Below are positions 1-64,000 of a stretch of 64,000 bases of DNA, in pieces; positions within the stretch are counted from its first letter, which is position 1; every line of letters starts with the position of its first letter. This stretch comes from Microthyrium microscopicum. Lineage: Eukaryota. Both the position numbers and the translations under genes were made by a program. The notes below the pieces were generated by a model. The model was not told where the DNA came from. It saw only the letters and a list, made by a program, of their open reading frames with translations, and made no database searches. The stretch spans positions 2,701,697-2,765,696 of the forward strand of contig MU004234.1 in NCBI GenBank assembly GCA_010405405.1, read 5' to 3'.

Positions 1-3000
1 AGCCTTGCCGTCCATAATCTTCTGCCGCTTCTGAGGAGAACTATCCTGTGAAGCCGACTTTCGAGTCAATCGCTCCTTTGACGAACTATCATACGAACTT
101 TCCCGACTAGCCAACAGCTTGGCAGAGGGTGTTCGCAGACGAGGCTGCTGTGTATCCAATTGTTGTTCCTCAGAGTCCTGAATTAACGATAGCTCGATAG
201 ATGGCACTGAGGCTCCTGTCTCCGGTATGATGGTTTTGGGAACAACGGCTTCTGGGACTGCATTTGTAACAGGTGGTTCTGGTGTAATATCAGACATGCT
301 ATGTCGGTTTGATGGCTGGCGTTTTCGTGGACGGCCGGGACCGCGCTTCGTCTGAGTCGATTGGCTTGCTGATGTAGAAGACGTGAGGGATTGCTGCGAT
401 CTGTCTGTCCCAGTTGTAGCCGAGCCTTCGAAAGATGAGTTGATTTGTGTTTCTGGTGGACCATTTGGAAAGGCGTCATCGAGTGTAGTGATAGTTTTGA
501 GGAGGACTTGTGTAGGCAGAGAGTTGTGTAATTCCGGTATAGTTGTTTGTCGAGTGGCAACAGGTCCGTTGATTACTTCAACAACAACTGGCCGCTGTGG
601 AGAGGATTGGCTTGCTAATAATTCTGCCACAAGTTGCGAACTAGGCAAATCATCAGAAGACAGAGCGGATGGACTCTGGTTGCCATTGTTGCCCATCTCG
701 ATATCCAGAGGCTCTGCTTCAGCAAGACTTGGTACAACGGTAGCCTTGTCTTCAATCTCATTGACAGCAGAAGTCATCTCGACATCTTGGATATCCTCAG
801 GGACTGTGGGCTGCTGCTGAAGTGAACCGGATGCAATTGACTGAAACAAATCCGACTCGTCATCCAATTCCGAGCCTATCGACAGTGGCACTTCCTTCTC
901 CGCTGCTTTTTCTGGTGGACTCGAAGGTATTTGTAGACCTCGTGGACTCTTCGTTGTGCTGGAGCTGCGATGTTGTCGACGAGTCACACTGGCTGCAATC
1001 GGCGAACTTGGTACATCATCATCCACCCCATCATGCACCGGTCCAATTTCAGGTGTAGCTGGATGTAGCATTTCCCCGTCATCAGATTCCGAATCGCTAC
1101 TAACAACGACAACATCCGAGTTGATCACCAGCGGTGTCGAAGGTTGAATGTCTCTGAACATGGCCTCGGAATCCGCCTTTTGGCGCTCAGCAACTTCTTT
1201 TTGGTGCTCGGTCAGATTCTGAGTCTCATCGGCGCGCATAGGTGAGGAGGATGGAATCGGCTCAAATTGTATCTGCGAGTCTTCATGGCGAAATTTCCGG
1301 CGAGGAGTTAAATTTGGCTGCGGTGAGACCATCTTCTTTGTTGTTTGCTTGGGCATTGGCGATAGGCGATTGTGATTCCGAGCTGGCCCCAAGGGCCGAA
1401 CTGCGATGGGGCTTTGGGAGTGCTGCGAACCATAGTCGCTAAAAGTTATCAGCGTCCGTGGAGTCGTAGCGGTTTCCGTTTCCTCCGTGATAAAAGCAGC
1501 TGGCAAGTGAACATCACTAATGGTTCGCAAGCGTTTGGCAGCCTTGATCAACGACGACGGGAAGCTTATATTGAGGTTACGTGTTGATGAGAGTTCGACG
1601 ATATCGTTCCAGAGCAGAACAGACACGTTAGCAATTGACTCGCGTGGACTGTTCAGGCCGGCGAGTACAAGACGCTCCACACTCTCAAGCCAATCTGGTG
1701 AGGGGCTCGTAGCCTGAAAATCTGTACGGTATTTCTCCGTAATATCCTGCCAGAGCGATAGTATCGAGCCCAGAACGCGACTGCCGTCAGGTAGCTTACT
1801 AGCATCTTTGATATTGCGCTTTTCATCGAGGAGCAGACACGCAAATCCATCTTGAGCAAATCGTACTAGAGCGTGGAACGACCGAGCAGAACGCGCAATA
1901 TGGCGTCGAATCGCCTCAAGAAATTTCGAGTACGCGACAACCATGTCGCTGGAGAGGCCTATGTGTGCATAACCATAGAGTAATGCGGCATCAACCAGGC
2001 CCCATATATTAGTATGCGCAAGATCTGGGTTCTGTTGTCGTTCGGATATCGGCGATACACCTCCATACATGGTTCTACGGGCTCTCTCCACAGCACCTAG
2101 GCGCGGACGAGTGTCATTATCGACGATGAGTGTAGCATAAACAAGCAGTCGTTCGCACTTTTCTGGGCTATTTTGTGCAATCCAGTTGGTGATATGACGG
2201 GACTGCGGCTCTGTGACAGCAAGTAAAACTCCGGCGTCGCCGCTAATACCTCGTGCAGCTTTAACAGCATGGGCATAAAGAATGCGTGGAAGTCGTTTGG
2301 CTTCAATAAATGGAACTGTGTGGCTGAGTATGCGGACAAGTGCCAAGACATGGCCAGTAGAGAGTGGTTGAGAAACAAGCTGAACCGCACTCGCGGTGAC
2401 GGTCTCTTCGCAAAGCTCGATAAAGAGGTCTACCATTTCATCGAGAACGTCTTGTCTAATGGAGCTCTCGCTGCGTAGCGTTTCAAGAGACTCGGCAAGA
2501 TCTCCCAAGAAATCAAGCTTGTGCTGTCGAGTCGCAAGAGAATGGAAGCAACGCGTTACGGTCGTCCGCAACAGATCGGCATTTACAGATAGGCTCAGGC
2601 GGTCTGATGCCATAGATACTTGCAAGATGAAAAGATGAGCCATCGGCGACAGAACGGTTCCTTCAACTTGTGCTCTGCTCGATGGCGTTGGTGCAACCTC
2701 GAATCCTGAAGAATTTGTTCGTAATAGTAAACGCTCAGTGAAATGAGAGGGCCCAAGTTTCTCCATAGCACAATCAACCAACGCGGAGAAGGCCTTGTTT
2801 GCATGGAAATCACCTTTGTCGAAATCTCGAAATGCCTGGGCGATTTGATGGAGACTATTGACCACAGAAGCAATCGCATTTTTCAAGTCTAGCGATACAG
2901 TAATCTCTTTCAGACCAGCTTCTCGTACGGCGTCCATGACAGCAATCCATGTGGTCATGCCGAGACTGTCAACTTGATCGTGTTCGAAGGAGCCGTCCAT

Positions 3001-4824
3001 TCGTTCATCGTCGACAGGATCCCAGGCTGATCGATTGACGAGGAATGGGGTCAATAGATTGAGTATTTTACTCAATCTCGAGCGGATCCATCGTGGTTCT
3101 ATGGAAGGAAGTTCGTCCACGTCAAACAGTGGAGGCTCCTCGTTGGCTCTATTTTCATTCCAAACCTTCTTTAGCCGGAATAAAGATTGAAGAATTGAGC
3201 ACCCATAGAAAAAATTGTCGGGTGACTTGGGACCGAATTCCGACAGCACTGATGCCACATAATCATCCCAATAATGGTCCAGTTGCTCGAATCGAGGAGT
3301 TGGGCGTAAGCTGTAGTAAAGAAGGCAAAAATAAGTTGACATGACCGTTCGACCAACACCCTTGACAAAATCTCGTTCTTTCATCAGATTGGCCACAACT
3401 GGTGCTTTCAACATGCCTTGAACAGCAGGCATGGTCTTTGACTCGGGCATGACAGCGAAAATGAGTCTGTTCCAAGCCATATTGGTTTCCATCTTGATCG
3501 TGCGATCAGGAGAATTGACACAGTCAGTAGCCAAATGTATCCATGGTTTGAACCACGCCCAATGCTTTTCCCCTTTGTCAAATCTTCCACGCAGAAAGAG
3601 CACAGTTACAGCCCAGACTCGGGGCGCAGTGGGATCTTTGTGCTTGAGAAAGGCCTGTAGTCGCTCTATGGCATGATACGAAAAGGTTTTGCCTTCAAAT
3701 TCCTTATCCAAAAGCTCAAACACCAACCGCGAAGTGTCCGCATTACCACCGAAGCGAATGGAGGTCAATATACCAAGTTCGATAGCCTGGTCCCGAAGCT
3801 CTTTTTTGTTACAAATCATGGTAGTAAAGAGATTGACGATCCAGTCTCCCACTCGGTGACGCATGATATGCGGACATTGATCCATCAGTCGTCGATAGAT
3901 AAGGAGTCGATATGCTCGGACTCCATTCCCCGATATTTTGTCATGTATAACGATCATGGCTGTTATAAGCTTGTTTGCGCGGTCAGGGGTTATTATTCTG
4001 GGTCCGAATTTTTGTTGGTATAGGAAAAATAAGTGGTGCGTCAAAAGCATCTTGGCTGCGGTGGCAGTGAAGAGGGTGGCAATAGACATGTCGACTATCG
4101 GAATTATCTCTTCGTTTTCAAACTCTGCTGAGACTTCAGGGATCCTGACGAGACTGACGAGGAATTTTATGGCAGCTACTGGGAGTTTCAATTCTTGAGG
4201 AGTTGGATTCGGTCGAGGTTCCATATCTCGACGGATAAACCGTAAGAAAGTCGTCGAGTGTTCAATCAAGATGTCGGAATTGGGACATGAATCCAGATTT
4301 TGCAATGTTGAAAAGCAAGTGTTGTAAGCTTCGGACCGCGCCGCAACATCATCCCCAGATAGCTTGACAATTGCGGACTGCAACATCGAGCTCAGCGAGT
4401 CGTATGGTATGCTAGCCATTGAATTCATGACTGCTTGCCTGAACGGCTTGAGAATCGACTTGGATACCTTCCGATCTTTTGAGGGTGCGAGTGGCTTGAC
4501 TGGAATCGAAATTGCAGTTGGTGGATGGATGGGAGGATTATGAAAATCCCATTGTACAAATGGGGTGAAGTTGACCTTTTTGTGCCCACTTTCACTACGA
4601 CTTCCACGATTCGCCAACTCAGCAGATGAGGATGGTGTTTGACTAGGTGTGTCTAGAGTTGCATTCGCAGTGTCTTCTCCAACTGGTGTTCCAAATTCTG
4701 ACCCCAAAAACTCAAGTGCTTCATCAATGGCGTTATCAATTTCGGGAGGTAGCGCTACTTCGGGCTCTTTTGGCGGAGTCGGCGGTCGTGTGGAGAGGTT
4801 CTGGAGTAGACTCATTCCAAACAT
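1..4824 (-). CDS. RIF1: Rif1 telomere/replication-timing regulator (3' end outside window)
   Basis: ATG at 4824 gives MFGMSLLQNLSTRPPTPPKE...GHKKVNFTP...KVSKSILKP. RPPTPP, the RVxF-type KVNF and the SILK PP1-docking motifs are typical of fungal Rif1 N-termini, followed by a long helical region and a low-complexity S/T/E region. The frame appears to run off position 1, which would explain its absence from the ORF track. Confidence 0.9.
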   Translation of the reverse strand, partial: MFGMSLLQNLSTRPPTPPKEPEVALPPEIDNAIDEALEFLGSEFGTPVGEDTANATLDTPSQTPSSSAELANRGSRSESGHKKVNFTPFVQWDFHNPPIHPPTAISIPVKPLAPSKDRKVSKSILKPFRQAVMNSMASIPYDSLSSMLQSAIVKLSGDDVAARSEAYNTCFSTLQNLDSCPNSDILIEHSTTFLRFIRRDMEPRPNPTPQELKLPVAAIKFLVSLVRIPEVSAEFENEEIIPIVDMSIATLFTATAAKMLLTHHLFFLYQQKFGPRIITPDRANKLITAMIVIHDKISGNGVRAYRLLIYRRLMDQCPHIMRHRVGDWIVNLFTTMICNKKELRDQAIELGILTSIRFGGNADTSRLVFELLDKEFEGKTFSYHAIERLQAFLKHKDPTAPRVWAVTVLFLRGRFDKGEKHWAWFKPWIHLATDCVNSPDRTIKMETNMAWNRLIFAVMPESKTMPAVQGMLKAPVVANLMKERDFVKGVGRTVMSTYFCLLYYSLRPTPRFEQLDHYWDDYVASVLSEFGPKSPDNFFYGCSILQSLFRLKKVWNENRANEEPPLFDVDELPSIEPRWIRSRLSKILNLLTPFLVNRSAWDPVDDERMDGSFEHDQVDSLGMTTWIAVMDAVREAGLKEITVSLDLKNAIASVVNSLHQIAQAFRDFDKGDFHANKAFSALVDCAMEKLGPSHFTERLLLRTNSSGFEVAPTPSSRAQVEGTVLSPMAHLFILQVSMASDRLSLSVNADLLRTTVTRCFHSLATRQHKLDFLGDLAESLETLRSESSIRQDVLDEMVDLFIELCEETVTASAVQLVSQPLSTGHVLALVRILSHTVPFIEAKRLPRILYAHAVKAARGISGDAGVLLAVTEPQSRHITNWIAQNSPEKCERLLVYATLIVDNDTRPRLGAVERARRTMYGGVSPISERQQNPDLAHTNIWGLVDAALLYGYAHIGLSSDMVVAYSKFLEAIRRHIARSARSFHALVRFAQDGFACLLLDEKRNIKDASKLPDGSRVLGSILSLWQDITEKYRTDFQATSPSPDWLESVERLVLAGLNSPRESIANVSVLLWNDIVELSSTRNLNISFPSSLIKAAKRLRTISDVHLPAAFITEETETATTPRTLITFSDYGSQHSQSPIAVRPLGPARNHNRLSPMPKQTTKKMVSPQPNLTPRRKFRHEDSQIQFEPIPSSSPMRADETQNLTEHQKEVAERQKADSEAMFRDIQPSTPLVINSDVVVVSSDSESDDGEMLHPATPEIGPVHDGVDDDVPSSPIAASVTRRQHRSSSTTKSPRGLQIPSSPPEKAAEKEVPLSIGSELDDESDLFQSIASGSLQQQPTVPEDIQDVEMTSAVNEIEDKATVVPSLAEAEPLDIEMGNNGNQSPSALSSDDLPSSQLVAELLASQSSPQRPVVVEVINGPVATRQTTIPELHNSLPTQVLLKTITTLDDAFPNGPPETQINSSFEGSATTGTDRSQQSLTSSTSASQSTQTKRGPGRPRKRQPSNRHSMSDITPEPPVTNAVPEAVVPKTIIPETGASVPSIELSLIQDSEEQQLDTQQPRLRTPSAKLLASRESSYDSSSKERLTRKSASQDSSPQKRQKIMDGKA

Positions 4825-5084
4825 ATCTGAGGAAGCAATTGATCGTGCTACAGACCTGATCCAGCGATAAGAAGCGCGTTATGAGAAGGCTGGAAAGGAG
4901 GAGAGCAGGGGCGGTGAAAGGAGGGTCAGGAAGCGGGGAGTCCAGATCATGCCAGCTGAACGGAGCAGGATCAGAGAAGAGGTCGAGATTCCAGATTTGA
5001 GGAGGAGGTCACAATCTAAGAAGTGAAGTCAGGACCACCTTCTGCATGAGAAAAGATATTGATTGGCAAAGAGATGTGGTACGA

Positions 5085-5192
5085 CAGCGCCGCGCAGGTT
5101 CAAGGTTAAGGTTAATAGGTATCGCGAGGTAAAAGGCGCGTTGGACACACGTCGCGAACACGCTTTAGCCTTTAGCCGCTCAGACGCGCTTT
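5085..5192. promoter_or_regulatory. cluster of CGCG (MCB/SCB-like) elements upstream of RIF1
   Basis: Five CGCG-core words within ~110 bp (gccgcgca, atcgcgag, ggcgcgtt, gtcgcgaa, gacgcgct), 260-370 bp upstream of the RIF1 ATG. G1/S MBF-type regulation is plausible for this gene. Confidence 0.45.
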
Positions 5193-5879
5193 CACGTGCA
5201 CCCCATTCCCAGCCTTGTCTCAGCCTTGTCTACAGCCTTATCCAACTACAAGTCACTCTGATCATAACTCAAGAAATGTAATGTAAAATCGACTGCAACT
5301 CTCATCATTGTTACTATATTACCTTGATGTGAGTTATTTCTCCGTATGACCTTCTTGACTCGAGTCTTCTTTGTCCTCGACCTCAAGCTCTTTATTCGCC
5401 CTACAGCTCTGTGCATTCGAGATATCTGACTGGTCACAAATTGTTTCCGACTTTCATCTGTTCAATGATTGCAAGTGCGAACTATTTAGTTGCATGACCA
5501 TGAATGACTTCAAATCTTTTTTACTCAATACGTTTGCTTTTCTAGCAAGGTTCGTACCCACGCCCGATCTGGTTAGCGTCTTGGCACTCGATCTCTCTTA
5601 ACTTCAACTCAATTTCCCCGGCGCTGTCCCATGATCTAACCATCTATCTTCTGTTCTTGCTTCTTTTCTAGCACATGGAATTGGATTTCACTACTCGGCA
5701 GGATCATAGATGCTGACTCTAATTTGCTAGTCAATGTCGCGTTGGCACTACGGAGTATTTGAAGATGCACTGGGTATTTTCAAGGCAAGTGGAAGATTAC
5801 AGATCATCTATACATCTAACATATGGAGAAGAATCTAATTTATCATAGCCTTCAGGATACTTCAACGTCATAACTGTGC

Positions 5880-8362
5880 TCATTTTCCCTTTGTCTGCGC
5901 AATAATTCTTGCTGTTGCCTCCTCGGCAGCAATCATGATGATGGCCTGAGTATTACCAGTTGGCAAGTCAGGATGGAACGAAGCATCGGTGACATAGAGA
6001 TTGTCAGTGCCATAGACCTTGGTTTTCAAGTCAACTACCGCCGTGCCGCCCTTGGTGCCATCATCTGGGCCCATCTTAGCTCCACCGATGAAATGAACAC
6101 CTTGCTGGACCGGTGTTTTGAGGACCGTTTGTGCAGTGGAATCTTTGCCGGCGGAGTAGGAGAGACGGCTACCTTCCTTGCGGGTCATGTTGAAGAGGTC
6201 ATCAAGGGCTAAAGTCATAGCCTCCTTGTCGTGGTCGGTCTGGAGCCAAGGTTGCGTCTTGAAAAACGTGTTGCCAAAGGCGTTGATAGAGAGCTGGCCC
6301 TTGGAAGTCTGCCCGTGGGTCATGAGGAAAGTAAACTCAATTTGATTGCCTGCGTCGAGGAGAGGGACGGCGCAATGTGCTTGGTAGAAGACGCTCTGGC
6401 CAGCCTTCGTTACCACACGTTTGAAGATATCCATGCGCATGAAAGATTGAGTTAGCGCACCAATGCCTTGCTGATACTGAGTTTTCACTTCTGCTGCAGG
6501 GAACGCCATGTTGAAGTTGCTGTAAGCCTTGACACCCTTGGCCACATTGAATGTGAGCATATATCGAGAGTGGTCCATGACTTCCATGCCGACTGGAGAC
6601 TTGATCCAGTCCTTCTCATCTGGAAGCTGAACTGGAATTCTGCCTGTCTTGACTGCGTTGATTTGCTCAGGTAGTCCGATTCCTGAACGCCACAGAATAC
6701 GGGGAGTGGACATAACGCCAGCGGAGAGAACAACGCTTCCGCCTGCCTTTAGGTTGTGAAGCTCTCGAGTGCCCTTGGCATTCTCAATTTCCACTCCGGT
6801 CATTTTCGAGCCATTACGAGTAACGCGGATTACCTTGCTCTGTAGCAGCAGCTTGAAGTTGTCCTTTTTCTGTACTAATGGCAAGTATGTCACCAAAGGA
6901 CCTCCGCGCATGCCGTTGTGGATCTATGTAGAAGGTTAGTTTAGTGCTAATATGGTCCGACTGAGGTTTCTTACGTTGAGCGCAGGGCGACCATAAGTAT
7001 GATTTTTATCGTCTGGGGTTTTCATACTATCGGCTTCATTCCAGCCATTGCTCTTGAAGAACTGCTCCAGAACGTCATAGATGTCGGCATCATACCACTT
7101 TCCATCTTTCGAGGGTGCAGTAGTACCGGGATTTCTCTCGTAAAGACGTGCAGCGGGCTTCGCCATGTCTTTCGATTTCCAACCTGTTGGCCAACGTGTA
7201 TCGAAATCCCAAGACGGCGGACGAATGAAAGCCATGCCATTCATTGTTCCACCACCACCAAGGATGCAACCTGAAAGACCAGCAGTATCGGTGCAGAAGC
7301 CCTCTCCTAGTGTGGCAAAAGGCATGGGAATAAAAGTTCCTGGGACATCATAGTATGTTAGGGTCTTATTCCAAGACACCCAATTCTTTCCGCCCGTTGC
7401 GGCGGTGGAGGGACCACCTCGCTCGACAAGAAGAACGGACTTTCCGGTTTCGGCCAGTCGTGTGGCTGTAATGAGGCCAGCAGGGCCGGTACCGACGACA
7501 ATGTAGTCCCATGTGGAGTTGGAGACAGCTGCTGGTGTAGTCGGGGCTTTGGGAGGTGGAGTAGCTCCCGCTGGCTTGTCAGCGGCTCCTGCAGTTGCGG
7601 CCCACGTGGCGAACTTTGACGATCGTGCCTTTGTGAGGTCGATTGGGAACAAGCCATAGCCTGATGCGTGGAAAGGTATGGCGGACTCTGGGTCAGAGGG
7701 CTTGGTGACGGCAGTCGATGTGAGACCGTAGCCTAGGTTAGGAGTGGTGTCGTCAGCCTTGAATGTCGATGTATCCGTCTGGATACATCCTTTGCACAAG
7801 AATGTGTAAGTCCACGTTGTACCATCAGCGGATGTTCCAGCTGCTATCGGTCTCAGCGACATGGTAGTATTTGCGCTTGGTGTTGGCATTTGATATCCTA
7901 CGGAATCCCGCAGCGAAGCAACAACATTTTTGCCATTAGGCCATGCGATAACCATCAGACTTTTAGCCATCGGTCCTCCAAGCGAAACACCCGACCCTAA
8001 AGAGCTTGTCAGCCTCAATTCTCATTAACGTTTGGGGTGTTGGCCATGAACATCAAATGCATTGAAGAACTAGTGTCCCATCCTACTGGAACAGCAACAT
8101 CACACATAAAAGATAACGATTCGGAATTATAGGATTTCCACTTACATCCTTTGGCACCTGTACCAACGAGTCGACCGATAAAGTCGCCTGTTGGTTTTTC
8201 AGGAAGAGCAATGCCAAATGTGAAGCCCCCTTTGGCAACCTGTTGGAACTGAATTCCCGACTTAGCATCAGTGAAAGCGGTTGATTGAGCCTGCGTGGTT
8301 CTAACAAGGCCAAGGCCGAGCGAGACCGCCGTCAGAATGGTATTCCAAGCCATGATTGGCAT
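5880..8362 (-). CDS. cdh: secreted cellobiose dehydrogenase (AA8 cytochrome + AA3_1 GMC flavin domain)
   Basis: Signal peptide; cytochrome domain with Met (GGPM) and His (IPFHASG) heme ligands; P/T/A linker; Rossmann motif DYIVVGTGPAG; GCILGGG; catalytic His (GVHFIGG) and PTGN. GT-AG introns at 7997-8145 and 6924-6974 join ORFs 8015-8362, 6936-8018 and 5880-6911 into ~760 aa. Confidence 0.93.
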
Positions 8363-9196
8363 CGCACAAAGACTGAAAGGTCGCGAAAGAGATTCTTCCT
8401 AGTCGCACCCAGAGAGCCGTACGTTGAGAAATCCAAGCCAATGGACTACAAGGAATGGTTGACTTCGATGAAAATCCCCCATCTCGACCAGAAGATAAGT
8501 ATCCAAGAAATATATAGATTGCACTGGCCTCAATATGGGTATGTCAGATTAAGCTTTTTCCTTTAATTGAAGAACAATTGGTTAATTGGAGCCAGTGTAG
8601 GACTTTGATTGACATAAAGAACCGTATTTGAGCAATCATTACCTATCTCGCTTTCGTACTTTTCAGAAGGTCTAAGCTCTACCAGAACTTGGCTTATGAT
8701 TAAGATCTCTTAATCAAGGCTTACGCCTAATTTGATGTTATGAAACCAGGTAGGTGAACAGAGCTTGGAGCAGGTGAGCTTTGAAAGCCAATCAGAATCA
8801 CGACGTACCTAATATATATTATAGACATCCGAACTGATCGGTTCAACGAAGCATCGTTCACAACCCTAGCCGAATAGATGGCCTGCAGGCCTTCATAATT
8901 CCCCAAGATCGGTCAGCCGAAGTGTACGACCGTATTTATAGTACGATCAAAAACCTGCTCATTACTGGTCCCCAATATGTGTGGGGCTATCATGTTGCGA
9001 TGCATAATACCGACAGGATGAAACTATTTTTGTTCCCTGGATCGAGTTTGCCGTCAGTATATTTATTATACCTATGTGCGCCTGCATGTGATGCTTCCTT
9101 CGCCTCTTTACCTTAAGAAAGTTCTGTAAGTCTGAGGGTTCCTTCGCATTCCAAATCACAACTCTCCTTCTGTCTCACGCCATTCCTTCAAGCAAC

Positions 9197-10033
9197 ATGA
9201 AGCTTCTGAGCCTTGCCCTCCTTGCTACGGCAGGCTATGTTTCTGCTCAAGACGCTGAGGCAGCAAAAGCCTTCACTGATCCAGCCACGGGAATTTCCTT
9301 CCAGGCAATTACCAGTGCAAAAGGCACAAAATTTGGTATTGCATTACCGAAAACTGGGAGCAAAGATTTGATCGGCTTTTTGGTACGTGGTTCTATCATT
9401 AGGGTGGTTCGCAAGCGATATGACTTGTGCAATAAACGAAGTGGCAATGATATATCGAATTTATGCTAACCAGTTTCTAGTCTGCTCCAAAGGGCATGTC
9501 CTACACAGGCGGAGTTCTGGGTACTAAGATGAATGGCACTGTAAGCTAGCATCTCCTGTTCACCACGGCCTTGGACTATGTCCATGTTTGTTGCACTGGC
9601 TAATTGTCTCCGCTGTTAGGTCCTTCTCGTCGCCTGGCCTAATGGCAATAGCATGATGGGCTCTATCCGCAAGGTGCCGGACGGTCCCAAAGGGCATGCC
9701 TCACCAGTAGAGTTGAAAACTGACATATCAATGGCTGTAATCCCTAAAGGATCATTCGTTGCGCCGTCCGGTGACTGGCAGTACACATTCGTCTGCACCG
9801 GCTGTCTTGGTCGCAAGGACGTTTATCCTGCCACAGCTGCCAAGGAGACTCTAGCATGGGCAGTTAGCACGACACCATTGACAGAGCCAGCGAAGCAAGA
9901 TGGCCCACTAAACCATCATCATGCAGGAAGTGGAAGATTCACAGTGGACATGGTCAGTGCACGACATGAGAAATACGATCAATGGGCAAAGACAGCAAAG
10001 ACAGCTACCAAGGCTACATACCTACTCAGATAG
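9197..10033 (+). CDS. secreted stand-alone CDH-type cytochrome b domain (AA8 / iron reductase domain)
   Basis: Signal peptide MKLLSLALLATAGYVSAQ, then FTDPATGISF...FGIALP...DLIG. Introns 9383-9480 and 9541-9620 give ...GVLGTKMNGTVLLVAWPNG...YTFVCTGC...LNHHHAG. Aligns by eye with the neighbouring CDH cytochrome domain; there is no flavin domain. Confidence 0.88.
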
Positions 10034-12164
10034 AAATCTAGACTTAATTAAGCGGTTCTCCACATTATCTAGCATTACTACCACGTGGTCCGACTTTCTA
10101 ATTGCTTTAAGCGAACAGAATGGGAGATCTAGAATGATGATCCCTGCGAACGATTGTGGCGTGCAAAATTACCAGGTCCCTGAATACTATATCCTACCGC
10201 TGAGAAATAGGAGTTTATGGTTTGACCATGATCATTACGTACTTAATCTGGGGAAAGACAAGGATCAAGCTACAACTTCAAGGGACTTAATAATAAAGGC
10301 TGAGAATGGCAAGATTGGAAAATGATGAGGCTGAATCACCATCAGGCTGAAGATAATGCGTCGCCTTGGCAGCCTCATGTATAGTTATGATACGTTACCA
10401 AAAAAGATTAAAGAGTTATAAACGATGTAGGATTGGTCTACTTGAATGCCGCGACTAGCATAATTAAGCCACATTCCAGATAAGAAATTCGACGTCTTTC
10501 AACTTATACCTACCTTAACTGGCCTACCCTCATCAACTGCGATGGCTCCTATACAACACGCTCTGCTTTAAGTGCTTGATCTAACACATTGACCTTAGAA
10601 TCGCACATTTTATCAAATGTAATGGAAAGTATGACACCTTACAACCGGTAGCGTTCATGGGAGCCAGCGAAGCTGATAGGAGCACGGCATTTATTTTGTC
10701 GATCAGTTGAGCTGAGTTCTTAAAACTTTAAGGGCCCGTTCCCAACGAATATCGTATGTTCCACATCTCGTATCCTTCTAGTGGTGAGTGCGACTCCGGC
10801 AATGAAGACCTCGGCCTCCCTGACAACAGCTACATTGCTCACCATGAAAAAGTACAACTCTGCATGCTCTGTTCAAGCATCTTTGAGGACCCCAGCCAAA
10901 ACTTGATCCATCATTATTCAGCGAGGGAGGATCTATTGAGATCGTCTTCACATGCTCCTTGTGTCAAATATCGTCAATCTCACCCCAGTCAAGGTTTCTG
11001 ACGCCGCTCGTCACAATCCTTAGGCTCAAGTAGGAATCAAAGATGTTTCTCCTCTGAAAAGCATGACCTGCGCAAGATTATTGGTCCTGAGCTGCTCTTA
11101 TAGAACACAAATCTTGGGTGTCCTCATTTCTTGTTCTATATGCATGGAGCGAATTCTCCTTTTGACTATGACTCAAGACGACAACAACCACGACAAAAAG
11201 CTGGATTTATAAAGCACTGTCACCAATTATTTGACTGATTGCTACTGCGAAGCGCATGGGTGCAGTCATGAGCAAGAGCCAGGTGATTTTCGCGGGAAGA
11301 TGTGTCATATTTGAAGAAGGTATGATCACAGGAAGGTATTTGGTTGCTTTGATGGCGTTGCAAAGCAGGCCCTATATATAAGTAGATACCTGTCATAGCG
11401 GGCGATGGAAGTAGAAAAAGCAACAGCCTGATACATTTAAGAAAACCTGGTATATCGAGAAGATAGAAGCGGTCTGTAGCCTTCGATGTTGTCAACACAT
11501 GAGACGGAGGTAATCTCTAGTCGATATATCTCCTCCTCGGTCTAATCGACTGTACTTGTGGCTGGTATTTCCTAAAAGTGTACTGCGCCATCATTTTCTC
11601 TATTTCCCTCCCCCACAAATACGGTAGTCTGGAAGATTTAGCCTCATGGATTATACCGCATACACTCTCACGAACTTCATTCTATGGAGGTAATACTTAG
11701 AGAGCTCATTGTTCTTCGCAATGAGAGACTGTGAATAAATGGGAGAGTCCGCGAACAATACTCGACAGAAATGCTCGAATCTGCGATACACTCCTCTGTT
11801 TCCCATCAAAACTTAGAGATCTGCATTCTTTTATTAAGTCATTCCCATTTGATGAGCTCAAAAATGCTATACTCCTTCTGGTTTGGCGTTCCAAAATGTC
11901 TACCTTTGGTGAATTGAACTTCTGCGCACAACGTCGCATTATCATTCACGACGCCAAGAGCCTAACATCATTCACCGAACCCATTTCGCTGACTTGGCGA
12001 TGGATATCTATGAGGTATCAACTGCAGACTCCTTATCTTCGCTTTTCGTGACATTCTATTCATCCTTCTCTGTCATCAGCTCTATCCCATCCTTTATCTC
12101 CACCTTCTTATACGATTCAATTCCCGCATCAACTTCGCCAGCGATAACCTACAATTTCTCCATA

Positions 12165-15042
12165 ATGGTTGTCTGTAAGTTCTTCCGTAGAGGATTTTGC
12201 TTTCGAGGCGAAAACTGCCGCTACAAGCACGAAATTGACACCCTGAACACTGCCGGACCAGCGACCAGTGGAATCGCAACTCATTTAGAGAGCCTCGATA
12301 GGTATGTCTTTATGCTCCTTGTTCCTCATCTCTTTGTTTATACTGCGCCTTTTGTATCTCTCCCACAAAACTATATTGTACGCTCCTTGGCGCAAACTAA
12401 TTGAACCCCACAGAACCGACAAAGCAAACATCCCTTGCCGGTTCTTTGTCCGAGGAAACTGTAATCGTGGAGATAGATGTCTCTTCAGACATAGTCTGAG
12501 CCTTGATAATGCGCCTGTTCCGCAAAACTCCATACCCAATGAACGAACTCGCACTCATTGCCGGCGCTTTCCCCCGAGTGGATGCGCAGATGGCGATGAT
12601 TGCTCATCCATACACCAAGAAAACAATCTAGCGTGTCTTGGAGCGCAGCTCAAGGTTAGTCTCCTGCTGCTTAATTTTTATGAAAACAATTATGCTAAAC
12701 TCCTCGTGCACAGAATCATGACCGTGACAATTTCAGGCGCATCATTGCTGGCGCATTGGTTAAATTTGCAGACGCTGGCGGAGTAGAAGATATATCGCTG
12801 CCATCCGACTAAATCTTGATTCGTTTGTCACCTCTTCCAATCGATTCTACTTGTTCAACAGTTATCGCACTGTTAAAGGGAATTGACATTGTGCTTCCAG
12901 ATGCTTTGATTGAAATTTCTCAGGAGCGCAACACTCTCATCACCCAAGCCAAGATATATACAAAAGATTCCAGTCTAGCCAGCACTCTTCAGGTCACCGA
13001 TGGTATCCCACGTGAGCACGCCATTTCGGGTATGGCTCTCCGTTTCACGAAATTGCCCGTATATACTCTACCTGGAATGCGACTTAAGGGAATTGACAGT
13101 CGGAAGATTCAAATTTCATGGCGCAGCTCAACACGCACTGTTTGGCTAAGCTTCAAGCTTGAGTCGCAGGCAGTGCGTGTCTCTAAAAGATTCCAAGACG
13201 AAGTATATGACATAAAAGGATCGACGGTGAACGCAACTACAGGAGCCGAAGTGCTTAATCCTCACAAGCGCCCCAAATTGACCGTGGAATTGACCAATGT
13301 GCCAAATGACGCAGATCAATCTAGCATTAACGCTGCTATTTCAGAGGCAAACGACAAACCGAGTTACATTTCACTCGCTCGGCTCACCTACGATGCCACC
13401 TTCGAAGAGGTGGTATCGCTACTCGGTTTCAGACTCGCAAATTTCGGCGACGTTGTTGCCCTTGACAGTCTTGCAGCGCCATTGTCCAAGTATGCAAAGG
13501 TTAGAGCAACATTCAAGAGCAGTGCAGAAGCCTCTCTGGCAGCAGCCGCCTTGAACACTGAGCGTCAAAATTTTCTGGGCGGTGGCAAGCTCTCAGTCAA
13601 GATCGTGCATACTCTAAAAGCAAAAATACTCACTGCCACGTTTGACGTTCTCCGCAACCAACTGGAGTTTCTGGCATTCAGATTCTTCTTGTGGAATAAA
13701 GAGACCGCGCTCCACTTTCATCGCAACACTGATTTCTATCAACGACTTACCGCAATTCGCATTGAGGCTGCCAGTGCTAAAGGAGTCACTGAGGTCAATA
13801 TCGCTTTGCAAAAGATTCTCGGCGGAACGATTGCAAGAGATGCAGATAATTCTTTGCTGTGGCTTCCTCTATCGGACCAAAACGATTGGGCACTGCAAAA
13901 GGTTCGAAAGCTACAGAGCGACTTGCAAGTTAAGATTGTCCGCGATAACCGAAAGAAGCAACTTCACATATTGGGTCCACCAGAACAAATAGATGCTGCA
14001 GTTGCAGCACTGACGCGTATCATCAACGAAGAACGGTCTGAGCTGGGCAAAGCTACTATATCCAACATTAAGACATCCTCAAGCTCAGTGCAATCAAGCA
14101 AAAATGGAAACGAGGACTGCGTTATTTGTTGGTCTGGAGCTGAGGACCCAGTCACAACTTCTTGCGGGCATATATATTGCGAGGAATGCTTAGAAAATCT
14201 TTGCATGGAAGGGGATTTGGGTGACGCTTACACTGTAATCTGTCTGGGTGACTCAGGACAGTGTCAGAAGCCACTCGAACTAGAAGAACTTCACTCGATT
14301 CTACCATCAGTGGTGTTCAACGCCATGCTAGAGCATGCCTTCGACTCGAAGGTTCGGAAGAATCCAGACAGCTTTCATTACTGTCCCACACCAGACTGTG
14401 GCTTCGTATATCGGTCCACATCAACTGCTCATACTCATTGGTTGTAACAAGTGTCTTCAGTACATTTGCACGAGCTGCCATGATTCACATCCCAACAACT
14501 CATGTGCTGAGTTCCAATATATCAAGTCGGGGAGCCAGCAAGCTTTCGAGGAGTACAAGAAGGCCAACAATATGAAAGAGTGCCCGCGCTGTACTCTGAC
14601 AATGGAGAAAATTGATGGATGCAACCATATGTCCTGCCCATCATGTGGTGCTCACGTTTGTTGGGTCTGCTTGGATCATTTCGAAGCTGCCACAGAGTGC
14701 TACGATCATCTCATTGAGGTTCATGGACATATTGGCCTGGTGGATCATCCAGCCGAGGAGGTCATGCCTGACGAAGACTTTGCGCCAGACCAGATACCTG
14801 ATGAGGAGCTTTTCTTGAATTTCAATCTGGCTGGACGACATGCTGCTGGGGAGGATCTGGATATTCTTCTTGCACAGTGGAACCTTACAGATCTGCTTGC
14901 CACTGTAACCTTTGCTGCTCTCGGAATGACTGAGGAGGACATCACACTTTTGCGTGCCCTAGCGGCAAATCAGGCTGCCTTACAAGATGATGGCCTCGTC
15001 AACGACGAGGAAGCAGGAATGGATGCATATCAGCCTCAATAG
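12165..15042 (+). pseudogene. RBR (RING-IBR-RING, Ariadne-like) E3 ligase with 3 CCCH zinc fingers and an RRM/KH-like middle; disrupted
   Basis: ATG 12165; introns 12302-12413 and 12655-12713; three C-x7-C-x5-C-x3-H fingers. In-frame TAA at 12810-12812 where the paralog reads SDY. A +1 frameshift near 14440 falls inside the IBR (HTHW|CNKC). RING1 CVIC...CGHIYC..C; RING2 CPRC...EKIDGCNHMSC. Confidence 0.8.
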
Positions 15043-16191
15043 AGCTCCTCTTATAGTGCTATCGTGCGTCTTCGGCTACTTCTCTGCGCGTTGGTCGGCA
15101 GTATTCCAAGGGTTCAGAGGCTATCAACGATACAAAGAAAGCGACACGCTTGCCACTACCGCCACTAAACAAGAAATGCTGTGTTTCTCATCCTACTTGT
15201 AAGGGCATTAATATCGAATGCATTCTCTGAGGATTGGAGCTCTGGATAATACAAGAAGGCAGATAATGGATATTGTCCTGATACAGTAGCAAGTCGCTCG
15301 GTTTACTCCACCTTTGAGTTAAAATGCCCAAGATACCTAGGTACCTGTTAGATCAGGAAGCAGGACGATAGAGAATAAGATTAAAGATACAACAATCAAA
15401 TGAGCTGACCTCATCTGATCTTTTGCGGCCCAGTAAACAACTCTAGCTGGAAGTCACTCTTGGCGCGGTGCCAATGACGGACGGCGCAGACCAGGTTCCG
15501 TCCGGTACGCGGGCGAATACTGGACGGGGAGTGCCCGCGACTGGGTTAGGGGAAGACTATCTTTTATGAATAAAATGACGGCTGTGATTTTGGGGCGGGC
15601 GAACATTTCGGGCAAGATTAGGATGTGCTGCAGGAGAATCGTTTGGGGTTGAAGGACCATAAGGCTGAGAAATGCGGCTTTGACGACTAGTATATCTTGG
15701 CAGCCTCACCAGTACAGTGGAGCGATCAGAATAAAGTAAGTTCGGTATCAAAGGGGGTCAGAAAGCGGATGCGTTCTTACGAATTGCTTTATTGGTTGCC
15801 CATTCAGTAGATCGATAAGGAACATATTTTCATGGTGGAGTGGTGGCTTGAGAGTGAGAAACGCTCTTCGAGACCCGCCATCACTGCAGGGTTTTGAATG
15901 CCTCTAGCCGAAATGTTATAGGTGAATGCCGACAAATGAGAGCAAAGCTACCTCTACAAATGTTGGAGCTGTCAAGCCGGTGATTGAGGTGGTGCTGTGC
16001 TAACCTCTACAAGCTTGTGCTCCAGGGGCTGCGCTGCTTTTCGGTTTCTTCCTCTGTTAAATCTCGCTTCACCAGCGCTCGCGGTGTACCTTCAGTCTTT
16101 ATCCCCTCAAAGCTTTACCCATCCTCCAGCTTTGTCGTCATCATTCTAGTTCTTATCGTTTATTCACGGTCAGAGTGTTGAAACAATTGAT

Positions 16192-18518
16192 ATGACCGTT
16201 TGCAAATTCTTCAAGGCAGGTGAATGCAACAAGGTGAGATTTCCCCGTCAATTCCAATCTCTCAACAGAATTTTGGGCTCCATCCCATAGAATATGACGC
16301 TGATCAAGGATATGGTTACCGCTAGACGCAATTGCTTTGATTATAACGTTGTACTAACTAATTCCAGGGTCGCGACTGTCCATATCAACATCCAGAGCCA
16401 GGTCCAGTTACACGAGTCATAGATGGGGCTCTAGTGCAGTTTGCAAGTTCTGGCTCTGTTGAAGATGTCTCTTTCGCGTCTGATTACACTTCTTTTCATA
16501 TATCGAAGCTTCCGATCGACTCGACACCAGACACTATTGTGGAACTACTTCAATGCCTCGATTTATTGGTGAAGAAGTCTCATGTTCGAATATTCAAAGA
16601 TCAAGACACAATGGCTTTGCATGCAAACATCACCACAAAAGACCGTAGTTTGGCTTCGCTTCTTAAGGAAATCAACCACATTGAGGGCTTGAGGACGCTA
16701 TCGGATGCAGCTTTGGAAGTCAAGGAAGTAACTGTTTATAGTGTACCAGGAGGACAACTTCGGCGTATTGATAGCCGCAAAGTTCAGTGCTCGTGGCAAC
16801 GTCCAACTCGAGAAGTAATCTTGATATTTGGTCAACAGCAGATAGCAGACCGAGTGCGCCAAAAGTTTCAGGACAACGTCTATACAATACGAAGCGTCAA
16901 GGTATCCGTCGCTGAAGAGCCTCAAGAGATGCTAGCAAATCATCGCGAGCTGTACACAACACTTCGGCTACAGAATGTTCCCGTTGAAGCAGATCAAGAC
17001 GTTATCAAGGCTTCTATTCGTCACGTAGGAGATCAGCCGGACAACATCACACTGTTGGAGCCTTCTTACCGCAACAATTTCACAAAGGTCGTGGCAGCGC
17101 TTTCTGAGAAGTTCTCAGCTCTGGGTAATATTCGAGATGCCCATCCTCTTATGCAACTTCACGCACAACGATTCCAGATGCGAGTAACCTACTGCGACGA
17201 ACAACATGCTACAGTTGCAGCAAGACTCCTACAAGGTCAGATGCAGGAAGTCCTCGGTGGCGAGCCCATTGAAGTGAATGTCCTCCATTCAACGAAGTCC
17301 AAGGTTTGCACTGAAATTTTCGATGTTCTTACTACCCGGTTGGCACAGCTGAAGTCAGACCTCAAAGATATGGGCCTTGACGTCAATATATATCACTATC
17401 GCAATGCCGGCTATTTGAAGCGATTCACGACGCTGAAGATTGAGGGCGCTTCTATCAAAGCAGTCGCCTATACTGATGAACAGCTCCAAAAAATCATGCA
17501 AGGAGAGATTATGTGTGATCAAGATGGCAAAGCACTCTGGTGTCCCTCTTTGGAATACGAAAGCGGCACATTACGGCGAATTCAAGACCTTCAGACCCCG
17601 CTTGGCGTTAAGGTTATTCGCAAGAAGTATTCGAAACATCTTCAGATCTTCGGTCCGCTCGCCAATTGCAGCGAAGCATTACTTCTAGTGAAGACCATCG
17701 TGGAGGATGAATACCCTGAGAATAGTAGATCCGCTAAAATAGATGCGGATACTGAACTGGGCGAGAAGCCTGCAGAAAACGAGTGTCAAACCCAAAGTTG
17801 TGCAGTGTGCTGGACCGAGGCGGACACTCCAATAACTACATCTTGTGGCCATGTGTATTGTTTGGATTGTCTCGAAAACATGTGCAAGGCTGGAGACAGC
17901 GGCACTGACTTTGCAATTACTTGTCAAGGTGCAAGCGGCAATTGCGATCGACCTCTCCAATTGCCTGAGCTTCAATCGCTGTTGCAACCTTCAGTACTGG
18001 AAGATGTACTCAGGATATCCTTTCTGTCCTACATCAGCAAACATTCGAATGATTTCCACCATTGTCCCATAGCAGATTGCTCTGGGATCTATCGAGTAGC
18101 TTCTAAGCAGCTTATGCGTCGATGTGGAATTTGCTTGGAAGAACATTGCGCGATGTGCCATCATCAGCACCCAGACATATCTTGTGCGCAGTTCCGGGCC
18201 AATAATGCCGAAGACAAACAATTCGAAGAATTGAAAACTCAGATGGGTCTGCAAGATTGCCCAAACTGCTACATGACCATTGAGAAGTCTGATGGGTGCA
18301 ATCACATTACCTGCAAATGCGGGGCACATATATGCTGGGCTTGCTTGAAGCATTTCGAAACTTCAGGCGAGTGTTATGGCCATCTAAGAAAGGTACACGG
18401 AGGGTTTGGAATAGCGGCGGGCAACCACGAAGCCTATCATGGAGATGATGAAGAAGAAGAAGACGACGATGACTGGGTGTTCGGACTTTTCGACGATGAC
18501 GAGTTGGCGGCCATGTAG
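16192..18518 (+). CDS. RBR E3 ubiquitin ligase with N-terminal CCCH finger and RRM/KH-like region (paralog of 12165-15042)
   Basis: ATG 16192 MTVCKFFKAGECNK, intron 16234-16367, then GRDCPYQH in frame with the 694-aa ORF. RING1 CAVC..CGHVYCLDC, IBR CPIADC..CGIC..CAMC..H..C, RING2 CPNC..IEKSDGCNHITCKCGAHICWAC; acidic tail. Confidence 0.9.
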
Positions 18519-19097
18519 GAATCACGTCGCCCTGCGCCTTGTACCAAATTCGACAGCCATGATGAGATGTGTTGGCTCATAGCATACAGAACCTCCGTCG
18601 GACTTTGGACGGGAAATCAGGGGCTGGCGAGACTTATTGTTAGCACGAAGATTTTCAAGAATAAAAATATCGTCGGGCTCCAAATTATGGCCAATTAGTT
18701 CATGTCCGCAAAGTAGGCATTAATAGTCTGAGTAAAACGAAACTTGAATAGGCTAAATACGATATGGGCTGGGCAATTTGCCAATCATCAGTCAAACACT
18801 GCAGCTTTTCAGCTCACCAGGCTGTGGATTCGCCCTCATAATAAGCGGAAATCTTATGGAAATTGTAGGGCTTGATATAATGTGATATTTCAAGAGTAAA
18901 ACTTATGTATTGTGGGCAGTTGCTACAGGTAGAATGAATTTTTTCCGAGCTACTCAATGAAAACAACACGTTCCCCAACACCTAAGTGTCTAGATGGGTT
19001 ATCAATCTACAGATCTGGTCCATTACTAGGGCTAGCATTAAATAACCTTCGCTTAGGAACAATTACGGTCACCCTTCCTATCGCCAAACACGATTAT

Positions 19098-19359
19098 TTA
19101 CTTTGCCCATTGGGCCCACTGCAGCGTATACGAGCCGTCAGGATCCTGTCCTCCTTCAAGAGGAGGCTGAACTTGCAGACTCCATGCCAAGACGTTGACA
19201 CATTTTTTTCAAGGACCAAAAGTCTAATTCTGTTCATGAATTGAATTTTGTTGATCACAGGCCCAGCCTAATGTAGAGCTTGTGGCAATTAGCTGCGATG
19301 TTGTCTGGATCTTCGGGGTGTGTGCAATCCCGAAAGACTCGTCCACTATTCAAACACAT
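19098..19359 (-). pseudogene. Cys/His microprotein array member 1 (frameshift + 2 stops)
   Basis: MCLNSGRVFRDCTHPEDPDNIAANCHKLYIRLG, then after a 1-nt shift CDQQNSIHEQN*TFGP*KKCVNVLAWSLQVQPPLEGGQDPDGSYTLQWAQWAK. The stops fall where family members have the conserved W and C; the tail aligns with member 2. Confidence 0.75.
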
Positions 19360-19654
19360 CCTTATAAGGATAAGACCAGACGAGGCTGTTTGACATGTTA
19401 AGAAATTCAAAGAATAAACGAAGGGCTGGGTAATACAGGTAGTTTGGACATTACAGTCGGGGATGATGGAGACGTTGCATTTATAGAACATAGTTCAAAG
19501 TGATAGGAAAGCAGTTCTATCTAGAAGTCGCCTGTTGTGGCTTGAAAGCATTGGCTCCCATCAACAATTCAAGATAGTACTCTAGTGACTGAAAGAGCAT
19601 GTATTTCCTGTCAATTGGACTGTTACCGCCCTTAATGTCACTTGGTATGGGAGC

Positions 19655-19849
19655 TCAACGCGGCCACAGTCTCCACTTCAACGAATATGAGCCGTTGAAA
19701 TTAGGATCCAGTCCTCCCTCAATAGGGGGTCCAACGCCCATATTCCACCGGTAAACGCCAATACATTTTGGGCGGCATTGTAATGCGATATCCAGTTCAT
19801 CTTCTGGATGTCCGCAAGCCTGGAAGACTTTCCCATTATTCTTACACAT
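19655..19849 (-). CDS. Cys/His microprotein array member 2 (internally shortened, 64 aa)
   Basis: MCKNNGKVFQACGHPEDELDIALQCRPKCIGVYRWNMGVGPPIEGG... lacks the central segment seen in member 1. TATAAA on the minus strand at 19968-19973. Confidence 0.65.
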   Translation of the reverse strand: MCKNNGKVFQACGHPEDELDIALQCRPKCIGVYRWNMGVGPPIEGGLDPNFNGSYSLKWRLWPR

Positions 19850-20224
19850 TTACTGTATTGTTAACCTTTAAAACGTTCCCTGCCTTCCTTATAATCAACT
19901 GAGTAATGATAAAAGAATCGGTACGGAAAATGAAGCGACCTAGTAAGGGAGGGCAGACAAATTGGTATTTATAAATATGGATGGCTATGAGTACAACTAA
20001 GATTGTTAAACAATGATTACCTATAGTAAGTAGTTAATCTAACATTTCAGAGAGTATAGATGACTTTTGAACATAACTGGACAAATTTGCAAGTAAAGTG
20101 AGTGAGCTTTCACTAGGATGTACCACCCTCTCCATGAGCAATAGGCCGAAATGTCTGATTTTAAATGTTTAGCTGTTTTTACAAACACTGAACAACCAGT
20201 TATCATCAGCCAGTCCGAAAATCT

Positions 20225-20434
20225 TTACAAAAGAAACAATACATTATCCGGGTACGTCAGATTCCACGTTGCTAAACAGTTTCCACAATATCCTGGAATC
20301 CAGTTCTGATCAGTCAGTGGTGTAACCTTTGCACAGATCTCTCCTGAAGCCCAGTAGTCGGAGCAGTAATAGGCAATATCATGAGCATTCTCTGGGTGGC
20401 AACAGCGGTAAACTCGTCCGCGATGCTTACACTT
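20225..20434 (-). pseudogene. Cys/His microprotein array member 3 (AAG in place of the start ATG)
   Basis: Open 69-codon frame [K]CKHRGRVYRCCHPENAHDIAYYCSDYWASGEICAKVTPLTDQNWIPGYCGNCLATWNLTYPDNVLFLL. An in-frame TAG lies 12 codons upstream with no ATG in between. Not in the ORF track. Confidence 0.75.
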
Positions 20435-21083
20435 TTTGATATGGATGAAGTGAAGGTAGACAAAACGCTAATGCGATCTGCTGTATTCAGACAGTGTGTA
20501 TGTGAATATGATTGAGACGTAGATTCAGATGGCTGCCATCTGACTATTTGTAGTTTGGCAATCTGGTGATATTCACTTTCGTGGATATCTATATTAACTA
20601 ATCACTTTTTACTTAAACAGCTTTGAAGAACAGGAAGTTGCTGTGACGGTAGGCAAAGAATCACCCTAAATACTACTAAACAAAAAATGTTCTATTGTTA
20701 CATTCCCTGGCCAGTTCTGCCTCAGAGGCCATAGCAAATTTCCTCTCCAAGGTAAGAACGGTTGATGAGGGTCTTTTGACCATTTTTGCGAATAACATCC
20801 TATCTTGGGTTATACTAGCAGAAGTGGCGTTCTCCCGTCAGCTATGGTGGCTGCCATCGTGCATTATAACAAGATGGTACTGTGTTTCCCAGCATATTCG
20901 AGGCAATCACAGTTCAGTGGGCCATTGATAGTCAAGCTGATTAACATGCACCTTTGCTTAGCTTCCCGAGCCGGCACCTGAGATGTGGTTAAGTCATGAG
21001 TTGGCAGGATAGGTGGTCTCATTAGAAATGAGACTGTTATGGCTTATGATAAGGCTGATCAGAAGGAAGAGTTACATTCGCTA

Positions 21084-21329
21084 TCAAAGAAAATAATCTC
21101 CAGTCTCATCAGCCGGATCTACTCCAGCGTTCCAGCCCTGTACCTGAATACAATGCGGACAATACCCCTGAATCCAAGCATTCCAGTCTGCGGGGTGGAC
21201 TTGCGCACAAACATGACCAATTTGCTTTGCTAATGGACATATCGTACAAAGCTTCTCATCAGCTAGTTCTTGTGGATAACTTTCCCAGTGGCGACAGCCA
21301 CGCCACACTCTGCTGTAAACTAAGCACAT
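21084..21329 (-). CDS. Cys/His microprotein array member 4 (81 aa)
   Basis: MCLVYSRVWRGCRHWE...LCTICPLAKQIGHVCAQV...WIQGYCPHC. TATATAA on the minus strand at 21453-21459. Confidence 0.8.
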   Translation of the reverse strand: MCLVYSRVWRGCRHWESYPQELADEKLCTICPLAKQIGHVCAQVHPADWNAWIQGYCPHCIQVQGWNAGVDPADETGDYFL

Positions 21330-21724
21330 ATCATAGGTAGAGCCTAGTATTCACCAGAGATCGGTAGGTTGTAGGTGTACTTCAGCAATTGCTTGATATG
21401 TTGGATTTATGAAGGATAAAGAGAATGGCGTCTATCATTTAGATTCCTTTAATTATATACTACGATGTAGATAATCGATGATGGATAAATGCAATAGTGA
21501 GAGCCCCCATTACTGACTAAAAGTAACGTATGATGTCTTCACATATTGGAAATGAACTAGTAACGCAAGATTTTGGACTCAGATATATAACAAGAGGGTA
21601 CAAAATAAGACCCGAAGGTTACAGTGAGGGTCTAGGCATTGGATACACGAAAGCCATGAAGAAAAAGGAAACCCAGAAGAGCGGTTTACATTATTGGAAG
21701 CGCCAAAATTCGTCCCTATATTAT

Positions 21725-21943
21725 CTAAAGTAAAGACAGGAAGCTATTGGACTGCATCAGAACACAATATGGGCATATCCCCTCAAGCCAATGATCGTTT
21801 CCCACTGGTATAACTTTTGAACATGGACGACCAGCTCGCCAGGCCTGCGAACAAACATCGTGACAGTGTATGCCCTCTAATTTGCGCGGATGTCCTTCCG
21901 GGTGGCTGCAGCCACGATACACCTTTGCCCAGACGGTACACAT
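21725..21943 (-). CDS. Cys/His microprotein array member 5 (72 aa)
   Basis: MCTVWAKVYRGCSHPE...HCHDVCSQAWRAGRPCSKV...WLEGICPYC. TATAAA on the minus strand at 22061-22066. Confidence 0.8.
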   Translation of the reverse strand: MCTVWAKVYRGCSHPEGHPRKLEGIHCHDVCSQAWRAGRPCSKVIPVGNDHWLEGICPYCVLMQSNSFLSLL

Positions 21944-22323
21944 CTTGGCCGGGACTATCGTCTAGTGGGTTGATGTTATAAAGCTCAAATTACCAAATCG
22001 GTGTAATATTGGTTGGATTTCAGACAAGATGTGAGACAATTGGTTCCTACCGCCTGAATATTTATACGCCAGTATCTACATCACTGCATATATGAATGAC
22101 AGGGCCGCCATCTGAACAACTGAATGGCTCGGAGACACAACTATCAACGAAAAGCCTGAGCATATCCTTGCATATCCTTGCATATCATCACTATAACTAC
22201 CCAAAGTCGTTCCCACTCTCAGAAGCCCAGGACCCATTTATCTAATCCAGTGGAAAGGTCTAAACTGATCAGACTACTCACTACATACTCTAGAGTGTTT
22301 TCCAACACTTCCATTCTTATCTA

Positions 22324-22554
22324 TCATTCTGCTTGTACAACATCATTGTTTTTCCAGAAATCTCTCAAAATACAACAGCGGGGACAAAGCTCGTCAAGCC
22401 ACCGGTGCTCATGCCATGATTCCGCTTTCATATAATACTCGCCCGTTTCGAGCGCTGTTGAACAGGGCGTGTGGATGGATCGAGGGTATCAAGGGTAGGA
22501 AAGTTGAATATGGTGTTTACACTCCCCATGGACTACATTCCAAACTTTATACAT
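22324..22554 (-). pseudogene. Cys/His microprotein array member 6 (internal TGA)
   Basis: MYKVWNVVHGECKHHIQLSYP*YPRSIHTPCSTALETGEYYMKAESWHEHRWLDELCPRCC..., with TGA at 22489-22491. Shares RSIHTPC and WLDxLC with member 7; two family Cys positions read Tyr (TAT). Confidence 0.75.
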
Positions 22555-22686
22555 ACTGCGTGGTAGGTATGGACGGACAAGTTTGTGTTGAATAAGTGTA
22601 AATTGGGTTGATATTGAGAATGAGGACTACGAATCAGATTGTGAGAACTGTACTATATACACCACACAGTCTCCAAATTTCTACCA

Positions 22687-22941
22687 CTAGCCTATATTAC
22701 TACCCAACGGCGGAAAGTCATCTTCATTCCAAGTGCCATCCTTCTTAGCATTCTCTTCATCGCAGCCTGCACAGAGCCCATCGAGCCATATGCTTTCATT
22801 GTATGGCTGCACTTTTAGACAATGCCGTCTCCTTTGAGAAGCTATATGGCAAGGTGTGTGGATACTGCGGACAAAGCCAGGCAAGAAAAGTAGGCCATCA
22901 TATTGACAGTCACTATGGATTAGGTTTGAAACTATATACAT
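22687..22941 (-). CDS. Cys/His microprotein array member 7 (84 aa)
   Basis: MYIVSNLIHSDCQY...RSIHTPCHIASQRRRHCLKVQP...WLDGLCAGC. The N-terminal C and H ligand positions are degenerate. Confidence 0.7.
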   Translation of the reverse strand: MYIVSNLIHSDCQYDGLLFLPGFVRSIHTPCHIASQRRRHCLKVQPYNESIWLDGLCAGCDEENAKKDGTWNEDDFPPLGSNIG

Positions 22942-23140
22942 GTTGATTTGTTGGGAAGATTGGTGCTAGATACGAACTGAGTTGGGTTGTTCTTAAACGG
23001 ATGAAATATTTGTGGGGTTGCTATCTAGGCATAAATGGTAATGTAATGTGAGGGTAGTAGTGTTTGTAGTTGATGGTTTAAATTAACTTCATCAAAGAAT
23101 AACTAACCGTTTGCTGGATCACCACCATCAGTGAATCTGC

Positions 23141-23395
23141 CTAGACAGCTCTCCTAAGATATTCACTCTCAGTAGTGGCAATGAACTTCTTGATACCAAG
23201 ACACCAATCACATTTCCCATCCAGCCACTTGCCCTCTCCATATACACTTGGTTCCTCCGGTTCAGCTCTCGCACAATGCCTCGCCGTCTTTTTCGCGCTC
23301 TCACAGAGTTTCCAGCAAAGTTCGTGGGCTGGTATTTCAGGATATAGTTCCGGGTGACCGCAGTCGCGATGGATGGGTAGGATGCTAGTACACAT
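23141..23395 (-). CDS. Cys/His microprotein array member 8 (84 aa)
   Basis: MCTSILPIHRDCGHPELYPE...LCWKLCESAKKTARHCARAEP...WLDGKCDWC. Confidence 0.8.
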   Translation of the reverse strand: MCTSILPIHRDCGHPELYPEIPAHELCWKLCESAKKTARHCARAEPEEPSVYGEGKWLDGKCDWCLGIKKFIATTESEYLRRAV

Positions 23396-24043
23396 CAAGA
23401 CCTCCGCAGAGAGAAATCAGAAATGCATATGATAGATTCTTATAAATGTGGTTGAGTGAGATGTTGGATTATAAATGTAGTGTATGGGCATTTAATGTGG
23501 GACCGTGAGAAATGGGATATTTTTCAAGCCATGATATAAATTCCAGCAAGGTTATTTGTTATGTATGTGATGTAAAGGTGCAGTAAACACGATGTCTGCG
23601 ATAACATGACGGCAAGGTAAAACGAGACAGTCTGATAAGGGGCACTTATGACAATACTAGCAGTTTTGGTGCTTTGAACAACATTCTCTAGTCACTGGAA
23701 CATTGTAATTATTACAAGTGTGGACGAAGGTATCTCAAAAGATAAAGATACTAACAAACTTAATCATAGCGGCTGAGACACTGCGCTTATATGGCCAACA
23801 ACAAACATCATCAAAGCCACATCATAAGCCAGAGGATGCCACGAATCCAGCTGTGTGCTCAAACTAAGGGTGAGACTTATGACAAGATCAAGTTTAGGAG
23901 CCCAAAGTCACTAGTTTCCATTGTGCATTGGTCGGGATGTAATCAATCACAGGTTAAGTTCATCGTTATTATCAAATTCCATTATATTTGCTTGTATGTG
24001 ACAACTTCCTCTTGCTCTTTCCATTCTACTGCCGCTACCAAGC

Positions 24044-24436
24044 TTACATTTTACAAACAGTACTGATAAGCGATTTGATGCTCGCTTGATCTCCTGCAGC
24101 TGGACAGGCCGTTGGTATACATTCTTTGATGGCCGACTGAGTTTCTGCCGCCTTACAAAAGCAGTCCACGTCTAACGATAGAATAAGAACTCGAATCAGT
24201 GACAATTCTCTCTGGAGAATACTTACCTATGCCGCATTTGCCAGTGACTTTGGTAACGATAGTAGTTGCGCAAGAAAAAGCACTTGATCCAGTTAGCGAT
24301 TGCTGGCCTGCACCGAATATGGTAATTCTTACCAAGTAGGAACCTTGTATTGGCTCAACTGGCCCATAATATCGCTGGCTTGGGGGTGGGCGACGACTAG
24401 GCCTGCAATCGAAAGGATGACAACAGAGAGCTTCAT
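24044..24436 (-). CDS. small secreted CFEM-domain protein (95 aa, 8 Cys)
   Basis: Exons 24333-24436, 24227-24282 and 24044-24171 (introns GTAAGA..GCTAAC..AAG and GTAAGT..TAG) give MKLSVVILSIAGLVVAHPQASDIMGQLSQYKVPTCAFSCATTIVTKVTGKCGIDVDCFCKAAETQSAIKECIPTACPAAGDQASIKSLISTVCKM. CFEM spacing PxCAxxC...C..DxxCxC...CxxxxC...C. Confidence 0.88.
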
Positions 24437-25680
24437 GGTGACAGAATTGAAAGAAAGGTGATCTGGATTCGGCGGTCAAGTCAAGGTGTTATGCCTCTGA
24501 TTTTCATTATTTGCATTGGGATCATGGCTTTTCTTATAGCAGAAGATCTTTCGGATTTTTTAGTTCGAATGTTGATACAAGTTTCATGTCGCCGTTGAGC
24601 ACGTAGAGTTTGAAGGGCGATAAAGCAAGGCAAATTAAACCGGAGTAGCGCTATTATCAAGTCGCGACCTCTTCAAACGTGGAAGAACATTTTCATGCTT
24701 CGTCTAATAGTGCTACAGTGTAATTCGGTGTAGAATGTAACCAGTGCTGAAAGATCATGTGGGAAAACTTTAACGATAAATGGGCTTTAGTATATCGAGG
24801 GTACGTGTGACCTATTCGCCCTAGTCGTTCCAAGCTGATATCTTCTCTAGATATAATCACTAACCCGTTCTTCCGTATATCACTGCCAGTCCTAGTCTAT
24901 TATGTCCTGCAATGGCAAGACTGTTTGGTTCTAAAAGATCAGTGAGCCAACTTGCCATTAACTCTGCTCCTTCCGGGTCACATTGCGCTGATATCTGGGA
25001 GTTGATTTACACTTATGCTTCCAAATTTGCCATCTGTATGGACACTGTTGCACCTTCTCCTTCCCACGGGTAGAAAATAGCACAAATAGAACACTACCTC
25101 CTAGTTCGTGGCGCGATTTACCTCATATAGGGTGCTAGTGTCAAACTCAATTATATAAATAATTGAGAACCCTACTACCCGCAGATTGTCATGAGAACCA
25201 ACAGCCCGTTATACCACCGGATTATACGCCAGTCACAAAGCTGCACGCTGAAAGAGGGCACAGAGTTAAATGCTAATGCCAGGGATAGCTTTGTAGACAG
25301 TCAGTATCTTAAAGTCTGAGAGCAATGTAGTAAAGCCACTCCTACGTGTATTACTTAATGAGTACGATCATATGGATGATTTGGTGAAAACTGTCGGTCG
25401 AGTAGCGTCTTTGGCTCGTGTAGAACAAGATTTTTTCTGACATCAGGAAATGAAGAGAAGTGAACCCTGAGGAGTTGTTTTTAAGTCGTGGAAGCTTTGA
25501 TAAAATATACTTCGATGTAAGTCCGCTGAGTATCGAGAACACATCATTAAACTTTCACAGAAGGACTAGAGGGTCTATGATGTCTACTGCTTGAGACCAA
25601 CTTATCCTCACACAATCCTTCACATTTCGATCGATCAGGGACGCTTTGGAGTGGTTATTAAGCTCATTAGATATGAATCA

Positions 25681-27309
25681 CTAGTGTAACATTGTCCCAC
25701 TAGGAAGACTGTAAACCTGACTATCCAATTCGTCTCCGCAAACGACGACAAACGGATAGGTGTTGTATAGACATTTCTTCGCTTTCGTGGCGTGGTTGAC
25801 CAGATTGCCAGACTTGTAGTATGCCCAGAGTTGTTTCTTGTCCTCAGGATTACAACCTACCATGCTCACACCTCCATCTGCTTTAAGACAAAGCGAGGGG
25901 GCTGACAGTGGACTTATGAGACCTTGAGAAGAAACCCCCCAAACCTGAGAATCTGTACCCGCGCAGTCCTGAAAAAGGATGCTTGCTGCAATATGAGTCA
26001 TACATTTACGAGTAGCTGAGTTGAATATCATGCCCGTTGGAGTCGCAGTTGGGACCTTGAAGAATCGATACATGGCGGTGGCATGGCCAGGAAGCTCGAT
26101 GGCAATGACGGTTGTGACAGTTTGATTGGAGCCTGTCCAGAGATCTTTGACGGTGTATTTGCCATCTCTTGTCAATCCAACCCTTTCGACGTTTATACTA
26201 GTCGAGGCGGTTTTGTTGCTGCGATTGAGCACTGTGAGCAATCGATCTCCACCTGCTAAGTTCTTGGTCAAAACATCCCAGTTCCCATCTTGGCTAACCA
26301 GAGTTGCTTGTAGTGCCAGAGGATCTTGATCGATAGCGATGATATCTTTGTTAGTCAGATAGGTAATTTCTTTAGGTGAAAGATCCTGGACATTTGCGCT
26401 GATGATCAAAGGGGCAGAAAAGGCGGACCATAAAGCGAATTGCGATTTCTTCTCTTCCAGTGTCAACCATGGCCAATCAGCAATGATAAAATCGGGATCG
26501 TTGTAGAATCCAGGCTGCTGATATCTAGCCAAAAGGACGTTATGCGCGTAATTGTTCATGATGCTTTTCCAATATTCGGTAGGCTCGTAGAGACCAAAAA
26601 CATCAATATCATTTGAATGTCTTGCAAGTTCTCCGTAGAGAGGCGCCCATGCCATCACTCTGTACCAATCCGATTCATTGTTTTGCTTTGGAAAATCTGA
26701 ATCACCAGAGAAGTATGCTGGCGCTGATTCCGAGAAGACCATAGGTTTGGACAAGTTTGACAGGACATCATGCCAACGACCATAGATAACTTGATAAGTT
26801 TGCTGTAAAGTTTTTCCTTTATACGGATCGACATTGCATCCATCAAGTTTAAGATAGTTTATTCCCCAGCTGGAGAATGTCTGCGCGTCGGTGGCTTCGT
26901 AGCCGAGTGAGCCTGGGTACCCTCCGCAGGTTTTGTTCCCAGCATCTTCATAGATACCAAAGTGAAATCCTTTCGACTTGACATAATTTACAAGCCATGG
27001 AATGCCTTGCGGGAAGAGAGTGGTATTCCATTGCAACAGGCCTTGATCGCTTCGGGAGGTTTGCATCCAGCAATCATCTAGATTCAGACGATTATAGCCA
27101 GCTGCGAGTAGGCCTTTGCTGACCATCGCATCCGCGGTAGTTGTAAATAGAGATTCATTCAGTCCACATTGAAAGCGTGCCCAATTATTAAATCCCATTG
27201 GTGGGGTTGGAGAAACGAGGGGGTTGGTGATAGATCCATGAACTAGGCGAAGAGCTGTAGTAACAAGGAAGGCCAGGAAAAATGCCAAAGAGTGATTGAT
27301 GATGGCCAT
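25681..27309 (-). CDS. secreted GH27 alpha-galactosidase / alpha-N-acetylgalactosaminidase with C-terminal ricin-B (CBM13) domain
   Basis: Signal peptide; TPPMGFNNW, NLDDCW, TCGGYPGS, YLKLDGC (nucleophile), YNDPDF; C-terminal QxW repeats (SQVW, KQLW). Intronless. Confidence 0.95.
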   Translation of the reverse strand: MAIINHSLAFFLAFLVTTALRLVHGSITNPLVSPTPPMGFNNWARFQCGLNESLFTTTADAMVSKGLLAAGYNRLNLDDCWMQTSRSDQGLLQWNTTLFPQGIPWLVNYVKSKGFHFGIYEDAGNKTCGGYPGSLGYEATDAQTFSSWGINYLKLDGCNVDPYKGKTLQQTYQVIYGRWHDVLSNLSKPMVFSESAPAYFSGDSDFPKQNNESDWYRVMAWAPLYGELARHSNDIDVFGLYEPTEYWKSIMNNYAHNVLLARYQQPGFYNDPDFIIADWPWLTLEEKKSQFALWSAFSAPLIISANVQDLSPKEITYLTNKDIIAIDQDPLALQATLVSQDGNWDVLTKNLAGGDRLLTVLNRSNKTASTSINVERVGLTRDGKYTVKDLWTGSNQTVTTVIAIELPGHATAMYRFFKVPTATPTGMIFNSATRKCMTHIAASILFQDCAGTDSQVWGVSSQGLISPLSAPSLCLKADGGVSMVGCNPEDKKQLWAYYKSGNLVNHATKAKKCLYNTYPFVVVCGDELDSQVYSLPSGTMLH

Positions 27310-28171
27310 TGCATTTCATAGACCTACGGGACTGGTCAAAGGGCTGTCAAGCTTGAAACTCCCGTGGTGTTGAAGTTGACGACCAGTTGTCTTCTGCTAC
27401 ACAGGTAGTTGCCAGTTGGATCTTGAATTCTCTGACTCTAATCAATATTTAGAGTGGGTCAAAGCTTGCTATAATGAGTTGTGAGTAACATTATTATGTT
27501 ACCCTAGTATTATTTAAGCGGAAATAGGCTGGATCCTTTCTACCGATGATGGTCATTTTCTTATCCAATAAGATTCTTCTGGATATAGTACTTTCGTGTA
27601 TACGCGAAAAATGTCCGTCGATTATGCAAAACCATTTTATGTGGATGTATTCATACTAATAAATTTCAATTGTGCGTACGAAAAGAACAGTGTGCGCTCA
27701 GATCAAATGCCAAATACAGTACTTACTGACCCTTGAGTTCTGTTCAGCCGGATTGATAAAGGTGGCCGAAAAGAACTAATTCGTGTTGAAAAATTGTTGT
27801 GTAACGCTTTACTTCTTCAATATCGGTCGGATGTAGGCTTCATGTCAATCGGGACCTATGAAAACAGTATTGCAGCGAATTAAGGCCGATTTGCCTGATA
27901 CCGCCAGTTTGAACTTGGTGTGAGCGATTGGTCAAGTTCTACTGCCATAACATATCTTGATCAATAGTTGAAGATAAACAGACTGTCAAACGATGGTTAA
28001 AAATGTCATATATACCGAACATTGATCTTTGTTGCTCAAGTTCACAGGTATGAGTTTCAAGAATCAACCGTTTTCAATCCAAATCTTTACATCCACATCA
28101 TAAATCAAAAGTCACTATCCCTGCCGTTTCAAAACTGCCCGGAGTCCCCTAGGGGCCAGCAATACTAGAAA

Positions 28172-28591
28172 ATGTGCCCATCGACGTCCTTTTGGAGCAA
28201 ACTACGGGGGCGGTGGAGTGCTTCCAAAAGAATCCATCCAAACTCTGGAAAGAATGGGCATTTCCTTGAAGAAACTCAAGTGGAAAAGAAAATGGAGGGC
28301 GAGAAACACACAGAGCACTTTCAAATCAATCACTGCGCCGTGAAAGCAAAACCAGGCATGTCACTAGAAATATTACCTACCGATTTCAAAGAGAAGACGA
28401 CAGAGTATCGAACAAATGGTTTCGCGGGAAGCCAAAACGATATGAACAGTACTAGTTCTTCAAAGACTCTAGCCTTGGAGTACGGGATCGCGAAGGGTCG
28501 ATCGGATGTTGTGGAAGCAAAGGGCACGAGGATTTCGCTTGGAGAAATAGAATCAACAGTCCCTAGGCGTCATATGCGAGAGGTCGATTAG
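28172..28591 (+). CDS. hypothetical protein (139 aa)
   Basis: ATG-initiated ORF in otherwise gene-free DNA, with no recognisable motif. Confidence 0.3.
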   Translation: MCPSTSFWSKLRGRWSASKRIHPNSGKNGHFLEETQVEKKMEGEKHTEHFQINHCAVKAKPGMSLEILPTDFKEKTTEYRTNGFAGSQNDMNSTSSSKTLALEYGIAKGRSDVVEAKGTRISLGEIESTVPRRHMREVD

Positions 28592-29128
28592 ACCTGCCTC
28601 ATGATTACGATGACGAAAACGTTGTAGAATTCCATTTTTACGGTGGTTCCAGTCGTGCGATGTTGCTTGACAATAAAGAAATCGATGATTGGAGCACGAA
28701 TACGCCTGCAATTTGAATTACGAATGTTATGGACCAAATCATTACTTCAAAGCTAAGGCCCGCTTGTCCGCCTACAGTTCATGTGAAAAGTTGAAGACGA
28801 TAAACATTTGCTATTTCCTCAATAGTCTCCCTCTCAAGAAACTTAATAGATATAAAAGTGACTCGAATCGCTTTAAGCAGTTGGCCGCCATGCTCAGCAC
28901 GAAGGAGAATTTGCCACTTTGGAACAAGCTGCTTCCTTTACGCGAAGGTTTGAGCTTCAATTTGGTAGTGTGCTGCATTGAATGTACCACACCCTCTTCT
29001 CTGCATTAGATTTAAGCGAAATTGAGCAGGAGATGAACCCAAGTCCTGTTATTATTGCAACTACAAAAAGAGAGCCAGCCAAGAAGCCAACCAAAAAGGT
29101 ACGGTCCAATAATGCCGGAGCATTCGTA

Positions 29129-29347
29129 CCGTAGAGAATCCTGCAGATGCAGGTTGTTTAAACCTATTTGAGATTTCAAATTTGGGGCTTACTAAGTCCC
29201 AGTTTGCTGGCTCTCTCGTATCGAATGTGCGGTAATCCAGCTATTCGATTACCAAAGTGCCAGTTCATGAAACATGATTGGTGAAATATTCAAAATTTGA
29301 AATCCCGAATAGGCTTAGACAACCTGCATCTGCAGGATTCTCTACGG
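29129..29347. mobile_element. 219-bp MITE (Tc1/mariner-type, TA target duplication)
   Basis: ~55-60 bp terminal inverted repeats CCGTAGAGAATCCTGCAGATGCAGGTTGT...TTTCAAATTTTG, flanked by TA at 29127-29128 and 29348-29349. No coding capacity. Confidence 0.88.
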
Positions 29348-30508
29348 TACTCTCTATACTAATACGACGCTGAATGGCACCAACCATAGTAAAAAGGAAG
29401 TTAACAGTACATAGATCAGAGTGGTGAAAAAAAAATTGCTAATAATATTGGAACACGAGAGATGACAAACTATATCGGCATATAATCAACAAAGTGTTCG
29501 AGCGTAGACAACCGAAACATCATACGTTCTAATCAAACCAGCAGCATTTGCCTGGTACCCTTCACAAGAATTGTTCCTAAGTGCAGTTGCAGTTGCACAA
29601 GCAAAAGCTAAAATCATTCCGGCATTGACAGCACTCAAAGAGGGTTTCTCAAATCGCATTCTGGAGACGCCAGTTAAACGACGAGTTGAACAAAACAATT
29701 AGTAAGATGAATGAGAACCTGGCTTTGAAGACACTTGCCCAGGAACCAATTTCGATAGACTCTGGGGGTGTATCTATTTACATTCATGTTTACAGTACTA
29801 CCAAAGTGTCTATTATCATAAAGAGACGGGCGTTATTGAAGTAAGCTCAACAGAGCCTGATCGACGGCCATCACATACACCTCAATGTATGTTTTCTAGT
29901 TATCCTTTCTCTCGTTATTTCTTAATTGGGGTTGATCAAATTTGGCAGCTCAAAGGGGGTGATGCTGGAGGGGGATAATGAGAGCCGCATGGTTGGGGCA
30001 GCCAAACAGCAGAAGACTTCCCAATTGGGCAGATCACAAGTCTATCACGGCCCGCCATGACGGTTTTTTGGTGGTTGACGCCACTTTCTTGATGGGATCT
30101 GCATAATTCCCGATGGTGCATCAAACCTTCAGGTTGAATCAGTCCTCGAGAGTCGAGAAGGTTGTTACTGAGCTCAGTAATGAATTCAATCTCTTCGCGG
30201 CAGTTGATTTTTTGGTTGTTCATGGCAAATTAAGTATGTGTTCCTCGTTTAGATGGGCATTTACTGGTTAAGCCAAAGAAATTGAAATAGGCTTAGTGTT
30301 ATCTTGGTAGCCTCCATCGCCCCTCAATAATAATACGATACGGTGCTCTACTCAACACCGTTGGCTACCACCGTTGTGCGTGGAAAATTCTTGCGTTTTG
30401 TCTCTGGCCAACCATCTCTTGTGGTTCTATCAACTCCGTCAACTTTCCCATCAATTGTTTCTGCATGTTTCTATACCCATTCTCAGCCTCGATTTGTCAG
30501 CAAGAAGG

Positions 30509-33500
30509 ATGCCTATTATTGATACCACCAAAGACTTGAATTGTCTCTTCAATCTTCAAGTTCAGGCTTCGCCTGATGCCATTGCTCTTGAGGACGAGAC
30601 CACAATATTGACATATGCTCAATTGGATGTCAAGGTCACCTCACTCGCTACACATCTGCGTACATTTGGAGTTGGACGAGACTCTTTAGTTGGAGTGCTT
30701 TTGTCTCGCAGCGCTGATTATGTGATTGCTTGTCTTGCCGCTCTCCGAGCTGGCGGCGCCTTTCTTGTCCTAGAGCTTGCCTACCCTCCCAGCTTGTTGG
30801 CCGATGTCATTGATGACGCTAAACCAGCGGTTATCGTAACTCATACTGCCCATGCTAGCCAGATCACTTCTACCACACCCCTGATTGTTCTCCAGGATCA
30901 TGTCAGTGGATTAGATTGGTTCCCTCCCAACAATGAGCCTCACAATTCATCAGCTCTGCCGGCTGATGATGACTTGGACCGGCTTGCCTTTGCTTCATAT
31001 TCATCTGGTACAACTGGCCGACCCAAAGGAATTGCGAATCCTCATCGAGCGGCTGTATTGTCGTATGATTTGAGATTTGGAGTCAACGATCTCGGTCCTG
31101 GCGACCGCGTCGCTTGTAACGTGTTTTTTGTTTGGGAAATTTTGCGACCTCTACTTAGAGGAGCAACAGTAGTTGTCGTACCTGACGAGACTAGCTATGA
31201 CACAATTGCTTTGGTAGAGCTATTGTCTTCTCGACGTGTAACGGAAACTCTTATGACTCCAACATTGCTTGCTGCTGTTCTCGCCAGACATCCTGACATT
31301 GGCAACCTTCTTCCAGATCTACGAACTTTGTGGTTTAATGGCGAAGTAGTCACTACAGATCTTGTTCGCCGCGCTATGAAGTCTCTTCCAAAAGCTCGTC
31401 TCCTCAATTGCTACAGCGCAAGTGAGACTCATGAAATTGCCTGCGGAGATATTCGAGATATGCTTGATACATCGGTACCCTATTGTCCGGTTGGTCCACC
31501 TTTGGACCCGAAACATGCATACATATTGAGTGATGAGGGTAAAAGAGTTGCGGATGGAGTCAGTGGGGAGTTGTTTGTCGGAGGGCCTCTTTTGGCTCGC
31601 GGATACATCAATCTACCGGAAACTACTGCAGCAGCTTTCTTGCCTGATCCTTTCGACACCTCACCTGGAGCTCGCATGTATAGGACTGGAGATACTGGGC
31701 GAATATTACCGACTGGAATCCTAGAGATTACTGGACGTGTAGGGTCTATGATAAAGATTCGAGGATATTCTGTTGTTCCTGGTAAAATCGAGCGTGCAAT
31801 TGTAGAGCACTTTGCTGTCAGTAATTGCGTCGTGATTGCTGTTGGTGATGGGCTCGATCGTCAATTGGTAGCTTATATCGTTCACGACAAGCAAGAACAA
31901 GATGAGCGTACTCAACTCGAGATCGATGACACAGGATTTAGTCCAATCGCACGTGGAGTGTTAACATCGTCGTTGGCACAATACATGATACCAGCATTTT
32001 GGGTACCAATGGACGAGCTTCCCACCCACGAAGTTTCCGGAAAGGTTGATTTAAATCGGCTGCCATCTCCAACATCGACCAAATCACGAAGCGCAACAAT
32101 GCAGAACGGCAAAGGACTACAACGAGATACGAATGTCAACACAAAGACCATTGCGGAACTTTGGGCAGCTTCTTTGAGTCTTTCAGCTAACTCCATCATC
32201 TCAAAAACGGACCCCAACTTCTTTGACCTCGGAGGCCATAGTTTATTGTTGGCAAATCTTGCTAGTAGAATGACTACGTATTTCGGCTTTTCAGTGCCTC
32301 TAGCTCGTCTAGCAGGTATGCCGACTCTTGAGGGACATCTGCAGGTTGTGATATCTGCTCGCGATGGCCACACATCCTCAGTACAAGCTAATCTGCCTGC
32401 AATTTTGAAAGCAGACTCGGTTCTTCCAGCAGAGTTCAAGCCTGTGCAAGCGGCATTTTGTCCTATTCGCAAAGCAGAGACAATTTTCCTGACAGGTGCA
32501 ACTGGATTTCTTGGTGGAGTGCTTCTTCAAGAGCTTTTGGAAGCAACTCAAGCTCGTATTATCTGCCTTGTACGCTTTACTGACCCGTCTGAGGGTGGTA
32601 GTGCCCCAGGAATGGCTAGAATTCGTCGAAACCTCTTGGACCTTGGCCTCTGGAAAGACTGGATGCCAAATCGCATCGAGATTCTTGGTGGGAACTTATC
32701 TCTGAAACGAATGGGGCTTTCCGCCACAGACTTTGAGAAGATATCTAAGCGTATTCATGTGATTATACATGCTGGGGCTACCGTCAATCTCGTTTATCCA
32801 TATGCTGCACTGAAAGCCGCAAATGTTGACGGTACCAAGGAAATTCTACGACTTGCTTGCGCCGGCGGTTCTACATTACAATATGTATCGACAAACAGCG
32901 TCTTGCCACCATCAACGGAAGGCTGGTCCGAGGATACAGCAATTGATATTGCCACTGTCTCAGACAAACTCATCGATGGTTACAGTCAGACCAAATGGGT
33001 AGCCGAAGAACTTATCCATGAAGCTGCTCGCCGTGGATTACCCGTAGGTATTCTAAGACCAGGCACAATAAGTGGTCATAGTAGCTCCGGTACGACCAAC
33101 ACATATGATTTACTCAACGCAATTATTGTAGAGTCTCTTCATATTGGCCATCATCCAGATATTCCCGGCTGGAAAGCAGAAATGACACCAGTTGATTTTG
33201 TATGCAAGGCCATTGTCACACTTGCAGATCAACAACAATCAAGCCAGCACATATATCACCTCAGCGAGCCGCATCCCATTGAGATGGCAGCTCTCTTTGC
33301 TATTTTAAATGGCATGGGCTATGGAACTAAACCATTAGCTTGGGATGAGTGGATTGACTTATGGAATGATTCGCGAGGCTCTATCAAAGGTGGCGAAGGA
33401 GCATTTACCGTTGATATTATTCGCGGTGGTGTCCCAACAGCGGAATTTTTGAGGTGCATTACTCTGCTCAACGATACCGGTACAATAGCGGCTCTTGGGA

Positions 33501-34372
33501 CTCTTCAGCGTCCGGGAGTTGATGAAGCACTTCTTGAAACATATACTCGTCATTGGTACGCACGCGGTTGGCTACCTCGGCCTCCACCTCCTCGCCATGG
33601 TTTCTGTGAAGGTACGAAACTGACCACACGAGGGCCACTTTATGGACGTGTAGCGGTTGTCACTGGCGCATCTTCTGGTATTGGTGCCGCCGTGGCTACC
33701 GCTCTGGCCAAAGAAGGGGTACATGTTGCTCTTGCTTCGCGGAGGGTGGAAGTATTGAACGATTTGAAGAAAAGACTTCTAGGGCATGGTAACAAAATCG
33801 TAGCCCATGGAACAGACGTTACAGATCCAAAACAGGTGAACTCTCTTATGGAAACCACCACTGAACAACTTGGTCCTATTGATATCTTGGTATCTTGTGC
33901 TGGTGTCATGTACTACACTATGATGGCCAATGTGAAGAGCTGGGAATGGAATCAGACAGTTGACGTGAATTGCAAAGGCTTGCTTCATTGTTTGGCATCG
34001 ACTGTTCCTTCCATGCTATCTCGAGGCTCTGGTCATATTGTTGCCATATCGTCTGATGCTGGTCGCAAGGTCTTTCCAGGACTTGGTGTTTACTCTGCAA
34101 GCAAGTTTTTCGTGGAAGGAACTCTCCAGGCACTTCGTTTAGAAACAGCTGGAACTGGGCTCAGAGTTACCAGTGTTCAGCCAGGAAATACTGCCACTGA
34201 TTTGCTTTCCATGTCTACCGACGAAGAGGCGATCAAGAAATATGCTCAACCGACTGGTGCCAAAGTTCTGGACCCGGAAGATGTGGCATCGTCGATAATA
34301 TATGCTCTTCAACAGCCTCAACACGTTGCCATCAACGAAGTGCTCATAGAGCCAAGGGATGAGCCAATTTAA
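30509..34372 (+). CDS. ATRR: NRPS-like A-T-R-R enzyme (glycine betaine reductase ATRR type)
   Basis: Start MPIIDTTKDL. A domain (YSSGTTGRPKG, YRTGD); T domain (FFDLGGHSL); thioester reductase R1 (FLTGATGFLG, YSQTKWVAE); SDR R2 (VTGASSGIG, YSASK, C-terminal IEPRDEPI). Confidence 0.93.
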   Translation: MPIIDTTKDLNCLFNLQVQASPDAIALEDETTILTYAQLDVKVTSLATHLRTFGVGRDSLVGVLLSRSADYVIACLAALRAGGAFLVLELAYPPSLLADVIDDAKPAVIVTHTAHASQITSTTPLIVLQDHVSGLDWFPPNNEPHNSSALPADDDLDRLAFASYSSGTTGRPKGIANPHRAAVLSYDLRFGVNDLGPGDRVACNVFFVWEILRPLLRGATVVVVPDETSYDTIALVELLSSRRVTETLMTPTLLAAVLARHPDIGNLLPDLRTLWFNGEVVTTDLVRRAMKSLPKARLLNCYSASETHEIACGDIRDMLDTSVPYCPVGPPLDPKHAYILSDEGKRVADGVSGELFVGGPLLARGYINLPETTAAAFLPDPFDTSPGARMYRTGDTGRILPTGILEITGRVGSMIKIRGYSVVPGKIERAIVEHFAVSNCVVIAVGDGLDRQLVAYIVHDKQEQDERTQLEIDDTGFSPIARGVLTSSLAQYMIPAFWVPMDELPTHEVSGKVDLNRLPSPTSTKSRSATMQNGKGLQRDTNVNTKTIAELWAASLSLSANSIISKTDPNFFDLGGHSLLLANLASRMTTYFGFSVPLARLAGMPTLEGHLQVVISARDGHTSSVQANLPAILKADSVLPAEFKPVQAAFCPIRKAETIFLTGATGFLGGVLLQELLEATQARIICLVRFTDPSEGGSAPGMARIRRNLLDLGLWKDWMPNRIEILGGNLSLKRMGLSATDFEKISKRIHVIIHAGATVNLVYPYAALKAANVDGTKEILRLACAGGSTLQYVSTNSVLPPSTEGWSEDTAIDIATVSDKLIDGYSQTKWVAEELIHEAARRGLPVGILRPGTISGHSSSGTTNTYDLLNAIIVESLHIGHHPDIPGWKAEMTPVDFVCKAIVTLADQQQSSQHIYHLSEPHPIEMAALFAILNGMGYGTKPLAWDEWIDLWNDSRGSIKGGEGAFTVDIIRGGVPTAEFLRCITLLNDTGTIAALGTLQRPGVDEALLETYTRHWYARGWLPRPPPPRHGFCEGTKLTTRGPLYGRVAVVTGASSGIGAAVATALAKEGVHVALASRRVEVLNDLKKRLLGHGNKIVAHGTDVTDPKQVNSLMETTTEQLGPIDILVSCAGVMYYTMMANVKSWEWNQTVDVNCKGLLHCLASTVPSMLSRGSGHIVAISSDAGRKVFPGLGVYSASKFFVEGTLQALRLETAGTGLRVTSVQPGNTATDLLSMSTDEEAIKKYAQPTGAKVLDPEDVASSIIYALQQPQHVAINEVLIEPRDEPI

Positions 34373-34578
34373 AATGTTCTCATGACTACAAGAAGAGATC
34401 GAGCTGCATACAATACAGGAGACGAATTATAAATGAAGTATGGATTTTACATGAATATATACCCAGAACAACCACTTAATCGTCTCCTTAGCGATTCTTG
34501 TGGTTACTTTGCGTAGACCTGCTATGCGAAAAGAATGGTAGTCCTATGAACAATAAAAGATAACATCCATTCCCTACT

Positions 34579-35179
34579 CTAGGACAAAATCCAAGCAAGA
34601 GCGACTGTAACGAAAGCTAGCGCACCACTATATTGAACAGCCTTGTTGCCGCTGCTCATTGACATTCCAGATGGCATCGACATGCCGGGCATAGTTCCTG
34701 TCATACCGGGCATGGTCATGCCAGGCATCGAGCTCATGGACCCGCTGCTCATATCCATGGGGGGAATCTTGACCATGATTCCCTTTGCGAGTGAATCTAC
34801 CTGTGGTGTATATGTTCCCTCTTCAAAGGGGCATTTCATGCCAACTTGCATCATAGCTAACTCCAATTAGCATTGGCCTTGCAAAGAAGCCTTGAGAATT
34901 CATACCTTCATCCTCCGATTTGTTCATCATGATGCAGGACATGCAGAGTCCTCCGATTGAGGCAACATCGAATGATGTGTTGGAGCATACGCACTTCTCT
35001 GCCATGGCGCTCACTGGGGTCTTTGTTGCCATACAGCCGGTCATGAGTTCCATGACTGGTTTGCAGATGGTGTTGCATTGAGCCGGCATGGCTGCCATTG
35101 GCATTGGCATTGTTGGTGCCATTGTTTGTGCCATAACTTGTGATGCCATAGCAATGGAGAATATGACTGTGGAGATCAT
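34579..35179 (-). CDS. Met-rich secreted, probably GPI-anchored Cys-domain protein (183 aa)
   Basis: Signal peptide; CNTIC...C...CVCSNTSFDVASIGGLCMSC; intron 34857-34905 (GTATGA..GCTAAT..TAG); MPGM repeats; GPI-like C-terminus SSGNKAVQYSGALAFVTVALAWILS. Confidence 0.85.
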
Positions 35180-36596
35180 TTTGGCGAAAGAAAGTGGAAT
35201 AGAAAATTGATACTGGAACATTGATTATTTACGAGAACTGGAGCAACATCGACAGAGATATATGTCCCCATCCTCGATTTGGCTCCGCTCATAGTGAATG
35301 TTCGGTGCATGAACTTGCTGGTTTCCTGTTTCTAGAACTCTTGGCCTAAGCAAAGATCTGCTGGACTGGTGGCTGTGATACGAAAGAAGTTTGCTGCACA
35401 GAAGGGAAGATCACATGGAAGGGTTTTGTCATACAGAAAAGGCAATCTAGGCTGTCTTGAGTTCAGCATGTTTCCATGGAGGAACAGCATATAAGGCCGA
35501 GCTAAGAATTCTTCAGGGACAACGATGCCCAAGGGGGTTCAGGTTGGATCTTGGTCTTGACCGGGCAATTTCGAGTCTTCATTATGCCATAGCTTTGATA
35601 TGAGCGTTCGAAGTACCAGTCGCAATCACCGTGGTAGATTATCCAGCTGTATAGCGCCCGAAACTTGGCTCTGACTTCACAAAAGTGAAAAAGACTTGGG
35701 CCCGCTGGGCAGAGGCTTTTTGTTTGACCCTGAGTTTCACGATAGTTTTCCTGGGGTGTTCTGTGAATGCGCTCGCTCATCTATACTTCTAGGCCGAGAC
35801 TGTATACTCAGAATTTAGTACTGATCCAGTGCCAGGAGTTGATGTTGATCTTGTTTCACCTTGCCAGAACATTACTGCCCATGTGTATCTGCCATTTTCC
35901 CGACATGAGAATACTTGGAATTAATGCCTAATAGTTGACTTTGCAAGAAACAGAACTGATAGTTGTGATCAGCCCAATTGTTTGGCAACATGAAACCACT
36001 ATTTGGATTCTGGATTTGCAACCCTGATTCTGGTGGCAGTCGAAGGTAATGTCAACAGAAAATCCTCGGGTTAAAAACTATCGACATGGAATCCCAAGAA
36101 AAAGATATCGAAATGTGCCAAAATTCTTCAGTTCCCCTCGAATGCCATTGTGCTAAAATACTGTCCAAAGACACTGGCGTATTCGATGCCGCGTGAAACC
36201 GTATTTCAGAGATACGACACTGAATCCTCACAATAGGTAAAGGTTTATGGAAAACAAGTCAGTACCCTAACATTGGATTGTCATCGCTGGCTTAGAGGAT
36301 GATGGCAGACCGGCGACCGCAAAGTAGAGTACAGTAGTGACTTACCAGTGCCACCCGTGAGCCTATTATCTCTATTTGTGTTGCTTGAGATACATTCCCC
36401 GCATTTTTAGAGCTAGGCTGTGCTGTGTTGTGTGTCTTTCGCTCCTGGCTGATTGCTTGACTTGTTGCATCTTGGGAACTACATTTGATGCTCCTAATTT
36501 CCTAATACATTGCCAGAAATTGCGCTGGGATTCTAGACTGAAGTGTTTGAATGAAGATTGGCCTAAAATTCTGTGACTTTTCCATCTCTTTGTAAA

Positions 36597-37283
36597 ATGG
36601 CAGCATCAGCCTCTTTCAAAATCCATGCAAAGCCAGGTACTGACATTTGGCGAAAGCCACCTCACGCCGATGTGTTCAATGGTAAGTCTCTGTCCGTCCA
36701 ATATTTGATCTATGCACTGGTGCTAACAATCACAGCTCCAACGGCCATTCCACCAGGAGTGAAATCAACCTCGGGGCCTCTCAACACTTTTGTTTCGGTG
36801 CAAGCGTCGGTGTCATTTGCGTGGAAGGAGCGTTATGATCAAGCAGGATTGCTACTGTGCCTTCGAAAGCGGTCAGTCAGTGAGGAGCAATCAGTGGAAT
36901 TGACAACAGCACCACCAGCCAAATGGATCAAAACTGGAATCGAGTTCTATAATGGCAAGCCTATGCTTTCTACCGTAGCCTGTGATGCATGGGCAGATTG
37001 GAGTGTTACCCCAAGAACTATGGGTGCCGGTGCATCTGCAACGGCAACGTGGACAACGCTCTCAATTGAAAAGGAACAAGATGAGAATGGTGTGAGTCTC
37101 TGGGTATATCACATCGATGATCTTGGGGAGAAGATACCCTTGCGTGAAATTACCTGGGTTTTTGGACATGATCCAGATCGGTGGAACATCGAGGTTCTGG
37201 CCATGGCAGCGAGGCCAGAGAAGAGTGCTATTGATATATTGGAGGTTTCCATCAAAGACATGGCAATAGAGTGGAACAATTGA
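36597..37283 (+). CDS. DUF1349 (Ree1-like, concanavalin-fold) protein
   Basis: TDIWRKPP, YDQAGL, KWIKTGIEFY, WADWS, PLREITW, AARP motifs. 54-nt intron at 36682-36735. Confidence 0.85.
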   Translation: MAASASFKIHAKPGTDIWRKPPHADVFNGKSLSVQYLIYALVLTITAPTAIPPGVKSTSGPLNTFVSVQASVSFAWKERYDQAGLLLCLRKRSVSEEQSVELTTAPPAKWIKTGIEFYNGKPMLSTVACDAWADWSVTPRTMGAGASATATWTTLSIEKEQDENGVSLWVYHIDDLGEKIPLREITWVFGHDPDRWNIEVLAMAARPEKSAIDILEVSIKDMAIEWNN

Positions 37284-37882
37284 GATTCACCGTTAGGTCG
37301 CAAGTCCATGATATGCACCTCAAAGAGAACATGTACAGCAAGAACCTCAAACGCACTCGATGAGACCAGCACAATACATCTCTAGACTCATGGAGTAGAA
37401 CTTGCTATCATTTCAAATTCTAGACCATCTCTACGAAGCAACATGCATTGAGTCGCATATGAGCCGTCGTAACAGCAAATCAGTATTGAAAGGTTTCCCG
37501 CTCAAATCTTTGTATTCCAAAGAAAAGCGGGTTAAGATCCAATAGCCATACAGAATGTGTGCCATCAGTCTTTGGCTTGCATGTGTTGCGGAAGTATTTC
37601 GTTCTTCGCCTACATATTGGCCCCCAAAACTCGACCCCAACTATTTCGGACCCCAAAGCTCTCCCGATTAGGCATTGAGCACCAAACTATCTACAACACC
37701 GGAATCAGGCTGCAGTACACGTGGATCTGATGGCAAGCAGTTGGGGTGGCAGTGTTGATCTTCACAATCGCGAATCGTCCACCATATAAATCAGTCAACA
37801 TTTCCTTTATTTGATATAGAACTCCTACTTCCAGCTAAGACGTTCCAGATATATCCAATCAAGCCATACGAAAACATCCGCC

Positions 37883-38551
37883 ATGACTGAACCATACTGG
37901 ACTGTCAGTGACGAGGCCAGCCTCGAAACCCTCACTTCAGAAAACACGTTCGTCCTAGTCGATTTCTTCGCCGACTGGTGTCCTGCCTGTCAAAAAATTG
38001 CTCCAGACTTCTCCGAGCTCGCCATGAACTATAACGATGAGGGCACACTCACCTTTGCCAGGGTGGACACGGAAGCAGCAAAAGATCTGGCTATAGCATA
38101 CAACATTGAGTCTATTCCTACCTTCATCCTCTTCAAGAATGGAGCGATTGTAGACAGTGTCCAGGGAGCTGATCTGAATGCTGTTATCGACATGGTCAAC
38201 AATCAAGAAGATGTAACATCAACTCTGCAGCTCACGAGTGTAGAAGTTACCACGGTGGAAGTTACCAAGATAACAACAATGACTGCGGAACTAGAAGTGG
38301 CTGAAGATGACGAGGATACCGAGGAGGTAGAAGCTACTGAAGAAGACGGCGAGGAAGAAGGGGTGGAAGAGGACACTGAAGAGGTTTATGTTCAGGAAAC
38401 CGAAGAGATCTATGTTGAAGAAGATGTCGAAGTTGAGGACGATGTTGAAGTTGAGGACGATGTTGAAGTTGAGGAAGATGTTGAAGTTGAGGAAGATGTT
38501 GAAGTTGAAGAAGACACTGAAATAGTTGAGGAAGAGGAGGAGGAAGAGTAA
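37883..38551 (+). CDS. thioredoxin domain protein with long acidic C-terminal tail
   Basis: VLVDFFADWCPACQKIAP...IPTFILFKNG...GAD, followed by ~80 residues dominated by E/D/V. TATAAA ~95 bp upstream. Confidence 0.9.
   Translation: MTEPYWTVSDEASLETLTSENTFVLVDFFADWCPACQKIAPDFSELAMNYNDEGTLTFARVDTEAAKDLAIAYNIESIPTFILFKNGAIVDSVQGADLNAVIDMVNNQEDVTSTLQLTSVEVTTVEVTKITTMTAELEVAEDDEDTEEVEATEEDGEEEGVEEDTEEVYVQETEEIYVEEDVEVEDDVEVEDDVEVEEDVEVEEDVEVEEDTEIVEEEEEEE
38413..38515 (+). repeat. 18-bp coding minisatellite (VEEDVE/VEDDVE x ~5.5)
   Basis: Tandem GTTGAGGA(A/C)GATGTTGAA units inside the thioredoxin tail. Confidence 0.85.
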
Positions 38552-39052
38552 CTGCAATCATAAATTCCTGTCTTGATATCAACCCCAGAGCAGGATGATG
38601 GCAGGCAAGGCAGTATGACGGCTAGCAACTGGGTATTAGTGAAATGATGGCTTCATCTGCAAATCCTTCCGTTGACAAAGTACAAGTCTTCTTCATTTTC
38701 TACTTCGCTGCTTTCATCTTATATTGGTTTTCTAATTCTGTTGGTTTTTGTGTATTTGTTGGATTTTCCACTCCAGTTTCAAATGGTCATACAGAATAGA
38801 AGCCATGCAAAGAAGCAGACAACGGGTTGGCAGAATGAATGGCGCGCTCCCATTAGCCTCGTTGGCTCCCAGAGGCCACATTTCTTTATTGAGTGCTTTA
38901 TTTATCATGAAGGACGTTCAGACTCGAAAGGCGTATCGAATACAATGGGCATTATAGTACCTGTTATTAAGAGCGTTCGTGGCAGCCATCGGAGCTGATG
39001 GGTTGAATCAAGTCGAAATAAAACATTGACTGTGTTGATACTTCATTTTTCA

Positions 39053-40032
39053 ATGAAGGAAATCACACTGCACCTCAGGCTGGCCATAGGCGTCCTTTCT
39101 TGTCTGTCTTAGTATCTCCATGCAGCAAAGTTGCCATCTCCAGCTCTTGAGGCCATGACAAATTCTTTTACGTATAATAGGACCACTTTCTTACTGGATG
39201 GCAAGCCTTTTCAGATCATCGGAGGGCAAATGGATCCACAAAGATTTCCGCCCGAGTATTGCAGAGATCGGTCACTACCAAGGTATGGAAACGCTAGGTC
39301 AGTGTTATTGCTATATTCTTTACGAGCATGTGGTAACACAGCCAGCAACTGGATTTGTTCAGCCGAAATATCGTGCTCGTGATCGAGTCTTAGTATATGT
39401 GAATCGAATCCGTCGGGGAATCATTGACAGTCAGTACGAAAACCCTCCAAATGTGTATGTGACGTTGGAATTCGGGAGATACGATGCAATTGTTCATCGA
39501 ATTCTTGGAAGAGTTGATTATCATTCTCGTGGGAACCCATACACTAATCATGTACACGACACATTCAAAGTAATTATGGGAAATGTCATAACTCATAGCT
39601 GGAAATGTCACACTTGATGGATGGGAGATCTTTCCCTTGCCCATGGAGGAAATATCATTCTTGGATGAAGCACCGAAGGCAAATGATTTCGATACCAAAG
39701 CAGGAAGTCCGCCAGTTATTTATCAAGGATCTTTTGTGATGGAAGGAGCTGAGAAAACGAACAATCCTGCTTTGCCAGATACATATCTCGAAATTCCCAA
39801 AGGTCCGAGGGGTGTGGTCTGGATCAATGTCTTCAATCTGGGTCGCTATTGGTACGTGGGTCCTCAGAAATCGCTCTATCTGCCCGGCACGCTTATCAAA
39901 CCCGGCAAGGAGAATACAATAGTTGTCTTGGAGCTAGAACCAGGTCTAAGAAATGGCAGTATGATGGCCTTTGGATCAGTTGAGCGAGCCTGGGGCAAGA
40001 ATCTGGACATTAACTGTTCAAATTGTGTATGA
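39053..40032 (+). pseudogene. GH35 beta-galactosidase remnant
   Basis: Signal-peptide region with an in-frame TAG. FTYNRTTFLLDGKPFQIIGGQMDPQR..PEY then jumps, with a frame change, to ETLGQ.Y.YILY, RARDRVLVYVN, LGRVDY and, in a third frame, GVVWINVFNLGRYWYVGPQKSLYLPG...VLELE. The catalytic barrel is missing. Confidence 0.88.
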
Positions 40033-40219
40033 TAGAGCTTGTAGATAAAGAGTATACCACAGATCTAAGGAGACCGCAAAATGAGATTGCCGTTCCGAAT
40101 GTAGATAGGTTGATATTTTACATGTAAGGCACAAAAGCTAAAGTATGTGACATCAGTCTCCGCGGAAGATGAAAGCAAATGTCCGAATCTGGTTGGATCT
40201 TTGTTTTCTCAAGGCGCTT

Positions 40220-42039
40220 CTATGCTTGGTATTTGAACCCGCCTGCGCGTTTCCAGAACCCATACGGGTCCATTTGCCTCTGTATCTGACTGAGCCTTTG
40301 GACATTTTTGTAACTCGAAGTAACTTCTTGATCGTAGGCGGCATCGTTCATAAACAAGGGCACATATGTTTCCGATACAATGCTGGAGCTCGTCTTATTG
40401 GTAATGATTCTCTTTTCAACCATATCCGTCAGGCTTTTGCCTATTTGCCACACGAGCTTGTCATCTTCTGCCTTATTCCAAACAAAGTTAAGTTCGATGA
40501 TGAAGCGATTCTTGTCCTGCGACGAAAGCCCCATCGCATTCCCTCCTCTTTTCTCAGATTGTTTGCCGATAAGGTTTGGAAAGGCCTGGAACGCGAGAGT
40601 TCCCATGCTGATGTAGCTTTTGCTAGTCAAAGAATTGGTGAGATTCGAAAAAGCGCTTTCAATCTCTTTGTAGACATCGGGGCGGTCAGTCATATAAGGT
40701 AGGGTGAGACTACGGAACGATGTCCTTAAACCTGTTGCATCTGCACCTAAGCTATTGAAAGCAAGTAGCTCTGGGTATGTTCGTGTTTTGCATAGATCAA
40801 GTGTTGGCTTGATATCGCCTAACTTGCCGAAGGCGCCTTTGGGTGGAGTTGCACCGTCGTAGAAGAAGTACACCATATAAAACGAAGAATTGAAAAGTAT
40901 ATGAGCCGAGTCAACGATGATTGCAGCTTTGGGATCTGCGCTCGGGTTCCCAACAAACTCGTGGAAGCCTTGTAAGATTTGATCGCGGTACCCGCTTGTG
41001 AAGATACGATATCCGCCCCATACTTGGTCAATAGGATGAGTGTTGAGGGTGAATTGAGTCACGATGCCTGCTAATGTCAATTGTGCTAATATCAAAGGAA
41101 GTTTCAAGACTGTACCTACCTAGTTGTTCTCCGCTCCCTCGTAGTGCAACTGCAAGGTCTGGATGGCTTTCTGGAGTAACGTGGACAACTGAGCCATTTG
41201 CTGTGACAAGCTCCCAGCCGACCACATTCTAAATGCTGTTAGTGGCTGCTTCCAGGGTTTTCAAGAATACAGACATCTGCGGCCAGACCATATTGAGCAC
41301 TTAAAAATGAAAGACCTCCTTGTGTCAAATAGCCACCGATTCCAACTATGCCAAGTCGGCCACCCACAGCTGTCACGCCCTCTTTGGCCAGTGGAGTGAT
41401 TACATCAGTCCCTGTTATCAAAGTGCATTAGCCATAGCAACCGTGGGACAGTATCGGGTGAGGAATTAGGAGGAGCTTTGGAATGGAGAAGGACATACAA
41501 GGCCCACCAGGCTTGACGAATGCGACTTTCTTATCGGCCGCGAGGGTTGTACCTCTCATATTATTCAATGATAGTAGAACACCATCACTGATACTAGAAT
41601 GACCAGGGTTGGGATCATGCCCGCTATCTCTTGTCAATGAAATGGTTCTTTTGAGTAATTGGCGGTAAGGCGTGGTAAGGATAGATTATGAAGTAAGGAA
41701 ACACAACAAAAATATATTCACTTACCCGCTCTTGATTACAAACTTCACATCGGGGAATTGATGCAGTGCTTTGACAGTAGCAGAGACATGTTCTGCAGTT
41801 ATGGGAAGCACAATACATGTTGGCTTAATGTCTCGAAGTGCAACATTCCAATATGTCTTCAACTCGGCGTCATAAGCTTTTTTTGATAATCCACTTGCAA
41901 ATGCGATTTGATCGGGGACGACATTTGCAATTGCTTGACACGCTTGTTCCGTTCGTGCAGGCGGAGCACCTGAAGCTTGTTGAAAGTCAAGCAGCAAAGC
42001 GATCAGAGTAGCTAACCGCGGAAGAGATTTGAGAGGCAT
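40220..42039 (-). CDS. secreted FAD-linked oxidoreductase (BBE-like / AA7, FAD-binding PCMH)
   Basis: Signal peptide; ACQAI; P.CIVLP.TAEHVS; F.IKSG|GHDPNPG (His for covalent FAD); VGGRLG.VG.GG; YGLAAD; DLAVALRGSG..GIVTQF; FMNDA; DPYGFW. Several GT-AG introns join the ORF fragments. Confidence 0.9.
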
Positions 42040-43134
42040 TATAGTAAAAAGTAGTTGAAAAGTTTGTTCTAACGACCTGGAGCCAAGAAGGGTGTTTCAT
42101 GCTTTTCTACAACTCGAAACTGCAAGCCGCCTCGTGGATTATTGCTCAAACTATTGCTCAAATAGGTACAAGTAGATTACTCACAGGTAATGTTTCTACA
42201 AAGATCATGCTGATATCACAAGTGACGTATAGAGAAGCTTTGCCTAGGAAGAGCACTCCATGCCGAACCCGAATGCTGAGCTCGACTTGTTTGCACGTGT
42301 TGATTACACAGGTAGCTGCGACAAAATCTAAGTATTCTCCGAACCCTTATTTAAAAAAACAGTCTAAAAAGTATGATCTGTTCATACCTGATGAATGCGA
42401 ATGAACTTCGGAACGAGCTAGGACTTTCAACATTTTCGGAGAACATGTGAGATACGCTAGGAATACATTCACTCACAACGGGTCGTTCCGTGAGCGGAGG
42501 TCTCATCCCAGAAGATAGAGGGCTCGCGGTGACTTATGACAGGATCTCATTCCAGGTTCGATTATGTTCTACCAATCTGATATCGTCAAACAAGAGATTT
42601 GCCATCGCACAGGGCACGTCTACGGGTCGTTCCGCGAGCGACGTCTATGCGCTGGGAAATCAATATATTGATTGATTCTTACCAACTTTTTTAACGCAGA
42701 CCTGGAAAACTGTCAGGCGGTTGGTTCGTAGGCTGTGTCTCTGGCTGGTTGTAGTGCAGAGGTTCAACCCGGCTTATAGGTATGCCGTCACTAATCAAGA
42801 TGGATCTCTAGTTCAATAGCCTGGAATGTCTTTCTAGCGGATATCTATCAAAGTTCAGGCGAATGGCACCTAGGATACTGGTCTCGCTAATGGATGCTCG
42901 CCACCAGGATGATTTCGTTTCACAAATATCACTTTGAATGGGTAGGTGCTATTGCCTCAATGATACATAAGATAAGTAACTTCTATTGCGCACTGATGAA
43001 TGAGAAAGTTCTATCCGTTCCTAATGAAATTTGAAAGCTTGTCTGACAAGACTTCCGCACATTAGATATCTAATACTGCTTGAGGTATCCGACCAGAGAT
43101 CCGTGCCACGGTCAGAAGTGACTAGTCTTTCAAC

Positions 43135-44666
43135 ATGTTGATTTTACTGTTGTTAGCCAGCTTTACGGCACAGAGTTTGGCTTTGCCATCTACCCTCACT
43201 CACTGTAAAGTCTCGAATCAAAGGGATAGGAATACTTCTGACTTTCACAGACACCAAAAGAGATGGTCCAGGTGGTCACAGTAAAGACGAGCCTGGTATG
43301 GCGGGTATGGATCATAGCGGCATGTCTGGCGGCGGCATGTCTGGCGGTGGTATGGCAGGTGGGCTGGCAGACATCTTGTTACAATCCCCGTACACTCAGA
43401 AGCTACTGAACATGGTAGTTGGAGTATTTCCAGTCATGAAGACTGCCAAAAGCGATTTGAATATGCCATCGACTTTCAAAAGGCAGGGAGCTAAAAAGGC
43501 AAATATACGATTTGGGCCATTCGATATTGTTGATGCAAAGACAAGAGCCAAGACCAAGAATCCAAGTCTTCTTGCCATGGATCCTGGCGGAACCAGTTTC
43601 ATGAATAAGATTACAGATTTTCCGAAAGACATCAGCCTTCTGGACGCGGTTGTAAAGCTGGTGTATGAAGATGGTTCACCTGCTGCTGTGGCCAATGGAA
43701 TTTACAATCATCATGTTGCTTTCTTGAACACAGCAAAGTTACCCCCGGCAATGGCAGCATGTCCAGGCCAGGCAGCAAAACTGGGCGTTCCAGTTTCTGT
43801 GTTTGTAGCAACAGGCGAGGATGGAAACAGCTACAATTATACACCCGACCTTCCTGGTTTCAACAGCGGTTATTATATTGGACCAAACGATGGCATCGCT
43901 GTTCTTGCAGAGATTGTTAATTACACGAACGAAACGAAAAAGGTCTACGCAAGTGTAGACTACAACTATGTGTCCGGCAAGCCAAAGTATGATGTTAGCA
44001 GTGTGACACTGAGTGTCACCCAGTGCAATTCCAACGCCAATGTTGGTATCAAACCAGAGAAAGGTCAAATGGTTTTTGGGATGGCTAGCAAGAATATGAC
44101 TGTTCAGATGGATGGATATATCTTTGCCGTGCGAGGTCATCTTCATGACGGGGGTGATTATGTTGGATTGGAGGTCAATGGCAAGCCAGTGTGCAAGTCC
44201 AAAGCAATCTACGGAGGTGAGATATCTCTATAAGCTGCTGAAATTCCATGCTAACAACTTTCAGGCAAAGAAGGAACTTCTGCAGCTGGTGATTGGCAAA
44301 CAGTCTCAGACATGTCCACTTGCAAGGACCCAGTACCAGTCAAGAAGGGTGATCTGCTTGTTGTCAATGCGAAATACGATTTAAAGTCGCACCCTGCGTA
44401 TGTTTCAATCATTATAGAGGCCAGAGGTTGAATGCTAATCGCTTGATAGTCGATCACACAGTGGAGGAGGAGAAGCAGAAGAGATGGGCTTAGCTATGTT
44501 CACATTTGCTACAACAACGGATTCCGGAAAATCTGCTCCAGCCACTCCTTCTGCGCCGGCCTTGTCCGCCCCAAATTCTTCTGCCTCCTCAGCGGGAGAT
44601 GGTGGTCTGGGTAGCTTGCTATCTTCTGCTATAGGTGGCATATTTGGCGCTTCGAGACCGGTTTGA
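43135..44666 (+). CDS. secreted protein with copper type-II monooxygenase-like motifs (HH, HxH, EM) and Met/His/Gly N-terminal segment
   Basis: ATG 43135 signal peptide; introns 43205-43250, 44217-44264 and 44398-44449; Kex2-like KR; MAGMDHSGMSGGGMSGGGM; GIYNHHVAF; RGHLHDGG; CKSKAIY; DMSTC; YDLKSHP; EEMGLA. The gene model is solid; the function is inferred. Confidence 0.75.
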
Positions 44667-45304
44667 TTTCCAAAAGTCATTACAGGGTTTACCTGAGCTA
44701 CTAAGAGCCGAGAGAGACATATTGTAGAGAACTTTCCTCTATTTCATGAGGACTAGAAGTTCTTCTTGGAGGCTGGTCATTCATTTACATGCTTCGTTAA
44801 AATATACCATTCGCTATTGTTCAATCATTTCTCGCGTATGGGCTATCAAGTAAGGAAACCATTTTTATGATTGACTGTAAGATTTGCCTCAAACACGTTA
44901 TGATTTGGTGACAGGAAAGGTGTCTTTCAATTAAATGCAGTGACTACCACTTTGCGCTTGGAAGAGAGATTTTTATGCAGATTGTGTTCATCAGCTGTCT
45001 CTTATGGCATTGGCGAAATGCACGCGCCGGTGACTGCGACTAAATGCCACGACTGGGGCTGATCTACTCTATATTGGACTTACCGAAGGAGGGTTATGAT
45101 GTCTGCATAATTCTTCATTGGATAGCCCTGCTCCACTGTTTTGACTTTATGAAACTGCGATAAATACCTCCTCAAAATATTCGAAGGGTGCAAAGTTGAG
45201 TCTACAGTCAATGTTTCATTTTTTCTCGTAACTTGGAATGACATCGTTGCCTTTTGCCCCAGTCAATACTAAATAATTCAATTGACTGTGAGCAGACAGC
45301 TCTG

Positions 45305-46561
45305 ATGAGTGACAGCACGTTTGAACCTGGGCACAAGAAGTCTCGCAAGGGTTGTAAGCAATGTAGGAGGAAACACGTCAAGGTACTCACTTTCTTGAAA
45401 GAAGCTTAGAAACACATCTGCGATTCTGGTTATATAACTTACACTCATACTAGTGCGATGAACGGATTCCATGCGGACGATGCGTTCGAAGAAAAGAGGA
45501 ATGTGATCTTCTTGTTCCCCAAAGATTAGCATCCGAGGACTCTTTGACACAAGAATCAGTTGAAGTGAGTGCTATCAGGGCTTGCAAAAGAAAAAGAATG
45601 ACACCACTAATCAATGAAATAGACATTGAACAGACTCATATATGTTATGCATCATTACACCCTCTACACAGCAGATAGCTTGATCGACAATGCAGAAATA
45701 CAAAGGCTATGGAAATATGTCTTTCCGGAAGAGGCTTTACGCCATCCATTTCTTACACAAGGTCTCTTGGCAATATCAGCGTTACATCTCACGTCTACGA
45801 GGCCGATAGAAAGATTAATTTGGACACCATTGGCATTGAAACACCAAAGCAGAGCTCTGCAACTCTTTCGTGCGACACTTCCTTGTGTTAACCAAGAGAA
45901 TTGCCATGCTCAATTTGCTCTGTCGATTTTGATAAGCGTCACATCGATGGCATTTTGCAGCTATGGAACAGCACTCGGGCCCGGTCAAAGTCTTCCCATC
46001 AACGATGTCACTGAAGCTTTTACCTTGATCCGAGGGGTCGGTGAACTCTTGAGTGTTGCTACTGAATGGCTTACCGCTGGTCCTTTAAGTACAATACTCA
46101 CCACTCATTTCGAAGATGCTCCCGAAAATTCGGCAACTAATCGAGTCATTGATCTGAGTCCTATCAAAAATCTAAGCCGGATGGTACAGGAAATGTGTCC
46201 AGATCTTGACGTGCAGCGAGATCTGTATTCATCGATTCATATCTTGGAATATGTCTACTCGCAGGTTCTTAAAGGCCAAGGCCGCGAGATTGGCAAAAAT
46301 CCCGGGGTAGGCTGGCAATGGCCAAGTGGAGTCAGTCCAGGATATACGGCTCTGTTACTAGATTCTCACGGTGGTGCCTTAGTGATCTACGCCCACTTTT
46401 CTTTACTCAGTTATACTTGGAGAGACAAGTGGTATCTTAACGGATGGGCCGAACGATCCATCGCCGCGATCGTGAAACATCTTTCTTCCGAGTGGTTGCA
46501 GTGGGTTGAATGGCCTATCGAACAAGTGAAAAATGGATTTCCTATTTTTAAAGAAGAGTAG
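45305..46561 (+). CDS. Zn(II)2Cys6 transcription factor (Upc2/Ecm22-like C-terminal domain)
   Basis: HKKSRKGCKQCRRKHVK|CDERIPCGRCVRRKEEC across intron 45383-45453; second intron 45565-45622; MHHYT...HPFLTQGLLAISALHL...LIRGV...WP...W.EWP. Confidence 0.9.
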
Positions 46562-46680
46562 AGAAAGACACCAATCACTTTCCCTTCTTAAAGTTTGCGA
46601 ATAAAGGTGTGTAGGAAGCGCAGCGCATTTGATACCTTTATAAAGTTTAAGAGATCCAGAACTTACAAGGCCCATGGAAG

Positions 46681-47583
46681 CGTTACTATTACTAGTAATA
46701 AAGTACTCGCTACTTGTGGATCTAACCCCTACCTCTAGTAGTAGGCGCTAGCTTAGTGTAACAAGCTACGGAACTTAAGTAAGTAGATAATTAGATTATA
46801 TTCTAGAATCTACGAATAAGAGAGAGAGGGAAGAAGATTTAGAAGAGCTATAGATCTATAAGGAAAGTAAGGCTACTTAGTAAATCCTTAAGTATACTAA
46901 CCTCCTTAAGTTTAGTACGTAATCTTATAATAAGATCTTTCTTATAATACTACTATAGAGCTTATAAAGAAAAATTATTATATAATTCCTTTCTTTAGTA
47001 TAGCTTTTTAAGCTATAGACTATTAATTATATTTATTTTTCTAATCTATTTTATTCTAATCTAGTTTAGTCTAGTTTAGTCTAGTCTAATTTAGTCTAGT
47101 CTAATAAACTTTTAGTAATAAATAATATTTTAATCCTTCTATAGTATAATACTAATTACTAGTTATTTAGAGTATCTTAACCTTTAGCTTACTAAGATAA
47201 CTATTAAGAAGTATTAATAAATCTTAAAATATTTTTAGAATACTCTAGTTCTTAAGTCTTAGTAGTCTAGTAGTTAGTAATCTTATTAATATAGAGAAAT
47301 TAGTAGTATAATTATTTATACTTTTTAATTAGTAGAAATACTATTAAAATTATAATTAATACTATTATTAGTAAGCTTTAATATTAATAGTATTTAGGTA
47401 AGATATAAGCTTAGCTTACTAGAGTACTAAGTATAAAACTTAGTAATAAACTCTAGTATATTCTTAGTAGCTATTTAATTATACTATTTAGCTTTATTAT
47501 AACTAGTATACTTAATTTTATATTATAGCTTCTTATATTAACTAGTAAAGTAGCTATTAATAATAGTATTAATAGACTATTTA
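46681..47583 (-). mobile_element. 3' end (probable 3' LTR + PPT) of a third, oldest retroelement
   Basis: On the minus strand, a (CTAGA/CTAAA)n array (47055-47105) precedes a purine run (AAAGAAAGGAA, ~46985-46997) and a ~300-bp terminal segment. The same order is seen before the outer element's 3' LTR at 63555-63650. Confidence 0.45.
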
Positions 47584-47807
47584 TATAAGGAATCCTTATA
47601 AGTTTAGTATTATAGTATTTAGATACTAAGATCTAATTCTATAAATAAGATTTCTTTATCTTATTTAGAGTTAGTATATTTAAGAATATTCTAAGCTTCT
47701 ACTTCTTTATATTTATAGCTATATTTCTAGATCTCTTCTTTTTATACTTAGATTCTATAATACTAGCTACTTTCTACTTACCTAATTATACTTATTAGCT
47801 CCTTATA
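47584..47807 (+). repeat. outer element 5' LTR
   Basis: Direct repeat of 63650-63873 that differs mainly by transitions. Confidence 0.88.
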
Positions 47808-50800
47808 TAATCTAAGTACCTCTATACTAATTTTATACTCTATATATAAAAATTATATATTATTAATAAATATATAGAAGTATTTATTAATTCCTATCTT
47901 AATCGTAATTATACTATAAATCTAACTAATTAGTATTTAGTAATACTACCTTTAATTAGAATTAGCGTTACTAAAGATACTAGTAAATTTATAAATACTA
48001 ACTAGAGTAACGTAAATTTAGTATTATTTACTAGAATAAAGACTACTTAGAAGCCTAAGCTTTACCTTATAGTATTCTTTTTAGATTTATAGAAGCGTTT
48101 ATACTACTTTCTTTCTATTAACTATAAAATATACTTATCTTATTCTTTATTAATTTATATTTATTAAATCTATTAAATTAGTTCTAATTTATTAAGAAGT
48201 ACTATATTATTTAGCTACGTATTACTATAAGTAAGGCGCTATATATTCCTAGTCTTAAACTAGTATTAAGTAACTCTTATATTACTTATAAGTATAGTAG
48301 CGTTAATATTTAAAGTTACTTAGTTTTGCTTTATTATAGTAGAAATAGCTACTTTACTAAAAAGCTAGTCGTCTTAGATATAAAAACTAATTAATAGTCT
48401 ACCGTTATGTTAACGCTATAGTAAGAGAGTATCTTAATAGTTAAATCTATTAAAAAGTTACCTCTATTACCTAAAGTAGCTTTAAATAATAAAGATAAGA
48501 AATTTCTTTATTAAAATACCTAAGTTAGTATTAATATTTAATAACTTTATAAAATTATTACTAAACTATTAACTATAGTACCTATTACGTTAGTAAGTAT
48601 AATAAAAGAGCTAATATTAAAAAGTAAAAAGGTAATAATCTCTAATACTATTATTAGTAGTTTACTAGATAAAAATATATTAGAAGTAAGATTACTTATT
48701 AATATTTACTATTAGCTAAAATTACTAGCGTATAAAAAAGAACTTTATAATATTTCTATATTATTTCTACTCTATTTATTCTTAGAATTAGTAGACCTTA
48801 ATAGTAAAGTTACTTTACTTACTAGTATAAAGCTTTTATTTATATAGATATTATATAAAGTAAGACTAAAGATAAAGAAGTAAATATTAGTAATTCTTTA
48901 GAATAATTCTAATAATTCTATTACTCTTTAGAAATATTATATATTAATATCTAATAGTAAATATCTAGACTAATATATTAAGTTTATAAAAAAAGATTAA
49001 TTCTTTAAATAACTATATATTATATTAGTAATTAATTAAACTATAGTATTACGTTACTAGTTTACTTAAAAACTTTAAAATTAGCTAGTAGAAAAACTTA
49101 TAAATACTAATATAGAAGTAGGTTAACTAAATAAATTAGTAGACGTACTATAAAAAGAGATAGCTACTTATTAATAGATAATAATAAATCTTAAAGTACT
49201 TACTAGCTAAATTTACTATAACTATAAGTTAGTACTAGCTACTACTTATTTAAATAAATAAGTAGCTTTTACTAAATTAATAAAGAAGCGTAATACTAAT
49301 CTATAATATTATAAGTTAGTTATTAATCTTTACTACTAAATCTAAGAGCTTAAGAATAAACTTTAAGTAAATATAAATTAAGCTTAAGTTAACTTAGAAG
49401 ATTTAAAGAATAACTTTTTATTAAGTTACTTTATATTATAAGTAATATATCTAGTAGTTTTATACTTTTAACTCTAAGCCTAAGGAATATATTATATCTT
49501 ATTATTATTAGTAGCTAATAGTAGCTTTCTAGTAATACTTATAAAGTTTAAAGAACCTAGTAATTTTAAAGGTAAACCTATATACTATAAATAATAAAAG
49601 AAGAAAATATTAGATATATTTCTTAATAAGAATATATATCTTTATATTTCTACTAAAAAGAAGAAGATTAAGTTTATTTATATTTATTATACTAACTTAG
49701 TCTATAGTATTATAGTTATATAAAGAGATTATAAGTTAAAGAATCTTTACTATACTATAAAAGAGATATAGATAGACTTAAATAGATACTACTACTTTAA
49801 GAATACTTTTAAAGATACTAAGATATAGTTAAAGTCTTTAGATACTAAGATAAAAAATATAAAAAGTCTTTAGGCTTTTATTACTTACTTTTTAATAAAT
49901 TTAGTAAATATAGAACTATTAAAATATAAGAAGATTATTAAATTATAAGATTTTATTAACTATAAGTTTATAGACCTACTAGTAAGCTAGTATTTTAGTA
50001 GTTTTACTATATTTTATACTTAACTCTATCTAATTATATACTAAATTAATTATAAGCTTACTACTATAAATAATAACTTCTATAGCTATAATAATAATTA
50101 GTTTATTAATAAAGGAACTTAAAATAATAAAAATAATAATGTTAACTATTCTATAAACGTTTTTAATACTTTAAAAATAAATAAACGTTACGTCTATTAT
50201 AAATAGAAGGGTTACTACTACTTTAATAAGACTACCTTATATAAAGATTAGGAATCCTTATCTAATAATAAGATTAAAGCCTTAGTTATATATTTAGTAG
50301 CAATATTTATAAAAGTTTAAAAAGAATAGTAATTCTCTATAGAGAATACTACTAAAAATAACGACTATTAATCTTTAAATTAGATACTCTTTTACTAAGC
50401 TATAAGAAAAAGCTAAATAAGATTAAAGTATATAATAAAAGAAAAAAATATACTTTTAATACTAAAATTAAGTACGTAAAGGATATATTCTATTAATATA
50501 ATAAGGAATAGTACTAAAATACTAAGAAAGCTAAAAAAATATTTTATTAAATAGAAGAAGACTATAAGAATATAAAAGAAAAGATATAAGAGAAGACTAA
50601 GAAAATACTTAGTTACCTTTATTAGTATATTTAGTACTTTAAGTATAAAGATACTATTTATAAGAAATACGTCTTACTAGTATACTTATATACTATTTAT
50701 ATTTTACTAGCCTTTATTATACTAGTAGTATAACCTTAGAATATTAAAAAGAAAGATTTTATTATTAAATTATAATAGATTACTATTAGCTTAGTATTTA

Positions 50801-51678
50801 TACTATAGTATTTAACTTACTTGAATACTAGTATTTTAATTAATACTAGTAGTAGCGTAATAAGAATTATTAATCCTTATTATCTTTAGTAATATAGTAT
50901 TTCTACTTTTTAACTTATATATCTATACTTAGTAATACTTACTAATAGTAAGTTAGTATTTATAGTTAATAAAGCTATTATCCTTAACTTACGTATTAGA
51001 TACTACGTTAAGTAAATTAGCTATTTTATTATAAAAGTAGCTTCTTATAATCTAATTTTAAAAGTACCCTAGCTAGATTAATATAAAGTTAACTTATATA
51101 AAGGTTTAAGAATATTAACTTTCTATAGTATAAAATATATTATAAATTATATTATATTATAATGCCTAATTACTATAAACCTAAAAGAATAATTTATAAA
51201 CTTAGAATTACCTAAAGAATTAGATATTACTTTTATATTTATAATAGTATTTAAGAAATTAATAAAGTATAAAGATACTATTATTAATATATTTTAGTTT
51301 AAAGATTTTAATAACGAAAAAGAAAAGAAACCTTCTAATAGTAATAAAAATAATAATAATAGATTTGCTATAAACCTTACTATATATACTATATTAGAGA
51401 AAGATTATCTTAAGTAGTAAGATAAATAAGATTACTCTTACTTATTAAAAGAGAAGATCTTAAAACTTATTTTAAAATATTTCTACTAATATTTTAAAGT
51501 CTTTAATTTAAAGCGTTTAGATATCTTTATACTTTACTATAATAAATATAACTATACTATTAACTTTATTCCTAATACTAAAATTTTAAAATACTAACTA
51601 ATATTAATATTATTAAAGTAAGTCTTAGTTATTAAATAATATATTAAAAGTTTACTTTAATAAGGTTTTACTATAAGT

Positions 51679-52003
51679 TTAAAATTATAAAGGATAGTTT
51701 GAAGCAAGGGAAATAGATTCTAAGAACTAGTATCAAGACAAGACTAATACTTAATCTCTCTAGAGATCAAGTCTACCTCTTTACTTATGCTCCTCTCTAT
51801 CTCCTCTTTGGTAAGGCCACCTCTCCTTCTTGTCCTTAGCTCTATTTAGCTTCGTCTCGTTATAGTAGAGGATAGGCACTATCTGCGTTGACCCAGCGGT
51901 TCGCTGGCGAAGAGCCTTCCTATAGCATACCACGAGAGTAGAGAGAGCGAGGAAGTGGCGGGATGCCTGCGCCTCTATGGCGAGTCTACAAGGGTCCGTA
52001 ACA
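51679..52003 (-). repeat. inner element 3' LTR
   Basis: Direct repeat of 60130-60454. Confidence 0.9.
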
Positions 52004-52414
52004 GAGCCTCCTCCCCCGAAGGAAGTCACCCCCAACGACCCAGCTATCATGCCTTCCTCTTTTGGCGGGTATAGTCTCAACCCACGGTATTCCTACCTCT
52101 AGAGTCACCACAGCACCCGCCATGTAGGCAACAACAACTCTGTTTATTATAATAGTATCGCGCGCACACACAACACCAAAACATTTTAGAACTACGACAC
52201 TCCATCTTCTCAACACTACAACCTCTTCTTCTCACAAGCAATCTGCAAGCATATCGCCTGCCCGAAATCTTAAAAGTTTTTAAAACTACGTCTCTCCAGA
52301 GTCCTCAATTTAACTCGCACCCTTTCCGCGCTCTATCCGCACTCTCTTCGCCTATCTCCAACATTTTCAACTTTTTAACGTGCGTTCCAGCAGCGTTTCA
52401 ATTGTTCTCCCACA

Positions 52415-54606
52415 ATGTCTTCCCGTCGTCATTCCAGCGGTTCGCGTGGCGGTGGTTCATCCCGTCAGGACCCTATCGACGTCGATTCCTTCAATAATGA
52501 CGACTTCATCAACGACGGCAATTCGCAGGAGAGTAAGCAGTTGGTCAACCTTAACCCGGGCAATTGTTCTCCAGGAACATATTACGCCTTTCAGGAGTTC
52601 CAACAATCTCAGCAACATAGCAGCCAACCTTCTAAGCGTACGACTCGCCAGCGTTCCACCGCTCCTCGCACTCCGCAGGGTCCTCAGCACGCCCTCAAGG
52701 GGCTTAAGTTACGCGATCGTAACTTGGTCCAACTTGCCAACCAGGCAGCCCTCTTAGAGCCTCAGGGAGGCTTATCAACCCCTCACGTCTCATCGCCCTT
52801 AGGCCGCATCATTGCCAGTGCCAATCCGCCATTCGTTTCTCGTTTAGCCCAACGTGGCATCAATAGCTTTCATCACCCACTCCAAGTACCTCCCGGTACT
52901 GCTACGATTGACTTAACCGCCAACCCTACTCCGCAGCTAACCCACACTCCGCGCGCCTCTCAGGCCAACGGAAAACGTCATCGCGAGGACACTCCATCGC
53001 CAGAGCCTTCGCAGCCACCTACCACTCGTCCCACAATCAAGAAGCGGACCACTCGCTAGGGCACTCCCACGCCACCCCGTGCGTCGTCCCCAGATAATAA
53101 GGAGTCCAAGTCGGATGACTTACCTAGTAAGCCAGGAGATGCGGACCTAAGTCCCACAGCCCAGACTGCTCAGCAGCAGGCCTTCGTGGTAAGTATATCG
53201 CAAGCGACTCGCCTAATTCTTTTGCTAACTTATGCCTTTACAAAATATTACTCAGATTGCATCCCGCTCTCAAGCCGCACCCACTCCGCTTCTCTTCCCA
53301 TGTTGCCTCCAATGTTCGCAAAACATCATCAATAATGTAGTCTACCGTCGTCCCAATAGTAGCTATATCCCACAAGGTGCCGCGTACGGTCGCAAGGACA
53401 ACTTTACCAAGTGCCGTTATTATACCCACTAGAAGCACCATTACGATGTCGTAAGTGTCTTATTAGCGACTTAGATGCGGCTTGCGTGCTAACCTCTATT
53501 CAGGTGCCTATAGTCTTCAATAAGGTCGTAAATAACCTAATCCACTTGCGTGTCTACCTTACGTCTCTTAACCCTATAAGTTCCATCGTAGTTGTTACGC
53601 CTTCAGGTTCCTTTGTTAAGTTTCATCAGCGTAGTAATGCGTACCACATCTATAACGAGGAGTTGACGCGTTGTCAACAAGCCTATAACACTTCCGTCAC
53701 GGCTTAGCGTTATATAGAGGGTCACCTAGGAGGCCATAGCCGTCCCACAGCCTCAAACATAGTGTTCCACATTCACGCCATACTTAGTCGCATTAGAGAT
53801 ACACTAGAGCAGGCCAATAATATCTAGCGTCTCAGTGTAGGTTCTCCTACGTTTTATCTACAAGTCGTGCTCCTACTAACTATTATTCCCAGAATCATCT
53901 TCCGCCCATGTCCTACACTCAGTCGCAAGTTCAAGCACCCGTCTAGCCCATAGGAATCTACCCAGAAGGCTTCAAGCCACTTAATCCTCACCAGGAGCCA
54001 GGTCTCACCGCTAACGACCCTCCGTCATCTCCACCCACTAGCGGTCCACCTACGCAAGGTAATCGTCCTCACGTCCACTTCTCATCTCCTTTAGTCTAAA
54101 ACGGGAAGGACATCGCTATGTCTAAGGCCCACGTGCCTCCCAAATTCATCCTAGACGTTAGTACCTCGCGCTCCGCAGTACATCCGCCTACTATAGAGGA
54201 GGTTAAGGACGAGGAGACAAGTAGTATACGGACTAAGTGGTCTAATAAAGAGACTATGCCGCCCTTCTATAGCTCCTCTCCAGCTGCCCAAGCTCAGGCT
54301 CAACATGCCAACGAAATAGCCCACTCTCTCCACTAATTCCAGCAGCGTCGTGCCGCTAGCGGAGTAACCACCCGCTATAATCCAGATAGTAGTATCAATT
54401 CCATCAGCACCAATCCTAGCCATCTTCGTCCTCCTCCCGCGCCTACAGCGCCTACGACCCGCAATGTTCCTTCACCTACTCGCCCATCTACTAATAGCGC
54501 GCTAATTACTCTAGCCGCATCCATTACGCACTCCTTTCCTAGTAGTCCCAAAGTAACTAATAGTATCCAACGCCTACTTTTAAAGTTGTGGCGTCCCAAC
54601 ATGTAG
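52415..54606 (+). pseudogene. antisense, intron-containing cargo gene inside the inner Gypsy element (Cys-cluster protein, RIP-damaged)
   Basis: ATG 52415; canonical introns 53189-53255, 53451-53503 and 53837-53892 (GTA(A/G)GT..CTAAC..CAG). Exon 2 reads PCCLQC...[Y]GRKDNFTKCRY[Y]TH*KHH[Y]DV|VP; the stops and Tyr are consistent with RIP of CAG and TGY codons. Confidence 0.7.
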
Positions 54607-57600
54607 AGTTAGGGTCTAGCAATTAGGTTGCGTTTTAGTTGCGTGAACACTACATTTGTTTATTTCTTTAGGCGCAAGTCGCCAGTCTTAATATCTTTTA
54701 GGACTAGCCTTTTTATCGACTCGCTATCTATAGTTATAGCGTTTAGGAAAAATTCTTGTTTTTTATTATGTTCGCCAGTAGTCCGCTCTTTCTGTCTCTA
54801 TAGAGGATAGTCCTTTTTTTTACAGCACCAGCCTGCTAGTCTCTCATGAGACCCCTTAATTTTGTTTAGGTTTTATTTGCGTCTTGCTAGCGGTTCACCT
54901 AGCTATAATTTTTGCTATTTCTATTTTTAGTTTTCTATTTTTTATCCTGCTAGTTGGTTGCTTTTCTATAGCGAATAAAAAGCGTATAAAAATCTCCTTT
55001 CTTTCGTAACGCCTTTCTTTATAGTTTTATTCTTCTCTTTTTCTTTTCTTCATAACAGTAAACTTAGGTCTACTAGCTTCTTTAAAAACCTTAATCAAGT
55101 CTCGTGCGTTCTTACAGTCTTCTTCTCGTTCCTAAGAGTCGTAGGTTAGAAAGTAGCCTTGCCAACGAATAAAGTATTTAACTTTCTCTTTCCGTTTCCT
55201 CTTGTCCAAGATAGCTCTTACCTCCCATTCCTCTTTATCTTCCAGCTCAATAGCTGCAAGAAGCTCTGGTTCTTCTTAACCTTCTCTTTGATAATACGGC
55301 TCAAGTTTAGACACATAGAAGACGTCGTAGATTCGGTAGCCTATTAGGAGGTTTAGTCAATAAGCTTATTCTCTAACTACGTCTCAGATGCTAAATAGTC
55401 CTATGTAGCAAGGAGCTAGCTTCTTACTTAGTAGTTTAAGTTTAATGTTCTCTATTAATAGTAGGACCTTATCTCCTATACAAAATGACATTAAGGTATG
55501 CTTCTTATTATAGAACTTAGCTTAGTATTCTATTGCTTTTCCCTAACGTTCTGCTATCTTTTCTTAGTCTTATTCCATTCTTACTACTCTTTGCTTTACT
55601 ACCGCTACCTTACTTCCCTCTTCTTCAAGCCTATCCTTAGAGTCTACAAGAAAGTCTACTAAGAGGGTTGGTTTATATTCCATTTTGGCTATATTTAGGG
55701 TGCAGTTAAGTATTTCATTGTAAGACGCATTCATTACCTATTATGCCATAGGCAGGAGGCTCAACCAGTTCGTCTGGTTTTTAGTAGTAAAGGCTTGCAG
55801 GTAATATCTCAGTACTAAGTTTTGCCGCTCAGTCTAGCCATCAGTTTGTGGATGCCAGGCTGTAGATAGCCTGCGTTTTACCTTTCTTACCTAGCATAGT
55901 TTAGTCCAAAATTCACTTATAAAGACAGATCCTCTATCTAATATAATGCCTGCTAGTAGGCCTTTTTCTAAGAAAACTCTTCTTTCTACAAGTTCCGCTA
56001 GCTCTTTAGCGATTACATCTTTTATAGTTTCAATATACCTTGTTTGTTTAGTATACCAATCCACAATTACTAGTACGGCGTCAAACGTCATAAGTCTACG
56101 TTTGCAAGGCGGTAAACCTATAATAAAGTCTATAGTGATTTCTTGCTATAGTCAGGTTAGTTGAGGTAGAGACTTCAACTCGCTATAGGGTCGATACCAT
56201 CTCGCTTTTATTCTTTAGCAAACTAGGCAAGTCTTTACGTACGCCTATACGTCCTCTTCTATCTTTGGCTAGTAAAACTATTTGTAGAGTAGTTTTATAG
56301 TGCCTTAGACTCCTAAGTATCCTGCTAGTAGGTCATTATAGTACATTACTAAGAGTTTGTCTCTTAAGGCGGGCTCATAGGGTATATATAGTCAGCCCTT
56401 ATAGCAGAGGTAGTCTCTTTAGACTAACTAAGTGTTCTTTAGCTATTAGGTCTCTTTAGACTCTAGCTACGTATTAAGTACTTCTTAGATGCGCCTAAGT
56501 TCCTTATCGCCATCTTAGGCGACTCAGACTAAGGTAATTAGCGCGTCTAGAGCTTCTTTATCTACAATATACAGGTCTTATATTGCTTCTCTTACTATGA
56601 TTCTCAGGATGTAGACGTAGTCTAGAGTAGCAACTACTTTCTAGGAGCTAAGAAAGTCTTCGCTCTCCTTACTTATGGCATCTTAGCTACTTATTTGCTT
56701 ATAAGGCATCTCGCCTATCCCTAACACGTTTAGTGCTAGGTAGTACTTAATATTAGACATCTCGTCTATAAGGTCATACTTATTTATCATTAGCGTCTCG
56801 CTAGCGAGTTGCTTTATTAGCTTAAGACTATTCACGAAGACTAGCTTTTTCTATTCCTCCTCTAAGAGGAGTCCTAGCTTCTTCTAAAGAGTAGGCAGCA
56901 AGTCATTCGTAGCCCGTTCTATAGTAGCATAGTTGGGTCGTCTTAACGGCGCATCTACAGGATTTGTCTTTCCGCTTTAATGCCTAATGTAGAAGTTATA
57001 CTTTGCTAATACGATCGCCCAGCGCGCTTGGCGCCCATTTAAGTTCTTTTATTTCATAAACCCTACTAGGTTATTATAGTTAGTCAGAATCTCAATAGGG
57101 TAGTAACTACCCTTAAGGTAATGTTACCAATGTTCCACAGCCTTAATAATGGCAAGGAGCTCCTAGTCATAGGTTTAATAGTTAATCTTAGCCTCTATTA
57201 ATTTCCTTAACTAGAAAGCAACAAGGTGCCATCAGCTATCTTTCTACAGCTAGGAAAGGATACCTGCGACAGCATACTAGGACGCATTAGTTTTAAGGCG
57301 GATCCTCTTCTCTAAGTCAAAATATGCGAGGATAGGGGCTTTGCTAAAGGCTACGCGGAGCGTACGAAACGCTTACACCGCTTCCTCCGTCTAGATAAAA
57401 GGTCCGTATTTCCTTCCAAGTTGCATACCCTTAAGCGAGTTAGTCAAGGGTTTTACTACCTTCAAGTAGCCTTCAATAAACCTACAGTAGAAATTTATAA
57501 AGCTAATAAACACTTATATATCGTTATAGCTCCTAGGCTCTAGCCATTTCGTAATAGACTTAACTCGACTAAGATCTATTTTTACTCCTTTTATAGAGAC

Positions 57601-60129
57601 TACAAAACCAAGGAATTCTACCTCGTTAGTAAAGAATTAGCACTTCTTAGGATTAGTATAAAGCCTAGCGGCTAGCAGGTGTTCTAACATGGTACGCACG
57701 TTGCGAACGTGATCCTTATATATTTTAGAGAAGACAAAGATATCGTTAAGGTAGACGATACAGATAATATCTAAGAGTCCTACTAATACTTTATAAATGT
57801 AGGCTTAGAACATAGCTAGGGCGTTAGTAAGTCTAAAAGGCATAACTTAGTATTTATAGTGTCCATATTGAGTGCAGAATACTATCTTCCATTAATCTTG
57901 TTCTCTAACAGGTATCCAGGTATAGGCGTCCTTAAGGTCCATCTTAGTATAGTATGCCACTCCACTAAGTCAATCTAATATCTCGCTTATCAAAGGGAGT
58001 GGGTAACGATTCTTAATAGTAACTACGTTAAGCAGGCGGTAGTCTACACAAAGTCGTAATCCTCCGTCCTTCTTAGGCACGAAGAGTATAGGTACTCCAG
58101 CTAGGCTAGTTAATTCCTAGATCCAGCCTTTTGCAAGGGCTAACTCAAGGTATTCCCACAGTGCCTCAAGTTCCGTTACCAACAAGTTGTAGATAGGTCC
58201 GAAAAAAGGGTCCACGGTTGTCTCAATAGCATGTTCAATGCCTTTAGGGATAGATTCATTCTCATCCCCAGCCTCAACTTAAGAGGCTAAATCCTACAAC
58301 TCTTGCGGCAGTCCATTCTCCAGATTGATATCCGCCTACGAGCTTAGCTCAAAGCTAACACCAGAGATCTCTACCTTCCTGCCATTCAAGTACAGGTGCT
58401 CATCAAATTTTATAGTTAGTTCAAATACCTCGCTGCATTCTTGCAGCCCTTCCTCAAATATGCTCTAGTCCATAATCTCATATTTTGGCTTCTCTTTCCC
58501 GAATAGCCACTTCTTCTGCCCTAGGTAGATAGAGATATCGTATTTCTCTTGTAGGGGGGTTCCCCATACTACAGGGCAGGTATGTTTAGTCCAATCGAAA
58601 GAAAAGAAATAGTATTCAACGTCCTTATAGATACCAGAAGAGTCCTTACAATAAAAACGCAGCTAATACGCACCATGACATTTGCTTCCCGTCATGTCGT
58701 CAGTAAAACCCATAGCTTGGATGCTTTCTACAGTCACTTTCTTAAGGCTACAGCGTTACGCAAGTTGTTCATTAATAATGTTAATTTAACTACTAGTATC
58801 TAAAAGGACGTTTACAGATCAGTCTCCCATAGTAAGAGGAAGGTTAGCTATTATCCAAATCTATGCCCCTATAGTCTAATCTAGTGTCACGAGGATGAGG
58901 TTCTTAACCCCCGCAATACTCACTCTTTTCCTAGGTCAATTCCAGATCCCAACGAGAGGGGGATAGTATTTAGGTTCCCCCTCTAGCCTCTATGTCCTAA
59001 GAAACCTCCTCGCCCTTAGGTAGCCCAAGGGCCTCTCAGAGGCTCATTGCACTCATTTATATAATATCTAAACAGGTTACAATTATAATAAGTAATTCCC
59101 TCGTACGTCTTGCTATCTTTTCCAGGCTTTGTACTTACTAGCGGGCGAGTTAATGGCGCATACCCTACACGACCTCCACGCCCCTATTATTCACTTTGGC
59201 CACCTTGCGAATTATAATTCGATCATAGGGGTCAAGGATTAACGTCACCTAGTAGGTCTTCTCGCGAGCGCTTGTGGGTAATTTGCCAAAAGCGTTCGGT
59301 AGCGTTAACTATGTCCAGTCTAGTAGTTAGGATGTGCTCCATCAATTCAATCTATTTCTATAGTTCTAGGGTTAGCTTAGCAAGGAATTTCAAGTATTGT
59401 TTATCTCCTTCGCGAGTCGTATCAACACCAAGTTAGGTCTCTAGCAAGTCTAAGTAGGCATTAAACTCTACAAGAGTCTAGGTAGAACGCTACTTAACTT
59501 CTTCAAGTTTCTTAGTGACCAAAAGTTTAGCTACAGTAGGGTAAGCGTATTAATATTAGAGCTATTTTATAAACTTCTCCCAAGTCTAAGTTGGCAGCTT
59601 AATCTTCTTTTTCTTTAGGTTTTATTAAGTTTGTAGGTTAGGACTCATGAACTAGCTAGCCTATCTAATGTAGCTTTCTTGTATAGCGAATTGAGAGGGT
59701 ACCAAATAGAAAGCGTTTTCCGCGCCCACAGTCTAGTCGATAAGTTCTTATTAAGTCTTGCGTTGAAGAACCGTAAGGTTAGTAGGTTTTAGTTCTCTTA
59801 GTTAAGAAGGAGGAGGAGGATTCTGTTAGGAGGCCTACAATAAGGCTGTAATCTCGTTATAAAGCTATTATATCTTAGCTACGCGTGCCTATTCTTATTC
59901 GTTAATTTAAGCTATTGCTACATAAAAGGCAGCTAAAGCGGCTTCTAAGTCTATTAGTAGTAGTAGGCTATTATATTAACTTAAGTTATTATCTAAGTTA
60001 TTATCTAAGTTATTATCTAGGTCTTTATCTTCATCTTCGCCTCCATTTCGGCCTCCATTAGAGTTCCTCGTACCCCTCATCATTATAAGGATCTATCAGG
60101 CTTGCTACCATATAGTACGTTGAGAAGTA

Positions 60130-60454
60130 TTAGAATTATAAAGGATAGTTTAAAGCAAGGGAAATAGATTCTAAGAACTAGTATCAAGACAAGACTAATA
60201 CTTAATCTCTCTAGAGATCAAGTCTACCTCTTTACTTATACTCCTCTCTATCTCCTCTTTAGTAAGGCCACCTCTCCTTCTTATCCTCAGCTCTATTCAG
60301 CTTCGTCTCGTTATAGTAAAGGGTAGGCACTATCTGCATTAACCCAGCAGTTCGCTGGCGAAGAGCCTTCCTATAGCGTACTGCGAAAGTAGAGAGAGCG
60401 AGGAGGTAGCAGGATGCCTGCGCCTCTATAGCGAGTCTGCAGGGGTCCGTGACA
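60130..60454 (-). repeat. inner element 5' LTR
   Basis: Direct repeat of 51679-52003; begins TGTCAC on the minus strand. Confidence 0.9.
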
Positions 60455-62017
60455 AAAATCTTAGTATACTATATTTATACTTTATATAAGTAAACTAGAA
60501 GAAAGTATTTATATCTATATTAATTACTATAGCCTAAATAATATTACTATTAAAAATAGTAACGTCTTATTACTTATTAGTAAGATACTTATACGCTTTA
60601 TAAAAGTAAAATATTACTTTAAGTTTAATATTATTATTATCTTTAAATATATTTATATTAAACTTAGAGATAAATATAAAATAGTATTCTTAATACGCTA
60701 TAGCCTATTTAAGTTTAAAGTACTACCTTTAAGCCTTATAGAGAGACTAAGAATATTCTAAATATATATTAATTATATACTAATATAGTTTTTAAATAAT
60801 TTTATAATAATATATTTAGATAATATTCTAGTATTTAGTAAAATACTAGAAGAATATAATACTTATATATATTTAGTACTAAACGTATTAAAATATATAG
60901 ACTTATTTCTTAATATTAAGAAGTTAGAGTTTATTATTTAAAAGGTAAAATACCTAGGTTTAATTATTACTATAAAAGGTATTAAAATAGACTCCTTAAA
61001 GGTTAATACTATAGTTAATTAAGAATAACTAAGTTATCTTAAAGATATATAAGTATTCTTTAGATTTACTAACTTTTATTAATAGTTTATATTTAATTAC
61101 TCTACTATAGTAATACTATTAATAAATCTTACTTAGAAGGATACTTTAGCTATATTTTCTAAGGACCTTAATAAGCTTAAGAAATAAGCCTTTAAGAAAC
61201 TAAAAGTAGACTTTATTAGTATACTAATACTTTAGTACTTTAATTATACTAAGGAAACTTAAATAAAGATAAATATATTTAATTAGGCTTATACTACTAT
61301 ATTATTATAAAAAAATATAAATAGTAATTTAAGACTAGTTATCTTCTTTTTTAAAAAGATATTATTAGTAGAATATAATTATAATATTTATAATAAAGAA
61401 CTACTTATTATTATCTACGCTTTTAAAAAGTAGAAACCTAAGTTATTTAGTACTAAAGATATTATAAAAGTATTTTTAGATTACTAGAATGTTTAAATCT
61501 TTATAAAAACTAAAAAGCTTATATGCTATTAAATATACTAAACTAAATTCTTATTATAATTCTACTTTTTAATTAAATACTACTCTAGTAAAGATAATAG
61601 TAAAGCTAATGCTTTAATTTAAAAATTATAAGATATACTCTAAAGTAATAAAGACCTACGAATTAAGTAATAGTATTAACTACTTCTATTCTTATATTAA
61701 TTTAGTACTAAATAAGTTATTAAGCTAGTTATAATCCTTATTAATCTAATTACCTTATTCTTTATATAGATAGCTATACTTACGTTAAATAAGTTAGATA
61801 TTACTATAATAAGAGAGTTTAATTTAGAACTTATTATAGAGAGTTTTTAAAATAAAGCTTTAGCTAGCTTAGATAATTTACTACTAATTAATACTAAATC
61901 CTTAGACTTTAACTTAGAATAGTTTATATAGAAAGTAATAAAGGTAAGTAAGAAAGATAAGTTACTGATTATAATTTAACTAGTAAAGATATAGAAAGAC
62001 TACTTCTTATCTTTTAG

Positions 62018-62457
62018 NNNNNNNNNNNNNNNNNNNNNNNNNNNNNNNNNNNNNNNNNNNNNNNNNNNNNNNNNNNNNNNNNNNNNNNNNNNNNNNNNNN
62101 NNNNNNNNNNNNNNNNNNNNNNNNNNNNNNNNNNNNNNNNNNNNNNNNNNNNNNNNNNNNNNNNNNNNNNNNNNNNNNNNNNNNNNNNNNNNNNNNNNNN
62201 NNNNNNNNNNNNNNNNNNNNNNNNNNNNNNNNNNNNNNNNNNNNNNNNNNNNNNNNNNNNNNNNNNNNNNNNNNNNNNNNNNNNNNNNNNNNNNNNNNNN
62301 NNNNNNNNNNNNNNNNNNNNNNNNNNNNNNNNNNNNNNNNNNNNNNNNNNNNNNNNNNNNNNNNNNNNNNNNNNNNNNNNNNNNNNNNNNNNNNNNNNNN
62401 NNNNNNNNNNNNNNNNNNNNNNNNNNNNNNNNNNNNNNNNNNNNNNNNNNNNNNNNN
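62018..62457. other. assembly gap
   Basis: Run of N. Confidence 1.
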
Positions 62458-63649
62458 CTACCTTAAAATAGTATCTTAGATTCTTTATTAATTAGAATTA
62501 GGATAATTAGGTAGCCTTATTACTATTTACTAAATTTATAGTAAATTTTACTATAAATACTACTACTAGTTTTATATCTTTTAAAATATAAAATAGTTTT
62601 CTACTAAAATTAGAACTTAAGTCTACTTACTATTTACTACCTAAAGTATTATACGCTTTTATTATAGCATATAAAAAAGTTATTACTACTAATTAAGTAT
62701 AGAATAGTTAAGAAAAGCTTTATAAGTTCTTAAAGAAGTAATTAGTATAAGCTTAAGCTTAATAAAAGCTTTATACTAATAAGTATTAATATTTAGTACT
62801 AGATCTTTATTTTAGAGACTAGGTATAACTTAATATTTAAAATTATAATATAACTTACCCTTTAAAAATACTTAATAGTAAAAGTACTAGTTTCTTTAAG
62901 ATATTACGTAAAATTAATAAAGTAACTTATAAATTAGATCTTCTTAAATTAATAAAGATATACCTAGTATTTTATACCTAGCTATTATATCTAATTAATA
63001 ATAATATATATTTATTATAGAAATTAAACTTACTTTTAGTAGTTATTAGTAAAAAAGAAGGTAAAAAAGAATAGCTTATTAATACTATTATTAATAGTAA
63101 ATAGGATAGTAGAGGTAAAAATAAAGTACTTAAATATAAAATTAAATAAATAGAATTTTATAATAAAACTTAGTAGCTTTAGAAAAATACTATTAATATA
63201 CTTAATACTATATTAGAATTCTATAGGCTTTATTCTTAGAAGCCTAGTCTATATCCTTTTTAATTCTTACTAGTAAATAAAGTTAAAGAAGAAAATTATA
63301 ATACTAATAATCTATTTATAGATTAGAATTATATAGTATAAAAAGTATTATATTTATTTATTTTTACTAATAGTATTATACTCCTAGTTTAGTTTTTAAT
63401 TTATACTATTAAAAAAATTATAAAATATTATAAACTAGCTTAAATAGATATTCTCTTTTTTATTAAATAGATTTAAATAGTACTAAGATAAATAAATAGT
63501 ATATTACTATATTCCTTAGTAGTAATATATATAAAGGAGTTTTATATTTATATAGACTAGCTTAGCTTAGCCTAGATTAGCTTAGACTAGACTAGAATAG
63601 ATTAAATTAGAATATAGCCTATAAGGTTTATTTTAGAAAAGGAAAGTTA

Positions 63650-63873
63650 TATAAGAAATCTTTATAAGTTTAGTATTATAGTATTTAGATACTAAGATCT
63701 AATCCTATAGATAAGATCTCTTTATCCTATTTAGGGTTAGTATATTTAAGGATATTCTAGGCTTCTACTTCTTTATATTTATAGCTATATTTCTAGATTT
63801 CTTCTCTTTATGCTTAGATTCTATAATACTAGCTACTTTCTACTTACGTAATTACGCTTATTAGCTTCTTATA
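63650..63873 (+). repeat. outer element 3' LTR
   Basis: Direct repeat of 47584-47807, preceded by AGAAAAGGAAAG. Confidence 0.88.
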
Positions 63874-64000
63874 ATTTATTATTATTTATAGTTTCTTTAA
63901 TAACTACTAGTAGTAAATTAGTATATTTAAGTAGCTTAGTATTATCTATAATATAGTAAAGGACCTAAGCGTAAAAGATATTATATATTTTTATAGAAGT

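Follow-up and report, generated by a model that had tools for sequence, protein, structure and literature searches.

The window analysed here, a 64-kb stretch of the genome of the fungus Microthyrium microscopicum, carries at 19098-23395 eight intronless units of 64-87 codons, all on the minus strand and arranged head-to-tail with start-to-start distances of 387-895 bp, in agreement with the co-orientation, positions and spacing of roughly 400-900 bp claimed in an earlier note made from the letters alone. Three of the eight are complete, combining an ATG, an open frame and all seven of the ligand residues described below, and each has an extra Cys: m4 (21084-21329, 81 aa, Cys28), m5 (21725-21943, 72 aa, Cys27) and m8 (23141-23395, 84 aa, Cys27). 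The other five are damaged, a feature that had been overlooked. The broken copy m1 (19098-19359) keeps its M-C-x9-C-x-H head and has a frameshift near 19260 and two stops, TAG at a Trp position (19224-19226) and TGA at a Cys position (19209-19211), while m2 (19655-19849), a 64-aa open frame with five of seven ligands, has an internal deletion that leaves it 73 nt shorter than m1 and devoid of the C..W-x-x-G-x-C segment. In m3 (20225-20434, 69 codons; no TATA match) all seven ligands are present and AAG stands in place of the start, making it a probable pseudogene or a gene with a non-AUG start. The sister copies m6 and m7 both begin M-Y and retain five of seven ligands: m6 (22324-22554) is missing two Cys and is broken by a TGA at codon 22 (22489-22491), and m7 (22687-22941), an 84-aa open frame, is without Cys2 and without the His of C-x-H. 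Stop read-through or another genetic code for m1 and m6 was rejected, given the m1 frameshift and the occurrence of the TGA and TAG stops where Gly, Cys and Trp are aligned. Profiles run over all six frames of the 64-kb window found no ninth copy. A contig from run X3 spanning 18492-24601 shows no differences from the window, of which it may be the source; the four pieces from run X5 are short, identical and of low depth, and their ends resemble adapters.

The core common to the family is M-C-x8/9-C-x-H..C-x9-C..C-x2-C, which supplies seven side-chain ligands, six Cys and one His. The consensus first proposed was right in its Cys/His scaffold with variable loops, and the full protein motif occurs four times in the window (m3, m4, m5, m8) versus none in 100 shuffles, with its DNA form including the ATG occurring three times versus none in 100 dinucleotide shuffles. 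It has to be amended in that the first Cys of its C-x3-C is optional, being found in m5 and m8 only (m4 has C-x2-C), so that the conserved set is six Cys plus one His and not about eight ligands, and in that the ‘P-E’ following the His is unconserved in members beyond the window array. Among the 16 copies whose detection did not depend on M-C, codon 2 is always the first ligand position (13 begin M-C, two M-Y and one AAG-C), and in one dispersed member Cys replaces the His of C-x-H. Array copies contain 4-7 Cys per 64-84 aa, along with extra variable His and Cys, and those of the W type, mutually 19-37% identical, conserve an invariant Trp as well as Gly, Pro, Ala, Val and Arg.

Other parts of the genome contain further members of the family, which had also been missed. 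A second array of three copies, all intact, lies at 443.8-445.6 kb of contig C5 (G000:C5), a third of four (three intact, one truncated) at 1,135.8-1,138.1 kb of C3, and at least eight relatives are dispersed, bringing the total to at least 23 copies. The window profile matched 11 non-window members by hhalign with a probability of 95 and an E of 1.7e-8, values inflated by the selection of members (7 of the 11 were chosen via the head pattern and by eye); in the reverse direction, five window copies emerged from 5117 segments scored with an HMM, their E values running from 2e-5 to 6e-4. The window copies belong to a wider fungal family that has no name, within which they form a W-x-x-G-x-C-x2-C subfamily. 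Searching the genome with the tail pattern W-[hydrophobic]-x-G-x-C-x2-C yielded 38 matches versus 16 in the control, and among the 30 that were cut out (eight fell outside that set) the family members were only the seven in the two C5 arrays. A six-gene array on C17 shares the head alone (hhalign E 0.014, probability 3) and was not counted.

Individual TATA boxes had been claimed for several units, and TATA[AT]A is indeed present on the minus strand upstream of five of the eight: m1 (19480-19485, at -126), m2 (19968-19973, -124) and m5 (22061-22066, -123), with TATA-like boxes for m4 (21454-21459, -130) and m6 (22654-22659, -105). Across 24 starts, drawn from these arrays, the C17 array and three others, A occupies -3 in 19 versus 31% of 290 other ATGs (p 2e-6), and TATA falls within -95 to -155, an interval picked post hoc from the data, in 13 versus 7% (p 2e-9). 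T occupies -3 in m2 and m8, and an out-of-frame ATG immediately precedes that of m4. TATA-type promoters mark inducible genes in fungi.

That these units code for protein under purifying selection on the ligands, as first supposed, is upheld on several counts. Among nine W-type copies pN is 0.52 versus a pS of 0.71, near saturation, in a protein-guided alignment, a choice that lowers pN; Cys codons switch between TGT and TGC, and family residues are retained via synonymous codons. In a drift control limited to substitutions and run to 65-75% identity, all seven ligands survived in 0.03-0.6% of 3000 runs, and the ATG and frame in 3-6%. Since the ligands have been kept while synonymous sites neared saturation, and TATA and A at -3 are enriched, the units are best regarded as old, selected genes undergoing birth and death, and almost certainly as a real gene family. 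Constraint on recent copies is weak, judging from m2 and m7, which stay open with five of seven ligands, and from a dN/dS of about 0.6 between m1 and m2 (60 codons). These two are recent sisters with promoter, ORF and 3′ flank in common: a copy is born when a promoter-plus-ORF unit of about 0.5 kb is duplicated locally, then diverges and often dies, and the array is a tandem birth-and-death set of separately promoted intronless genes. The tree of 21 members is unresolved (0 of 18 branches starred; m6 and m7 joined at 94/90). The low identity among copies may reflect age plus relaxed loops, with no need for positive selection.

Some 55 kb separate the array from the contig end. AT blocks of the type left by RIP, which this fungus has, lie near it, and its neighbours are CCCH-RBR E3 ligase genes in tandem and a small secreted CFEM gene (24044-24436, minus strand, two introns of about 50 nt, in-frame TAA at 24044-24046), which is not a member. 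A SUKH/SMI1-KNR4 gene lies next to the C3 array, and a glycosidase-like gene next to the C5 array at 443.8 kb. Transposon debris is an untenable description, in line with the first reading: positions 18900-23600 match the genome once, at themselves, the RIP substrate index is 1.28 in the array versus 0.08-0.13 in nearby AT blocks, and no transposable-element Pfam model matches. In run X6, whose identification as RNA is a guess, contigs were present for the alpha-galactosidase gene and parts of the RBR gene and absent from both the array and the CFEM gene, which is uninformative either way.

The judgement that no named family applies held up, with no match in Pfam, NCBIfam, PHROGs or PDB sequences. 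None of five open frames from the array is present in a collection of 15 billion protein entries that does hold the neighbouring alpha-galactosidase. The only database trace of the window array, overlooked at first, is the public gene model P0001, a chimera of CFEM residues 1-94 joined to m8 codons 5-84 as last exon; PF05730 matches its residues 31-94 only, within the upstream gene, and none of the array units, so a CFEM identity for these was rejected. Word-index searches for homologues outside the genome with 5-, 8- and 19-member alignments gave 9, 31 and 45 candidates, none of which passed, and a five-member HMM run against 1.84 billion representatives gave three matches, P0001 and two repetitive false ones; against a set of that size a short profile has to reach about 40 bits, so homologues may have gone unmatched. 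Scanning with a DNA pattern returned five metagenome matches, all TG/CA microsatellite false positives, and none in viruses, and neither phage tblastn nor Rfam produced a match. No description of the family was found in the literature searched, mainly openly available main texts; supplementary lists of Neurospora lineage-specific genes could include members.

AlphaFold models m5 at a pLDDT of 86.6, residues 1-10 being the best-predicted part after residues 51-60 (pLDDT 94), and m4, from eight sequences, at 61.6. The m5 model matched none of 48,161 PDB representatives (E<=0.001; Z>=2), although a missing match is no proof of a different fold; that of m4 had no fold match, and a viral fold library offered nothing below E 3.9. 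The prediction for the intact proteins is a single, compact beta/alpha domain that differs from solved folds. In the ESM Atlas the best three of 30 look-alike clusters for m4 score 0.90-0.91 (recognition 1945, under the 2300 mark, and hence a lead only) and consist of fungal hypothetical proteins of 73-84 aa, 100% eukaryotic, with Basidiomycota or Ascomycota commonest and no common Pfam domain; m5 met no named cluster.

The absence of secretion signals, asserted from the start, is supported by a hydropathy scan in which none of 21 members has a signal-like stretch, the 9-residue maximum being 0.06-2.09 versus 2.84 and 3.07 in two secreted controls. As for the two-zinc module then proposed, the spacing of C-x-H and C-x2-C, like the member with Cys for His, speaks for metal binding, but the eight or so ligands invoked are not supported: seven conserved side-chain ligands could make up a two-zinc site only with the help of a bridging thiolate, the N-terminal amine or a partner. 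The proteins are probably zinc-stabilised intracellular domains. Binuclear zinc fingers of the RING, PHD and FYVE type are small Cys/His-stapled domains that usually serve as protein-binding modules; the array proteins resemble them in C-x-H and a terminal C-x2-C and differ in having seven conserved ligands, no N-terminal C-x2-C and a stand-alone M-C start. RING fingers (C3HC4/C3H2C3) have eight ligands, C-x2-C..C-x1-3-H-x2-3-C-x2-C..C-x2-C, and were rejected on ligand spacing and on 0 of 19 members matching RING models that do match the neighbouring RBR genes. Gal4-type Zn2Cys6 clusters (C-x2-C-x6-C-x5-12-C-x2-C-x6-8-C plus basic DNA-binding residues) were likewise set aside on spacing and lack of a Pfam match, and because a net charge of -4 to +3 in array copies leaves no basic DNA-binding patch. 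For treble-clef or zinc-ribbon families, Pfam gave hits for two dispersed members only, at E 0.16-0.2. Neither these folds nor the cross-brace of RING fingers came up in the PDB fold searches, to which the caveat on missing matches applies.

We tentatively favour, at a little under even confidence, a reading in which these proteins act inside the cell as inducible binding modules, stapled by zinc and variable in their loops, and are encoded in a birth-and-death array. The intact proteins would remain in the cell and hold two Zn2+ through six Cys and one His, the eighth ligand most likely being the alpha-amine of Cys2 after Met removal, else a bridging thiolate; the amine as metal ligand is possible, though doubtful. 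Such a metal core would let the loops vary, and the proteins could then act as inducible protein-binding modules (inhibitors, adaptors or decoys), the weakest step of the scheme, with the array as a diversifying repertoire for encounters with non-self, antagonists or stress, from which a copy would be lost once its target is gone. A binding role in conflict or stress is itself only a tentative proposal, for which the neighbourhood provides a circumstantial argument. Rather improbable in our estimation is the widest version, a fungus-wide and mostly unannotated two-zinc superfamily of undescribed fold with a Cys2-amine site, whose hypervariable tandem arrays would be inducible intracellular recognition or inhibitor repertoires of fungal innate immunity, possibly supplying targets to the adjacent CCCH-RBR E3 ligases.

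An unlikely but by no means negligible alternative has the proteins induced by stress and working as metal buffers, chaperones or thiol-redox sensors: their Cys/His would bind Zn or Cu, no protein partner would be needed and duplication would raise dosage, as the seven conserved Cys/His, the extra variable ones, the TATA-type promoters and the survival of m2 and m7 as open frames with fewer ligands might suggest. Fungal metallothioneins are tiny, intracellular, Cys-dependent and sometimes tandem, and the array proteins are tiny, Cys-dependent, tandem and apparently intracellular. The hallmarks of metallothioneins are, however, a very high Cys content, few or no aromatics and no hydrophobic core, whereas the array proteins have far fewer Cys (4-7 in 64-84 aa), an invariant Trp in W-type copies, conserved Gly/Pro/Ala/Val/Arg and a predicted folded domain with a hydrophobic core; metallothionein identity was therefore rejected, and selection for dosage would favour alike copies, yet these are 19-37% identical.

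Rather unlikely, too, are stage-specific developmental regulators (of spores, fruiting bodies or cell fusion), zinc-binding adaptors with self targets, as could be implied by the subtelomeric clustering of paralogues that are young and dissimilar, in a fungus with RIP. For Neurospora, which also has RIP, the main texts on lineage-specific genes likewise describe paralogues that are short, differ from one another, cluster towards the chromosome ends and lie near non-self-recognition-type genes, and small duplications that can escape RIP (PMC10684091; PMC11628664). Those clusters include homologous triplets, of which one knockout arrests perithecia, a precedent for a developmental role (PMC10684091). 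Against it, only 3 of 367 Neurospora knockouts had a sexual phenotype (PMC10684091), neither zinc nor cysteine is mentioned in either main text (PMC10684091; PMC11628664), and damage to five of eight copies fits dispensability. The Neurospora set, as described there, is a genomic class and not a protein family (515 of 670 genes with introns, mean length about 192 aa; PMC10684091; PMC11628664), to which the intronless array genes are likened by genomic traits alone.

Export without a signal peptide, as disulfide-bonded effectors or antimicrobial peptides, is very unlikely, even though size, six Cys (which could equally make three disulfides), fast turnover, the subtelomeric site and the CFEM neighbour recall small secreted cysteine-rich proteins. 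Fungal effectors of that kind combine a conserved Cys skeleton with hypervariable loops and occur in tandem clusters with repeat-adjacent birth and death. The array proteins are like them in size, skeleton, loops and birth and death near repeats, and unlike them in having no signal-like stretch in 21 of 21 members, a conserved His (or Cys there in one dispersed member) that fits metal ligation, and metal-ligand-type spacing; leaderless products, moreover, arise in the reducing cytosol. It is highly improbable that the copies are mostly dead relics of an old family decaying in place with residual function at most: the damaged copies, the m1/m2 dN/dS and the open frames missing from the protein collection point that way, but complete copies number three in the window, three on C5 and three on C3, and ligands, Kozak context and TATA were kept at near-saturated synonymous distance. 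Least probable is that the units serve the upstream secreted CFEM gene as alternative last exons, joined to it by splicing as P0001 has it, since, despite that model and a good consensus donor (GTAAGC), the join to m8, probably an artefact, requires an intron of about 660 nt versus about 50 nt for the other two, lacks an RCTRAY branch site near the putative acceptor and deletes the conserved Cys2, the CFEM frame closes in TAA exactly at the putative donor, a TATA box of its own precedes each of five units and neither the C3 array nor that at 443.8 kb of C5 was seen to have a CFEM-like frame next to it.

A gene family missed by annotation thus emerges, whose seven-ligand scaffold, obligatory codon-2 Cys and confident model with no PDB match make it a cheap structural target and possibly a new zinc fold. 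Were its members metal buffers or relics only, its value would drop to that of an annotation fix; if the zinc-stapled binding modules favoured here do form recognition repertoires, NLR and HET proteins would be joined by a small intracellular class in the response of fungi to non-self.

The eight co-oriented tandem units described in the earlier note were all found on the minus strand, where m1 to m8 start, from left to right, at 19359, 19849, 20434, 21329, 21943, 22554, 22941 and 23395 (start-to-start spacing, 387-895 bp); the full protein motif occurs four times in the window and an ATG-anchored DNA motif three times, versus none for either in 100 shuffles. The window, C5:2,701,697-2,765,696 of the host genome (G000), contains spliceosomal introns, fungal gene content and AT blocks of the type left by RIP (fungal repeat-targeted mutation); about 55 kb separates its array from the end of the 2,777,148-bp contig. 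A contig from sequencing run X3, which may be the window's source, shows no differences over 18492-24601. Complete copies are m4 (81 aa), m5 (72 aa) and m8 (84 aa). Two other frames are open: m7 (84 aa) has Tyr in place of both Cys2 and His, and m2 (64 aa) lacks 73 nt of m1 (the C..W-x-x-G-x-C segment). The remaining units are m3, with a full ligand set and AAG where the start codon is expected, m6, with TGA at codon 22 and two Cys missing, and m1, with a frameshift, one TAG and one TGA. An alignment of m1 and m2 extends over promoter, ORF and 3' flank, which puts the duplicated unit, promoter included, at about 0.5 kb; in a tree, m6 and m7 pair (94/90) and the remaining branches lack resolution. 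Several ligand-destroying changes in m1, m6 and m7 (Cys to Tyr, Trp to stop, His to Tyr) are CpA-context transitions of RIP type; these fall in the two closest paralogue pairs, and the other breaks are not of this type.

Among nine copies of the W-type subfamily, defined by a W-x-x-G-x-C-x2-C tail, four Cys and the Trp are invariant and Cys2 (7/9), His, the middle Cys and Gly (each 8/9) nearly so. The earlier note had counted about eight Cys/His ligands; the scaffold stands and the eighth ligand does not, because an extra Cys ahead of the third ligand occurs in just three window copies, and the aligned core is M-C-x8/9-C-x-H-x(10-20)-C-x9-C-x(8-15)-W-x2-3-G-x-C-x2-C, with six Cys and one His. 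The C-x-H and C-x2-C spacing, together with one dispersed member bearing Cys at the His position, favours zinc over disulfides, and seven ligands would leave two tetrahedral sites short by one. In each of the 16 copies recovered without an M-C requirement, codon 2 is the first ligand position, and a Met preceding Cys is cleaved by methionine aminopeptidase. Its removal would free an amine beside the Cys2 thiol, a candidate for the missing ligand, for which a bridging thiolate is an alternative; a passage of PMC11672702 offers no precedent for a seven-ligand site. Structure prediction, also proposed earlier, gave a confident AlphaFold2 model of m5 from 19 sequences (pLDDT 86.6, pTM 0.71; five models, 75-87), with short strands at 2-4, 27-29 and 44-46, helices at 32-37 and 58-70 and a well-ordered N-terminus. 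With a cut-off of E<=0.001, Foldseek found no match in either the PDB or a viral library, and VIA-align, run against 48,161 PDB representatives, gave none reaching Z>=2; the predicted fold is without a solved match among the structures searched, which, by the tool's own caution, is no proof of a new fold.

These would be small zinc-binding domain proteins with a putative function. Metal buffering is one rival role for such a metal core, which would lie beneath variable loops (19-37% overall identity) that point rather to diversification; developmental regulation is another. Hydropathy reveals a signal-like stretch in no member, in keeping with the earlier description of the units as non-secreted, and array copies have net charges of -4 to +3, which suggests that the proteins probably reside in the cytosol or nucleus and do not bind DNA; leaderless secretion is the rival that would dispense with such a stretch.

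Decay, with the units as relics, would fit the broken copies and the m1/m2 pair, whose dN of 0.39 and dS of 0.67 (60 codons) indicate that recent copies are weakly constrained. Against it, pooled pN is 0.52 and pS 0.71 (the latter near saturation, the former lowered by the protein-guided alignment), Cys codons switch between TGT and TGC, and a substitution-only drift control kept all seven ligands in 0.03-0.6% of 3000 runs. An A at -3 precedes 19 of 24 starts versus 31% of 290 background ATGs (p 2e-6), and a TATA box lies at -95..-155, a range set after seeing the data, in 13 of 24 versus 7% (p 2e-9); the window array has each in five of eight units, bearing out the TATA boxes noted earlier. 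Transposon debris is ruled out by single-copy array DNA and a normal RIP index (1.28). The family is one of real, selected, mostly unannotated microproteins in birth-and-death arrays.

No named family had been recognised, and none emerged from Pfam, NCBIfam and PHROGs over 19 members (best E 0.019, 0.051 and none, respectively) or from PDB sequences (best E 0.53). A 15-billion-protein collection contains none of the five open frames and does contain the neighbouring alpha-galactosidase. In the ESM Atlas, m4 resembles unnamed fungal clusters of 73-84 aa (0.90-0.91, weak by the tool's own scale), and m5 has no named cluster. A profile search of 1.84 billion representatives found one real match, P0001, a public gene model that joins m8 to the small secreted CFEM gene upstream (about 95 aa; 24,044-24,436, minus strand). 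That the units are exons of the CFEM gene is the weakest rival: joining them would take an intron of about 660 nt that lacks a branch-site match, pass over a TAA in frame and lose Cys2, so the model is probably a gene-prediction artefact.

Searching the genome at the protein level turned up a second array, with three W-type genes, all intact (C5:443,808-445,565, plus strand; locus L014 2809-4563), adjoining a 7-kb RIP block, and a third, of C-x8-C-G-H type, with three intact genes and one truncated (C3:1,135,796-1,138,131, plus strand; L037 1797-4135), directly downstream of an SMI1/KNR4 (SUKH) gene, besides one further dispersed member. About 11 kb from the second array (L016), a gene shows weak matches to PigL_N (HeLo-like) and ankyrin. 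The head pattern M-C-x8-C-G has 71 genome matches versus 49 in the control; 21 were picked by eye and extracted, of which seven entered the alignment as dispersed members, seven are the C17 group, a 151-aa C9 frame was excluded and six stop early, via an intron or truncation. Heads at L077-L080, L083 and L087, with frames of 16-54 codons, are possibly intron-containing family members. The family numbers at least 23 copies (8 + 3 + 4 + 8 in the window, second array, third array and dispersed). The window profile matches 11 non-window members (hhalign probability 95, E 1.7e-8), and an HMM without window copies, run on 5117 segments, ranked m5, m8, m3, m7 and m4 above all decoys (E 2e-5 to 6e-4); the HMM search suggested earlier recovers members within their own genome. 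A tandem array of six intronless genes (131-157 aa; C17:64,684-69,803, plus strand; L074 285-5404) shares M-C-x8-C-G-C..C..C-P..C-x4-H, seven Cys/His, with a TATA box in four of six, A at -3 in all six and no Pfam match; its match to the window family is limited to the head (E 0.014), a weak link. A seventh relative lies at C17:121 kb.

Immediately adjacent to the window array, and convergent with it, are two tandem plus-strand genes with RING-IBR-RING (RBR) E3 ligase ends, pairing RNA-binding with ubiquitin ligase: one (about 12,160-15,042) carries CCCH zinc fingers together with a weak KH match, and the other (about 16,000-18,518) a CCCH-like end where its long frame begins. Beyond the array, a 2.6-kb contig (24,805-27,380; depth 287) of run X6, which we guess to be RNA, covers the GH27 alpha-galactosidase gene and extends about 880 nt past its stop. 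Judging by sequence, we take 30,311-34,372 (plus) to encode a 1353-aa NRPS-like adenylation-carrier-reductase-reductase, 5,880-8,400 (minus) a cellobiose-dehydrogenase-like protein and 9,200-10,030 (plus) a divergent stand-alone cytochrome-domain-like one. RIP-type AT-rich blocks (GC about 0.2) occupy 46,500-64,000, with a RIP substrate index of 0.08-0.13 over 48-52 and 60-64 kb. The same stretch contains retroelement-like frames, now degraded (55.9-56.1 and 60.5-60.8 kb), a 226-aa low-complexity frame within a GC-richer island (52-54 kb) and, near 62 kb, a gap of Ns.

In Neurospora, lineage-specific genes lie in subtelomeric clusters together with HET-domain genes, and small duplications evade RIP (PMC10684091, PMC11628664); zinc and cysteine go unmentioned in both main texts, and no account of this microprotein family came up in the main texts of the literature searched. 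The putative metal core, variable loops, inducible-type promoters and heavy gene loss, and neighbours that include RIP blocks, tandem CCCH-RBR ligases, a CFEM gene and a SUKH gene, are circumstantial grounds for a tentative proposal, somewhat short of an even chance, that the arrays may be diversifying binding modules for encounters with non-self or stress.
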